DNA from: Felis catus | Taxonomy: Eukaryota | Length of the DNA: 64,000 bases | Assembly (NCBI RefSeq): GCF_018350175.1 | Contig: NC_058368.1 | Location: forward strand, 52,205,815 to 52,269,814 | Reading direction: 5' to 3' | In this document: piece by piece, positions 1 to 64,000 of the stretch | How the letters are laid out: the number at the start of each line of letters is the position of its first letter | How positions within the stretch are numbered: the stretch's first letter is position 1 | Position numbers and translations under genes: made by a program | Notes under the pieces: model-generated | Databases searched by the model: none | What the model saw: the letters and a program-made list of their open reading frames with translations, nothing else | Told to the model about the DNA's origin: nothing

Positions 1-1065
1 TTCCATAAATATACCTATCATAAAACATAAATAACTCACCAAATTTACATAAATATTTACTTTTCTCTTAGACATAGTTCAATGGGACAACCGTAGATTA
101 GATGTGAAATGCTTTAAAAAAAAAAAAAACCTTAAAAGTAAAATGTAGTTCACTGTCCCTCAGGATCTCACATTTTAGGGCAGAATCCTCCAGAGTTATT
201 TGCTGTTATTAAAGTAGCATGTGAACTTTGGAAGAGGTGACATCTTTTAGCAAAGAACATTTCAATGTTGAGATCATGAACTCGAATGCAAACCAATTAA
301 AACATAATTAAATGTATTTGGCAAGGAAAAAAGGATTTTGGTAAGTAAACAAACAAAATGTTACTGAATCTCATTTTTTACAACTAGCAGACAATTTGAT
401 TATAGCTATTTGGTAATTTACAACAGGATTTTTCCTCATGATACATTTTGTATACAGTTATAGATAAACCAGAGGATTCTCTAAAGAGCTCCCTAAGAGG
501 TGGTGGACTCTACTATGAACAGTTTACAAAGTATAGTTTTGATCATTTCTATATAACAGTTTTGGTGATGGAAGTTTTATGTAATCAAATTTTTTACATG
601 ACTGAAACAATTGTTTAAAAATAGTAACTTGATGTTTGCATTCTACCTTTCCACAAATCATTTTTATTTGGAGGCCGTTAGGCCATTATGCCTAGGGAAG
701 CAGAGATAGTAGATACTTCCAGGGGAAGAAGATGCCAGAACAATGAGCAGTGACCAAGAAAACCAGTGACACCATCACAGCAGAGGCTCCTTGAGCAGCA
801 GGGGTTCTCCACTGCTGATCCACAAAGACCCTTCATTTTCCCTATGCTTGGATGAGGTTTTCAGAAGCTTATGAGACTATTGTTTTTTAGGTGGGAGAAG
901 ATTAGTGTGGAACAATAAAAGGCAAAGAACAAAAAAGGAAAATTCATTCTTAACACTTGTTTGGCTTAATTATTTTAAGGACATTTCATTTTAAATTGAT
1001 AAAAACCTCCATATTTGGGACCAAAAAGTTCCCAAGATAATTTCTATATGCTTTCTCCTTAAACA

Positions 1066-1296
1066 TTGTATGTATGTATGTATGTATGTAAGTATGTATG
1101 TATGCATGTATTTTAGAAACGGAAAGAGAGCACGAGTCAGGGGGAGAAGGAGAAGGACAGTGGGGGGGGGAGAGAGAGAGAATCTTAAGCAGGATCCATG
1201 CTCAGCATGGACCCCAATGCGGGGCTCGATCCCACAGCCCTGGGATCATGACCTGAGCTGAGTCAGTGGCTCACCTGACTGAGCCACCCAGGCACC
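1066..1296 (-). mobile_element. CanSINE (older SINEC); tail converted to (ATAC)n
   Basis: Reverse complement of GGTGCCTGGGTGGCTCAG head at ~1296, GA-rich tract, (TGTA)n tail at 1066-1090. Confidence 0.93.
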
Positions 1297-1339
1297 TGTT
1301 ATACACTGTATTTAAAACAAACAAACCAAAACCAAAAAA

Positions 1340-2220
1340 CAAGCCAGTATTTTTTCTCTTTGGAATTGAATTTAGGTCTTTTTTATGTTCCATGTTTCTC
1401 CTAAACATGCTTATGGTTTCCTCTATTCTCTGGAACATACAAACAATACTTGTAACAACTTGTGATAACTCATAATTGTCTACAAATTCTATCAACTATG
1501 CCAATCCTGGATCTTGTTCAATTAATGGATTTTTCTCCTCATTCTGGGACATACATGCCTGCTTCTTTGCTTGCCTATAATTTTTTATCAGATTTTTAAG
1601 TTACTTGGAAAGAGTTTTATCTTTCCAAGGATTGCGTTTAAGCTTTGTCTGGCAGGTTCAGAGACATATTAATTTAGGACTGATTTTTTTCCCCCATTGC
1701 TAAGGCAATATCTGAGTATTCTGTACTCCATAAATTATGAGGTTTTTCTACTCTGGCATGTGGAATCAAACTATTCCTAGTCTGTGTGGGTTCCAAAGAT
1801 GGTTTTGCCTATTTATTTTTAGTGGTTCTTTCCCACAGCAGGGGAAAATCTCTATAGGTCCCTGGAGCTCTCTCTCATTGTCTTTCTCTCATCTTTGGTA
1901 CTCAGCCCTGCAAACTCTAGTCTTCTTGGACTTCCTGGACTCCCCATTCCATCTCTACTCAGAAAGACCATAGGGCCCCATCTATATTTCCTTTTCCTGT
2001 ACTAAGTCCCAGGAATATCTCCAGATAATAATCTGGTACAATCATAGGCTCACTTCATTTGTATCTCCTCTTTGAAGAATCACTGTACCCTACTGCCTGT
2101 CATCCAATGTTTGAAAAGCTGTGATTTCTTTTTTTTCCCCCATTTTTTTCTAGTTGTTTAAAAAAGCAGAAGATTAAGTTGACTCCCTTGACTCCATCTT
2201 GGCTAGAAATGAAAGTGTAT
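1340..2220 (-). mobile_element. Ancient L1M (L1MC/MD/ME-like) 5'-end fragment
   Basis: Ends in ACTCCATCTTGGCTAGAAATGAAAGT, resembling the reverse complement of an L1M 5' terminus; T-rich antisense L1 texture. Confidence 0.6.
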
Positions 2221-2339
2221 CTTTTCTTAATATTTTAAAGTAATCAATTTTAACTGGCAAATGCTGAAAGTCATACAAAGCTATGTAAAATAGGATTGTT
2301 CATAATCTTCAGTAATTTTTAAATACTTACTGATAAGGT

Positions 2340-2440
2340 TTATTCATTTGATCAACAAACATTTATTAAATGTTTACTATATGCCTGATATTATGCCAGG
2401 AACTGGATATTACCAAGTTGAAAGATTAATTCTTGCCATA
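2340..2440 (-). mobile_element. L2 3'-end fragment
   Basis: TTCATTTGATCAACAAACATTTATTAAATGTTTACTATATGCC, typical antisense L2 terminus. Confidence 0.7.
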
Positions 2441-3344
2441 TGCACAGACGTAAGAAGTCCCTAGCATTTTACTTATTAGTTCTCAAAAGTACATTTCTGG
2501 TTTATTTTTATATACTTAGGGATTTCATCTTTTTGATTAGGGATCCATCTATGTGACACCACGCATGATAATTAATTTTTCTGGTTTCCAAAGCTGTTTT
2601 TGTCTTCAGTTATATTGGCCTTACCCATGCTGATGACATTTCTAATTTCCATACATTTTCATACATAATTACCGATTTTGGTTGACAGAAGTAAGGAAAT
2701 ACTTAAGAATTCACAGAAAAAATTACAAAAATGATTAAGACATGAGGGTAACTTGAGAATTAAACTATTTAAAATTAACTTAAAAAACATATAAAAAACA
2801 CATTCACTCTTGGCTCAATGTGTGTGTATCTTGGCTGAGAGTAGTTTGGACAGAAGGAAGGAATAGCGTCTGTGAAATAAAGTTTGGGCAGCAATCAAGT
2901 GTCTCAGCCATGGAGTGGGGTTTCCATCCAAACTAAGACCTCTAAACGCTCAGCTTTTCCAAATATTTTAAAATTAAAAAATAAAATTAGAATTAAAAAT
3001 AAAAGCTTTCTTCATTTTTTTCCATGGGACATATAAATCATATATGACATTTTTTTTAAAAGTCAGGGCTTAAAAGGGTATCTTTTTATAGATCTCAAAA
3101 AATCATCTCAAATCTAATACTCTGAAATAATCTACATTCATTTTTGATGACTATCGTGTTACAAATCTTTTAGCTAAATATAATTTCATATATAAAGAAT
3201 CATATTACACATCATTTAAAAGTGATGGTCAATTTTTGTTCTAAAGTCCCTCCTTCTGCCACCTCTCATTTTCTTATTTTTATTTATGTATTCTGATTGC
3301 TGTTGTGAAACCAGAAATTAGGTTAGGCCTACTGAAATCACATG

Positions 3345-3452
3345 GAGTGAGGGTGGGGAAGGCTTATTTCTCCAAAGGAAACTAAGGCTACCATCAGCAG
3401 AAGAAGGTTGATGGATACTTGGGCACTTAAAATCGGCAAATGCCCGAATACA
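3345..3452. mobile_element. MaLR LTR (MLT1J/K-like) fragment
   Basis: CCAAAGGAAACTAAGG...CAGAAGAAGG..GGATACTTGGGCA..AAATGCCCGAATACA resembles an MLT1 terminus. Confidence 0.5.
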
Positions 3453-3509
3453 AGAATTCTGGACATGGAGTAAGGAGATGTAGGCATAAACCATAATACA
3501 ACTTTTATT

Positions 3510-3630
3510 AACTTTGTGACCTTGAACGAGACAACTTAACTTTTCTAAGCTTCAGTTTCTTCATCTGTATTATGGACTTATGGAAGCTAAGTGGAAAATG
3601 TGTATAAAATGTAGAGTAAATATTCATTGA
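3510..3630 (+). mobile_element. MIR fragment
   Basis: TGTGACCTTGAAC..ACTTAACTTTTCTAAGCTTCAGTTTCTTCATCTGTA core. Confidence 0.8.
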
Positions 3631-3649
3631 TTGTTCACACCCACTTTCC

Positions 3650-4650
3650 TGCAGGCATTCATGCTTTCCAGAAATATTTCGAGTATTTATTACGTGCCAG
3701 ACACTCCGCTTGGTGTAGGAACGCAATGTGGAGCAAAATCAGATATACCCCGTTCTCAAGAAGCTTACAGATGTGGATAGGACAGGTATTAATGAAAGAA
3801 TCACAGGTGTAAATGCCAAATTACATAATAATGGGGAGTGAAAGAAGTCAGGACTGTCCTGAGATCTGAAGGAAGATTAGTGGTGGACGAGACAAGGATG
3901 TGGGACAATGTTCCAGGTTGAAAAGAAGCATTTAAGGCTCTCTGGTGGTAAGAGGTACCGTGGGTCTGGACAACTGCAGGGAGGCCAGCACTGCTGGGTT
4001 GCAGTGACAGTGGTTGTCCAGTAAGGCACCAGGTTAAAGACAGAGTTGCCTCGTTGGCTGCGATAAGAATTTTGTTCATTATCCCAAGAACAAGGGGGAA
4101 GTCATTAATGCATTTTAAACAAAGTAGTGAATAATAAGATTTGCAGTTTGAAAAGACCATTTTGACTACAGCATAGCAGACATGATGGTGAAAGGCTGGC
4201 TGACAAGTGGACGTGGCTGGAGCAGCTGGGAAGCCAGGTTAATGTCAGTGCACATTCATAGGAGCAGATCGGTGCAGGATACATTTGGAAAGTAAGAATG
4301 GAGGACTCTCCCTACAGCCTTGACATGGGAGATAGGGAGAGAGCACGGTTGCCAAAAATAATTCCAACATTTTTGCTCGTGTGATGGGGTGGAAGATTTT
4401 ACCTTTAGCTGCTTGTGGTTTGAAGATGCAGTGGAGTGGGTAGCCAGAGTGTTTGAATTGGATTCTGAACATACTGAGTTTTGGGTGCCTCGGAAGAATC
4501 CAAATGGTGTGGAGTAGGCAGGTGCATGTTTGAGTCTGGATCTCTGAAATGAGATCTGGGCTGAAGATAGAAAAGGATGGGGTGTCTCTCTGTGGGTAAT
4601 GACTTAAGCTGTAGCAGAGGAACAGATCTCCTCAAGAGAACAGAAAAAGA
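3650..4650 (-). mobile_element. L2 fragment (~1 kb)
   Basis: Antisense L2 3' end (GAGTATTTATTACGTGCCAGACAC) followed by typical purine-rich L2 body motifs. Confidence 0.8.
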
Positions 4651-4698
4651 AGTCACTTCTTACTACTCATATTTGCATAGATTAAAAATGGCGCGTAA

Positions 4699-4896
4699 GG
4701 GGTGCCTGGGTGGCTCAGTCAGTTAAGTGACTGACTCTTGATTTTGGCTCAGGTCATGATCCCAGGGTCATGGGATCAAGCCCCCTGTCAGCTCAGAGTC
4801 TGCTTCAGATTCTCTCTCTCCCTCTCTCTCTGTCTCTCCCCTGTTCATGCCCTCTCTCTTTCTATCTCTCAAAATAAATACATAAACTTAAAAAAA
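4699..4896 (+). mobile_element. CanSINE
   Basis: GGGGTGCCTGGGTGGCTCAG head, (CT)n tract, AATAAA/A-tail. Confidence 0.95.
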
Positions 4897-5559
4897 TATA
4901 GCACAAAAATGTCATGATAAAAGTCAGGTTGTAAGTACCCGTTAAGTAATAAAAGTACTTATAAGCACTATATATAAGTACTAGATATACACATAAGTAT
5001 TTCATGTATGTTTATATATTATATATCATCGCAATATATAAGTATGTACATATAATATTATATATAAGTGCTGTAATAACTATAAATATTATTTAAAATA
5101 GTTTTCTTACCCCACATTAATGATCATTGATTCACCTATTAAAGATTTAGCCTGTAGGCCATTTTTTTCATTATCTTCAACATAATGATGCCATTCTAGT
5201 TGTGTGAAAAAATGCCATATATGACATTTAAAAAACATCCTAAAGATCCTTTAGATAATGCCTTAATAATATCCTTTTTAAAATTAGTAATTTTGTGGAA
5301 GCTGTATTCTTCAAAGATTTATGCACAGAAACTTGGCCATAGATACATTTTAAGAAATGATTTATTAATGCCCTTTATTTGCATTATTCTGTGTTGGTGG
5401 TCTATAATAAATAGTTTCTGATGTGTTTTCCCTTTATGACAGGCCTGAGGGTAATATTAATATGAAAATTTATAATATCCTGTTTCCCTTCCCTGTACTA
5501 TCCTCTTGCATACTTTGCTTCATATTCGATCATTTCTTTAAACATACAAATTTGTGCAG

Positions 5560-5724
5560 GTTTACACTGCCTACAGAATCGACAAAGCATTGGCCTTACT
5601 CCTTACTTGGACTACTGTAATTTGCAAACGTTCCATTGCAAAAACAATGGTCTTTGATGGCTATGGAGAACATCCAGCAAAGTATTCTAGAACCTTTAGA
5701 TTAAATCAGAAGCAAAATAAGTAA
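5560..5724 (+). other. Candidate exon of unidentified gene (possible terminal coding exon)
   Basis: Pyrimidine-rich run ending TTTGTGCAG| at 5559; 54 open codons (VYTAYRIDKALALLL...QNK*); AATAAA at 6451; product not recognised. Confidence 0.25.
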
Positions 5725-6589
5725 AGCAGATCTTATAAAGGAGAACAACAAATATATAAATGATTGTATTTAATTTATGAGGACTTGCTCAGGTTTCTGA
5801 TAAGCTTTAGAGCAGGTCTGACAATGTACCTGGATAGGTGGTGGTGAGTTGGTTGATAAAATCACCCTCTCACAGTACACACAGGGCATGATGGCCATGT
5901 CTTTATTCTTGCACTCAAAGCCTTTTAGGATTGGGTGGAAGAAATGTGGGGAGAATATGGAAATCTACTGGATTCAGTTCTGTAGATTAAAAGGCATCGT
6001 GGGCTGCGTCTTCTGATGAATTCTAATGGATTATTTATAATGAGGAAAAATCACTTAAGAGCGTCCTCTGCAAACTTTTTTACCAAAAGGTAAATGTGTA
6101 GGAATATACAGAAGCTAAGTGCCCCATTGCGTCAATGAGGGTTTCTGAAGTCTCCTTGTTAACCTTAAAAATTCACATGAAAGTTTCTTTTTGTCTAGTA
6201 TATTGTGTTTTAACATAAACACTAAAATTCATTACTGATACAACTGCATAACTTTTACCTTCAAACTATTAAAGTTTAAATGGGTTTGTCAGGAGGATAT
6301 ATGCGTCTTGTAGTGTTGTCGTATTCTGGGGTGTGCACTACTGATGGAGTGGGAGACACCACGTAAGGACACCAGACACTGCTTTGGGATACATTATTCA
6401 TAGGGGCATTTAACCTCAGTTATAAAGTTGACATTGGCACGGCAAAATAGAATAAAACACGGCAATTAGCTATTTCATCTAGGCAGATAATTTGAGCAAC
6501 AGACTGACGTAGTGGTATTGAGTTTCATTTCTAGAAATTGAGGTTGTGCTTCCAGATTATGATCTAAAGTTTTCTTTGTGTTTTGTGGC

Positions 6590-6700
6590 ATGAATTCTTC
6601 AAGGGTAAGAGTTGCTAGTTATTTGGTGTATTAGCATCTAGCTCAGTACCTGGAGCATGAGAGAAGATCCGTAAATAAACGTTAAGTAAATGAAAGAAAT
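6590..6700 (+). mobile_element. L2 3'-end fragment
   Basis: AGCATCTAGCTCAGTACCTGG...TAAATAAACGTTAAGTAAATGAA. Confidence 0.6.
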
Positions 6701-6743
6701 AGGCTAAGTTAACACACTCCAGCTGTGGTGATACCTGACCTGC

Positions 6744-6982
6744 TTTTTATTTATTCATTTTATTTTTAATTTTTTTTTAAGTTTGTTTATTTTGAGAGAA
6801 AGAGAGACAATGAGTGGGGAAGGGTCAGAGGAAGAGGAAGAGAGAGAGAGAATCCCAAGCAGGGTCTGTGCCGTCAGCGCAGAGCCCGGCATGGGGCTTC
6901 ATCTCATAACCGACTGTGAGATCGTGACCCGGGCCAAAATCAAGAATTGGAGGCTTAAACCACTGAGCCACCTAGGCACTCC
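6744..6982 (-). mobile_element. CanSINE
   Basis: T-rich tail, GA tract, CTGAGCCACCTAGGCAC reverse head. Confidence 0.95.
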
Positions 6983-7223
6983 AAATTGAAGCCTGTATTT
7001 CAATCTTTGCTCATCTAAAAGAAGAATTAATTAGAACTTTAGCTGGATATTCTCCATCATCTAAATACCATTTGATTTTCTAATATCCAATAGCTGTATG
7101 CTATGTGGCTATATTAGCATGTTCCGAGAATCTATAAACTACATTTGAAATTTTAAACACTATTCCTTTTGCGACACTGTCTGAAAGGAGTCCATCTATG
7201 GGTAGCTAGTTAAAATGTGGGTA

Positions 7224-7408
7224 GGGGCGCCTGGGTGATTCAGTCGGTTAAGCTCCCTGCTCTTGATTTCAGCTTAGGGCATGATCTTGCAGTTTGTGCG
7301 TTCAAGCCCAGCATCTGACTCTCTGCTGACAGTGGGAAACCTACTTGGGATTCTCTCTCCTCTCTCTCTGCTCTCCCCTCCTCAAAATAAATAAATAAAC
7401 TTAAAAAA
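7224..7408 (+). mobile_element. CanSINE
   Basis: GGGGCGCCTGGGTG head, CT tract, (AAAT)n tail. Confidence 0.95.
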
Positions 7409-8229
7409 CAGATAGGACTATGATTTTCCAATTAAGCAAAATTCATTCCAAAATTTGTTTCCTATTTTTTCATGAATAGCACTATACATATAGACATTGC
7501 TTTATAGACTGTCTTCTGTTGCTTTATTCTCAGTTACTCTTTATATATTTTTATTTTATTCTTTTCTGTATATTATCTTTCAAAGTTGATGCCATTTTTA
7601 AAAGGCTGTCAACATTCAATGACTGGACTAGAAACATTTAATTATATCCTTGATGCGCTTGTCTAAAAAAAGATACGTTCTAACCTTAAATATAGTTTTA
7701 AATTAAGACAAAGGAAGCAAGGTTTGAAGTAAATATTTTATGAAGTTAATTTTAGTTCTGACAGCCTGTAGCTATTATCTAATTATAGAGAGTTTCCTAA
7801 AAGAGAAACTCATTAGTATGTGACATAATAAGGTGCATGCCTCACACTCAGTGTTCTTAGGACAGAAATCTTGAAAGTAAACACACCCACAGTGTTTCGA
7901 ATTCACAAGTGTCTTGCATTCACTGGGCTTGCAAGTTTTATTGCAAAATAGAGTTTCCTCCAAAGTAAAGGAATTACTCCATCAAAGCTCCATTTGAATA
8001 CAAACTTTAGAGTTGAAACAAATGAAGGATGTAGCTGAGGTTTTGTAGCTGAGGTTTGGTGAGGTTCTGAAAACATCTGTTATATGTTGATGGTAAGGAG
8101 GGCACATTTAAATCTTTATTATGTGTTTCAATAGAGGATGAATTCGTGAAGTAGCTGAAAGTGATGATAATAGTTAAGTCTCTCCTGATTTTATAGAAGA
8201 CATCAATCCGTGTTTAATAGCATGTCAGG

Positions 8230-9156
8230 ACCTTCCGCTTCCAGGAATATGGAATAGACATATTTTTCCTGTTCTTTCCACTAAGTACAACCAAAACCTT
8301 GGACATTATATATAAAACAAGTGTAAGAAGTCTTTGAAAGGTAGAAGAAAAAGACAGATCTGTGAGGGATCTCAGGACTCGTGAGTTTCTAGGTGAGCTT
8401 CCATGTGTTTCTGTGGTGAGTTTCCCGGATTTTCTCTTCCTCATATATTCAAGACTTGGAGCTAAGGAAGCTGACAATGCAGAGATGCCAAAGAACTCAG
8501 ACAAACAAAACAAAACAAAAAAAGCCTGCTTTTTCTAGCCAAGGACTGGGAAGGGAAGAACCTAACAAGACAGAAAATGTTTATACAATAATCACTTTAC
8601 TCCAGGGAAACAACACAGAATAAACTGTGACCCAACCTTTACCTCACCGGCAAAGGTCAGAGGGCCCCCAGACTTTGACCTTTGTCAGGCTGTGATGGTT
8701 GTCCCCAAAGCTCCATTCACTTTACGTTCACACAAAAGCCTGTACGCAAATGTTCATAGACTTTATATGTAATGGACCAAGCGGAATCAGCAGACTTGTC
8801 CTCCAACTGGCAAATGCTTAAACCCCCTTGGTACATTTATGCCGTGGGGTAGTACTCAGCAGTCAAACGGATGACCTGTCAGTACATGTGACAATCGGAG
8901 TGAATCTCCAGAGAATTATACTGAATGAAAATAAAGCCCAAAAGGTTGTATTCCACATGATTCCATGCAAAACATTCTTGAAATGACACAAATATAAAAA
9001 TGGAGAACAGGGGCTCCTGGGTGGCTCAGTCGGTTAGATATCCAATTACTGATCTTGGCTCAGGTCATGATCTCACAGTTTGTGAGATCGAGCCCTGCAT
9101 CAGGATTCTGTCTTGGGATTCTGTCGCTCCTTCTTTCTGTCCCTCTCCTGCTCATT

Positions 9157-9210
<54 letters not shown>

Positions 9211-9490
9211 ACAAGTAAATAAACTTAAAAACATGGAGAATAGACCAGTCATTTCCAGGGGCTAAGGAGGACACAGGGAAAGGATGAGGGGGAAGTGAGT
9301 GTAGGTGTAAAAGGGCCACACAAGGGATCTTGATGGAAATGTTCTGTATCAGTGTTAATATCTTGGTTGTGATATTGTACTACAGCTTTGTAAGTTATTA
9401 CTATAGGCAGAAACTGAATAAAGTAAGTGGACATGGAAACTCTCCGTGTTGTTTCTTACAACTGCATTTCAATCTATGATCACCTTAGAA
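8230..9490 (+). mobile_element. L1MD/L1MC-like element: 5' end (~8230-8700) abutting 3' end (~8715-9490), interrupted by a SINE
   Basis: CTTCCGCTTCCAGGAATATGGAATAGAC...ACTAAGTACAACCAAAACCTTGGACATT 5'-end motif; 3'UTR motif GATGGAAATGTTCTGTATC...TTTCTTACAACTGCAT. Confidence 0.75.
9010..9231 (+). mobile_element. CanSINE nested in L1
   Basis: Head, long (CT)n, degenerate TSD ATGGAGAA(C/T)AG on both sides. Confidence 0.95.
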
Positions 9491-9541
9491 TTCAACATTA
9501 AACTCACAAACTTTGTCAGGTAAAAAGTAAACCTCTCTCTT

Positions 9542-9755
9542 GGGGCACCTGGGTGGCTCAGTTGGTTAAGCGTCCGACTCTTTGATTTTGGCTCAGGTCA
9601 CCATCCCTCAGTTTATGGGATTGAGCCCTACCTTGGGGTTCGCACTGACAACACAGAGCCTACTTGAGATTCTCTCTCTCCCTCTCTCTGTGCCCCTCCC
9701 CTGCTATCTTTCTCTGTCTCTGTCTCTCAAAATAAATAAATAAATATTTTCAAAA
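9542..9755 (+). mobile_element. CanSINE
   Basis: GGGGCACCTGGGTGGCTCAG head, CT tract, tail; degenerate TSD AAAAAGTA(A/G)AC. Confidence 0.95.
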
Positions 9756-11029
9756 AGTAGACATTTCTCATGAGTGGGATCAGATACCAAATTTCCAGCA
9801 CAAACAGGAAAATTTCTTGCTTCCACTGATTCTTCAAGACGTTTCTCTCATGCACTACATAACCCCCTAACATCTGGTTTGGCTTTCCCAGCCTTTGAAA
9901 TGTATGCAGTATAGGCAGAGATGACTGATGGTCTTGAAGCCTAGAGACACCACATTGCCAAGATCTCTCAGGAAATTTTCTTTAGGATTACCGGATTTCG
10001 TTTGGTCAAACTTTTAAGGAACTTCACATCCCATTTCTTAGTTTTCATTCCCCACTGTTGTAACCGGTTTTCTTTTGGAAATAGTTTGAGGCAATCTATA
10101 AAGAGTACACACAGAGTCAGTACATTAAAATAAGGATAAAAACCAAGAGTTATGCAATGCAGGCGGGGAGAAACGGGAAAGAAGGTTTAAATTAAAATTC
10201 TAAGTCTTTTTTTTTTGTGTAAAATTGAAAAAAATATATATCTCAAGTTTTTAGTATCTTTAGCCAAAGGGGTACCGGTGATGAATTATATAACTTCTAT
10301 TATGAAATAAGAGAGAGACACATTTTATGTTAGGACTAAATTCTGAGTGCAATTTATTGTATGGCTTTTAACTGGCGATCTTAACAATAAAATTACTATT
10401 ACTTTTGCAAATTGGCTTTTATAAAAACTGCTTGTTGTAAACCATGTGGCTGGTTCAAAAAAACAAAGAAGCAAACATACAAACAAACAAAAACAAAAAG
10501 TCTTACAAATGATAAGGCCATAGCACTGAACTCTGGCTGAGGGGATTCTTCCCATGATGGACAGAGTGGAAGGTCTAGACTGAGTCACTGATCTGGGGCA
10601 CCTGGCTGCCGGGTCATCACCTGAGCTCATGTCTAACCATCATACTCTGACCTCTGCAGTCAGGCCTGTGTCCCCACTGCCTTCGGCCTGGGACAGCCAG
10701 TCGCGTTGTGCTCCTAGCACAGTGTTTCCTGTGAATATGGGCTTGTCATCATAGCTCACTTTTGCTTCTCTCTATCCTTCCCTCCCTCCCTGCTTTTCGA
10801 AACTGGGTCCCTCTGAAGTCATCATCGTCTGTCTACACAGATCCTTAGATATTCAGGTAACTTTCTCTTCCACAACTACTACTAATGTAATTCCAGAGCA
10901 CGGTACACAAGACCTGACTGTATATGTGGCTTATTATTTTTCCAAGTAGTTTTGATTTTATATTCTTAGGTTGCAAATGTCTGGAGAGAAGTATATACCC
11001 ACCTATCTACTGATCTACCTCTCTGCTGT

Positions 11030-11290
11030 AGGTGCAGGGTCTGGAATAAGTCCAGCCATATTCTTGGCTCTGCCATTTGCTGGTTATGCTATCTTGGAAA
11101 AAATTGTTTAATTGTTCTGGGTCTTTGTTGCCTCATCTGTGTGGATATAGGGATAGTTGCAACCATCTGTGTTGATATAGGGATAGTTGCAACAACCTCA
11201 AAGGTTTGTGAGAATTGAATTAATTTATACATGTTTAGCTCACAAAACAGTACCTAGCATATTGTGAACAGGAAGTGTTATCAGTTATCT
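11030..11290 (+). mobile_element. MIR with internal 30-bp tandem duplication
   Basis: TCTTGGCTCTGCCATTTGCTGG..CCTCATCTGT..GTGAGAATTGAAT..AACAGTACCTAGCAT. Confidence 0.8.
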
Positions 11291-11361
11291 GCTGTTTTCT
11301 GTATTACTCAGTATCATATGGGAGAATATTCAACCTTACACCATTTTTAAAAATATCTTAA

Positions 11362-11558
11362 GGGGGCGCCTGGGTGGCTCAGTCTGTTGAGCGTCCCACT
11401 CTTGCTTTCGGCTCAGGTCAGGATCTCACAGTTTGTAAGATCGAGCCCTGCGTTGAGCTCTGTGCTGAGAGTGCTATAAGCCGGCTTGGGATTCTCTCTC
11501 TTTCTCTCTGTCTGCCCCTCCCCGACTTGTGCATGCTCTCTCTCAAAATACATCAATA
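11362..11558 (+). mobile_element. CanSINE
   Basis: GGGGCGCCTGGGTGGCTCAG head, CT tract. Confidence 0.95.
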
Positions 11559-12442
11559 ATCGTTTCTGTCCTTGGTATATTTTTTTACAATGTGGTTACA
11601 GCCTGGCAAAGATCAAAGTCTGGGGGCCTTCTTGACTTTTGCCGGTGTGGTAAAGGTGGGGCCACGGTTTATTCTGAACAGTTTTGTGTGGTGACAGGCT
11701 GAGGAAGCCCTGCCATCTTCAACACAAGGCTTCCACATCTCAGGTCATCTCTATTCCAGTTGGCCAGAAGTATGGAGAAGTACCTGTGGTACGTTTTCAA
11801 TGAATTGGGGAATCGGGTCACCAAAACACCTGTCCTCCTTTTCTTTCTGGGTTTTCAGCTGGACCCTATTCCCCAACCTCTTTCAGGACTGAGTGTCGGC
11901 CAGTAGACTGTGAGAGGAACGGGTATGTGCCATTTCAGACCCGATTCATGTGTCAGCCTGTCACCCCACGAAATAGTTCATCCATTCAGTTAGTTGTATC
12001 AGGTTGCAAGAAATAAACTACGATTGAATAAGGTCTGTAATGCATTTCTCGGGTCTCTTTGTGGTAACTGTTCGTACAAGCCTGCTATTACAATGGACAG
12101 TTCTAACAACTGTGGGTGAGAGAAACAGCTTCACATAAGCCAATGTCAGAGTATCTGCCCATTTGTCTTCTACTTTGGGTCTCTCGTTCAAACTGCTTAT
12201 TCCTCTGTTCATGGCATGTCGACATGCATGGCGAGTCTCTACTCTTCAGTGATCTCAGGGGATTCCAGTCATATCTTAGTTTTAGCTCTCTTAACTATGA
12301 TTGTGTTTCTTTTGTTAATCTCAGAATTCTCCAAAGCAAGATTTGCATTTGCCGTATGCCCCCCTTTTAAGTAAGAGCATCCCAAACACTAAACACCAGC
12401 CTCAAAATTTGTTTAGCATTTTCTAATGACTTGAAACCAGAG

Positions 12443-12444
<2 letters not shown>

Positions 12445-12482
<38 letters not shown>
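12445..12482. repeat. (GT)n microsatellite
   Basis: Perfect GT run. Confidence 0.98.
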
Positions 12483-12487
<5 letters not shown>

Positions 12488-12731
12488 TGTGTATTGGTGT
12501 GTTTGTGACTTTCCTAAGTCAAGGCACAGGGCTGGCTGAATTCAGTAACATATGAATTTACTGGCTGAACAAAGCCCACTCCACCTTCCTATATTTGCCA
12601 GCACTGAAATAAAGTGTTCTCCTGGGTAACAGACGACCACAGGATGGAAAAAGTAGGGACAGGCATCCCCCACTTTTTCAGTTTGCGCTAGAGCACTTCG
12701 CTTTATGAAACCTACATTAACACCTATTTCT

Positions 12732-12954
12732 TTTTTTTTTTAATTTTTTTTCAACGTTTATTTATTTTTGGGACAGAGAGAGACAGAGCATGAACGGGGG
12801 AGGGGCAGAGAGAGAGGGAGACACAGAATCGGAAACAGGCTCCAGGCTCCGAGCCATCAGCCCAGAGCCTGACGCGGGGCTCGAACTCACGGAGCGCGAG
12901 GTCGTGACCTGGCTGAAGTCGGACGCTCAACCGACTGCGCCACCCAGGCGCCCC
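12732..12954 (-). mobile_element. Young felid SINEC_Fc
   Basis: CpG-rich intact copy; perfect TSD AACACCTATTTCT (12719-12731 and 12955-12967). Confidence 0.98.
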
Positions 12955-14479
12955 AACACCTATTTCTAACTGGAAGAAATTCACAGACAATTTTCACTTT
13001 TATGGAAAAAAGGTGAAAAGCAAACATGACATCCAGGGTTTGCTTTGCCGTGAGCCTTGCGGAGGTAGTGTGCACCTCACGCAACAAGAGCAGTCCCGCC
13101 AGGCCCCTTCCCAGGGGACCACACTCAGCCTCCCAGCACAAGGCCCCAGAGCTGTGTCTGTGAGCCCCTGTGCTTTACCTAGACTTACTGTGTGCGTCCG
13201 CTAGCAAGATGTGTCCTAGGGTATCACAAAAGCCCAAGAGAAGTTATTTTGGGGGGATGGGACACTCAAAATTTTCCATATAAATTAATGCTCATCGCCT
13301 TTGCACTCTGCTATTTTGGCTTATTTTCAGACAGTGGGGGAACCCTCTGTTCTTGCTTGAACACCAATTCTTATTCTTGGAAGCAAACTTTTCTGCTTAT
13401 TTGTGTCTCTCAATTCTCTTTCTCTGCTCTGCCCATTCAACAAACTCGGTTTTATTTGAGGTATCGGGAAGACAACGGTGCGTCAGTGCGTGACGGTCTC
13501 AGGACATGCGCTGATGCATCTGCCCATCCGTGACTTCACTCAGGGGCCACTTTATGGAGCATTTCTACATGTGATCAGAATTTTAGAATAAGAAAACTGG
13601 TAGAGCAAACCTCAAAATAATAAAGAGTGAGCAAAATTAAGTTCCAACATGGGGGGAGAAAACACACAAGAAAAACTTTTGTCAGGGTCAGAAGTGGATG
13701 CTTTCCTTGAGAGGTAGAAATTCAAGATCTCATCCAGCAGCGCCATTGTGGTGTGGGAAACACACTCCCTGTTCTCGGAAAGTGAGGTACATGGGCTATT
13801 TCTTCTTGTGAGGCACCTGAATTATAAACTGGTGACTCTAGAACTGCTACCAGTAAGGAGTCGGCCCAATCTGGAAGGGGTAAATCATGTGCCCTGTCAC
13901 TGGGAGTTCTAAGATTCCTGGAGTAGTGGCAAAACAATAGAGGTCTTGGCCAATAGAGGTTTGTTCCACTGCTGGTGGTTTACCGAAGATGAATCAGCAC
14001 TAGTAGCCAAAGAATGTCAAGGTTAAGCAATAGCACCCCCCTTCTTGTCTCCTCAGACTTCCCTTCAGAACTGTCCCACCCAAGTCTCTGCAGATGTTGG
14101 TGTTTGTGAGATGACCTTGCAGAGGGCTGCATCGGGCCAATTTGTGAGTTCATGAGTTCCTCTGTCTCCCTTCCCTCCTCCCTGGAGGCTGACAGTGCTT
14201 GGGGAAAAACAGAAGTCATCTGATGGTTGGGGCAAAACAAGAAGCAAGTCATGAGTTTGCTGGTTTTTGAGGGGTTACTGCTATATCACACATTGTTCTT
14301 CATTAGGCTAGTAGTCTTGGTAAGACATGACATTTTTTGATAACTTAAATCCAGGCTTAGAATTTTTAATGCCACTTTAAGTTACTAATTATAAAACTAA
14401 ACTTGATGTCTCTTGATCCCACAAAACACATGAGTCAATCACCGGCTATATAGTAATTTTTTTGAGATTCAAGATCTTA

Positions 14480-14700
14480 GGGGGACCTGGATGGTTCAGT
14501 TGGTTGAGCGACCAGCTCTTAATCTTGGCTTGGGTCATGAGCTCACGATTTGTGAGTTCCAGCCCCACATCGGTCAGGCTCTGCACTATCAGTGTGGAGC
14601 CTGCTTGGAATTCTCTGCCTCCCTCTCTCTCTCTGCTCCTCCCCAACTCATGCTGTCTCTCTCAAAATTAACATTAAACAAAAAGATTCAGAAGAAAAAA
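14480..14700 (+). mobile_element. CanSINE
   Basis: Diverged head GGGGGACCTGGATGGTTCAG, CT tract, A-tail. Confidence 0.93.
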
Positions 14701-15149
14701 GAGATTTGTGATCTTGGCCAAGATATAAAATAACTAATATATACCCATTTGGAAAAGTATTAAATACTATAACTATACACACTCTATTATGTATTCTAAA
14801 AAGTCCCTTTTGGTTTGAGAAGTTAGTTCTCATAGAAATCGTAGATAGTTATTCTAAGAGTGGTCAAATCATGTAGGCCCACTGAAATTGGGGAAAGATA
14901 ATCTGTCTGCAGCCTCAGTTTGAATGTGGATTCCTTCCCAGATAATCCTTTGAGCTTACTTCTTAGGCTTTGTCTGGAAGCAGAAACAATGCCACCAAAT
15001 ATGATGTATAAGCAAGTATATGTATCTGAACATCATTTGTAATAGGACGTACTGGAAAAAAATGTAAGTACCTACCAATGTAAGACTGGTTTAAAGAATT
15101 GTGTCAGATTTATAAAATGGAATGTCTTGAATTCATTTAAAATATTTTC

Positions 15150-15355
15150 TTTTCTTTTTCTTTATTTTTAATCTCAAGTTAGTTAACATACAGTGTAGTC
15201 TTGGCTTCGGGAGTAGAACCCAGTGATTCATCTCTTACATATGACACCCAGTGCTCATCCCAATAAGTGCCCTCCTCCTCAATGCCGTCACCCATTTAAC
15301 CCACCCTCCCCCACCAGGGGAAATAGGGGAAGGGAAAGATACATTAGATAAAATA
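15150..15355 (-). mobile_element. Carnivore L1 3'-end fragment with probable short 5' inversion
   Basis: GACACCCAGTGCTCATCCCAATAAGTGCCCTCC antisense 3'UTR; flanking AATATTTTCT direct repeats. Confidence 0.8.
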
Positions 15356-15699
15356 ATATTTTCTAAATACAAATTTTTTTATAAATACTACTTTGTTATC
15401 ATTATTGTTAAACATTGACATGGAAGCAACTTTGAAAAGTGTTTTTAAAGTGAGAAAAAGGTAACAAACAAAAACTATACATTAATGTGGTAAAATAATA
15501 TACACACACCTAGAAAATTTATTAAAATATAATTATATATATTGCAAGTTCTCTCTATACTGTCATAGAAAAATACTATCTCAGTGTTAATGATTGTTAC
15601 TTCATGGTTAAATCACAGATTATTTTCTTTTTCTTACATAGCTTTGTATGTGTGTTTATTGCTTGTGCCATAAAGATAAAGTTATATTAAATTATAGTT

Positions 15700-16480
15700 T
15701 TCAGGCTAAAATGGCAGAATATAGTTGGAGCACGAACCTTTCTCCCTAACAGCTAAGAAAATAAATAAAAATAGTAACAAATAAAGTGTGAAATTTAACC
15801 AACAATCAAATAGAAAGGACGAGCAACCACATGTGGTCAAGTTCAAAATGTGATGTTCAGTACAAAAACTAGTTCCTCCCCTGGAGTGGAGTGCAGTGGT
15901 TCCTAGCTTTACCCCTATGTCCCAGTAGTTGTAGTGGGTAGAAAAGTTGAATCAATGAAATTCCAAACTTAAAATTCTCAGCAGCGTCATTATGGTTTGT
16001 ATCCACCGCCATTCCCAGGTTAGAGAGCAGTAAGCAGGCTGAGGCTGCGAGGATGAGGAAATTATTCCAGGAAGAGTCAAGGACAAATCCTATAGAGTAA
16101 AGGCTACATCAATTGAGCCAATAGAAATGGACTTCAAAACCACTGGAGAGGTTTGAGATTATCCAGGATTTCCTGATAAATCCTGGCAAAACTTAAAAGC
16201 CCCAGTGATTCCCTTTCTGGACTAAAATCGTTTCCCAACTAGGTGAAATGATACACAACATTGAAGAAAATCCCGAAGGAGAGAGTGGAGCTGCTGACCT
16301 TTAAAGGAGGATGTGCAAAGACCCAGCTGAACTCCTCCCCACCCTCACTTTCCTTCCATAGCACTCACCACTGCCTCTAGGCTACAGAAAAGCAAAGGGA
16401 ACTCGAGGTTCAGCCTTTGTAGCCAAGAAGAACAGACAAACAGGTTTTAAAAGCAGGAGGGTAGGTGTCTAGAAACATTT
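15700..16480 (+). mobile_element. Possible ancient L1ME/HAL1 5' region
   Basis: Starts GGCTAAAATGGCAGAATA (L1 5'-terminus-like) with A-rich sense texture; highly diverged. Confidence 0.4.
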
Positions 16481-16489
16481 AAATGCTTA

Positions 16490-17415
16490 AAAAATTGTAT
16501 TTCTCACACCCGTGGATGGGTTTTCCACACCAAAAAATTCTATAATTCTCTGCAGATACAACTGAGTATCCTACAATTTACTTCAGTTCTGACACTCACT
16601 ACCTAGAGTTAGCACATACCCTGCTGGTTAAGGGTTCTAGGATTTCAATGTTTATTTATTTTTGGGACAGAGAGAGACAAAGCATGAACCGGGGAGGGTC
16701 AGAGAGAGAGGGAGACACAGAATTGGAAACAGGCTCCAGGCTCTGAGCCATCAGCTCAGAGCCCGACGCGGGGCTCGAACTCCCGGACCTCGAGATCGTG
16801 ACCTGGCTGAAGTCGGATGCTTAACCGACTGCGCCACCCAGGCGCCCCAAGGGTTCTAGGATTTCAGATGCTAATCACCAGTAGTGGGTCCCCAGGTTAT
16901 CCACACTTCTGTCCAACTTGGCCACAAATCGAGTTTCCATAATCCCCTCCACAAGTTTGACAATTTGCCGTAGAGACTCACAGAACTCAGGGAACATTTA
17001 CATTTACCAGTTCATATTATAAGGAACGTAAATGAGGAGGCAGACAAAGAGGTACAAAGGGCAAGGTCTGAAAGGGTCCTGAGTGCAGGAGCTTCTGTTC
17101 TGGGCGGCAACTGGGCCATCTCTCTAGCACATGGATGCATTCCCCAGCCCCAAAGCTCTGGGAAGTCCATTGTTTACGGTTTTTATGGAGGTTCCATTAT
17201 GTAACCATATTTGAATAAATCACTGGCATTGGTGATTAGCTTAGTCTCTAGCCCTTCTCTTCTTGGAGGTTGGGAGGAGGGGAAGAAAGTTTCAACCCTC
17301 CAGTCACATGGTTGCCTCCTTTGGCAAGCCAAACTCCATGCTGAAGCTATCTAGGAAACTATCTAGGGGTCACCAGCCACCAGTCATTTCATTATCATAT
17401 AAAAAGACACTCATC
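16490..17415 (-). mobile_element. MER21/CarLTR-like solo LTR, larger (3') part
   Basis: CAGTTCTGACACTCACTACCTAGAGTTAG, ACTCACAGAACTCAGGGAAC, GGTTTTTATGGAGGTTCCATTATGTA motifs of the MER21 family in antisense. Confidence 0.8.
16648..16848 (-). mobile_element. Young SINEC_Fc nested in LTR, almost no A-tail
   Basis: Perfect 18-bp flanking repeat AAGGGTTCTAGGATTTCA (16630-16647, 16849-16866). Confidence 0.98.
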
Positions 17416-17416
17416 A

Positions 17417-17637
17417 GGGGCGCCTGGGTGGCTCAGTCCATTGAGCATCCGACTTCGGCTCAGGTCATGATCTTGGGGTCTGTGAGTTCGAGCCCCGCTT
17501 CGGGCTCTGTGCTGACAGCTCAGAGCCTGGAGCCTGCTTCGGATTCTGTGTCTCCCCCTCTCTCTGCCCCTCCCCTGCTCATGCTCTGTCTCTCTCTTTC
17601 TCTCTCTCAAAAATAGATAAACATTAAACAAATTTTT
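17417..17637 (+). mobile_element. CanSINE (left inversion breakpoint; non-matching flanks)
   Basis: Full SINE; 5' flank AAAAGACACTCATC, 3' flank AAAGGATTGCTTTA. Confidence 0.97.
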
Positions 17638-17652
17638 AAAGGATTGCTTTAA

Positions 17653-17855
17653 GGGGCATGTGGGTAGCTCAGCCGGTTAAGCGTCCAACTCTTGATATCA
17701 GCTCAGGTTGTGATCTCGCAGTTGTGGGATTGAGCCTCGTGTCAGGCTCTGTGCTGAGCGTGGAGACTTGGTATTCTCTCTCTTTCTCTCTCTGTCCCTC
17801 CCCCGCTAGCTCATGCTCTCTCTCTCTCTCAAAAATAAATAAATAAACTTAAAAA
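17653..17855 (+). mobile_element. CanSINE
   Basis: TSD AAAG(G/T)ATTGCTTTA (17638-17651, 17856-17869). Confidence 0.95.
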
Positions 17856-17999
17856 AAAGTATTGCTTTAAATACTTTCTGCTAGGAATGAAGTTTTACGG
17901 CAGACACATTAGCTTTTAAAAGAATATTTTAGGTTAGAGTCTTCTTAAAGTTTAAATGGTCCTCTGTTCGATGTGTGCAGTTTCACTACCAGTTCATGT

Positions 18000-18430
18000 T
18001 CAGGTAAGAACGTGCTCAGTTTACCAGAAACAGCAAGAAGGCCAGTGTGGCTGGAGGCACAGCAGGGCAGAAAGAGGGCAAGAGGTCAGAGAATTCATTG
18101 AGGGTATTGTGGTCATAGTAATGACTTCGGATTTTATTCTGCGTGACATGGGAAACTAGTGAGTGCCCTAGAATGGCATTAACTGTCATTTTTATAATAC
18201 TCATCCTGCACTGAGACCAGGGGTTACAAGTGCAGCGTGGGGGGGCCAGTCAGAGTGCTTACAGTCACAAGGAAGAGGTGATAGATACTTGGAGCGGAGT
18301 ATCGGTAGTTGAGATGTGAGAAGTACTTGTGTTCTACATGTTTTTGAAAGTACAGCTTGACAGAATTTGCTGATGGATTAACTATGAGGTATTAGAGAAG
18401 GACAAAGTGGATAAGCATAGTTACAAGGGC
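18000..18430 (-). mobile_element. L2 fragment
   Basis: AGAAACAGCAAGAAGGCCAGTGTGGCTGGAG..GACTTCGGATTTTATTCTG..GAATTTGCTGATGGATT. Confidence 0.8.
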
Positions 18431-19185
18431 TTGAGCCCACATTTAAGGATATGCAGATATTACACGATATGTCAACGGACTAGAATTTAAATACAAATTT
18501 GAGAAAAAATAAAAATATCCAGCCGTATTACTATTTCCAATGTGTCAATGTGCTTTCGATGTTTCATAACGTTTGCATTCTATCTCATTACCATGTTTCC
18601 TACAATTAGTCTTCATTCTATATTTGAACATATTTAGTTATTGCTACCACTGATTTTATGTCAGCTTTTCCATTCTTGCTTTTCTTATTCCTACTTCTTG
18701 GTGGACTTGATTTCATCATCAGCTTTTTTTTTTTTTTTAGGGAGATTCACAGATCCCACATTCCCTGGGATATTTCTTGGTCGTAAATGTCTGGCTTTGA
18801 GTTATATCAAATGACACTTTTTTTTTGAGTTTCACTTTCTTTCCCCGAGAACCCTGCACCTGTAACTCTGCTGTCTCTTATCCCTGAGTGTTGTTCCCTG
18901 CCTTTTGCCACAGATTCTCCACTTATATTCTGCTCTTTGTCTTCAAGTATTTTTTCAAGAGCCACTTAAAGATATTCTACTCTTTGCTTTTATTTTTGTC
19001 TTGGAATTGTCTGCTTATTGTCTTTACACTTGACAGTTTAACAACTTATACTGTTTTAAGTCACACTTTGTTCCTCAATATTTGGGGGAAATTTTCCATT
19101 GTTTTCTGATATTGATTGTTAGCACTAAGAAACCAAGCTCCAGCCCGATTTTTTTTTTTTGACCCTCAGAAGTGATGTACTTTGT

Positions 19186-19392
19186 GGGGCACTTGGGTGG
19201 CTCAGTGGGTTAAGTGTCTGACTTCAACTCGGGTCATGATCTCACAGTTCGTGGGTTTGAGCCCCACGTAGGGGTCTGTGCTGACAGCCTGGAGCCTGGA
19301 GCCTGCTTTGGATTCTTCTGTGTCTCCCTCTCTCTCTGCCCCTCTGCTGCCTGCTCTCTGTCTCTGTCTCAAAAATAAATAAACATTAAAAA
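19186..19392 (+). mobile_element. CanSINE
   Basis: Head, CT tract, tail; TSD AGAAGTGA(TG/CT)TACTTTG. Confidence 0.95.
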
Positions 19393-19487
19393 GATTATAA
19401 GAAGTGACTTACTTTGCTTGTCTAATGCCTAAAAACTTCTTTACCTTTAAAGTTCAACAAATGAAATATTCTTCAATATTGTTTGCT

Positions 19488-19516
19488 TGATGATGATGAT
19501 GATGATGATGATGATG
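19488..19516. repeat. (GAT)n microsatellite
   Basis: TGATGATGA run; explains poly-Asp in ORF 19483. Confidence 0.95.
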
Positions 19517-20065
19517 AGAATGGTGACGTGTGTTTGTATATCCTAAAACATACTACCTTCTTTCAAAACTTTACATTTGGTTCTCTTTTCAGTTCAGAAA
19601 AAAAGTGTTATTCTATTATTCCTTTGAATACTTTTTCATTTTTCTGCGTGCCCTATTTCATGGACATTGATTTTGTATTATTTTTGGCTTCTAAACTCAT
19701 TATCCTCTCTCTAATTTCTCTTTGTCTTTTTCTTAAGCATGCCCTGTGATTATTTCAAGACTTTCTGGAACAGGAACTTAATATCCAACCATCCATTCCC
19801 TTGGCATTATTTTTCATGTATTATTTCTGTAATAATGTCATTTGTATCCTTAATTTACCAATAACTTCTTATGTTATTCTATTCATATAGTTATTAAATT
19901 CTTCTATTGTATGATGAATTTGAAAGGAGATTTCATCTGTTTCCTGGAGTATGTTTTCTTATAGGACTGGTCCTGTGAGGGTTTTTTTCCCCATGTGGTA
20001 TATATTCACAATTGCCATGACAATTCTTTGCACTAACTACCCAAATCTATTTATTGGATATAGTA

Positions 20066-20500
20066 TTGTAATATTGTGATATAATAAATATGAAATATAG
20101 ATAATAGTTTTCACCCCCTGTTTCTATCACACAGCCCCTAAAGCCTTTACAATTTCTTGGGGCGCCTGGGTGGCTCAGTCAGTTGAGTGTCCGACTTCGG
20201 CTCAGGTCATGATCTTACTTACATGAATTCAAGCCCCGTGTCGGGCTCTGTACTGACAGCTCAGAGCCTGGAGCCTGCTTCAGATTCTGTGTCTCCCTCT
20301 CTGCCCCTTGCCCACTCACACTCTGTCTCTCTCTCTCTCTTTCTCTCTCTCTCTATCAAAAATAAATAAACATTAAAAAAATAACCTTTACAATTTCTTG
20401 AGTGGTAGAAGCATCACGTGTTATATTTGGTCTTAGCACCCAATTCCTGACACAAAAGCTTTTAAGACCCTTAGAATTTCTCGGGGGATGAGTGTCTTTT
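20066..20500 (+). mobile_element. MER21/CarLTR-like LTR, 5' part (opposite strand to 16490-17415)
   Basis: Begins TGTAATATTGTGATATAATAAATA; ATATTTGGTCTT..TTCCTGACACA..TAAGACCCTTAGAATTTC..GATGAGTGTCTTTT. Confidence 0.8.
20159..20382 (+). mobile_element. CanSINE nested in LTR
   Basis: TSD CCTTTACAATTTCTT on both sides. Confidence 0.97.
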
Positions 20501-20627
20501 TATTTTTATTATTTTATTATTTTTTAATGTTTATTTATTTTTGACAGAGAGAGAGAACTCACAAACTGCAAGATCATGACCTGAGCAAAAGTTGGACACT
20601 TTACCGACTGAGCCACCCAGGTGTCCC
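20501..20627 (-). mobile_element. Internally deleted CanSINE (right inversion breakpoint)
   Basis: GA tract joined directly to GAACTCACAAACTGC; flanks are GATGAGTGTCTTTT and TAAAGCAATCCTTT. Confidence 0.95.
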
Positions 20628-20780
20628 TAAAGCAATCCTTTTAAAAGAAAGTAGGAAAGCTATGGGGGATTCCCATTAAAAATTATACTTTCTGAGCAGA
20701 CATGTTAGTAACTAAAATAATTTTAATAATATTGTCACCAAACTATACATGATAAAACATAGAGTTGGTCAGTTTAGCTT

Positions 20781-20985
20781 CTTTTAAAAATTTATTTATT
20801 TATTTTGAGAGACAGAGAGAGAGAGTGGGTAGGGAGGGCAAGAGAGGGAGGGGGACAGAGAGAGTCCCAAACAGGCTCCACTGTCAGTGCAGAGCCTGAC
20901 TCCAAGCTTAAATCTATGAACCATGAGATCATGAGCTGAAATCAAGACTCAGATGTTCAAGTGACTGAGCCACCCAGGCACTGCC
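20781..20985 (-). mobile_element. CanSINE
   Basis: Tail, GA tract, CTGAGCCACCCAGGCAC. Confidence 0.95.
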
Positions 20986-22244
20986 TAAATTAGCTTTGTA
21001 AAAAATACATTTTAAGTTCTGCATAATGGAGCCTAAAGTTTTGTAATACTAGCATAAAGATATTCCCCTATGTGCATATGTAGTAAATTAGATAAACCCA
21101 TAATCCACTGAGGACATTAAATTTCTTTCGAATAAAAAGATGGACAATATGCCAAATTCTAGGTTAGGTATATAGTTCATGGCTATAGAGACAAAATGAG
21201 GTAGAAAGCTTAGGAGTATATTTGGATAAAACGAGTTAACTAAGTGCATTATATGAAAAAAAAAAGAGTGGTTTTCTGAAATGAATTCTTTGAATTGATT
21301 GCACAAAGTGACAAATAGAAAAAAGAAGCAAGAAAGCAAAAAGAACAAGAAAACTACAAAAAATAAACCTTAATTTAGATGCAGATTGTGTTAGCATCTC
21401 TCCTCTAGTCTGATCTTCTCTCCATATCACTCACACTCTCAAGTTGAGCTAACAAGAAAACAGTGAAATTTACTTGGAATTCAGATACCTTTTCTTATGA
21501 GCTAGAGAGACAAAGAAATCCCTTCCTTGAAGTTCCTGAGTTAAGAGACAGGCCATTTTCTATGTGAGATAATGTGTTCGCCTCTTAACTACGGAGAATG
21601 GAGCTTGATGAATAATCAGCTGGACAGCAGTTGTGCAATCACTGATAGGAAGTCAGGAGTCATCGCTGGGAAAACATAAGAAAGTTTGAAGAGCCTAAGG
21701 ACAGAGGGAAGGGCTCCAGATCCCCCAGGGGAATTAGGGAATTTATAGGTTCAGGTAAAAGTGGTGTGTTTTGGTACTTTTATCTCAGAAACATACAGAA
21801 GATTGTTCAAAAAAAGTCAGTGGGTCTACAGTTGCAGATTTTATTTAGGAAAAAACAAAACAGGAGAAAAACCTTAGAGCTATCTGTACACGGCAAAGTT
21901 TACAGAAGAAAGTGTCCTTTGTTACTCTGTTGGATGTAACAACCAAAAGCATTCCAAGATTTCACTGTCCCTCCGCAGACACTCTGCCGATTTAGGGAAG
22001 CGATTAATTTCAATCTGCAATTTTTCTTCGTTCCCTTGTAGATCCTTATTTGAGCAGCTTAGTGGGGAAGCTTAAGAGTTCTTACAACTCCCCTTGCTGG
22101 CAGCAAATAAGAAGTGCAACTTTAATGTGGAAAACTTCAGATATTTATCTGGAAAGTAATGGCTAACTATAAGATCAACTTTTAATTTTAAAAACAAGAT
22201 TGCTTCCAGCTCTGATCTCTGAAGAAGTTTAAAACGTAAATTAA

Positions 22245-22420
22245 GGGTCGCCTGGGTGGCTCAGGTCATGATCTCGCAGGTGATGAGTTTGAGCCCCGCG
22301 TGGGGCCGTGTGCTGACAGCTCAGAGCCTGGAGCCTGCTTCGGATTCTGTGTCTCCATCTCTCTCTGCCCCTCCCCTGCTCTCTCTCTCGCTCTCTCAAA
22401 AATAAAAGCACATTAAAAAC
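22245..22420 (+). mobile_element. CanSINE with short internal deletion
   Basis: GGGTGGCTCAGGTCATGATC: segment between the two GGCTCAG motifs missing. Confidence 0.95.
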
Positions 22421-23019
22421 AACTAAAAAGGAATAAAAAACAAAACATAAGTTAAAACCACAAAAAGTAATAATTAAATTTGTTGGAGATCCTAATTTCC
22501 TGAGAAGTCAGGTCAACAATGAATCTTACATTATACATTTAATTCAACAGCCTAATTTCAAAAATTCATATCTGACATCTGATCCAGAATAACATTTTCA
22601 CCTCCTGAACTTTCGGATTGTGCCTCTGCCGAATGCCATTCTGTCTCCATAGATCTATCGTTATCTGTGGCAGAAACAGAAGGTTCCCCAATCATTTAAT
22701 CTACCCCCCCCCCGCCCACACCACGCATTTTAACCCCCTTGCCATTCTTGCAATTGGGCAGCAGTGATGTGCATCACTTACCGGTCTTCAAACAAAAGAA
22801 CCTGCCCACGACCCCCAATGTCTCCCCCACAGCTGCGGTCACTGCAGACGTCCCAGATAGTGTCCATCGGCCTAGTGCTTGAGTGCCCATATGGAGCAGA
22901 TTCCCCTGCGTGCCTATTCTTCCTAATGACCCACAGTGGATTCTGCATGAGAAATGCCTGTTAAGAGTTAAGCAATTGAGATTTCGAGGCTCTTATGTGC
23001 TGAAAATAATAAAGTAGCT

Positions 23020-23260
23020 GATGTTTTTAGAACACCTGCAGCATATTAGGCACAATCCTGAACACTTCATATGTCTCACTCGGTGTTTGCAACAGGCCAG
23101 TGAAGCAGTTTTGCTATTTTAGTAGCCACATTTTATAGATGACCAAACTGTGGCAAAGGTAGGTGCAGTAACTGATCCCAGGTAAGATGGCAAGGAAGTG
23201 ATGGAACCAGGAAGCAACTCAGTCTCCAAATTCGCTCAGTTTTTATTTCTACTCTACACT
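23020..23260 (-). mobile_element. MIR
   Basis: CACATTTTATAGATGACCAAACTGTGGCAAAG core in antisense. Confidence 0.8.
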
Positions 23261-23289
23261 GTCTAATAAGCCAGACTTCACAATTCTTT

Positions 23290-23528
23290 TTTTTTAAGCA
23301 TTCTTTTTTTTTTAAATTTTTTTTAACATTTATTTATTTTTGAGACAGAGAGAGACAGAGCATAAACGGGGGAGGGGCAGAGAGAGAGGGAGACACAGAA
23401 TCGGAAACAGGCTCCAGGCTCTGAGCCATCAGCCCAGAGCCCGACGCGGAGCTCGAACTCACGGACTGCGAGATTGTGACCTGAGCCGAAATCGGACGCT
23501 CAACCGACTGAGCCACCCAGGTGCCCCC
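23290..23528 (-). mobile_element. Young SINEC_Fc
   Basis: Perfect TSD AGACTTCACAATTCTTT (23273-23289, 23529-23545). Confidence 0.98.
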
Positions 23529-23619
23529 AGACTTCACAATTCTTTAAGACTAGCTACACTCAACTGAATGTCATAATTCTATTCAGTAAGCTATAAAGGC
23601 AGGTTGTTATACACTTGCC

Positions 23620-24290
23620 CATTTAACCAAAATATAGTTATCAAGAGTCTACTTTGTTGAAGGCACAGTGAGGGATAAAAGCAGTGTGAGGTATAGAATG
23701 TAGTATGAAATATGGTCCCTTATCCTCACAGAGATTTTATCAAGCTAGGGAGACCAACTGGAGAACTATGGGAAGGCCAATAGCAATACAGGAGGCTTTA
23801 CACGGCTAGTTGTCGAATTAACCTTCAAACAGTAAGTGATCAGTAAGTGTTCATTGGGGAGAGGAAGTGGGGACACGCAGGAGGGAAAATCAGGGAAGAA
23901 AGGTGCAGAAAAACTAGCAAAGGAGGTGAATAAGATCAGACTGCAGATTCCCATCCCACAAGGTACGATAATCAAACAAGGCTCCATGGATGAGGTGGGG
24001 CTTGAGCATAAACTTGACAGACAGGTAAGCAGGGTGGGTCAGGGCTTTTCAAGTGAGTAGAGTGGCCCAAATACATGCGAGGGCTCCCAACATCTCTAAG
24101 AAGAGAGAGTTTGGCAGGGACAGAGAACTTCCATGTTATTGATCATGGTGTGATAAGGCAGATAAGGATAATGGCCAGCAAATTATGAGGATCTGAAGTT
24201 GTGTTTATCTTCTATGCAACAAGACATCCTTAATGTTTGTAGAATACTGAGCTGTCACTGAAATATAGGTAGATGCCCAGAAAGGTAGCT
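23620..24290 (-). mobile_element. L2 fragment
   Basis: GAGTCTACTTTGTTGAAGGCACAGTG..ATGGTCCCTTATCCTCACAGAG..GGATGAGGTGGGGCTTGAGC. Confidence 0.6.
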
Positions 24291-24599
24291 GGAGGGATCA
24301 TGAATACCCACGCACAGGCACACGTGCATGTCACTTTAGCTACGGCAATCTGTCTATGATGTCTGCACATATGATTTCTCAAAGTTTTTGTCTGAACCAG
24401 CTATTTACTTATTCAAAAAATGGTCTCCGTTAACAGTTTTTATACTGTTCTATTCTGGTTTTTTGATCTCCATATTATTTAGTTGAAAACAAATGAGAAA
24501 CCACAAAGTATTTTGAATATTATTTTATTAGAGAAATGTATGCATATGGGTTATATCAAATATGTATCAAACACGGTTTTACTCCTCAGGGTTAAGCTC

Positions 24600-24860
24600 T
24601 TTTATTTATTTATTTTTTTTATTTTTATTAATTTATTTATTTGTTTTTAAATTTTTTTAACGTTTTACTTATTTTTGAGATAGAGAGAGACAGAGCATGA
24701 ACGGGGGAGGGTCAGAGAGAGGGAGACACAGAATCTGAAACAGGCTCCAGGCTCTGAGCGGTCAGCACAGAGCCCGACGTGGGGCTCGAACTCACGGACC
24801 GCAAGATCATGACCTGAGCCAAAGTCGGCCGATTAACCGACTGAGCCACCCAGGCACCCC
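24600..24860 (-). mobile_element. SINEC_Fc
   Basis: TSD AGGGTTAAGCT; long composite T-rich tail. Confidence 0.97.
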
Positions 24861-25351
24861 AGGGTTAAGCTGTTTTAACTGTCTCTTTTAGTTTGAGGTG
24901 GTAATTGCCTTTATAACGCTAAATTATATGCTTCTACGCTGATTTCTTGACTTTCAAAGTTATGAAAATATCTTGACTTTTTAACACAAAAATATGAGAA
25001 TCTGTCTCATGCTACTCTTTTTTCTTCAATTTGATATTTTTATATCATTAGTAACTTTATTATTATTATTTTTAACTAACTTTATAACTTTCAATAATGT
25101 CCTTGATTTCTCTTTCTTTTCCCATCTACTTCAGACAATACTTCTCGAGTCCTCTTTTGTGAGATGAAGCTGTGAGTTCTCCGGCCTTTCTCTCCACAAG
25201 TTTTCTTCCTTCTGAAAGTCTGACTTACAGCTGTATTTTTACTTTGATCTTGTCAAGATTACTAACATCTCCCACCTCTCCAGTATTCTCAACTAAGTCT
25301 CTCACCTTTTCACAATACGTTGATGATAAGATTTGAGAGTCAAAACCAATC

Positions 25352-25382
25352 TTTTTTTTTTAATGTTTTTTTAATGTTCATT

Positions 25383-25427
<45 letters not shown>

Positions 25428-25586
25428 ATGGTAGGGGAGGGGCAGAGAGAGAGGGAGAACAGAGGATCCAAAGCAAGCTCTGTGCTGGGAGTAGACAGCC
25501 TAATGCGGGGCTCAAACTCATGAACCATGAGATCATGAGCCGAGCCAAAGTGGGACGCTTAACCGACTGAGCCGCCCAGGTGCCCT
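25352..25586 (-). mobile_element. CanSINE with long (GA)n
   Basis: Reverse head, (GA)n 25386-25425, TSD AGTCAAAA. Confidence 0.95.
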
Positions 25587-27154
25587 CAGTCAAAAAGCAA
25601 ACTTCACACTGGTCTGATCACACACCCACACTTTTCCATGCCACACCAACTTGCATGCTTCCGTCAGCCAGATGCCTTCATCTCTTGGTCACCTGAAGAA
25701 AATGTTTTTAGAGTTCAAGTCAACTCAATTCTCCTTTTAAATACTTCATCAATTATTAAATTCATGTCATATTTAGTTTGCTTTTTATCTAGACAATCAA
25801 TTTCATGATCAGCGTTTTTTGTTTGTTTTCTTCAAGGTTTTTAATTGCCTTTCTTTTTAACTTGTGTTGGTCGTATTCATTATAACGTGTTTTTCTTCTT
25901 GTTCTTATTTTATGCACCTAGTATGTCCCGATCTCTAAAAAAATGTTAGAGGCTTTCTGAATATCTTTATTTTCTCCGGGGTCTGTGTTCTGGTTGTTAT
26001 TCTCATCCCCGCTACTGGTTTGCGTATGGATTCCTCATACGCCTGGTGATACTTGGTTATCCATTCAGGGCTGATATGGAAGCAAAAGGTAGATGGGGTG
26101 AGTTTCCCCTGCTATTGCATTTCTCAACTGAATTTTCCCCTGGTGAGGAAATTATAATTGGCAGTTCCGTGTGGGGCTGATCCAGGCCAAAAGGATGATT
26201 GGGTCCCTGAGCCAACTCTGCATATCGATACAGTTTCACCCTTTCCTGCTGTAGAAGGAAGAGATAGTGACCATAGTTGTCTTTCTTTTTTGCCACCTGA
26301 AAAAGATTGCTCTGATAAGTGCAGAGTTAAGAGGTTTCATTTTAGGAGAAATGGAAAATCCAGAATGAAGAGGACCTTCAGTGGTTGGGGAAGTAACATC
26401 CCTATTGAAATCTGACTTTCCTCCTACATTTTGGTTCCGTTTCTTTAGAGAGAAGCCTTGTGATGCTTTGCCTAGAGAGAATGCCAACTGTCTGGGCTCT
26501 GTGCTGGTTGTGGGGTAGTGGGATGGGCACACAGACTGGCATAATGATCCCATGAAAGATCTTTATCAACAACCCGATCTCAGCTTCATTTCCCTTCCCT
26601 ACACTTGGTTATCGGCTAATTCTGAACTCGGAGTCCCTTGGAGGTTCCACTAGACAGATGTTCCTGACTCCCTGGGAACATAGTCTAGGCTGACTCTGCC
26701 CATCGTTTCATTTCAAAAGTCATTTCTGTCCTTGCTGGTTTCCAGACATATTTTTGAAGTGTTTGTTCATTGATAGCAATTTTTCCCAGAAAGCATCTTA
26801 TTCTCTCAGGATGCTGTGGATCTTTTCTTTTTGTGCTTTATGCCTACTCCATCTCAGCCTGCTGCCATTGATGTTTGAAAAAAAAAGGCGGTGGGGAGGC
26901 AAACCGAGATGTCAGTCACATAGTGTCGATTTCTCAGAGACTTCACATAGTTTAGAATCCTTAATTAAAGAATCTCTAGATTCCAAGAGGGCTATAATAT
27001 GAAGGATAAGAAATAGAAGTTGCTACTCGAGGAGTCAAGTGGAAGGAAGGAAATGAACACAGGGTAGCAATGGACTTGATCCTTCTTCTCAGCCTCCTGA
27101 GGAGGAGTCAGCCAAACTGGTTTTTGATCTAGGAAATACACTTGTAGTATTTTT

Positions 27155-27368
27155 AATTTTTTTTTAATGTTTATTTATTTTTGAGACAGGGAGAGACAGA
27201 GCATGAACGGGGGAGGGTCAGAGAGAGAGGGAGACACAGAATCGGAAACAGGCTCCAGGCTCTGAGCTGTCAGCCCAGAGCCCGACGCGGGGCTCGAACT
27301 CACGGACCGCGAGATCATGACCTGAGCCAAAGTCGGATGCTTAACCGACTGAGCCACCCAGGCGCCCC
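27155..27368 (-). mobile_element. Young SINEC_Fc
   Basis: Perfect TSD ACTTGTAGTATTTTTA (27140-27155, 27369-27384). Confidence 0.98.
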
Positions 27369-27589
27369 ACTTGTAGTATTTTTAGAATCACCTGTGCCCG
27401 TCCTTTCCACTGTGTCTGCTTCAGTGTTTGGGGTATTTCGAACTTGCTTCTCTGTCCATTAGGTTTCCTGATGCAGTACCTTGAAAAATATTTTCCCTCA
27501 CGTCTCTCTATGTGATGTCTCCACAGAAGAATCTAACCAGAGCTTTTGTTTTACCACCACCATCAACATTGTTATTATGACTTAAAGGG

Positions 27590-27950
27590 TTGGGTTTCAC
27601 TGATTCCTATGTCTAACCTCCTAAAATCCCTTTGGATTTTTAATCTGCAATTCCCAGTGTTTGCCATTTTAGTACCATCTGCAAATTAGTTAATGTGCTG
27701 TTTAGCCTTTCTTTGAAATCAGTAATTAAGATGTAAAGTAAGACTGAGCCCAAGACTAATTCTCTGGGCTTCCCACTGGGACCTCTCCTGAGCTCGATGA
27801 CTCTTTTATCACCACCCCTGGCTTATCATTTTCCGGCCAAATCTCAAGCCATTTTACTAGGTATATAATTAAGTTGATTTATGAGGGTCACTAGATTACT
27901 TTCATTTTGCTAAATGTTGTCTGATACGTGTATTTGTTTTGCTTAGCTTT
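27590..27950 (-). mobile_element. CR1/L3 LINE reverse-transcriptase fossil
   Basis: Minus strand translates SGKPRELVLGSVLLYILITDFKERLNSTLT then (frameshift) FADGTKM, matching CR1 RT motif [21 protein letters not shown]...FADDTKL. Confidence 0.75.
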
Positions 27951-29013
27951 ATATTTACTTATGTTGAAATACTATAGCCAAAGAAGAGAAGAATATTTTC
28001 AGCCAAAATAACCCGGGTATTTTCTGAGAGACAATCATTTAGGATCTTAGTATCAGTTCTATCATTTAACTGCAGCCAAAGTTCAGCATCTAGAATATAA
28101 TTACAATTCGGTGACATTTTTCTTCTATCTTATTTATTATTTTTTATATTTTTCCAGTTCTCTAGTATCTTTCCACCTTTTTTTGGAGAACAAAAACAAA
28201 AAAGTGTCTCTATTTTGGTAAATGTATTCACTTATTCCCTGATCAACCATAGAAGGATCCTTTGTTTTCGGGACTTAGGCATGTTCTATTAGCTGCCAAT
28301 TATCTATGTCTCAGACTGACATTCAAATAATTAAATATTCAGGTGCACTGATCCTGCCACCAAGGGTTTTATGAGCATTTGAGAAATTTGTTTAAGTTTA
28401 ATTGGGAAATTAAGCCATGGGGCAACGTTACTGCAAACCTCTACTGCTGTGCTCTGAGTAACTAGACTAATCTAGGTCAGAAAAGCACAATAGGACATAC
28501 AAATGCCTAAAGAACTCAACATTGTGCTTGTAATGAGTGCCAAGTTCTGAGATACTTTAATCTCACCATTCTGGAACTTTCTTCTTTGAATTTGCAGAAT
28601 AGGCTCTGGCTAATAACCCGAATCTTAATGATTGCTAGCCTTGTCTCTTTCCTCTGGTCCTCCTCTGTCCGTCAGAACTTTCTCAAGTATTTTATTACGT
28701 GTTTGCAAAGCAGATAACACTCCTAGCCCTCTGAGTCAGACGTCGGTCTCTCCGTTTCTGGGAAACATATCTAGCCAGGCAGTAAACACTTTTATTTCAC
28801 TATAAATACTTGAAAGTTTATGATTGTAGAATGATAGATTATTCTTTCCCCACTGATTCTTAAACACCTCCTGACAGAGAAGACCAAATGAATGGCTCTT
28901 TTTTAATTTTATATTTTCTTTAAGACTTCCTTAACATAATCAAAAAATTACCCTAAGGTAAAGGAAAAAAGAAAAGAAGGGAGGTGGCCGGGGGGGGGGG
29001 GCGGGCGGTGAAA

Positions 29014-29076
29014 GAAGGAAGGAAGGAAGGAAGGAAGGAAGGAAGGAAGGACGGAAGGAAGGAAGGAAGGAAGGAA
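29014..29076. repeat. (GGAA)n microsatellite preceded by poly-G
   Basis: GGAA run with one GGAC interruption; G-run at 28990-29001. Confidence 0.97.
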
Positions 29077-29827
29077 AAGAAATGACAGGAGAAAAAGCAT
29101 GACAGTATGTAAACTTGTTTCTAATATTCAACTCACACTTTCCTAGCTGTTTTCTACTATCTTTGCAGCCACTAGGCTTTTTTTGTTTGTCTGTTTGTTT
29201 TGGTAACAAAATCTCCTGACTTCTCCTTGGTGAAAAATTTCACAGCTTCATGGCCGCATATTCTCCTTTTTCCCTTCTTAGTAAGTAAAGTAATAAATTG
29301 AACCCATGTTAATTGCTTTAAGAGACAATTTTACATGTTTAAGACTTCTGAAATCTTGACCCTGTGAGATGGATATAGAACTCTCAGGTTTATTTTGTTT
29401 TTAACGGAAGCCTTTTAATTAGGAGTTTGAGTAAAACTGAAGAGAATTTTGTCAGTGTTGTTCCAAGTTCTGCTATTCTTTGTGAATTAGGCAGCAATGT
29501 ATCTTCATCAGATTAAATGATCTTCTGTAATTCTGATTTTCACTTGTTATTGTTTTTGACTACATACTATTCTCTTCTTCTTCTCCCTGCTATTTTGCAT
29601 TGATGGTGACTTACAGTAAGCCTCTACTAGACCTAAGATACATTATGTGAGAATAATTAGCATGCTTCTTTGTTTCTCCATGCATATTATATAAACCTAA
29701 CATACACATACATATACGAAATATGTAATCTTGAATATTACTTGAATCCTAATCGGCTCATTATTATTCCGTGTGCAGTCTCTCACTTCTCGGTTACAAA
29801 ATCATCTAACCATTGCTTCTTTTTCAG

Positions 29828-30011
29828 ATAACGTGATAGATCAGATTAGCAACGTGCGGCTGATAGTGCTCTTAGGAGCGAGGTAGGATTCATTTACCTG
29901 ATCGTCACTGCCTCCTACCTCCAGCTGTATCAGACAGTTTGAGGAACAGAGCTTTGGCTGTAAAGATTATCGGTTCACGATGTCGAATTAACTATATGAT
30001 CCTGCATGCAC
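29828..30011 (+). other. Candidate non-coding exon
   Basis: Acceptor TTGCTTCTTTTTCAG| and donor CAC|GTAAGT; stops in all three frames. Confidence 0.25.
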
Positions 30012-30039
30012 GTAAGTTGGATATGCCATTAAAATGACA

Positions 30040-30210
30040 TGCCTTTGAAGCTCTAAGACATGCTAGAAATCGACTACTCCACCCTTTCACCTAAGTGGTA
30101 AGATGACTGAAGTTTACAGAATCAAATCCTTCAGCCAAGGTAATACAGAGTACTGGTAGCAGTTACAGAACTAGAACTAGAGTCGGTTAGAGTGCTCTTC
30201 CTTTGTCTCT
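30040..30210 (-). mobile_element. MIR (diverged)
   Basis: GATGACTGAAGTTTACAGAA..CAGCCAAGGTAATACAG..AGAACTAGAAC. Confidence 0.55.
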
Positions 30211-30713
30211 CCATAAAGATTACTACCTCATCTAGGCAGGATAGAAGCATTGAGGGAAATACCGGGTTGTCTTTGAGAGAGAATGTCTACAAGTCTCGGC
30301 CAACACAAATGTAAAACTTCAGGACATATACACAAATGAACAAATACATTGGTATGCTACTGGTGAATCATAGGTGACAGGTAAAAAAAAAATAAAAATA
30401 GAAAGTAAAAGTAACAGGTAGACTGGCAATTAATGGAAGCTTCCGGCTGTGTAGTTCAGAAAGAAATTATCCAAATACAAGCTACAGAAGGAAATGTCCT
30501 ATGTGTTTTGCTTGATAACAAATTGGCTATAAAGAATTGACCGTGTAAATATGCAAGCGAGATATTAAGACTGTTTCTAAATTTGCTCCTTCTTTGCATT
30601 ATATAAAACATTTTTTAAAATTCTTAAAATCTGGAAATTGTGTTTTAATTAATAACTTGTTCTGTTAAGTAGGATGTGCAATGAATTATGGAAAAGGTCA
30701 AGCATCATGGACA

Positions 30714-30727
30714 CCATTAGATGGCAG
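30714..30727 (+). promoter_or_regulatory. Candidate CTCF site
   Basis: CCATTAGATGGCAG, one mismatch to core CCASYAGRKGGCRS. Confidence 0.4.
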
Positions 30728-32225
30728 TATGACACAAAACTATTGTTTCCATTAAATGTCAGCTTACAGAACAGTTTACATACACATCCACATTGCACTG
30801 ATAGTAAGTTTTTAAACATTTTTTTAAGAAGGATCAAAATGGAGATTCTAATAGAAGAGAGTGTGACAGAACTCAGAGAGAAAGAGGAAAAAAAACTAGG
30901 GAAGAGCACTAAGATAGTAAAGCCAATGGCAGGAAAAAGATATATTCTACGATGATGAACAGGACTTCTTTCTACCATATGCTGGCTCCATGACTATGTG
31001 ATGTAAATATTGCAAAGTTTGGTAAATTTGGGGGGCAAAATTATTTTGTTGAAAATAAAGAAATCAAAAGGATAGTCATTTCATCTCTTTATGACATTCT
31101 GACTTCAAAATGAAAAAGTAACCCCTACTCCAATTGCCATTAGATGTGTAGATATCAATAATTCGGAGCTTCTAGGAGTTGGGCATTCACCTAAGTACAA
31201 CTTCGTATGATAATGATTTAGCATATAAAAAACTTTTGAATACAACCCAATTCCTTTTCGGAGCCAGGGTTATCGGACACAAAACTTAAATCCGGCATGT
31301 GAAATGCAACTTATTCCAAGAGTAACTCCAAGATTTTTTTGTATCTCAAATTATTTTTTATAAGGTGCAATGGACACCATGCCTCGGTAGTATTCTTTGG
31401 TGAGATAGAAATGCTGCGTTTCTAGGTAAGCATGTAGAAGGTAGCAAGACTGGAAGACTCCTGTTACTGTTTTAATTGGGCAACGGTAGATGTAAGTTTT
31501 GAGGGGCACAACATGATTGCCACATTTTAACACTTTTCTCTCCTTTGCTCCTTCCTTTGTATGGCCAGCTCCTGACATAATGAGAGAAAAGTAGCCTTTT
31601 GGGACCAGCTCAATTCCGTGACATATTTTAACAAGGCAAGATCCTCATTAATGCCAGGGACTTTTTGGAGCCCCAGTGGTATCTCCTTATAAATACAGTC
31701 TGTTCAGAACCCAGATATGCAATAGTGTAGACTTATCTGCCGGGTTCTTCCTTCTGCAGTTCAGGAGTGGTCCCATCTGGTTAGTTCAGTATTTTAGCCC
31801 ACATGCATAGACATTGTTAGATTGTGAGTGTTAGCATTCACATATATAGAGATGTTTGAAGATAAAATTTTTCCCCACCCTTCCTGGAAACAACACTGTA
31901 GGAGCTGCCCTATTTTCAGGGTGCCTGATTCTTTCCTGCTTCAGGGCATATTGTTAGCACCAGCTGTGGTCAGAGAGAAAAAAATCCCTGTCCCTGTGAT
32001 GTAATACAGTACAATTAGGCACATAATGTAGATTTTATGCTTTTCTCGGAAACATCTGGTATATACGACATTCTAAGACCAAACCTTGAAGAGCCAGACC
32101 TCCTGTAGCATTTTAATATCAATGTGTCTTTTCACATATTAGTTATCTAATGTTTGTGCCAGTTTCTCAAAACACTACATCCTGAATATCACCTCTTGAA
32201 TGAGTGTAAATTCAAAATGCCTGCC

Positions 32226-32227
<2 letters not shown>

Positions 32228-32264
<37 letters not shown>
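32228..32264. repeat. (GT)n microsatellite
   Basis: Perfect GT run. Confidence 0.98.
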
Positions 32265-32268
<4 letters not shown>

Positions 32269-35220
32269 GTGGGGTTTGGGGGAACTAATATCTGCCCTCA
32301 TCTAAATACCAAATGAATTTTAGATTGTCATTCTAGCCCTGCATTAGCATTGGCCCTGGGGAAAATCATTGTTTATGCATTCTTTTCAGATACTTGGAAT
32401 TAAGAATCAATCTATTTAAACCTTGTTGCTAACATTTCATTTGTATCTCTGACATATTAGGAAAACGTGTATAAAGTTACTACTCTTGTCCATTACTTTT
32501 GAAGAAGTTAGCAGTGGAAAGTTTTAAACAAATTATGTCCAAATTCTCAAGAAAAAAAGAATCAAGCCACTTGAGGAAAAGATAAAATATGATCCTGAAA
32601 GCCTTGTGAACAAAAAAACTCTCTCCCTGAGACCTCTGATCTCCTCAAGGCAGGGCAATCGAGGTGAAAGGGGCCATCTCAGCAGAGTATACTGGTCATA
32701 CTATTCACGCCATCTTATAGGATCCCAGGTTCCCCCAAACCTCACATTGGAACAAACAGAAGATAAAAACAGAAAAGAGGCACAGATTACGTGAAAGTCA
32801 AACTAAGAATGAGAGAAGAAAAATGTGTATGATTCATACGTTTAGAAATTTTAATAATGTAGTAAAATGTTGGCAAAACATTCACAAATGTATGCAGAAA
32901 ATGGCTCGTATTAATTTATAAAAACAATTGGCATTTGGCAACGATTCCATTAATTATACTGAAATTTCAAAGCATAAATTGTGGAATTGTTTGAACCTAC
33001 CACAACATGGAGGAACTCTGAAATACTAGAGAGTTAAAACAAAAATGTTATAAATGGCATAGACAATTCTCCACATCCTTAGATAACTGCTTTAAGTTTA
33101 TTAATAAGTTTAGTGAGGGACTCTCTGGATTCTTGTTCTAACATTAGAATGTTGGGTTGATTCTAAACAGCAGACTCCGCGCTTTAGTGCCATTTTGATG
33201 GAGGTATTTCAAAGACCTTGGGAAATTGTTCCTGAACTCTCAGAGTCTTGGTTTTCTCATTTGTAGGTGCTGCTTACAACAAGCATGTTCTGAGGTAGTT
33301 TCCAGCTCTAAAACATGGAGTTTATGGATTTTAATGTGATACCCTATAATTGTGTGGTGAATGCCTTGCTTTATAAAAACATTAAATCTGTTATTTTTAA
33401 CCACATTTACATCACAGTGGTTCTTAATAAATATCAAAAAACAATGGTCCAACACCATAATATGAAACATGCTAGAAACAGATGGCAGTGCTGGGTATGT
33501 CTAAGTAGATGGACAGATGGAGCAGGACTTACATTCTTTCCAACCCCGGAAGCTTTGAAGGGGTTGAATGACAAGACTTATTTTTCCTCTAATTTAAGAA
33601 GTAATTTGGTGTAAGGACAAAGAGTACCATTTCGAGTATGAGAAACAATAGATAGGGAAAAAAACAAACAAACAAAAAAAACGAGTTCCAGTGATAGAGC
33701 AGACTGGCCTAATATGAGCCACTTTCCCTTTACCAAAACTCACGAAACGCTGTATAAAATAGCATAGCAGTGTTTTAGTAAAAATACAAAGATGAGTTGG
33801 AAAAAAAGGCCAGAAAATTCCCACTTGCAGAATCAGTAACTACAGGGGGAGTGTGAGCAAATGAACTGGGGCTCTGGTCCTCGTGATATTGACGTTCTGG
33901 TATAGGTCCAAGAGGGAATAAGAAAGTGAGCACCAGGCTTACATGAGGGATAGAGGATAAATTCAGAAATCTGGAAGGGCTGACCTTTCTTAAAGAACAT
34001 CCTGGGAAGAGTCAAGAATGCCTATCTCTGGATGAATAAATAAACCTCCTATAATAAAAACCTCAAGTGTGTGAAGTCCAAATTTATACATCCATGCTGT
34101 GTGTGATTCCCAAGTACAGAAATTAATGGGATATCTTGTCCTAGATTAACAAAATCTCTGGGATATTCTATGAAAGCAAATATAGGGACTTTTCTATGAT
34201 ATAGATTGTACAAGACATCCATGAGAAAAAAACAGCAAACTACCAAAAACAATAGCAACAATAATAAAACACCAACTGAAGATGAGCTCACAATAGAAAT
34301 GATGAGGTAAGTAAGAAAATGATGAACACTATAAGGAAAAGTCAACAGAAACACAAATAAAAACCGCCTCAATAGAACAGTCTAAAGGTTGGCATGAAAT
34401 CTGTGTATGCCAACAATATTTAAATCAGGCAAGTGGGAATACAAAAGATTATTATTCTCTAATTTGTATTTTTCTTTAGTTTATAAAATGTTCCACCAGT
34501 AACTGGTATTTATCTTATAGCAAGAAAAATATTGTGAACGTTTCTGTCTTGTAGCATTCAACATACTAATTCTTGGGGAAATCTTTCAAGCTGCTCTCAG
34601 GTCAATGGTAACACAAATGTAAAAATTTCTCGTTGAATTATATTTTTATTTGAAACGCTGCAAACAATCCTAATATTTTAGTTTGTAATACAGTTTTATT
34701 TTTATTCTTGGACAAGCCTTCCATTGTTTGTTTTTTAAATCAGTATTCAGGAAATGCTTCAATAGTCATGGAAATAGTTATTTTTTTAACTCAATATTAC
34801 ATACTAAATATCTCCATACTTGTTCTTCAACAGCAATATAAAGCGTATGGCAGTCTCAATTATGACACGTGACATTTTATGAGTACACAGTCTTAATTTG
34901 AGGATATAAAATATATGGTAATTCATTAATATCAGAATTTCCAGACATAAGGTGGGTAAATCACATGAGAAGGCAAAGGGTGTTGAGCTAGAGGTAATCA
35001 TATATTTTCCCTGTATGTCTGTAGAAGTACAAATAACCTTTCTTTTTCTTCAAAAAAATCAGCATGGTGCCCAGATGGGGGCACACTCAGCTCTTAGCAA
35101 AAGGAGGGGGTAGGACTAACAGGGGGTTGCCTTCAAAGATGGTCGAAACCCAAGGGGATTTTCATCACAGGTTTTCGGCATTGGAAGGTCTTTGAAGATT
35201 TTTGGATTTTTGCTTAACAG

Positions 35221-35302
35221 GTGGTCTTTGCGCCTGCTGCAGTTTCTGCTGATCTGAAGCCACACGGCTCAGCACGACTCCTACCTGCTTGGTTTTCTGG
35301 AG
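35221..35302 (+). other. Candidate internal exon (82 nt), product unknown
   Basis: Acceptor TTTTTGCTTAACAG| and donor GAG|GTAAGG. Confidence 0.3.
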
Positions 35303-35488
35303 GTAAGGCCCCAGGAGTTTCTCCTTTTTCTCATCCAAAGATTACTTGTCTTTCGAGAGGGTTATGGTTTCCCTCCCCCACTTTCCCACCCACTACCAAC
35401 TGGTGCCCCATGCTGTGAGCATGAATCCTGCCCCTCAGTGATAGCAGACAGGAAAGCCCAAAATAAAAAGCAGTATGATGGAAGGGGC

Positions 35489-35502
35489 CCACTAGGTGGC
35501 AG
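35489..35502 (+). promoter_or_regulatory. CTCF core motif
   Basis: CCACTAGGTGGCAG matches CCASYAGRKGGCRS at every position. Confidence 0.6.
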
Positions 35503-36299
35503 AATTGATTAAGCAGATAGTATGTAAAGGCTGAACTCCAGGAACAAAAACAGGATGGGAAGAGCGTGCCCTAAGAGCTGGTGTCCCCACCTTTCCAATA
35601 CGGCTCACCCACCTACCAGGGCTGAGCTAATCCGGCCCCGCTGTTTTTACCTTCCTCAGGGAAGTGGCACTTTGGAGAGTGACATCATACTGTCTGACAG
35701 TGGTGTTAAACACTGGGAGGCTGTCACTGCAGGTAACAGATGCTCCTCAAGGCTCTACCTTGGGAAGGGGTGACCTCTAAGATGGGGTAGTCCACCCACC
35801 CAGGGGGCTAAGCATCTATTTTTTTTAAGTTCCTGAGCAGAATACTAGCAATGCCCCTTATTTTGAGAGCGTATATTGTCTACAAACTCTCAATTCTCTG
35901 ATGCAGCAAGTTGTCCCAGTCTAATCGACAGAACTTGGACGGAATCTTTAGCTATCTTCCCAGGTTTACGCTGGCAAGTTATTTATTGAGTCATCAGCAT
36001 CGGTCAGCTTTACCAAGTACCTCAAGATTGAAACAAACTTTATGAAAAATATGCAAGAACTCAGCATTCAAGATGTACACTAAATTTTGTTCAGCTCTAA
36101 TTTCAGCTCATCTCGCACCCACCTACTTACCCTGGCTTGCTACATGCAGCCAGTTCTATTTATCAGCAGTTTCATGCTATTTAGAATGCACACAAGGTCC
36201 TTTAGGCCTGAGGTTTAGACTAACTCCTAACTATTACTCGACTTTTACCAATAGTATCGATAGCATGGGGATTCCACGCGTTGTTGAAATACTTAAAGA

Positions 36300-36480
36300 A
36301 AGTTATTGAATGCTTACTACGTCAGCAATGGGTCTGTATTACCTAATTTAATATTTTCATCAAACCTAGGACCCAGATGCTCTTGTCAGCTTTGTTTTTT
36401 GATTGAAGGAACTAAAGCATAGAGCACTGAAGAACATTGGAAAGATCTGTAGCTAGTGATGATAAGGCAGAACTGGATGA
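36300..36480 (-). mobile_element. MIR
   Basis: TATTGAATGCTTACTACGT..GATTGAAGGAACTAAAGCATAGAG. Confidence 0.65.
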
Positions 36481-37019
36481 CAGAATAATTTGGGACAACT
36501 TCAATCTTCCCCCAGAAATGTCTTTATTGAAAAATAATTTTCCTTCCTTTCTTAGTTGAATTGAGACACAACAAACATTACATTTCTATTTAATGGCTGT
36601 GTATGGGGTCAATCTTATATTTGCCCTAAGTTGTAAATAAGGCAAACTTATGCATGTTCTGAATAATGGCTAGTATACACTGTGGGCTCTCAGTTATTTT
36701 AATTAATTGTAATCTAAAATACAGAGTTTATATTTTCCGGACAAACGTGGAATGATGGGTTGGACTGTGTATCTTCAAAGCTTAAGGTAGAAAATGAAAC
36801 TTTGGCACGAGGGGTTATATGAATCCAGCCCAGTAAGACTTAGCCGCCTTTCACTTAGGCAGTAGGGGAAATTGTTGGTATTATGATTTCTGTGTGTGTT
36901 GACGGGGCATGTTATTGAATGCTGATGTCATTTTAGATTTTACATTTCTCCTGTAAAAGCAACCCAACAGCTGAAGAGGAATCAAGAACTACCATTTCTG
37001 CTCTCTCTCTCTTTGTTAC

Positions 37020-37260
37020 CTTTTTATTTTGGAATAAGTTCAGATTTAGAGAAAAGTTGCAAAGATAGTACAAGAGGTTCCATCAACCCTTCACCAATTT
37101 CCACACTTGTTAACATGGTATACTTGTCAAAACTAAGATATTCACTTTGGTAAAATAGTATTTATTAGGCTATAAAACATAGTTGGATTTGACTGTTTTT
37201 CTACTAATACCCTTTTCTTTGTTCCAGGATCCAGTCCAGGATACCATGACTCACCTTGTG
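37020..37260 (-). mobile_element. L1MC/MD 3'-end fragment
   Basis: TTTATTTTGGAATAAGTTCAGATTTAGAGAAAAGTTGCAAAGATAGTACA..GTTCCAGGATCCAGTCCAGGATACC. Confidence 0.8.
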
Positions 37261-37364
37261 TCCTTCTCTGTTTGTCTAATTAGTGCTGAAATGTGAGGTA
37301 GCATCATCTTCTCTATCTTCTACCCATTTGCTTTGGTGTGAACCACCACATTTTTAGAAAAAAA

Positions 37365-37542
37365 TGTTTACTTTTCAGAGAGCACCAGCAGGATGGGGCC
37401 AAGAAAGGCAGACAGAGGATCCAAAGCGGGCTCTATGCTGACAGCAGCGAAGTTGATGTGGGGGGACTCAGACTCACAAACTGTGAGAACATGACCCAAG
37501 CAGAAGTCCCGCACTCAACCGACTAAGCCGCCCAGGTGCCCC
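37365..37542 (-). mobile_element. Diverged CanSINE
   Basis: CCGACTAAGCCGCCCAGGTGCCCC reverse head. Confidence 0.9.
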
Positions 37543-37795
37543 TAGAACTATTTTTTTTAATGCCGTATTATCTAAACTAACTGACCCATTTTACAGGTGG
37601 GAAATCTGAGGCCCAGAGGATGAGGTTAGTAGTGTCCACCTGGGTTTTTATGTAGTGTATCATGATTACAGTGTCTACTTTGGTTTCCTTCATACTTTCC
37701 ATATCCTCATCAGCCACTCCCTTTAGTAGCTCCTAGTTTGCAGATGATTTATTTCATAATTTAATGTGGTTAACCAAATTAATAGTAAAACAGAA

Positions 37796-38000
37796 TTTTT
37801 AATGTTTATTTATTTTTGACAGAGAGAGACAGAGTGTGAATGGGGAAAGGGCAGAGAGAGAGGGAGACACAGAATCCAAAGCAGGCTCCAGGCTCTGAGC
37901 CGTCAGCACAGAGCCCATACAGGGCTCGAACCCACGAACGGTGAGATCATGACCTGAGCTAAAGTTGGCCGCTTAAATGACTGAGACACCCAGGCACCCC
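37796..38000 (-). mobile_element. CanSINE
   Basis: Full body, reverse head CACCCAGGCACCCC. Confidence 0.96.
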
Positions 38001-39249
38001 TAACGAAATTAACATTTTCACCTAGACCAGAAAATCCTCTACAAGGAAGTTGTCTATGCAACCAGTGAAAGTATGAAAGAAACAGACACAGTGAACATTA
38101 GCATAAGGACCATCCATCTGGAGAAATGGTGAAAGCAATTGAAGTTACCCTTTTGTACCTTCCTAGACATGTGGTTCAGTTTCCTTCTGAGCCTACTCAC
38201 CCTCTGACAGCCGTCATCTTTTTTTTTTTTTTTTTTTTTTTGGTAAAATTTCTATCCAGATTGTTATAAACTGAGACTAATAGGCAATGAAGCCATGGCA
38301 GATCTGAGTGTATATCTCCCTGTACATATATCTTTATTCTAATCATTGATTCTTAAAGACAGCAAACTCCTTGCCATCTAAAGGAATGCATCTGAAATAA
38401 GTGTCAAACGATATGATTTGGTTCAGATCTACAAATGTTTATTGGAGACCTGCTGTGTTTCAAGTTAGACACACAAAAAATAAACAAGACATGGCATTTA
38501 CATTAGCACTGATATTTTCCGGGCTGGGATCCCTGACTCCTTCCATACAATCGTGTCATAATTAGTAGACAAGAAAATCACCAGTTCTGCTGGGAAATAG
38601 TAGTAGGAAAGATTAAATCCTGAAGGTGTGGAATCAAATCCTGTCTCTGCCGTTCTCCAGCTGTGTTACCTTGTGTTAAGGAATTAACATGTCTTAATTT
38701 TGATGAGCCTCTTACCAGGGATAACTGCATTTTCTGGTCCCAGAGCAGATTCATTAAGAAGAGCTCCCCTCTCCCTCCACAAAAGTTCCTTGTTCTGTAC
38801 AATCAATAATAGGGTCACCCATATTTTACTTCATCTTTTAAAATTGGATTGATCATGCCAACATCAGAAGTGGTGGGAGAATTAAATGACCATATGTGTG
38901 TGTCCATACAAAAATTTGTCAAAATGTATATAAATGGAGTTGAATAGGCAAAAAACCCAACAAATAAATATAAGATTACTGAAAAATGGAGAGTTATTGG
39001 TATTTTAAGGTATCGCTTCCTCAGTATAAACACAAGCTTATTCCCTGATCTTGTATTGATTTTTCATTGTGTAAACATGTGTTAAGTGTTTTTACCAGTA
39101 TTTCTATGCATCAGAAATCAATCCCATATCCAAATAAATATACCTCAGCTATCCAATGACACTGATTTATTTGAAGTCATTTAAGGCATAGTTATTTTGA
39201 AGCTATTTAAGATATAAAGAAATATAAAAATGTAAATGTCATTTTTAAT

Positions 39250-39305
<56 letters not shown>
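39250..39305. repeat. (TTTC)n microsatellite
   Basis: TTTC run. Confidence 0.97.
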
Positions 39306-40589
39306 TTATTTTTCTTTGCTTTTTTGCAATCTGATGAGATTTGTGATCATTTCTTTCTTTCCCCCCTACTGGAAGGTGGGTAGCATGTAATATTTTCTCT
39401 GAATCGTGTATGAAAGCATGAGCCTTGCTTCTCAAGCTGCTGAAGAACCCTAGAGGATTATTCTACTAGAATAACAACAGCTTGTGAAATATCTCCACGA
39501 GATAACATGTTTTAAAATGGAAGACCCGAGATGACCCTTTAATGGCCAACATTAGAACTCAAAGCTCTTGAAGACTTAGGAGTTTTTCACTTCAATACTT
39601 GGCTAAATAGGTTAAGATTATGAAATAGCCTAACCCAACTCTGTATTGATAATGTTTATGAAAAATGGGAAGCTAAGTACAGAATTAGTAAATATGCCTT
39701 TCCAGAGACAGCCTTAAAATAGCCTCTTAGGTGAAAGGTAAAATGGAGCCCTCATCCTTCTGACCTGTGTAACAATAACCTAGGTTTATGGCTTACCTGC
39801 TCACCTCAGGAAGTGGTAATAACAGCCATTATTTTCTGTGGAAGCAATGCCTGTAACCGTGTCATCCTCTGATAAATCATACGAATTGCATCTTATGATC
39901 TCACCAATGGTTCAATTAACTCACATCACCACTCAATTTATCAAATTAAAAAGGAAGGGTTTTGTGTGTTCTAATAATTGTTTCATTAACATAAAACTAG
40001 CTAAGAACGTGTAGCTTCAGATCTGGATTCATATTATCTCTATGCAGTTTTATTTTGATTTGCTCTGATGGCCATACACGGACATGGCTCTTGTATTCTA
40101 TTAGTTGTCATGATTCTTCTTTCATTAATATACATATGGCTATTGAATGTGGCAGGTTTTCACTGAAGACAAATACAGTGTTATGGAATAAAATGGGAAC
40201 CATAATTCTGAAAGTCCAAGCATGTTCTTAAGCATTCTAAAGGCTTTAAAATGAGTATTGCTATCAGTTCAGTGTGGGATTGGGGTCTTTATGAAAGACC
40301 TATATTAGTATAGTATATTCAAGGAGTCTTAAGATTGGAGATCAAAAGAATTTCATAGCAAATTTTAAGTGATTCTTAAAACTTTTGTCTCACCAGGATA
40401 GACAATAATTCTGCTGTTCCCCTTCACATGAATAAATCAAGTGGAAGAAATATTTGAGAGGTATTTGCCCAATAAAAGTTAATCTTGGAAACTTTAAGTC
40501 AGATGATTACAGAATGTCAGCCACACTTCCGTCGTTTCTACCTCTCCAAGTACAGTTGTACAAGTGCATGCTTAGAGCAGTGTGCCGAT

Positions 40590-40990
40590 CATCACATCTA
40601 ATCATAACTCGTATGTCCCAGTATGCCATTTACACAACTTTCCCCATTATTTTAATCTTACAACAATCATGTAAGTTAAACGTTATCGTTTCTACCTCGT
40701 AGATGTAGGGACCAAGGTTCAGAGGGTTACATCGCCCAAGTTGAGTTGCCCAACTATGTTAAGAGGAAGCTACAGATGTTCTGGTTGAAAGACACCAGCC
40801 TTGGAATCTTAAAAAACAGTTTCACTGCTTGTTAATTGAGAAGTCTTGTGAATTCACTGAAAGTCTCTGAATGCCATATTTCTTATCTCTAAAGGGAGGA
40901 TCCTACCGCCTCGCATGATGATTGTGTTAAATGAAACGTGTGAGTGAAAGCACTGGGCACGTCGCATTCACATTCAATAAATACCCTTTA
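40590..40990. mobile_element. Two MIR fragments, head-to-head (minus ~40590-40780, plus ~40790-40990)
   Basis: TTTAATCTTACAACAATC..GTAGATGTAGGGACCAAGGTTCAGAG and TCTCTGAATGCCATATTTCTTATCTCTAAA..TGAAAGCACTGGGCAC. Confidence 0.65.
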
Positions 40991-41049
40991 TTACTCCTTG
41001 TGTGAAGCCTTGACGCCTTCCTTATTTAACGAACTCACTACCAAATGGA

Positions 41050-42075
41050 CTTGGGCGTTTGGACCATGTCTCCGGTATGTTCACAACTGACTCTATGTTG
41101 GCCTCTGTCTCTTTTATTCTTAAAAGTGGATTTTCCTGTTTATACCCATGGAGGTCATTGAAAATGATGCTTTTGGCCGTCTTTATTTGGGTAACCACAT
41201 ACTCAAATTTCCTCATACTGAATTCATCACCTCCTTACCCTTTGGTTGTTTTCTAGGATTCTTCTCATGACAGCCTGTAATACAGGTACTCATTCTCAGT
41301 TTGAGTTCATTTTAGCACTATTGTCTCTACCTCGGATAGACTCAGAACTTTCATGCTACTTTTAACTCTTTACCCTACCTCATTCCCCAAATAGTTAGGT
41401 GCAAAATCTGATCCTACTAATTTTAACTTTGCCTCTCACATCCTTCTCTTCCCTTATTTTGTCAATTCTCCCGCTTCAGTTCAGGCCCTTTGGCTACACA
41501 ACTGGACTATTGCAGAAATCTCCCAATTTGTTATCCTGCCTCTAATTAATCTTCATATCAATCTTATCACATTTGTCTCTAAATTAACCTTCTAAAATAG
41601 TAGTTTAATCATGAAATCAAAACCTGTATCTTCTCACCAGTTTCAATACCAAGTCTAAACTCTTCAGCATGGCACTAAAGGTCTGCTCTCACTTTTGTAA
41701 TTTTATTTCTCCACATAAAGTTGGTCTACTATTATTTCCAAGGCGCACCTGGCAGTCGTGTAGCTCTGGAATTGAATTCTTACCACATTATCCTCTGGAA
41801 TTACTTTGATTCTTCTCCCACAGTAGAAGACTTTGTTCTTCAAAGACCTGCAAAAATTTCATGTCTTTAATGAAATCTTATAACTAGTCCTAAGTGCTTC
41901 TCTCCTCACCAGTTAAATTGAGCCACATAATTTTTTTCTGTTGACTATTCATACTTCTGGAGGTGTTTTTTCATTCTCTATCTAGAGGCTTAAAGTGGAC
42001 TTTCTGGAATCACCCCTTTATCTCCTTATATAACTGGCTATTGCATATTCTTACTGAGCTGTTCTCACCCAGTAG
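41050..42075 (+). mobile_element. L2 fragment(s), diverged
   Basis: TTCAGGCCCTT..CTGGACTATTGCAGAAATCTCCC..AAGTCTAAACTCTTCAGCATGGCA. Confidence 0.65.
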
Positions 42076-42087
42076 GCCTTGTGCTGA

Positions 42088-42474
42088 ACAACAACAACAA
42101 GACAACAAGAACAACACACACACACATATATAAAACAACAAGAACACACACACACACATATATATATGTGTGTTGTTTTTAATATATATATTATATATGA
42201 TTTTAATATATATATAATTAATATATTTGTGTATAGATATGTATACATATACAGCAAAGCCTTAGCAACTTGTCAAAATACTTTCTAAAGTATTACAAAA
42301 TACAAATACAAATAATAAGTATTACAAAATACAAATACAAAATAATGCAAAGCCTGTTGCTAAGACTGTGTGTGTGTGTGTGTGTGTGTATATGTATATA
42401 TATATGTGTATATATATACACATTATATATGTATATATGTATATATATGTATATATATATGTATTATATATATG

Positions 42475-42515
<41 letters not shown>
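42088..42515. repeat. Compound (CA)n/(TA)n/(TG)n low-complexity region
   Basis: Directly visible dinucleotide runs with internal duplications. Confidence 0.95.
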
Positions 42516-42517
<2 letters not shown>

Positions 42518-44563
42518 CCCATCCAGATTCTAAACTGAAATTAACTAGAACAGAACCTAAACTAGCATCCTGGACCCATTGATTATATTACGTCTCACTA
42601 AAATGTTTTCTTTGCTGAGTACAGAAACCACTTAGTTGCATAAAAAACTTTCTGCTTTTGGATATATTTGGAAATATTTATGCTTAATTTATTGTGTAAT
42701 TGTCAGATACAAAAGAAGAAAAATACTGAAACTGTATTATGACCCCCACGTTGGAATTATACAGCTGGTAGGGAAGTTATCATCTAATACAAGTGTTAAT
42801 GAAATGTTAATCTTCTAAACATGAGCCTTCTGTGATCCAGAAACAGCAACTGAAGAGGCAAACACAAAGTACATACATAAACCAGATCACATGTTAGCAA
42901 AATAATAATGGATATGATATTTTTCATCTTGCCCTATTTTATTGTTCTTTCCTTTCTTTTCTCTCTGTCTCTCCACAACTATATACTTAAAAATTTAAGG
43001 ACTGTGAGAGTTTCACTACTCTCAAACACCCATACTGCAGAGCACATAGAATGCATGCTAATTAAATTTCAAACAGCAATGCAGGTAGTCAAACAAATAC
43101 ACAACAGATTCTCAATCTATATTTTCAACTTAAATTAAAATAAGGTACAACTCCTTTATAAAAGACAAAAATTCAAATTGTATTTCTATAACGCAAATCC
43201 CAGTTATAAGACGGAGTAGTCAGCATGAAGATTTGCCACCAGCCTCTTAAGTGCATTAGAAATTAGCCCAACGCTGAGCATTCTCTATTTTAAAATGCTG
43301 TAATAGCTGGCTTGACTGCGCACAGGTATTCACAAGCAGAGAATAGTCAATGTAATCATCTAGTCAATTTGAAAAAAGCCCTATGATCTTATGTCACCTA
43401 CTTCTCATCTCTATGTTGAGCCATAAAAGAACCCTGCTTAATTGTGACCAAAGTGGTTGATAATGCCAGAGAAGACCTATCAGATAGATCTGGATGCTTC
43501 CATATGCAGTGACTTGCTCATTCAGGGGTCACTGACAGATCAAATACTTGGTGGGAAAATTTCCAACAGCTCTATCAAGATAATTTTTAGAATAATTTTT
43601 AAGGCTGTATGTTAGAAAGTATTTTGACAAGTTGCTAAGGCTTTGCTGTTCATCTGAATGTGCCATTTTCTTCACATCTCTCAAGTGGGAAATCACCAGA
43701 GATCTAACCAGTGATTTAGTGTTCATCCGTGCCGGAGAGAAACTTCAATGGTTCATTAATGTAGGCTGATTCCCACTCCTGCTGCCTTTGATTCTGGTTT
43801 TAATATAAGCTTCCTATCTGTGTGACTGTCACGGGCACAGTCCAAGCAAGCACAGAGATGGCAGCTGAGAAACCAGAAAGTTATTTTTCAATCATATATA
43901 GGTAGCCTCATTAGTTGTACTAAAGATAATAATAATTATAAATGTAGCCTTTTCACATCACCCAGGTGACCATGTTGAGTGTATTGTCTCTAAGCGTTTG
44001 TCAGCATGTAAAGATCTCTCTTGTTGCACATGGAATTAAAAGGGATTTTGTCCTGAGACTCCCTTTAGAAATTTCCATTAATTCCGGCTTTCTTTCCAGC
44101 TAACAATTATTTTGTATGACCAATAGAGAATTGCAGCATCATTTGGTGTGTTGATATTGAATGACTCATGATAGCAGAAAGCTAGAGAGGAAACAAAATA
44201 AGATGGCCAGAGCAGGGATACCTGGATTTTAGAACTTCTTTAGGATTCTTCCCAAAGAAGCAGTGACTTACTCATTGGATAAACCAAGCAATGATGAAAA
44301 GGGACAATGTCAAAGGATGCTTTAAAATTCATTTGTATCCCTTCTATGGCAAAGTACCATTTGGGGATTTTTTTTTTAACAAAAGGGGTGGAAAGGTCTC
44401 TTTTCAAGTAGCTTGGTGAGGTAGGGGAGCAGAGAAGTTGAGAATGAGCTTAAGGCACTAATACAATCCAAAGTATCCTTGGTCTGCTCAAGTAGAGTTC
44501 TCATTTGACCTAAACCCATGAGATGTGCATTAAATATCTGGACTTAAAATATGGTGGTTCACA

Positions 44564-44740
44564 GGGCACCTGGGTGACCCAGTCGGTTGAGCATGGGACT
44601 TTGGGTCAGGTCATGATCTCACGGTTCCTGAGTTGAAGCCCCACATCTGGCTGCTGCTGTCAATATAGAGCCCACTTTGGATCTTCTGTCTCCCTCTCTC
44701 ATACTCTCTCTCTCAAAACTAAATAAACATTTAAAAAATA
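44564..44740 (+). mobile_element. CanSINE
   Basis: GGGCACCTGGGTGACCCAG head, CT tract, tail. Confidence 0.93.
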
Positions 44741-47337
44741 ATTCTAATATTCTACTGTTTTATAAATCATATGTGCCCACTGAGGCAATATAATTCTTAA
44801 TAGTAAGACTTGAGGAAATTTCTATTGTCTCTATTCTTTAGCAGAATCACCTGGACACTGAATGCTGTCCCCTCCCAAAAAGAAATAAAAGTTTCAAATA
44901 TAAATTTTCATTTCTATCATATTAGTAAGAGCTATAAGGAAAGATTACATTTAAGAAGAATCACAGCGTGGAGAAATCTTTACTTCCCTCCATGTTTAAA
45001 TATTAGGAAATACTTCTGGAAGTATTTTCCTACATTATTGGCTTGTCGAGATGACAAATTTCCATTTAATATTTAATTCTATTATTTCTCAATTGTTCCT
45101 TCACCCCTTTTCTCATTCCTCAATGATTTACTTTAAATTCTAACTTGTCACACTACCTCGCCATGAGATGCCAGGTATATATTTCCTATACTTTCTGAGC
45201 TTGTTTATCTACAAAATGGGGACTGTGGCATTTTCACCTGATGTCAGAGGAAAGAGGTAAGCTTTCATTTTGATGTTGGCTGTAAATAAAGCTTTTTGAC
45301 CATTTTTAAAAATTAGGTAGCGACTACTCTATAGCCTATGATTTATGAATCAGATTCTAGTTACTTATTTTCAAGTTAGTCCTTCCTAAGAGAGTTGCTC
45401 CTGGACACTTCCAGGCATCATAAAGAACTTGAGATGTACAGTTCTGAAATGTTGAAGGCTATTCTACCCATGTTTTACAGAAGGTGTATTTGTAGATTAC
45501 GATAATTATGTTGGTAATCATGTGACCTTTTGTTCATGATAGGACCGGGGCTGCAGGGGTTAAGATTCTAATTTCCTTGTACTTAACTTGGGCCATATTT
45601 GTTGTCCTAAAGAAAGCGATTTATAAATAAATCGTTCCTTAGATTTGGACTAAACCAAGATCAATGTCATTTCTGAGAACCAATCTAACTTTGTGTCTGA
45701 CACTATTAGCAGTCAACACTTAAGAGAAGCACGGCTTTTTGGGTTTTGACCATACACAGTTAACTATGTTGTTGTGGTAGAGCCATAGCCTCATCACGCC
45801 GCAGGAGAGGTAAGAAGCAAGAAACATACTATAAAGAAGATACCGGTTTGTAAACTTCCAACGGAGAAAGGAGATGATCTCTTACTCTTTTTCTGCCACC
45901 TGCAAATACATGAGTCACTGTCTTACAGATCTTCAGGGCTCAGATAGTTATAGAACTTGATCTTTCAAATAAGAGAGTTCGAAAGTCATAAAACTGATCT
46001 TGTTTAATTGAACCAAATTACAATACTTGGACGTTAGAGTTTGGATTTAACATAGACAAGCTCTTCCAAAATCTTAATTGTTTTGAAGTCAGAAAACTCC
46101 TTAAGATACCAAATATTTAGAGACCAAAGATCGTTAGAGCAACACGCTTAACGCAAATTGGATGATCTGTAATTCTCACTGATGAGTCCAGGAAGTTTAA
46201 ACCGACATGAAGAAATACCGATACTCCTTTTTGAAAGCTTCTACACAATGCGCAACCATTTTGTCTGTATTCAGTCAGTCTTTGTGAATTAAGCTGGGCC
46301 TGACATGTGACAGGAAGTACACAAATGGTGATTCGCATTATTATTATTAGGCAGCTTCCCAAAGGCCTATTTTAAGAAAACAAACATGATTGCCATGAAT
46401 AGAAAAAAAATAAAATTTCCTCTATCCAAGCACCTCAATACTTCTCTACTCGCTACAAATACTATTTACAAGTCTTTTGTATTAAATACTTTCTATTGAA
46501 ATCACACTGACAATGAGACGCTAGGCACCAGTGTGGTAAAACTGGTGTGATCTGAACGGTGTATCAGTCAAAGGAACAATGCTAGGAACCTCCTCCAAGC
46601 AGCCACATTAGTCATTAAACCGGCTAAAGCATTTTTCAGTCATCCTGAGCCCACATTCAGGCCGTTGGTAGACTTGCTTCTACCTAGAGGTTTCTATTCA
46701 TCGACCAGGCTGCGCTTGCTGGGAATGTGAGAGGTACGGCTAGTTGTGTTATATTGTGTTGATAGTATTTTGTGTGATTTGTTCCATATCTCCAGTGGTC
46801 TGAGGAGAGATTATGTTTCCAGCCTTCTAGTACACATAAGATGACATGAAATAAATTGTTGATTCTATTGCACTGTCAGCATGGGGCTACAGATCCACAA
46901 TCTGACTTCTGAAGGTTGAGGTTATGCACTAGCTTGCTCTAGAGAAACCCTATACGGGCCCAAAGATCTCTAAAGGTGATATAAAGCTTACAGCTCCAAA
47001 AGAATGTTTCTATGCTGCAATGTGATCTATAATGATGTATGCAGCAGACCAAGAACCAGAAAATGAGATCCAGGTGGTAATTTAAATTTTAGGAAGAGCT
47101 GGAGACAGAGTGACAAATAATTGTCAAACTTGTGCATTTGAAATGCAAGCCATCTTCCCCCATTGGTTGATATTTCTGCTTTTAATTAAAAGAGGCATGA
47201 GATGAAAATGCAATTAGGACGTATAATAGACAGACGAATGAAATAGACTAGAAAACATAGAAATAGAAACACTCATGGGATTTTAGGTTGTAATAAAGGT
47301 GCCCACTCAGATCAGTGGAGCAAAGTTGGATCATTTT

Positions 47338-47568
47338 ATTTATTTATTTATTTTAATTTTTTTTTCAACGTTTATTTATTTTTGAGACAGAGAGAGACAG
47401 AGCATGAACGGGGGAGGGGCAGAGAGAGAGGGAGACACAGAATCGGAAACAGGCTCCAGGCTCTGAGCCATCAGCCCAGAGCCTGACGCAGGGCTCGAAC
47501 GCATGGACCGCGAGATCGTGACCTGGCTGAAGTCGGACGCTTAACCGACTGCGCCACCCAGGCGCCCC
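47338..47568 (-). mobile_element. Young SINEC_Fc
   Basis: Perfect TSD AAAGTTGGATCATTTTA (47322-47338, 47569-47585). Confidence 0.98.
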
Positions 47569-47864
47569 AAAGTTGGATCATTTTAATAAATGCCATTGGA
47601 GCAGATAGATAACTATTTGGGAAAAAGACGAAGTTGAGTCTTTTGTACTATATACATCCAGAAAATCAATACAAAATTGTATCAATAACAATTTTAATTT
47701 AAAAAGGGAAAACACTGAAGTACTAGAAAAAAGCATGGCTTCATTTTTTATAAACCTGGATTGGAAAAAAGCTTTCTATGATCCAAACTCCAGATGCCAT
47801 AAAGGAAGACTGGGAACTTTTGTTATGTAAAAATAAGAACTATATCACTATGACAAAAATAAAA

Positions 47865-48770
47865 CAGTATGGTGATTCGACAATTGCATACGTGACACAA
47901 TAAACATAGTTACCATATGAAATTATTACGATATTATTGACTCTAGTCCCTATGCTATACTTTTTATCCCTTGACTTATTTATTTTATAAGTAAAGAAAA
48001 ATTCTATTTTTTAAGTTTGTATCTCTTAATCCCTTTTACCTGTTTTGTACAGCTTCTCACTTTCCTTCCCTCTGGCAACTACCACTTTGTTCTCTGAATT
48101 TAGGAATTGGTTTCTGTCTGTTTATTTGTTTCGTTTTTTAGATTCCACGTATAAATGAAATCATAGTATTTTTCTTTCAATGTATGGTTTATATCATTTA
48201 GCCTAAGACCCTCTAGGTCCATCCATGTTATCACAAATGGCAAGATTTCATTCTTTTTGTAATTTTTTTTAATGTTTATTTATTTTTGAGAGACAGAGAC
48301 AGACTGTGAACGGGGAAGGGGAAGAGAGAGAGGGAGATGCAGAATCTGAAGCAGGCTCCAGGCTGTCAGCACAGAGCCCAGCGTGGGGCTGGAATTCACA
48401 AACTGTGAGATCATAACCTGTGCCGAAGTCAGACACTTAACCAACTGAGCCACCCAGGTGCACCAAGATTTCATTTTTTTTTTTTATGGCTGAGTAATAT
48501 CCTGTTGTGTGTGTGTGTGTGTGTGTGTGTGCATGTATCACATTTTTTTATCCATTCATCTATTAATGGACACTTAGGTGGCTTCCATAGCTTGGCCACT
48601 GTAAATAATTTGGTAATAAACATTAGCTTGCATATATCCTTCTGAGTTTGTATTTTTATTTTCTTTGGATAAGTACCCAGAAGTGTTGGACACCTGAAAC
48701 TAATATAATATTGTATGTCAACCATAACTTCAATTAAAATAAAATAAAACAAAATAAAACAAAACAAAAT
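47865..48770. mobile_element. Carnivore L1 3' fragment with 5' inversion (minus 47865-48684, plus 48685-48770)
   Basis: Antisense 3'UTR/ORF2 end joined to sense terminal TTGGACACCTGAAACTAATATAATATTGTATGTCAAC + A-rich tail. Confidence 0.85.
48262..48463 (-). mobile_element. CanSINE nested in L1
   Basis: TSD CAAGATTTCATT. Confidence 0.96.
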
Positions 48771-49639
48771 ATCTTTATAAGCCAAGTCAAATGCCAAATA
48801 CCAAATTAGGGAAAATTATCTATGGCTCATATTAAATAAAATGGTTAATCTTCATGGTATGTAAAAAGCTACTAGAAATTGAGATGAAATAGACCAATAC
48901 CCTACAGAAAAAAAATGAGCAAGCGATACAAACACAGTTCATAGATAAAGAAATATGACAGGCATTAAAATATAAGCAGAAGGCAAACTCCACTCATAAT
49001 AAAAGATACGTGAACTGAAACCAGCTGTATTTTCTCACCTCTCAGATTGGAAGAAAATAAAAAAAGTTGTTAACATGGTCTGTTGATGAGGCCGTGGGGG
49101 AGGGAGACACTGTTACACATGTTTGGGAAGGGCAGACCAGTACAACCTTTAGGAGGTAAACCTGACAATAGTTTCAAACTTACAGATGCGTTTACTCTTG
49201 AACCCAGAAATGCTGCTTCTGGGAATCTAGCCTGCAGATATATTGCGCAACTCAAATGACTCAATAATAATATTACACTGCGATATTGCTTATAATAACA
49301 AAATACTGGAAACAAGCCAATATAGACCATGATGCATCTCAAAATTGGAATGTTATGCAGTTGTAAAAGAAGAGCTGGGTATCTTTGTACATAGAGTGGC
49401 AGAGATTCGGAATACATTGTTAGGTGAAAAAGCAAGGTCCAGATCAGGTAGCATGCTACCTTTGGTATACGAAAACGAGAAGAATATCACATTAACAGAT
49501 GCATAAGAATATTCTAGAACTAATAAAAATCCTGGGGAAAGGAGAGACATTAGGAAGACTAATGGTGGGAACAGGAGATATAGTACTGGTTAAAAAATAA
49601 AGAGAAAAACCATAAGGTGTAGGAATTTTGGAGAGCGTA

Positions 49640-49944
49640 CACAAGAAACAACAAATGTTGGTGATGATGCAAAGAAAGGCAAACCCTCTTACACTCTTGG
49701 TGAGAAGGCAAACTGGTGCCGTCACTCTGGAAAATAGTATGGAGGTTCCACAAAAAGTTAAAAATAGAACTACCTTATGATCCAGCAATTGCACTACTAG
49801 GTATTTACTCAAAGGACACAAAAATATTGGTTTGAAGGGGCACATGAACCCTGATATTTATGGCAACACTATCAACAATAGCCAGATTATAGGAAGAGCC
49901 CAAATGTCCATAGACTGATGAATGGATAAAGAATATATGGTATA
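49640..49944 (+). mobile_element. L1 ORF2 C-terminal fragment (younger than flanking L1M)
   Basis: CTGGAAAATAGTATGGAGGTTCCACAAAAAGTTAAAAATAGAACTACCTTATGATCCAGCAATTGCACTACTAGG. Confidence 0.9.
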
Positions 49945-49945
49945 A

Positions 49946-50163
49946 GGGCGCCTGGGTGGCTCAGTTGGTTAAGCGTCCAACTTCAGTTCATGTCACGATC
50001 TCCTAGTTCATGGGTTCTGGGCCTCATCAAGTTCTGTGCTAACAGCTCAGGGCCTGGAGCCTGCTTTGGATTCTGTGTCTTCCTCTCTCTCTGCCCCTCC
50101 CCCTGCTCATGCTATGTCTCTCTTTGTCTCAAAAATGAAACAACGTTAAAAAAATTTTTTAAA
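49946..50163 (+). mobile_element. CanSINE
   Basis: Head, CT tract, tail, followed by AT-rich low complexity. Confidence 0.95.
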
Positions 50164-50962
50164 TGTGATATATATATTTTTTAAATATATATTGAAATAT
50201 ATATAATAATATATACTTAATATTAAATTACATATAATTATATATATGTGGCATATACATATATATATTATTTTTTAATCAGCATAATGAACAAGACTCA
50301 TGTCTAGTGTTGTCCACTCTGGGACCAGAAGTCTTGATGCTAAGAGAGAAGTAGGGAACGTCCCATGTAGATACCAATGTCTGGAAGCCACATGCATGGT
50401 GAGTACTGGTGGATGGTGGCTGCATGGGTTCAAATCTAGACTTCACCACTTAATCGCTGGGTGAGGCTGAGCATTGCATTTCAGAGAATAGAATGATCAA
50501 GAACAGTACAATGTATCAATTAGTGAAAGGATGTTTTACTTTAATGAAAAAGAAAATGTACTGCATTTTAATAGCAAAAGAGAAACAATGACACTTTTCA
50601 CATGGGGGTGGAGACTAAAGGTAGACAATAAAAAATAGTGGCTCTAGACATAATCCACAGATTTGTACACGTGGAAACAGTCTTGTTGGTCAAGGCATAT
50701 TTGACTGAAAAAACAAACCACTAGAAAAATAGGAAGGCTGATGTGCCTGGATTCTAAAAGGTTTTTGTTTGTTTTGTTTTGTTTTGCTTTTTGCCGCTAG
50801 TGAAACCATACATAATGTCTGCCCCGTAAATCCATGTGAACTTAAAAACAACGGAGAGATTTAAAGAAAGTAGAATGAACATAAAATTGGGACGGAAGGT
50901 TATATTAAGAGGATTGAAGGGAGTAAAGAGTTTTGACTAAGAATTTTAAAAACAAGCACTAT

Positions 50963-51167
50963 GGGGCGCCTGGGTGGCGCAGTCGGTTAAGCGTCCGACT
51001 TCAGCCAGGTCACGATCTCGCGGTCCGTGAGTTCGAGCCCCGCGTCAGGCTCTGGGCTGATGGCTTGGAGCCTGTTTCCAATTCTGTGTCTCCCTCTCTG
51101 CCCCTCGCCCGTTCATGCTCTGTCTCTCTCTGTCCCCAAAATAAATAAACGTTGAAAAAAAAAATTT
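50963..51167 (+). mobile_element. Young SINEC_Fc
   Basis: Perfect TSD AAAAACAAGCACTA (50948-50961, 51168-51181); CpGs intact. Confidence 0.98.
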
Positions 51168-51339
51168 AAAAACAAGCACTAAATTCCATGCATCTGGCTG
51201 CTATGGATATTGAGGATGTAAAATTAGGTATATTGTATAGCTGGAGGTGCAGGTAATATGAGATAAAATGGTTAATACATTTTGAATTTTTCATCATTAT
51301 TAATAATAATTGATGGAAATAGCTTATCCAAATTTTGAA

Positions 51340-51980
51340 TTAAACCAAATTCAAATCAAAAAGTACTTATTAAATACCTATTTCATGAAATATATAAGCT
51401 TAAGGGTTGTGGAGGAAGGTCACCAAATGACAAAATGTGGTCCCTCCTATCAGTGCACATGTAATCAAGACAGAGAGACAAACATTGGACAATTAGTAAG
51501 ACAGCATGATGTGAAGGCTAGAGTTACAAGTATAAACAAAGCACTTAGAAACACTTAAGAAGCAATTATATCATATATGGAATCAGACAAGACTTTACAG
51601 AGGATTTGGCAAATGAACTTGGCTTTGAGGAGTAATTGGAATCCCATTTAGCAGAAAAGCTAAAAAAGGAACTAACTACAAGGGTAAATAGAGTAGCAGA
51701 AACATGACATGTAAGAAATAAGGACAGGAAATCAGGGAACAAGTTGAGACTAGGTCACTAAGGGTCATACATGGATTCTAAGGAGTTTAGACATAATTCC
51801 AGGATAAATACAGAGATGTTGAACTTTATTGAGAAGAGGCATGAAAAGCTTTAAATTTCTGTCATTAGTGTAAAGATGAACTTGTTGATCAGCATGGAAT
51901 CCATTAATGACCCAGGCTAGGCTAGGAATCCATTAATGACCCAAAGTCTAAAGATCAGTGGAAATGAAAATGGAAAAGAG
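51340..51980 (-). mobile_element. L2 fragment
   Basis: AAGTACTTATTAAATACCTA..AAGGAGTTTAGACATAATTCC..CAGTGGAAATGAAAATGG. Confidence 0.65.
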
Positions 51981-52221
51981 TAAAATATTCAATGAAATAA
52001 CAACTCTTCAAATTTAATCTTTAAGTAGAATTTCTACGTTTTAAGAAATATTCAAATTTTATCAACTAAATTTTAAGTTACATGGTGGCAAAAATGGTTA
52101 TTTCCCATTTATTTACTTAATGGATAGTTGATGCTTAATAAATATTTATTATAAAGTTTGATTGATTTTATTAATCATGGTATTTCCTTTCTAAGCATTG
52201 ACTTAAACTGTGGGTATCTTT

Positions 52222-52719
52222 CAGGAGTGCTGATGCGTAGGGGCATTTGTACCCCAATGTTTACAGCAGCACTCTCAACAATAGCCAATTATGGAAAGAG
52301 CCTAAATGTCCATCAACTGATGAATGGATAAAGAAATTGTGGTTTATATACACAATGGAATACTACTTGGCAATGAGAAAGAATGAAATATGGCCTTTTG
52401 TAGCAACATGGATGGAACTGGAGAGTGTGATGCTAAGTGAAATAAGTCACACAGAGAAAGACACATACCATATGTTTTCACTGTTATGTGGATCCTGAGA
52501 AACTTAACATGGGGGAAGGAAGGAAAAAAAAGTTAGAGAGGGAGGGAGCCAAACCATTAGAGACTCTTAAAAACTGAGAATAAACTGAGGGTTGATGCGG
52601 GGTGGGAGGGCGGGGAAAGTGGGTGATGGGCATTGAGGAGGGCACCTGTTGGGATGAGCACTGGGTGTTGTATGGAAACCAATTTGACAATAAATTTCAT
52701 ATTAAAAAAAATAATACAT
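52222..52719 (+). mobile_element. 5'-truncated young felid L1 (ORF2 C-terminus + 3'UTR + A-tail)
   Basis: ORF 52247-52498 contains WKEPKCPSTDEWIKKLWFIYTMEYY (L1 ORF2p end); TSD TGTGGGTATCTTT (52209-52221, 52720-52732). Confidence 0.96.
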
Positions 52720-52794
52720 TGTGGGTATCTTTAAGAAAATACTAAATTTTATTAGAGGATCGAGGGTTTTAATAAGTACTGTTTAGCCCTAGAC

Positions 52795-52999
52795 AAGAGT
52801 GCAACAACTTTCTTCTGCTAAGGGCTAGAAAATAAATATCTAAGGTTTAGTGGATCATGCGATCTCTAGCACAACAACTCTGCCATGGTAGTATGAAAGC
52901 ATCCGTAAACAAAGTTTGCCTGTGTTCTAATAAAACTTTATATACCAAAATACGTGGTGGGCCAGATTTGGTCCATGGGCCATAGTTTGTGAAGCCCTG
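52795..52999 (+). mobile_element. MER58A-like hAT/Charlie MITE
   Basis: GTGTTCTAATAAAACTTTAT..GGGCCAGATTTGG..CCATAGTTTG..CCCTG; 8-bp TSD CCCTAGAC (52787-52794, 53000-53007). Confidence 0.9.
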
Positions 53000-53091
53000 C
53001 CCTAGACCAATCAGAGGTAAACCATTTTATCTATAGTTAAAGGATCAAATAATTTATACATTTAAAGTGAAAGATGGTAATTCTTTATAAC

Positions 53092-53292
53092 TTTTTAAAA
53101 TGTTTATTTTGTGAGAGAAAGAGTGAGTATGTATGCTCATGAGTGGGGGAGAGACAGAGGGAGAGAGAATCCCAAGCAAGCTCCATGCTCAGTGTGGAGC
53201 CTGACACGGGGCTAGACCTCAGGACCATGAGATCATGACCGGAGCTAAAATCAAGAGTCCCACGCTTACCCAACTGAGCCACCCAGGCGCCC
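53092..53292 (-). mobile_element. CanSINE
   Basis: Full body; TSD TTC(T/C)TTATAACTTTT. Confidence 0.96.
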
Positions 53293-53304
53293 TTCCTTAT
53301 AACT

Positions 53305-53530
53305 TTTTTTTTAAATTTTTTTTCAACGTTTTTATTTTTATTTTTGGGACAGAGAGAGACAGAGCATGAACGGGGGAGGGGCAGAGAGAGAGGGAGACAC
53401 AGAATCGGAAACAGGCTCCAGGCTCTGAGCCATCAGCCCAGAGCCCGACGTGGGGCTCGAACTCCCGGACCCCGAGATTGTGACCTGGCCGAAGTCGGAC
53501 GCTTAACCGACTGCGCCACCCAGGCGCCCC
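53305..53530 (-). mobile_element. Young SINEC_Fc
   Basis: TSD CTTCCTTATAACTTTT; inserted at the TSD of the preceding SINE. Confidence 0.98.
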
Positions 53531-53569
53531 ACTTCCTTATAACTTTTAATGTTAATTCCATGTTATTGC

Positions 53570-54530
53570 AATTTCATTAAAGTGGAATTTACATATAATA
53601 AAATGTACCCTTTTTAGTACATTTAGTACAATTCTACTTTTGACAAATGCATACATTTTTGCATGTACTACTACAGTTAAATATAGAACACTTCCATCTT
53701 CCCCAAACTTCCTTCATGACCCTTAGTAGATAGATAACCCGTCCCCCAACTCCCATCTTCTGCCAACCACTGATTTGTTTACTGCCCCTGTGTTTTGCCT
53801 TTTCAAGAATGCCATAGAAATGAACCCAAACACTATGTGGCCTCTTGAGACTGGCTTCTTTGATTTAGCATAATATATTTGAGATTTATACAATATCATA
53901 TCTATATCAGTAGTTTATGCCTCTTTGTTATTTTATTCCATGTCGTGGTTTTTTCCCAAGTTTCTTTATTCATTCACCAGTTAAAGGCTGGATTGTCTCT
54001 ACTTTTTATTTTTTTGCAATTATGAATAAAGCCTTTATAAACATTTTATATAGGTTCTTATTTAAACATAAACAGAAATGCATTTCTCTTGGATGAATAC
54101 TTAAGGGATGGAGTTGTTGGATTGCATGGTATTTGTTTAACTTTATAAAGAACTGACAAACTATTTACCAAGGCGATGTACCAATGAGTTCGTACCAGCA
54201 ACGTGTGTGTTCTAATCGCCTCACATCCTTGTCCGCACTTGGTATTGCCACTTCTTTTTACTTTAGCCTTTCCAGTAAGCGGGTAATAGTGTCTCATTCA
54301 GGTTTTAATTTTATTTCTCTAATGACTAATGATGTTGACTGTATTTGGAGGTGCTTAGTGGCTATTTATATATCACTTCTGGTGAAGTACTTGTGAAGAT
54401 CTTTCGCTCCTTTTTAAATTGGGTTTTTTTTTATTGTTGAGTTTTCAGAGTTCTTTGCAAATTTTGAATACAAATCCCTTATCAGACATGCATTTTGCAA
54501 ATATTTCCTTTTCATTTTCTTAACGATATC
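53570..54530 (-). mobile_element. L1MB/MC-like 3' fragment
   Basis: CAACCACTGATTTGTT..GTTTTGCCTTTTCAAGAATGCCATA..TTTTAATTTTATTTCTCTAATGACTAATGATGTTGA. Confidence 0.85.
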
Positions 54531-57500
54531 TCATACTATTATTTTGTAAAATGTTAGCAGCACCAGTGTTATGATTGTTTTACTGTGTTCTATATTTTTC
54601 TAAAATACAAATTAATGAGAATAATATACCCCTTTCTTTGATGCAAAATTAAAAATGATATCTATGAATATTATAAACTAGATAGCAATTTTTCATGCTA
54701 CAGCTTTATCTTTAATCGGAACCTTGGTCATGACAATAAAGTCTAGACTCACAGATATTCTCTCTCATATATTTAATGTGGAAGAACTTTAAATCTTTGA
54801 GAGGTGACAAAGGAAACCGACACATCTATGAAATAGGACATTAATCTGCCTGCCTTGGCTTTCGAAGCACAGTAAAAGGGAACATTTTCAAATAGTGAGC
54901 TGTCTCTTTTATTTATTGATCTTCAGCTAGAAATAAAGCTATAGTAAAATGCTCTCTCCATATCTTTCTCACTGTATGAAAACAGGGTTACGGATCAATT
55001 GATTTACCATCACAATTGATTAGGTACCTTCCCTACTATCTCTATTGTGACACAAGACATGCAGTCATATAGATCTTTCATTAGGAAAGTCATTGAAAAG
55101 CTAAGGTTCATTGCATGCTTAAATGGTTTGTAGCCCACTCATTAAGCCATTAACCAACCATTAATATTGCTTAACCTCAAACCTTACAGATAAAATAAGT
55201 TACTGCCATTTTATCTTGCCAGTGCACCTTTGCAGAGTGAACAAGTACTTGATTTTGTTGCAACCTGACTTAAATATTCAGAGAAATGCCAAGGAATTTA
55301 GTATCTAGACAATTAACGCTAATAAGATTTATGTGTGTTTCCCTTCGATGCACACCCCAAAGCATGAAGAGTGGGAAACGGACACAGAGGCATTGCTTAA
55401 AATTGCTTTTTCTCACAAATTTAATCTGTTTTTAATATTTTCTACATTATTACTACTATCAATAACATGCATTTCAATGAGAAATTTTCTTTGTGATGTT
55501 CTTAACCATAGAAGTAAAAATAAAGAAACAAAAGCTCTGTAAGGATAAGTTAGCCATTTAAGACTCTTTAACATCTTTGGACCCATGCTTTAAGTTCAAG
55601 TGAGTAAATGATCAAATACTAACATCTAAAAATCCTCCATTGGTATGTTTCTCTTGAATTAAAGCTAGGGAGATTTGTGTGGGTCCCAGGTATTATCAAT
55701 TGCATAGAAAAATGTGCCGTATGCCCTGTACAGAGTAAAACATATTGAGGATATACACTCTTTGCCTGAGGTCGCAACAGATCATGGACGGAAAAGTTCT
55801 TGCACATTACTTTTTAAGATTTTTTTAAGGACAGATCTCTCCACAGGAAAACCAATTGTAATAAAAATCAACCAATTTTTTTAAGTCTAGAAGAAATAAT
55901 GTGAGCACTTGAACAAGAACGCCCGTAAATTTAATGGCATATGTGCAAGAAAAAATGTGAACAGAGTTGAATGTGCAATTAGGGAAAGTCATAAATAGAG
56001 CTTCCAGTTCATATAAAAGAGTATCACAAAACCATAGGGGACACTGTGCAGTCGGTAAGTAAATGTGAATGACCTTTACCAATCCATCTACAAAGGAGAA
56101 GAGATTGATATATATCTAGCGACTGTACTGAAATATTGCCACTCAATGTCAGGTTGGCCAAATGATGGCTGAATTTCATTTTATTTTTCAGTTTCTAACT
56201 ACTTAAAACCTCTAGCCATAAAAATTAACCACTGGGTCATGTGACATCTCACTGATGAATGAGAGTTGGGTACATATAATATCATTACCTCCATAAAATT
56301 CATACATGCAGTTTACAAAACAACTTGTAAATAGATAATCAACTTAAAGGGCCAGCCCTAGAAGACCTAAAACGCCTGGTTGTAGTTTGCATTTATTAAA
56401 ATCATTTATAACAGCTCAGCCTTTCTCTATGGCCAGTCGGAGGAGCCTGAGCTGGTCTCCTATAGGCAGGTGAATGTGATAAGCAGAGTTAGTGCCTTGG
56501 GCCAGACCTTTCTGAGGCATTTTAATTATTTTCAATACGCATGAGGACAATGACACATGTCCAAAGAATCATGCAAATATCCCTTTGCTGAAAATATGTC
56601 CTATACCCTGAGGCATTGGAGAGGGTGGAAATGAACTTTGGAAGAGTTAGAAGCCAGTGCACACCATAGCCCCGAACGGAGAAAGATTCAGGGATTCAGG
56701 CCCTGTTTAACGTCGCCAGCCACTTGTTCTCTCCACATGCCTACTGAAATTGCCTCCCCTTTATCCAGGTGTGTGCGTGACTGGGATTCTGTATTTGGAG
56801 AGGGAGAGACAAGTTGAGGAATGGGAGGATCATCTTATTTCCTTGTTAAATAAAGCTGACATGTAGAAGTAGATTACCTAAAAAGCAAGAAGATGCTTAT
56901 CGGTAGGCAAGTCCACGTTTTTTTTGTATTTTTCTCAAGTTGCTCCAAAAGAATGCTCACTCACAGTGGATACAGGGATCTCTCTCTCTTCCAGACCAGT
57001 GTCAGAGAAAAAACAATCCTTAGGAGATGCATTAGTGTTAGTGTTGGCTCCTAGATCTTTTCAGAGCATCACCTTCCTCAGAAAATGCCGCAGGTCACTA
57101 AGTTTGGCTCTAAGGTTCTCTAGAGCCATCCCAGCCTAGAAAGAGAGCCCCCACAATACTTTCCTGAGATAATGGTAAAGACTCACAGCAATCTGGGAGA
57201 GCAGGGGAATTTGAATGTGGGGAGTATTCTGTGGAGAAAATGTCAGAGCGTGGTAAAACTCTCTGCACAGAAACTTTCCTCTAAATATAAAACACTGGTC
57301 AAAGCTTGGCTCAAGAATAGCGTTCCACATGGGGACCATAGGCAGTGAGGGACAGACCCTAACTTTCCCCCCCTTGGCATCAGTCCTGTCACATTCTATA
57401 CCCATTTGAGGAACTGTGGGCTGCCAGGATTTTTAGGGGCTAACCTTGGTCATCTGGCAGTTCTAGGCCATGTACAATTAAGGAATGCCCTGAGAAAATT

Positions 57501-57831
57501 CATTTGACTTTGCAATTAAGAGACATGAATAGATATTTTCAGGATTAGTCTGGTTTGGCCATACTGGGATGTTTGATCAAAGGAACTTTACAGTTCCCCC
57601 AAGGCTGTCTCTGGATGTTAATGGGGTATTGACACGGAGCTGACTGGGTCTCTTTTGTTGCTCAACATTACAATGACTTTCATCCTCTTGCAGCCCAATG
57701 CTATTTGCCTGCCATTTTGGGATGAGAATTGGCACATGGAACTTCCCATAACCAAATAAGTCCTCAGCTATTAGATTCCTCGACATGCTGACAGTATCCT
57801 AATATCAAAATAAGTGAAAAAAAGAGAAATC

Positions 57832-57888
57832 TATTTCTATCTGCATCTGTCTATCTATCATCTATCTATCTATCTACTTATCCATCTG
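57832..57888. repeat. Degenerate (TCTA)n repeat
   Basis: TCTATCTATCATCTATCTATCTA. Confidence 0.85.
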
Positions 57889-58979
57889 TCTTCTCTCACA
57901 TCTCTCCTTCTTGTGCCCCTCCCCCCACCATATATAACATAATGTCCTCTTAGGGACATCCTAAGGTAGCAATTTAAGGAGGTCTCATAGAAGTAAATAA
58001 CCCAGAAAATACTAGCAGAACTCTCTCTTCCTTTTTCTTTATGTAAGTAAAGAATTTAAGTTAACTACTCAAATATTTGCTCTTTTAGATATCTAAACTA
58101 AGAGTAAGAGAAATTAAAGAGGAGGGACTTTTATCTATTCCAGAAAATGTTTGCTACTAATTTATAATTTTCTTTAATATCATATTTTCTAAACTGTCTG
58201 CAATTAGAAAGGCTACATAATTTAATATGCACTAAAATATTTTCAGGTTTCTGAGAAGATTATTTTCATGAGAATGCAGTTATTACAAAATCATGTGATA
58301 TAAAACAGGATCTCTTCATGCTAAAATTGTATTAATAATTAATTGGAGGGAAAGTATTTCACCATGATAAATGAGAGACTGTATGGAAAGAATGATGCCA
58401 TTTCGTGGCAGAAATAATATAGTAACATGCCGTTAAATACAAGACATCATATTAAATTTTACAGTTAAAGTACAAAGACGTCAAAATATATTAAAATTTA
58501 AATTCATTATGTTTCCTAAAATTCTGGTACTGGAGATAGTAATTAGAGTTTTGCCAATATAATTCTTAAAATGAGGGGAAACAGGGAAAATGTTTAGTAA
58601 AAAATGTAAAAACAATTTCCTAGAGAAAAACCTGGTTGCCAGTAACGTAAAACAACATGAAAGAGAAATGAAACACGCCCTGTTGGCTCATGCAATAAGG
58701 GTATGATTTACATCAAAATCAGGTCCATGATCAACAAGGACATAGTTCCAATAGCAAGGTAACTCTGCTGTTAACTTGTGTAAGAGTAATTGCACTAAAT
58801 TAAAACAGGATGGCTAAATTAACAGCAGTTATTAGCCTTCAGACCAGAGATGCCGTGAGGCTATAAAATGTTCACTTGGAGACCGGCAGAAATGCCCCAA
58901 TTCCATAGATTCATAAATGCAGACACTTCATTTGTGTGTTTTCTTACTAAACATGGTTTTGAATAACTGTTCTTTTCTA

Positions 58980-61900
58980 TTAAATACTGTTTTTATAAGT
59001 ATTGATTAGTTGCAAAAGAGCACTTACAAAATCTACGTACGATATAAAGATTAAAGAATAATGGCAGAATATACGTCCACATACCCAGCACCCTGTTTAG
59101 GGAAAATAACAGTACTTCTTAGCTTCCCTCCTTGTCCCATCTATTCTTTCCCTCCTCAAAATTAGTCACTGTTATGAACTTTGTGTATCTCTCAATGGTT
59201 TTTGCAAATATATTTGTATCCCTGAACCATATATTTTTAAATTATTGATCACTTTATAAAATTGATGCTTTTGCTTGGGTTTTCGTGTGTAAATGTGTCT
59301 TCCTGAGATTCATCCACATTGTTGACAACAGCGAGGATATGTTAATTTTCACTATTGTCTAATATTCAATTGTAAGGCTTTACTACGATTTATTCATCCA
59401 TTTAAATTTGGTGGACATTTAGGTTATTTCTCACTGTGACATGTAATATCATAATTTTATCCACATACAACATTTTTGTCCATATCTGCTCATGTTCCTG
59501 CCACCTAATAATTTGGATATTTATTCTAGTTTCTATGTAAATGAGAAATATATGCCTATAGTTCCTAAACCACTAGATTATTGTTGGGTTTGTTTGCTAG
59601 GCGATTAGCCTGCTCAGATAGATGTACTCCCTTGGCAAGGGACAAGGTGCCTGCGACATTTGAAAGTTTAAAACATCACATTTTTTGCCAGTATGCTGAG
59701 TGTGAAATGTCCTTTTGCTGTGGTTAGAGTTTTCATTTTCCTGATTGCTAGTGAATGCATCTTTTCATATGTTAACAAGCTACTGGGATTTTTCTGTGAA
59801 TTGTTTAAAACTCTGCCCATTTTAAAGTGAGCTGTTTGCCATTTTCATGTTGATTTGTAGGAGCTCTTTATGTATTTTAACCAAAATGCTATCTTATTTA
59901 TGAGTGCAATAAATTTCTCCCAGTCTGTAGCTGATCTTTTTGCTTTCTTTTTGGTGACTTTGGTTAAAAAAAAGTTCTAACTTTTAATGTAATGGAATTT
60001 ATCCATTTTTCCTTTTATTGTTTGTATTCCTTTGTCCTAAGTAAGGGTTAATTTCCTACCCAAAATCTATACAAATATTGAACTATATTTTCTCAACAGT
60101 TCTATAAGTTTGATAAAACCATTTAAGTCAGTCCAATCGGATGTAATTTTTATTTTGTTTTCTTTCCATAACACTATCCAACATCCCAGTCTAGTGTTTT
60201 GAAAACTGTATCGTTTTCTTTCTAATCCTTACTTCCCCTCTGTCACACATGAACTAGTTCCTTTACATAGGTTTTTAAAAAGCACCTGTGGGCCTTTTTA
60301 GGCGCTCTATTCTATTCTATTGGTCAGCTTAAGTAACTCCACCAATATCGTTCTGACCTAATTGTTATGACTTTATAAGAAGCCTTGATATCTGGTAAAA
60401 CAAGAGCCTTCATTTATTTTTTCTACCTTGTGAATGTCTTAGAGTTCTTGGCATTTTTCTCTTTAAAATACACTGTAAAGTAGACTTAGCAGGTTGCATA
60501 AAAAATACCTGTTGAGATTTTTATTACAATTTCATTGACTCTATATATCAATTGATGAATAATTGACATCTTTTTTATTTTGAGTCTTCCAATTCATGAA
60601 TATAGTGCATCTCTTTATTTAGGTATTTTATAATGTCTTTCTAAAAGCTTTTCCATTTACTCGATAAAGATCTTGTGCATCTTTTGATAGATTTATCTTG
60701 ATGTACTTTAAAGTTTTTAATGCCATTGTAAATTATAGCTTTATTAAATTATATTTTAAAATATTTATTACTGGTATATAGGAATGCAACTGATTTTTGT
60801 ACATGTTTTTAAGAAGAAAAATTACTAAACCTCCTTCTAATTCTAGTAACTTATTTGTAGATTAATTTTTCTGTGTTTATAGTCGTATCATTTTCCAATA
60901 AGAATAGTTTTGTCTTTTCCTTTCCAAATCTTACATATTTTGACTTCCTTGCCTTTTTTTCTGCTCTGATTAGGATGTCTAACTTATAATGTTGGATAGA
61001 TGGGGCACCTGGGTGGCTCAGTCAGTTAAGCGTCTGACTTCAGCTCAGTTCATGATCTCATGGTTTGTGAGTTCAAGCCCCACATCGAGCTCTGTGCTGA
61101 CAGTTCAGAGCCTGCAACCTGTTTTGGATTCTGTGTCTCCCTCTCTCTGTCCCTCCCCTGTTCCTACTCTGTCTCTCTCTGTCTCTCAAAAATAAATAAA
61201 TGTTTAAAAAAAATTAATAATGTTGAATAGAAATGATGAAAATGGGCACACTGATTTTTCCTAATCTTGGAAGTATTTCTTGTGTTTCACAATTAAATAT
61301 AAGGTTTGCTGTAGAGATTTTTTTGTTGTTGTTATATATCAGTTGCTAAGCTATTCTTAGTTTGCTAAGAATGTTGACTTTTAATGTACTGTTCTGTATC
61401 TATCAAAATGATCATCATTCTTTCTGAATATGTTAATTATAGCGGATTATATTAATTATTTCCTAATCTTGCATTCCTGAAATGAACCTAATTTTAACAT
61501 TGTGTACTTACTATCTTACTATATTGCACAATTCAATTTGTTAATATTTGGGTTTAGGTTTTTGGGTCTTTGCTAATAGATGAATTGGGTAGAAACCCCT
61601 TGTTGGATAGAAACCCCTTGTTTTCTGTACAATAGAATAGTTTATATAAGACTAGAATCATTTGTTGCTTGAATGTTTGTTACAATTCACCATGATAATC
61701 ATCTGGGCCTTGTATGTTCTTTGTGTGGAGAGAATTACCTAATAATATAATTTATTTAATCGTTAAATAATTACACAGGATTTATGTTGCTTATTGAATC
61801 AGTTTTGGCAAATTTTATAGGTGTTTGTCAATTTGTTTTTAAAGTTTCTATAATATCCCTACTTTTTATAGTATATGTACTTATGCCAATTTTTTGTTGT

Positions 61901-62900
61901 TAATAATATTTATTATGCCTCCTTTGTTTTCTCTAGTTTGGTCTTCCCATAGATTTGTTAATTTTATTATTCTTTTCGAACAACTAACATTTGGCTTTAC
62001 TGATCTTCCTTTTTATGACATATTTGTTTCTATTTCATTAACTTCTGTTTTATTACTATAATTTCTTCCTTCTACTTGTTTTGGGTTTAGTCTAAGCCTA
62101 AAATTAATCTATATTTTTATCCTGCTCGAACAACTTCAATCATCCCCAGCTGGCGATATACTTTTGTTGGGTATGTTAATTAGCTCTATTGGTATCCTCT
62201 CTCCCTAAGACATTATTAAGCTTTTTATAAATATTTACTGGTATCTTTATTATATTGTTTTCACATCATTTCTGCTAACCGTCGAAAGCCTCTATCTGTG
62301 ATCACTTTTTTTTTTTTTTGCCAAAATATGTTCTGTTGGATTTCTTTTAAGGAGGTTGTATTAGTGAAACACTTGGTCCATTTTTTTTTTCTTGAAGTAT
62401 CTTTTTTTTTTTATCCTCATTCTGAAAAGATATTTTGCCTGGCCTGTGATTTTAGATCAATGGTAAATTTCCCTTAGCCCATATCACTCTAATGTCTCCC
62501 CTTTCCATTGTTACTGACAGACATCCAACTGTTTCAGCATATCACCAGCACTTTGAAGGCAACCTGCCTCTTCTCTGCTTAGTTTCATCTTTTCTTTGAC
62601 TTACATATACTGTATTTTCACTATAATATACCAAGGTGTAAGATTTTCTCAGTTTTTCTTTCTTGGGATTTATTGCACTTTCTAACTCTTTGGATTGAGA
62701 CTTTTATTTCTTTGAATCCATTAAGTATACTTATTTCATATTTTGTACTCAGTTTCAAAAACCGACTCCATATTTGCATCTATTCAAATGAGTGATCAGT
62801 CTGAGTCTATTTCTGTAATTTCTTTTCTAGCTGTAGCTCAGAGTGGTCTATTTTACAATTTCAAACTGAGAGCCTATGTTTCTTAGAATTTTGTGACATA
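58980..62900 (-). mobile_element. Long ancient L1ME-like fragment(s)
   Basis: Antisense 3'UTR then ORF2 texture (TTCCTGAGATTCATCCACATTGTT; GAGTCTTCCAATTCATGAATATAG; GGAATGCAACTGATTTTTGTA). Confidence 0.8.
61002..61213 (+). mobile_element. CanSINE nested in L1
   Basis: TSD ATAATGTTG(G/A)ATAGA. Confidence 0.97.
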
Positions 62901-62935
62901 TTTGTGGCAAAAATGTTGATACTCAAGCTACTGCC

Positions 62936-63151
62936 ATTTTTTTTTCCAACGTTTTTATTTATTTTTGGGGCAGAGAGAGACAAGGCATGAACAGGGGAGG
63001 GGCAGAGAGAGAGGGAGACACAGAATCGGAAACAGGCTCCAGGCTCTGAGCCATCAGCCCAGAGCCTGACGCGGGGCTCGAACTCCCGGACCGCGAGATC
63101 GTGACCTGGCTGAAGTCGGACGCCTAACCGACTGCGCCACCCAGGCGCCCC
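62936..63151 (-). mobile_element. Young SINEC_Fc
   Basis: CpG-rich copy; flanks GC(C/T)ATTTTTT. Confidence 0.97.
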
Positions 63152-63514
63152 GCTATTTTTTTGAATAATAACTATTCTGTAACTCTGACCCAGGATTATC
63201 AAGTCTTCTATCAGCATCCAAGAACACGTGGCCATCTAACTGGTTAGTTTGCAAGTAGGGTAAAGTCTCATACCTTTCACAGTTTTGGGTATATAAATAC
63301 TAAGTAAGTTAGACAAATATATAAACCAATGACTGTAATCCATTATTCTTGATTTATGGTACTTGAAAGCATAAAGGGATTACTATGATATAAGTGAAAA
63401 AAGAGACAAATGACCAGATGGAACTATAACCATTGTGAGGGAGGTGTTAAATAATTTACATATATATTTTAAATGAAAGGGAATAATTAATGTACTTTTC
63501 TATTTTATATATAT

Positions 63515-64000
63515 TTTAAAATTTTAATTCCAGTGTAATTAACATACAGTGTTATATTAGTGTCAGGCTTACAATACAGTGATTTAACAATTCTATATAT
63601 TACTCCCTGCTCATCACAATAAGTGTACCTTTAATCCCTGTCACCTATTTCACACACACACTGCTCCCCCACCAGTAACCATCAGTTTGTTCTTTAGACT
63701 TACGAGTCTGTTTTTTGGTTCAAATTTTTTTTTCTTTGTCCATTAGTTCTTAAATTCCACATATGTATAAAATCCTATGGTATTTGTCTTTCTCTGACTG
63801 ACTTATTTCACTTAGCATTATACCCTCTAGATCCATCCATGTTGCTGCAAAAGGAAAGATTTCATTCTTTTTTATGGCTGAGTAATATTCCATTGTATAC
63901 ATATACCAGTGGATATCTTCTCTATCCATTCATCTATTGATGGACACTTGGACTGCTTCCATAATTTGGCTATTGTAAATAATGCTTCGATAAACATAGG
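63515..64000 (-). mobile_element. Carnivore L1 3' end (runs off window)
   Basis: AACATACAGTGTTATATTAGTG..ATTTCACTTAGCATTATACCCTCTAGATCCATCCATGTTG. Confidence 0.92.

Follow-up and report, generated by a model that had tools for sequence, protein, structure and literature searches.

Swapped TSDs on two inverted Can-SINEs indicate a ~3-kb inversion in a felid genome

Results

Two Can-SINEs lying in opposite orientation, SINE A (17417..17637, + strand) and SINE B (20501..20627, − strand), carry swapped target-site duplications (TSDs) in the 64,000-nt stretch of felid DNA analyzed here (the window). The swap, which is confirmed, very probably records a ~2.9–3.2 kb inversion in which two inverted Can-SINEs already in place underwent ectopic recombination or template switching. 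Sequence X (17402–17415, +) is the exact 14-nt reverse complement of 20487–20500, and sequence Y (17638–17651, +) is that of 20628–20641, as the original prediction had stated for the flanks of the two elements. The X match grows to 17 nt (left copy, 17399..17415, +; right copy, 20487..20503, −, at the tail of B), partly inside the A-rich tail of SINE B, and the Y match has no extension past 14 nt. A single extra A (17416) stands between X and SINE A. The left copy of X has an A-rich start, as for an L1-endonuclease site, and the Y copy at the 5' end of B (20628..20641, −) follows a T-run/A-run on its own strand, again as for such a site. At their own 3' ends, the match is only 4 nt for A and 5 nt for B; an exact own TSD of at least 11 nt is present in 11 of the 32 SINE copies in the window. 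Because A and B lack TSDs of their own yet match each other's, the segment at 17638..20500 would be inverted relative to the ancestral order. This minimal inverted segment spans 2,863 bp and contains three SINEs and decayed older repeats; the maximal segment (17417–20627) spans 3,211 bp, with A at the left breakpoint and B at the right.

Swapped TSDs on inverted elements serve as the test for the derived state of an inversion (PMC2603318). The pattern used for retrotransposon recombination-mediated inversion (RRMI) in that study was found at this locus, with TSDs that are self-mismatched and mutually matching, and with same-family elements inverted at both breakpoints (A on +, B on −). Since this is a published diagnostic, the earlier claim that the segment between the two SINEs has been flipped is supported, and nothing contradicts an inversion.

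The swap stands out from the background of the window. When up to 2 mismatches are allowed, X has two copies in the window and Y has three, the third at 17856–17869 with 1 mismatch; the number of exact copies expected by chance is 0.0020 for X and 0.0016 for Y (order-2 Markov model; whole window, both strands). As a control, the 5' flank of each of the 32 SINE copies was compared with the 3' end of every other copy, giving 992 ordered cross pairs. The A-to-B (17 nt) and B-to-A (14 nt) matches ranked third and fourth, behind two trivial 30-nt matches from directly adjacent tandem pairs, and they are the best non-adjacent matches among these SINE pairs, the next best being 11 nt. That no inversion occurred, with the matches arising by chance or through gene conversion carrying flanks from one SINE to the other, has almost nothing to recommend it. 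Both TSDs open with A-runs, which raises chance matching somewhat, but the matches minus these runs still have probabilities of 9e-7 and 3e-7 per site. A reciprocal swap ending at the TSD limits is not what one-way conversion would leave. Chance and one-way gene conversion were therefore rejected.

A misjoin of the assembly is a very improbable source of the pattern. The true chromosome would then have matching TSDs, the assembler having flipped the segment at the SINEs, and one chimpanzee candidate in the primate study did fail PCR as an assembly error (PMC2603318). However, A and B share no exact run longer than 18 nt (17458..17475, +; SINE positions 42–59), their common heads are 81% identical (59/73 positions, in opposite orientation), and the window contains no N. 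With its 127 nt, its unique flanks, and no more than 18 nt of continuous identity to A, SINE B is short enough to be spanned by ordinary reads, which makes a misjoin unlikely. We rejected it, less certainly than chance or one-way gene conversion.

SINE A is a full-length, 221-nt Can-SINE with subtype IIA diagnostics. Both A and B show the diagnostics of subfamily II other than IIB, having no subfamily I insert near position 36, a T near position 51, an A-box T, and a B-box T; the CanSINE criteria were taken from the available text of PMC4084570, and we mapped the published positions onto our own alignment. The GGCTCGG motif near position 118 occurs in A as a variant with 2 differences and lies in the region deleted from B, so the subtype of B is read from its head. 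The IIB pattern was found in 6 of the 32 copies in the window. The heads of A and B depart from the majority profile of 10 neighboring copies at 10 of 73 positions each, and the few differences common to A and B fall on CpG-type sites. If the SINEs recombined, A and B would each be a chimera of the two SINEs present before the event. Their diagnostic bases are identical across the 73 nt in common, with no diagnostic switch within either element, so the crossover is not placeable; a search for it over this head by subfamily diagnostics and divergence located none, and the 18-nt identity is a candidate crossover zone.

The Y copy after the tail of A (17638..17651, +) doubles as the 5' TSD of a third element, SINE C (17653..17855, +), and in that role measures 15 nt with base 17652. 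SINE C lies inside the inversion and is of the older subfamily I type, with a 7–8-nt insert and a B-box A. Its own TSD is the pair Y/Y', where Y' (17856..17870, +) is the third Y copy, with 1 mismatch, and forms the 3' TSD. Subfamily I diagnostics thus go with 1 TSD mismatch in C, and subfamily II diagnostics with none in A and B. As Y also flanks the older SINE C, a second SINE would have inserted in tandem at the site of C. A young-before-old tandem of the kind needed at Y is intact at 53090–53530 of the window, and a literature search on tandem same-site SINE insertion found nothing relevant. Counting against the model is its demand that the younger SINE reused the site of C with an almost identical second cut.

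SINE B consists of positions 1–73, followed by an internal deletion of ~98–107 nt and then by the CT repeat and tail. Its body is the shortest among the 32 copies in the window (83 nt vs 150–199 nt). That the largest internal deletion among these copies falls in a breakpoint element would be explained if a resident SINE had recombined with a new insertion at the other site, through its cDNA or broken end, making insertion, inversion, and the deletion in B one event. L1 insertions with short genomic inversions at their ends are also on record, as are joins of L1-made breaks with other breaks. Against such a coupled event, both junctions have clean SINE 5' termini against a complete TSD copy, like two finished insertions, and the L1-end inversions in the available descriptions involve one insertion, not two. 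We regard it as quite unlikely.

A further SINE (20159..20382, +), with an intact 15-nt TSD, lies tail-to-tail with B at a distance of 118 nt, and the two form the closest of the 16 inverted neighbor pairs in the window. In predicted folding, they form a long stem (−93.7 kcal/mol; z −12.7). The original prediction, sound on the TSD swap, was incomplete, having overlooked SINE C with the third copy of Y, the loss of ~100 nt from B, and the inverted SINE close to B.

Recombination between pre-existing copies would have proceeded in three steps, whose order, like the crossover position and the trigger, is our inference. The older subfamily I SINE C would first have entered site Y, duplicating Y. 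A younger SINE, S2, may then have entered the 5' Y copy immediately before C, and another, S1, may have entered site X ~3 kb away in the opposite orientation. Strand exchange between S1 and S2 would finally have flipped everything between them, leaving A as the S1 head with the S2 tail, B as the S2 head with the S1 tail, and the TSDs swapped. The ~100-nt deletion in B may have been made at one junction through a 2–3-nt microhomology join, or may be a separate loss from S1. The inverted SINE 118 nt from B may have given the initiating hairpin or break.

The content of the segment was examined for traces of the flip. The AT skew is +0.21 to the left of the segment, −0.32 and −0.24 inside it, in the T-rich block at 18500..20060 (−), and +0.11 to the right. 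This change of sign is as expected from a flipped A-rich block and is supporting evidence only, as AT-skew blocks of similar size are present elsewhere in the window and one part of the segment (18001–18500) has a weakly positive skew. We assume from its appearance that the T-rich block is a decayed L1 5'/ORF1 region. A passenger SINE (19186..19399, +) has a 17-nt TSD of its own with 2 mismatches. To the left, an old LTR-like repeat (16466..17415, +), interrupted by a younger SINE (16644–16848), ends at X, and a stretch at 20063..20486 (−) resembles the rest (3' part) of this repeat; the limits of both were read by eye. We take the left repeat to be a MER21-like LTR and the right stretch presumably to be its remaining 3' part, now on the opposite strand. 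Whether the old repeats run on over the breakpoints depends on these putative labels, a point that counts against the model.

Database searches of the older repeats were negative. The LTR-like flank had no matches in metagenome contigs or prokaryote genome contigs and no blastn match in plasmids or phages. Its four viral-contig matches all aligned over an 18-base motif alone and were rejected as chance for that reason, and a 14-base motif from it had no match in the paper texts searched. TG...CA termini with an exact 4–6-nt duplication were found in none of 35 pairs, in a repeat so old that exact survival is not assured. Six-frame Pfam searches for an L1 match (14700–17400, 17870–20490, and 20640–28000; 24 translations) returned only unrelated families below the cut-off, as did Pfam searches of 30 short pieces. 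Of three frames searched against the PDB, two had no matches, and the two printed alignments of the third are due to a run of His residues from a TGA microsatellite. No signs of a gene are evident among 36 frames of at least 90 aa, although small exons are possible, and no 2-kb bin has a CpG o/e above 0.52. Rfam gave no match in the window, and neither a Pfam family (scope, 14700–28000) nor an Rfam family was found in the inverted segment.

Discussion

The same footprint could have been left by two insertions made at once. Two SINE RNAs would have been reverse-transcribed simultaneously at X and Y and the free ends ligated crosswise. A and B would then be intact elements of equal age, neither of them chimeric, and each would retain the TSD copy at its tail while gaining the upstream copy of the other site. 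The geometry at A and B would fit this scheme, and the poly(A)-tailed inserts, endonuclease-type sites, and split TSD-like duplications that it predicts are present at both elements; these features are common to RRMI and do not discriminate between the two. The equal head divergence of A and B (10/73 each) is likewise compatible but not discriminating. However, two different SINE RNAs would have to insert simultaneously, within 3 kb of each other, in a germline. The reported cases are somatic or follow induction of L1 expression; in the two inversions of the available account, both inserts lie in one junction. Recombination of an inverted pair, by contrast, has millions of generations in which to occur, and 28 Alu events separate human and chimpanzee (PMC2603318). 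A germline inversion from two simultaneous SINE insertions 3 kb apart that swapped ends is accordingly a long shot. If true, the end exchange reported for L1 in tumors and cell lines would also have shaped the inherited mammalian genome through SINE RNAs, and some inversions classed as recombination on TSD evidence alone would need re-examination. The weight of the locus would be greater only if orthologues showed neither SINE ever uninverted.

As a product of recombination between pre-existing copies, the inversion carries little biological weight, and no protein or RNA family was found in the segment. Real but ordinary, it adds one case to a mechanism already described, in DNA full of repeats. 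Its value is that of a clean case that documents itself: like Alu pairs, Can-SINE pairs can invert DNA, even when they are only ~81% alike. As events of this sort should be both rare and directional, the inversion could become a phylogenetic marker within cats when its distribution has been established. The locus also offers an inexpensive test of whether deletion in a breakpoint element belongs to the event and whether inversion is triggered by a third inverted SINE at close range.

Our literature search found no paper on Can-SINE-mediated inversion. The feliform CanSINE subfamilies I, IIA, and IIB were described by Walters-Conte et al. (2014; PMC4084570); A and B fit II non-IIB, and C fits I. 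The IIB pattern occurs only in felid clades according to the same source, and the word "inversion" is absent from its main text as available. Ectopic recombination of inverted copies, as proposed here, also produced the Galileo inversions of Drosophila buzzatii (PMC2775673), but those copies are DNA transposons, whereas A and B are SINEs 81% alike. Concurrent L1 target-primed reciprocal rearrangements (bioRxiv 10.1101/2024.12.14.628481) resemble this locus in their two poly(A)-tailed inserts, endonuclease-type sites, and TSD-like duplications split between junctions. They are somatic or induced, involve L1 or processed cDNA, and are megabase-scale or interchromosomal, whereas this locus has two short SINEs, 3 kb apart, in the germline.

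The closest counterpart is the RRMI identified between human and chimpanzee by Lee et al. (2008; PMC2603318), and the original prediction correctly regarded the mechanism as already known, recombination of this kind being described for primate Alu/L1 pairs. These inversions range from 166 bp to 81 kb with a median of 1,452 bp, Alu-mediated inversions average 769–1,934 bp, and deletion of internal sequence and/or elements accompanied 12 of 49 inversions. Like RRMI and Alu-RMI, the felid locus has inverted same-family elements at both breakpoints, mismatched TSDs, a size in range, and an accompanying deletion. Unlike RRMI, it involves tRNA-derived Can-SINEs in a felid, has one partner standing in tandem with an older SINE, so that one TSD appears three times, and is inferred from one genome, whereas the primate study had comparative and PCR proof.

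Results

Two inverted Can-SINEs carry each other's target-site duplications (TSDs). SINE A (17417–17637, plus strand) is preceded by sequence X (17402–17415), the reverse complement of 20487–20500 beside the tail of SINE B (20501–20627, minus strand), and followed by sequence Y (17638–17651), the reverse complement of 20628–20641; both matches have 0 mismatches and lie where the original prediction placed them, and the identity at X runs on to 17 nt. Under an order-2 Markov background, exact copies anywhere in the window, both strands included, are expected 0.0020 times for X and 0.0016 times for Y. As a control, the 5′ flank of each of 32 SINE copies, hand-delimited from 36 blastn rows (2 split copies merged, 2 short internal self-hits dropped), was compared with the 3′ end of every other copy, giving 992 pairs. 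The A-to-B match reaches 17 nt and the B-to-A match 14 nt, the next being 11 nt; the two longest matches (2/992 pairs, 30 nt) are trivial because the paired elements adjoin. Exact own TSDs of at least 11 nt are retained in 11 of the 32 copies, and the own-TSD match is only 4 nt in A and 5 nt in B. The TSD swap is thus genuine and marks an inversion between two inverted Can-SINEs. The predicted event of about 3 kb is borne out at 2.9–3.2 kb, with reciprocal matches that stand out among the control pairs, and chance matches or gene conversion are exceedingly improbable as their source. Two concurrent SINE insertions exchanging ends would leave the same TSD pattern with both elements intact; bioRxiv 10.1101/2024.12.14.628481 reports this of L1, both in tumours and in induced cells. 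We nevertheless regard this as improbable, because two SINE RNAs would have to insert simultaneously less than 3 kb apart in a germline.

Site Y had been used before. A third copy of Y with 1 mismatch (17856–17869), absent from the original prediction, closes SINE C (17653–17855, plus strand), which adjoins A; Y is the 15-nt TSD of C itself. The feliform CanSINE subfamily diagnostics described in PMC4084570, with positions mapped onto our alignment, assign A and B to subfamily II but not IIB, and C to subfamily I, which is older. The IIB pattern, which that source describes as confined to felid clades, occurs in 6 of the 32 copies, so a felid host is probable. Since Y also serves as the TSD of the older SINE C behind A, we infer that the ancestral order at Y was a young SINE directly before an older one at the same insertion site. 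The same arrangement is found intact at 53090–53530 (minus strand), a tandem same-site insertion in which a young IIB-type SINE directly precedes an older subfamily I SINE, with three versions of one A-rich TSD around both. Judged by subfamily, the inversion would be at most ~35 million years old, the upper limit for subfamily II insertions (PMC4084570).

SINE B is only 127 nt long: after position 73, ~98–107 nt are missing before the CT repeat. Its 83-nt body is the shortest among the 32 copies (others 150–199 nt). Its tail faces that of the SINE at 20159–20382 (plus strand) across 118 nt, and none of the other inverted neighbour pairs, 16 in all with this one, is closer. Neither feature had been noted originally. 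As single-stranded DNA, the pair is predicted to form one long stem (−93.7 kcal/mol; z −12.7 against 100 shuffles). B's tail and X stay on the inverted segment, so if the SINE at 20159 predates the event, the same 118 nt would have separated the pair beforehand. The deletion would be explained if a newly inserting SINE had recombined with one already in place, but both junctions have the look of finished insertions, and we give this origin little probability. The SINE at 20159 has a target site similar to the stretch immediately beyond X (20383–20414 versus 20415–20500, minus strand; 17/23 identical; 2/500 shuffles as good), which hints at an internal duplication in the old repeat there; the downstream part of this comparison was not significant (243/500 shuffles as good). 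Elsewhere, ~27 nt are missing from the head of a SINE at 22245–22425 (plus strand); the apparent cause is a deletion between two short direct repeats around the A-box.

The heads of A and B are identical at 59/73 positions, the longest exact run being 18 nt (positions 42–59), with no crossover position assignable; each departs from the majority profile of 10 neighbouring copies at 10/73 positions. An assembly misjoin is very unlikely: a shared run of 18 nt and an element of 127 nt should be too short to confuse assembly software.

Base composition and older repeats were also considered. AT skew is +0.21 at 15700–16460, −0.32 at 18500–19180, −0.24 at 19400–20060 and +0.11 at 20990–22240. This sign pattern fits an A-rich block turned round but is not proof, as comparable skews occur elsewhere in the window and 18001–18500 is weakly positive. 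By eye, two stretches resemble the pieces of a single MER21-type LTR: one to the left of X, the other running on the minus strand from 20486 towards 20063. With their putative limits they would total a rough ~0.9 kb without nested SINEs. The T-rich block in the inverted segment likewise resembles a decayed L1 5′ region. MER21C is given as 938 bp (PMC12129452), near the summed length of the LTR-like parts. Searches of metagenome, prokaryote, viral, plasmid and phage sequences, Pfam and PDB returned no match confirming either label, and 0/35 candidate LTR terminus pairs had a target duplication. The LTR-like flank also holds a young IIB-type SINE (16644–16848, minus strand) whose 18-nt TSD is perfect; it is head-to-head with A, 568 nt upstream.

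The region showed no gene content in our scans: no Pfam family above cut-off in six frames (14700–17400, 17870–20490, 20640–28000), no Rfam match in the whole window, no gene-like frame among 36 of at least 90 aa, and no 2-kb bin with CpG o/e >0.52. It may still hold small exons or lie within an intron. The inverted segment contains a perfect (TGA)10 microsatellite (19488–19517), which could serve as a genotyping marker. Elsewhere, the two copies of a perfect 38-bp inverted repeat (42251–42288 and 43612–43649) are 1.3 kb apart. The left copy is found among short duplications flanked by AT/GT microsatellites (about 42240–42370) and has the appearance of a recent templated insertion, with the right-hand site as its source. 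A 79-bp inverted repeat (8616–8693 and 11598–11676; 89% identical, 2.9 kb apart) lies outside any SINE. Mutually similar fragments occur in both orientations at 48000–54000, 59300–59430 and 63400–64000, and the frames at 48471–48815 and 49616–49777 presumably resemble L1 ORF2 C-terminal sequence.

Discussion

The exchange very probably involved two pre-existing, finished Can-SINEs in opposite orientation, S1 at X and S2 at Y. Their recombination would have left A with the S1 head and S2 tail, and B with the S2 head and S1 tail. A hairpin of B with the SINE at 20159 is a hypothetical trigger.

We found no report of a Can-SINE-mediated inversion in the literature searched, although supplementary tables may list the locus; the word 'inversion' is absent from the main text of a 2026 canine retrotransposon review (PMC13756887). 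A vertebrate survey (PMC13320814) reports SINE-mediated ectopic recombination, setting inversions aside as <0.2% of variants. This is a clean yet unremarkable example of an already known kind of event, most likely produced by the mechanism that has been described for pairs of Alu or L1 elements in primates. PMC2603318 defines this class of retrotransposon-pair inversions, calls the derived state by non-matching TSDs, and reports a median length of 1452 bp, with deletions of internal sequence and/or elements in 12/49 inversions. The deletion in B could reflect this primate pattern, which it fits, or a separate event.
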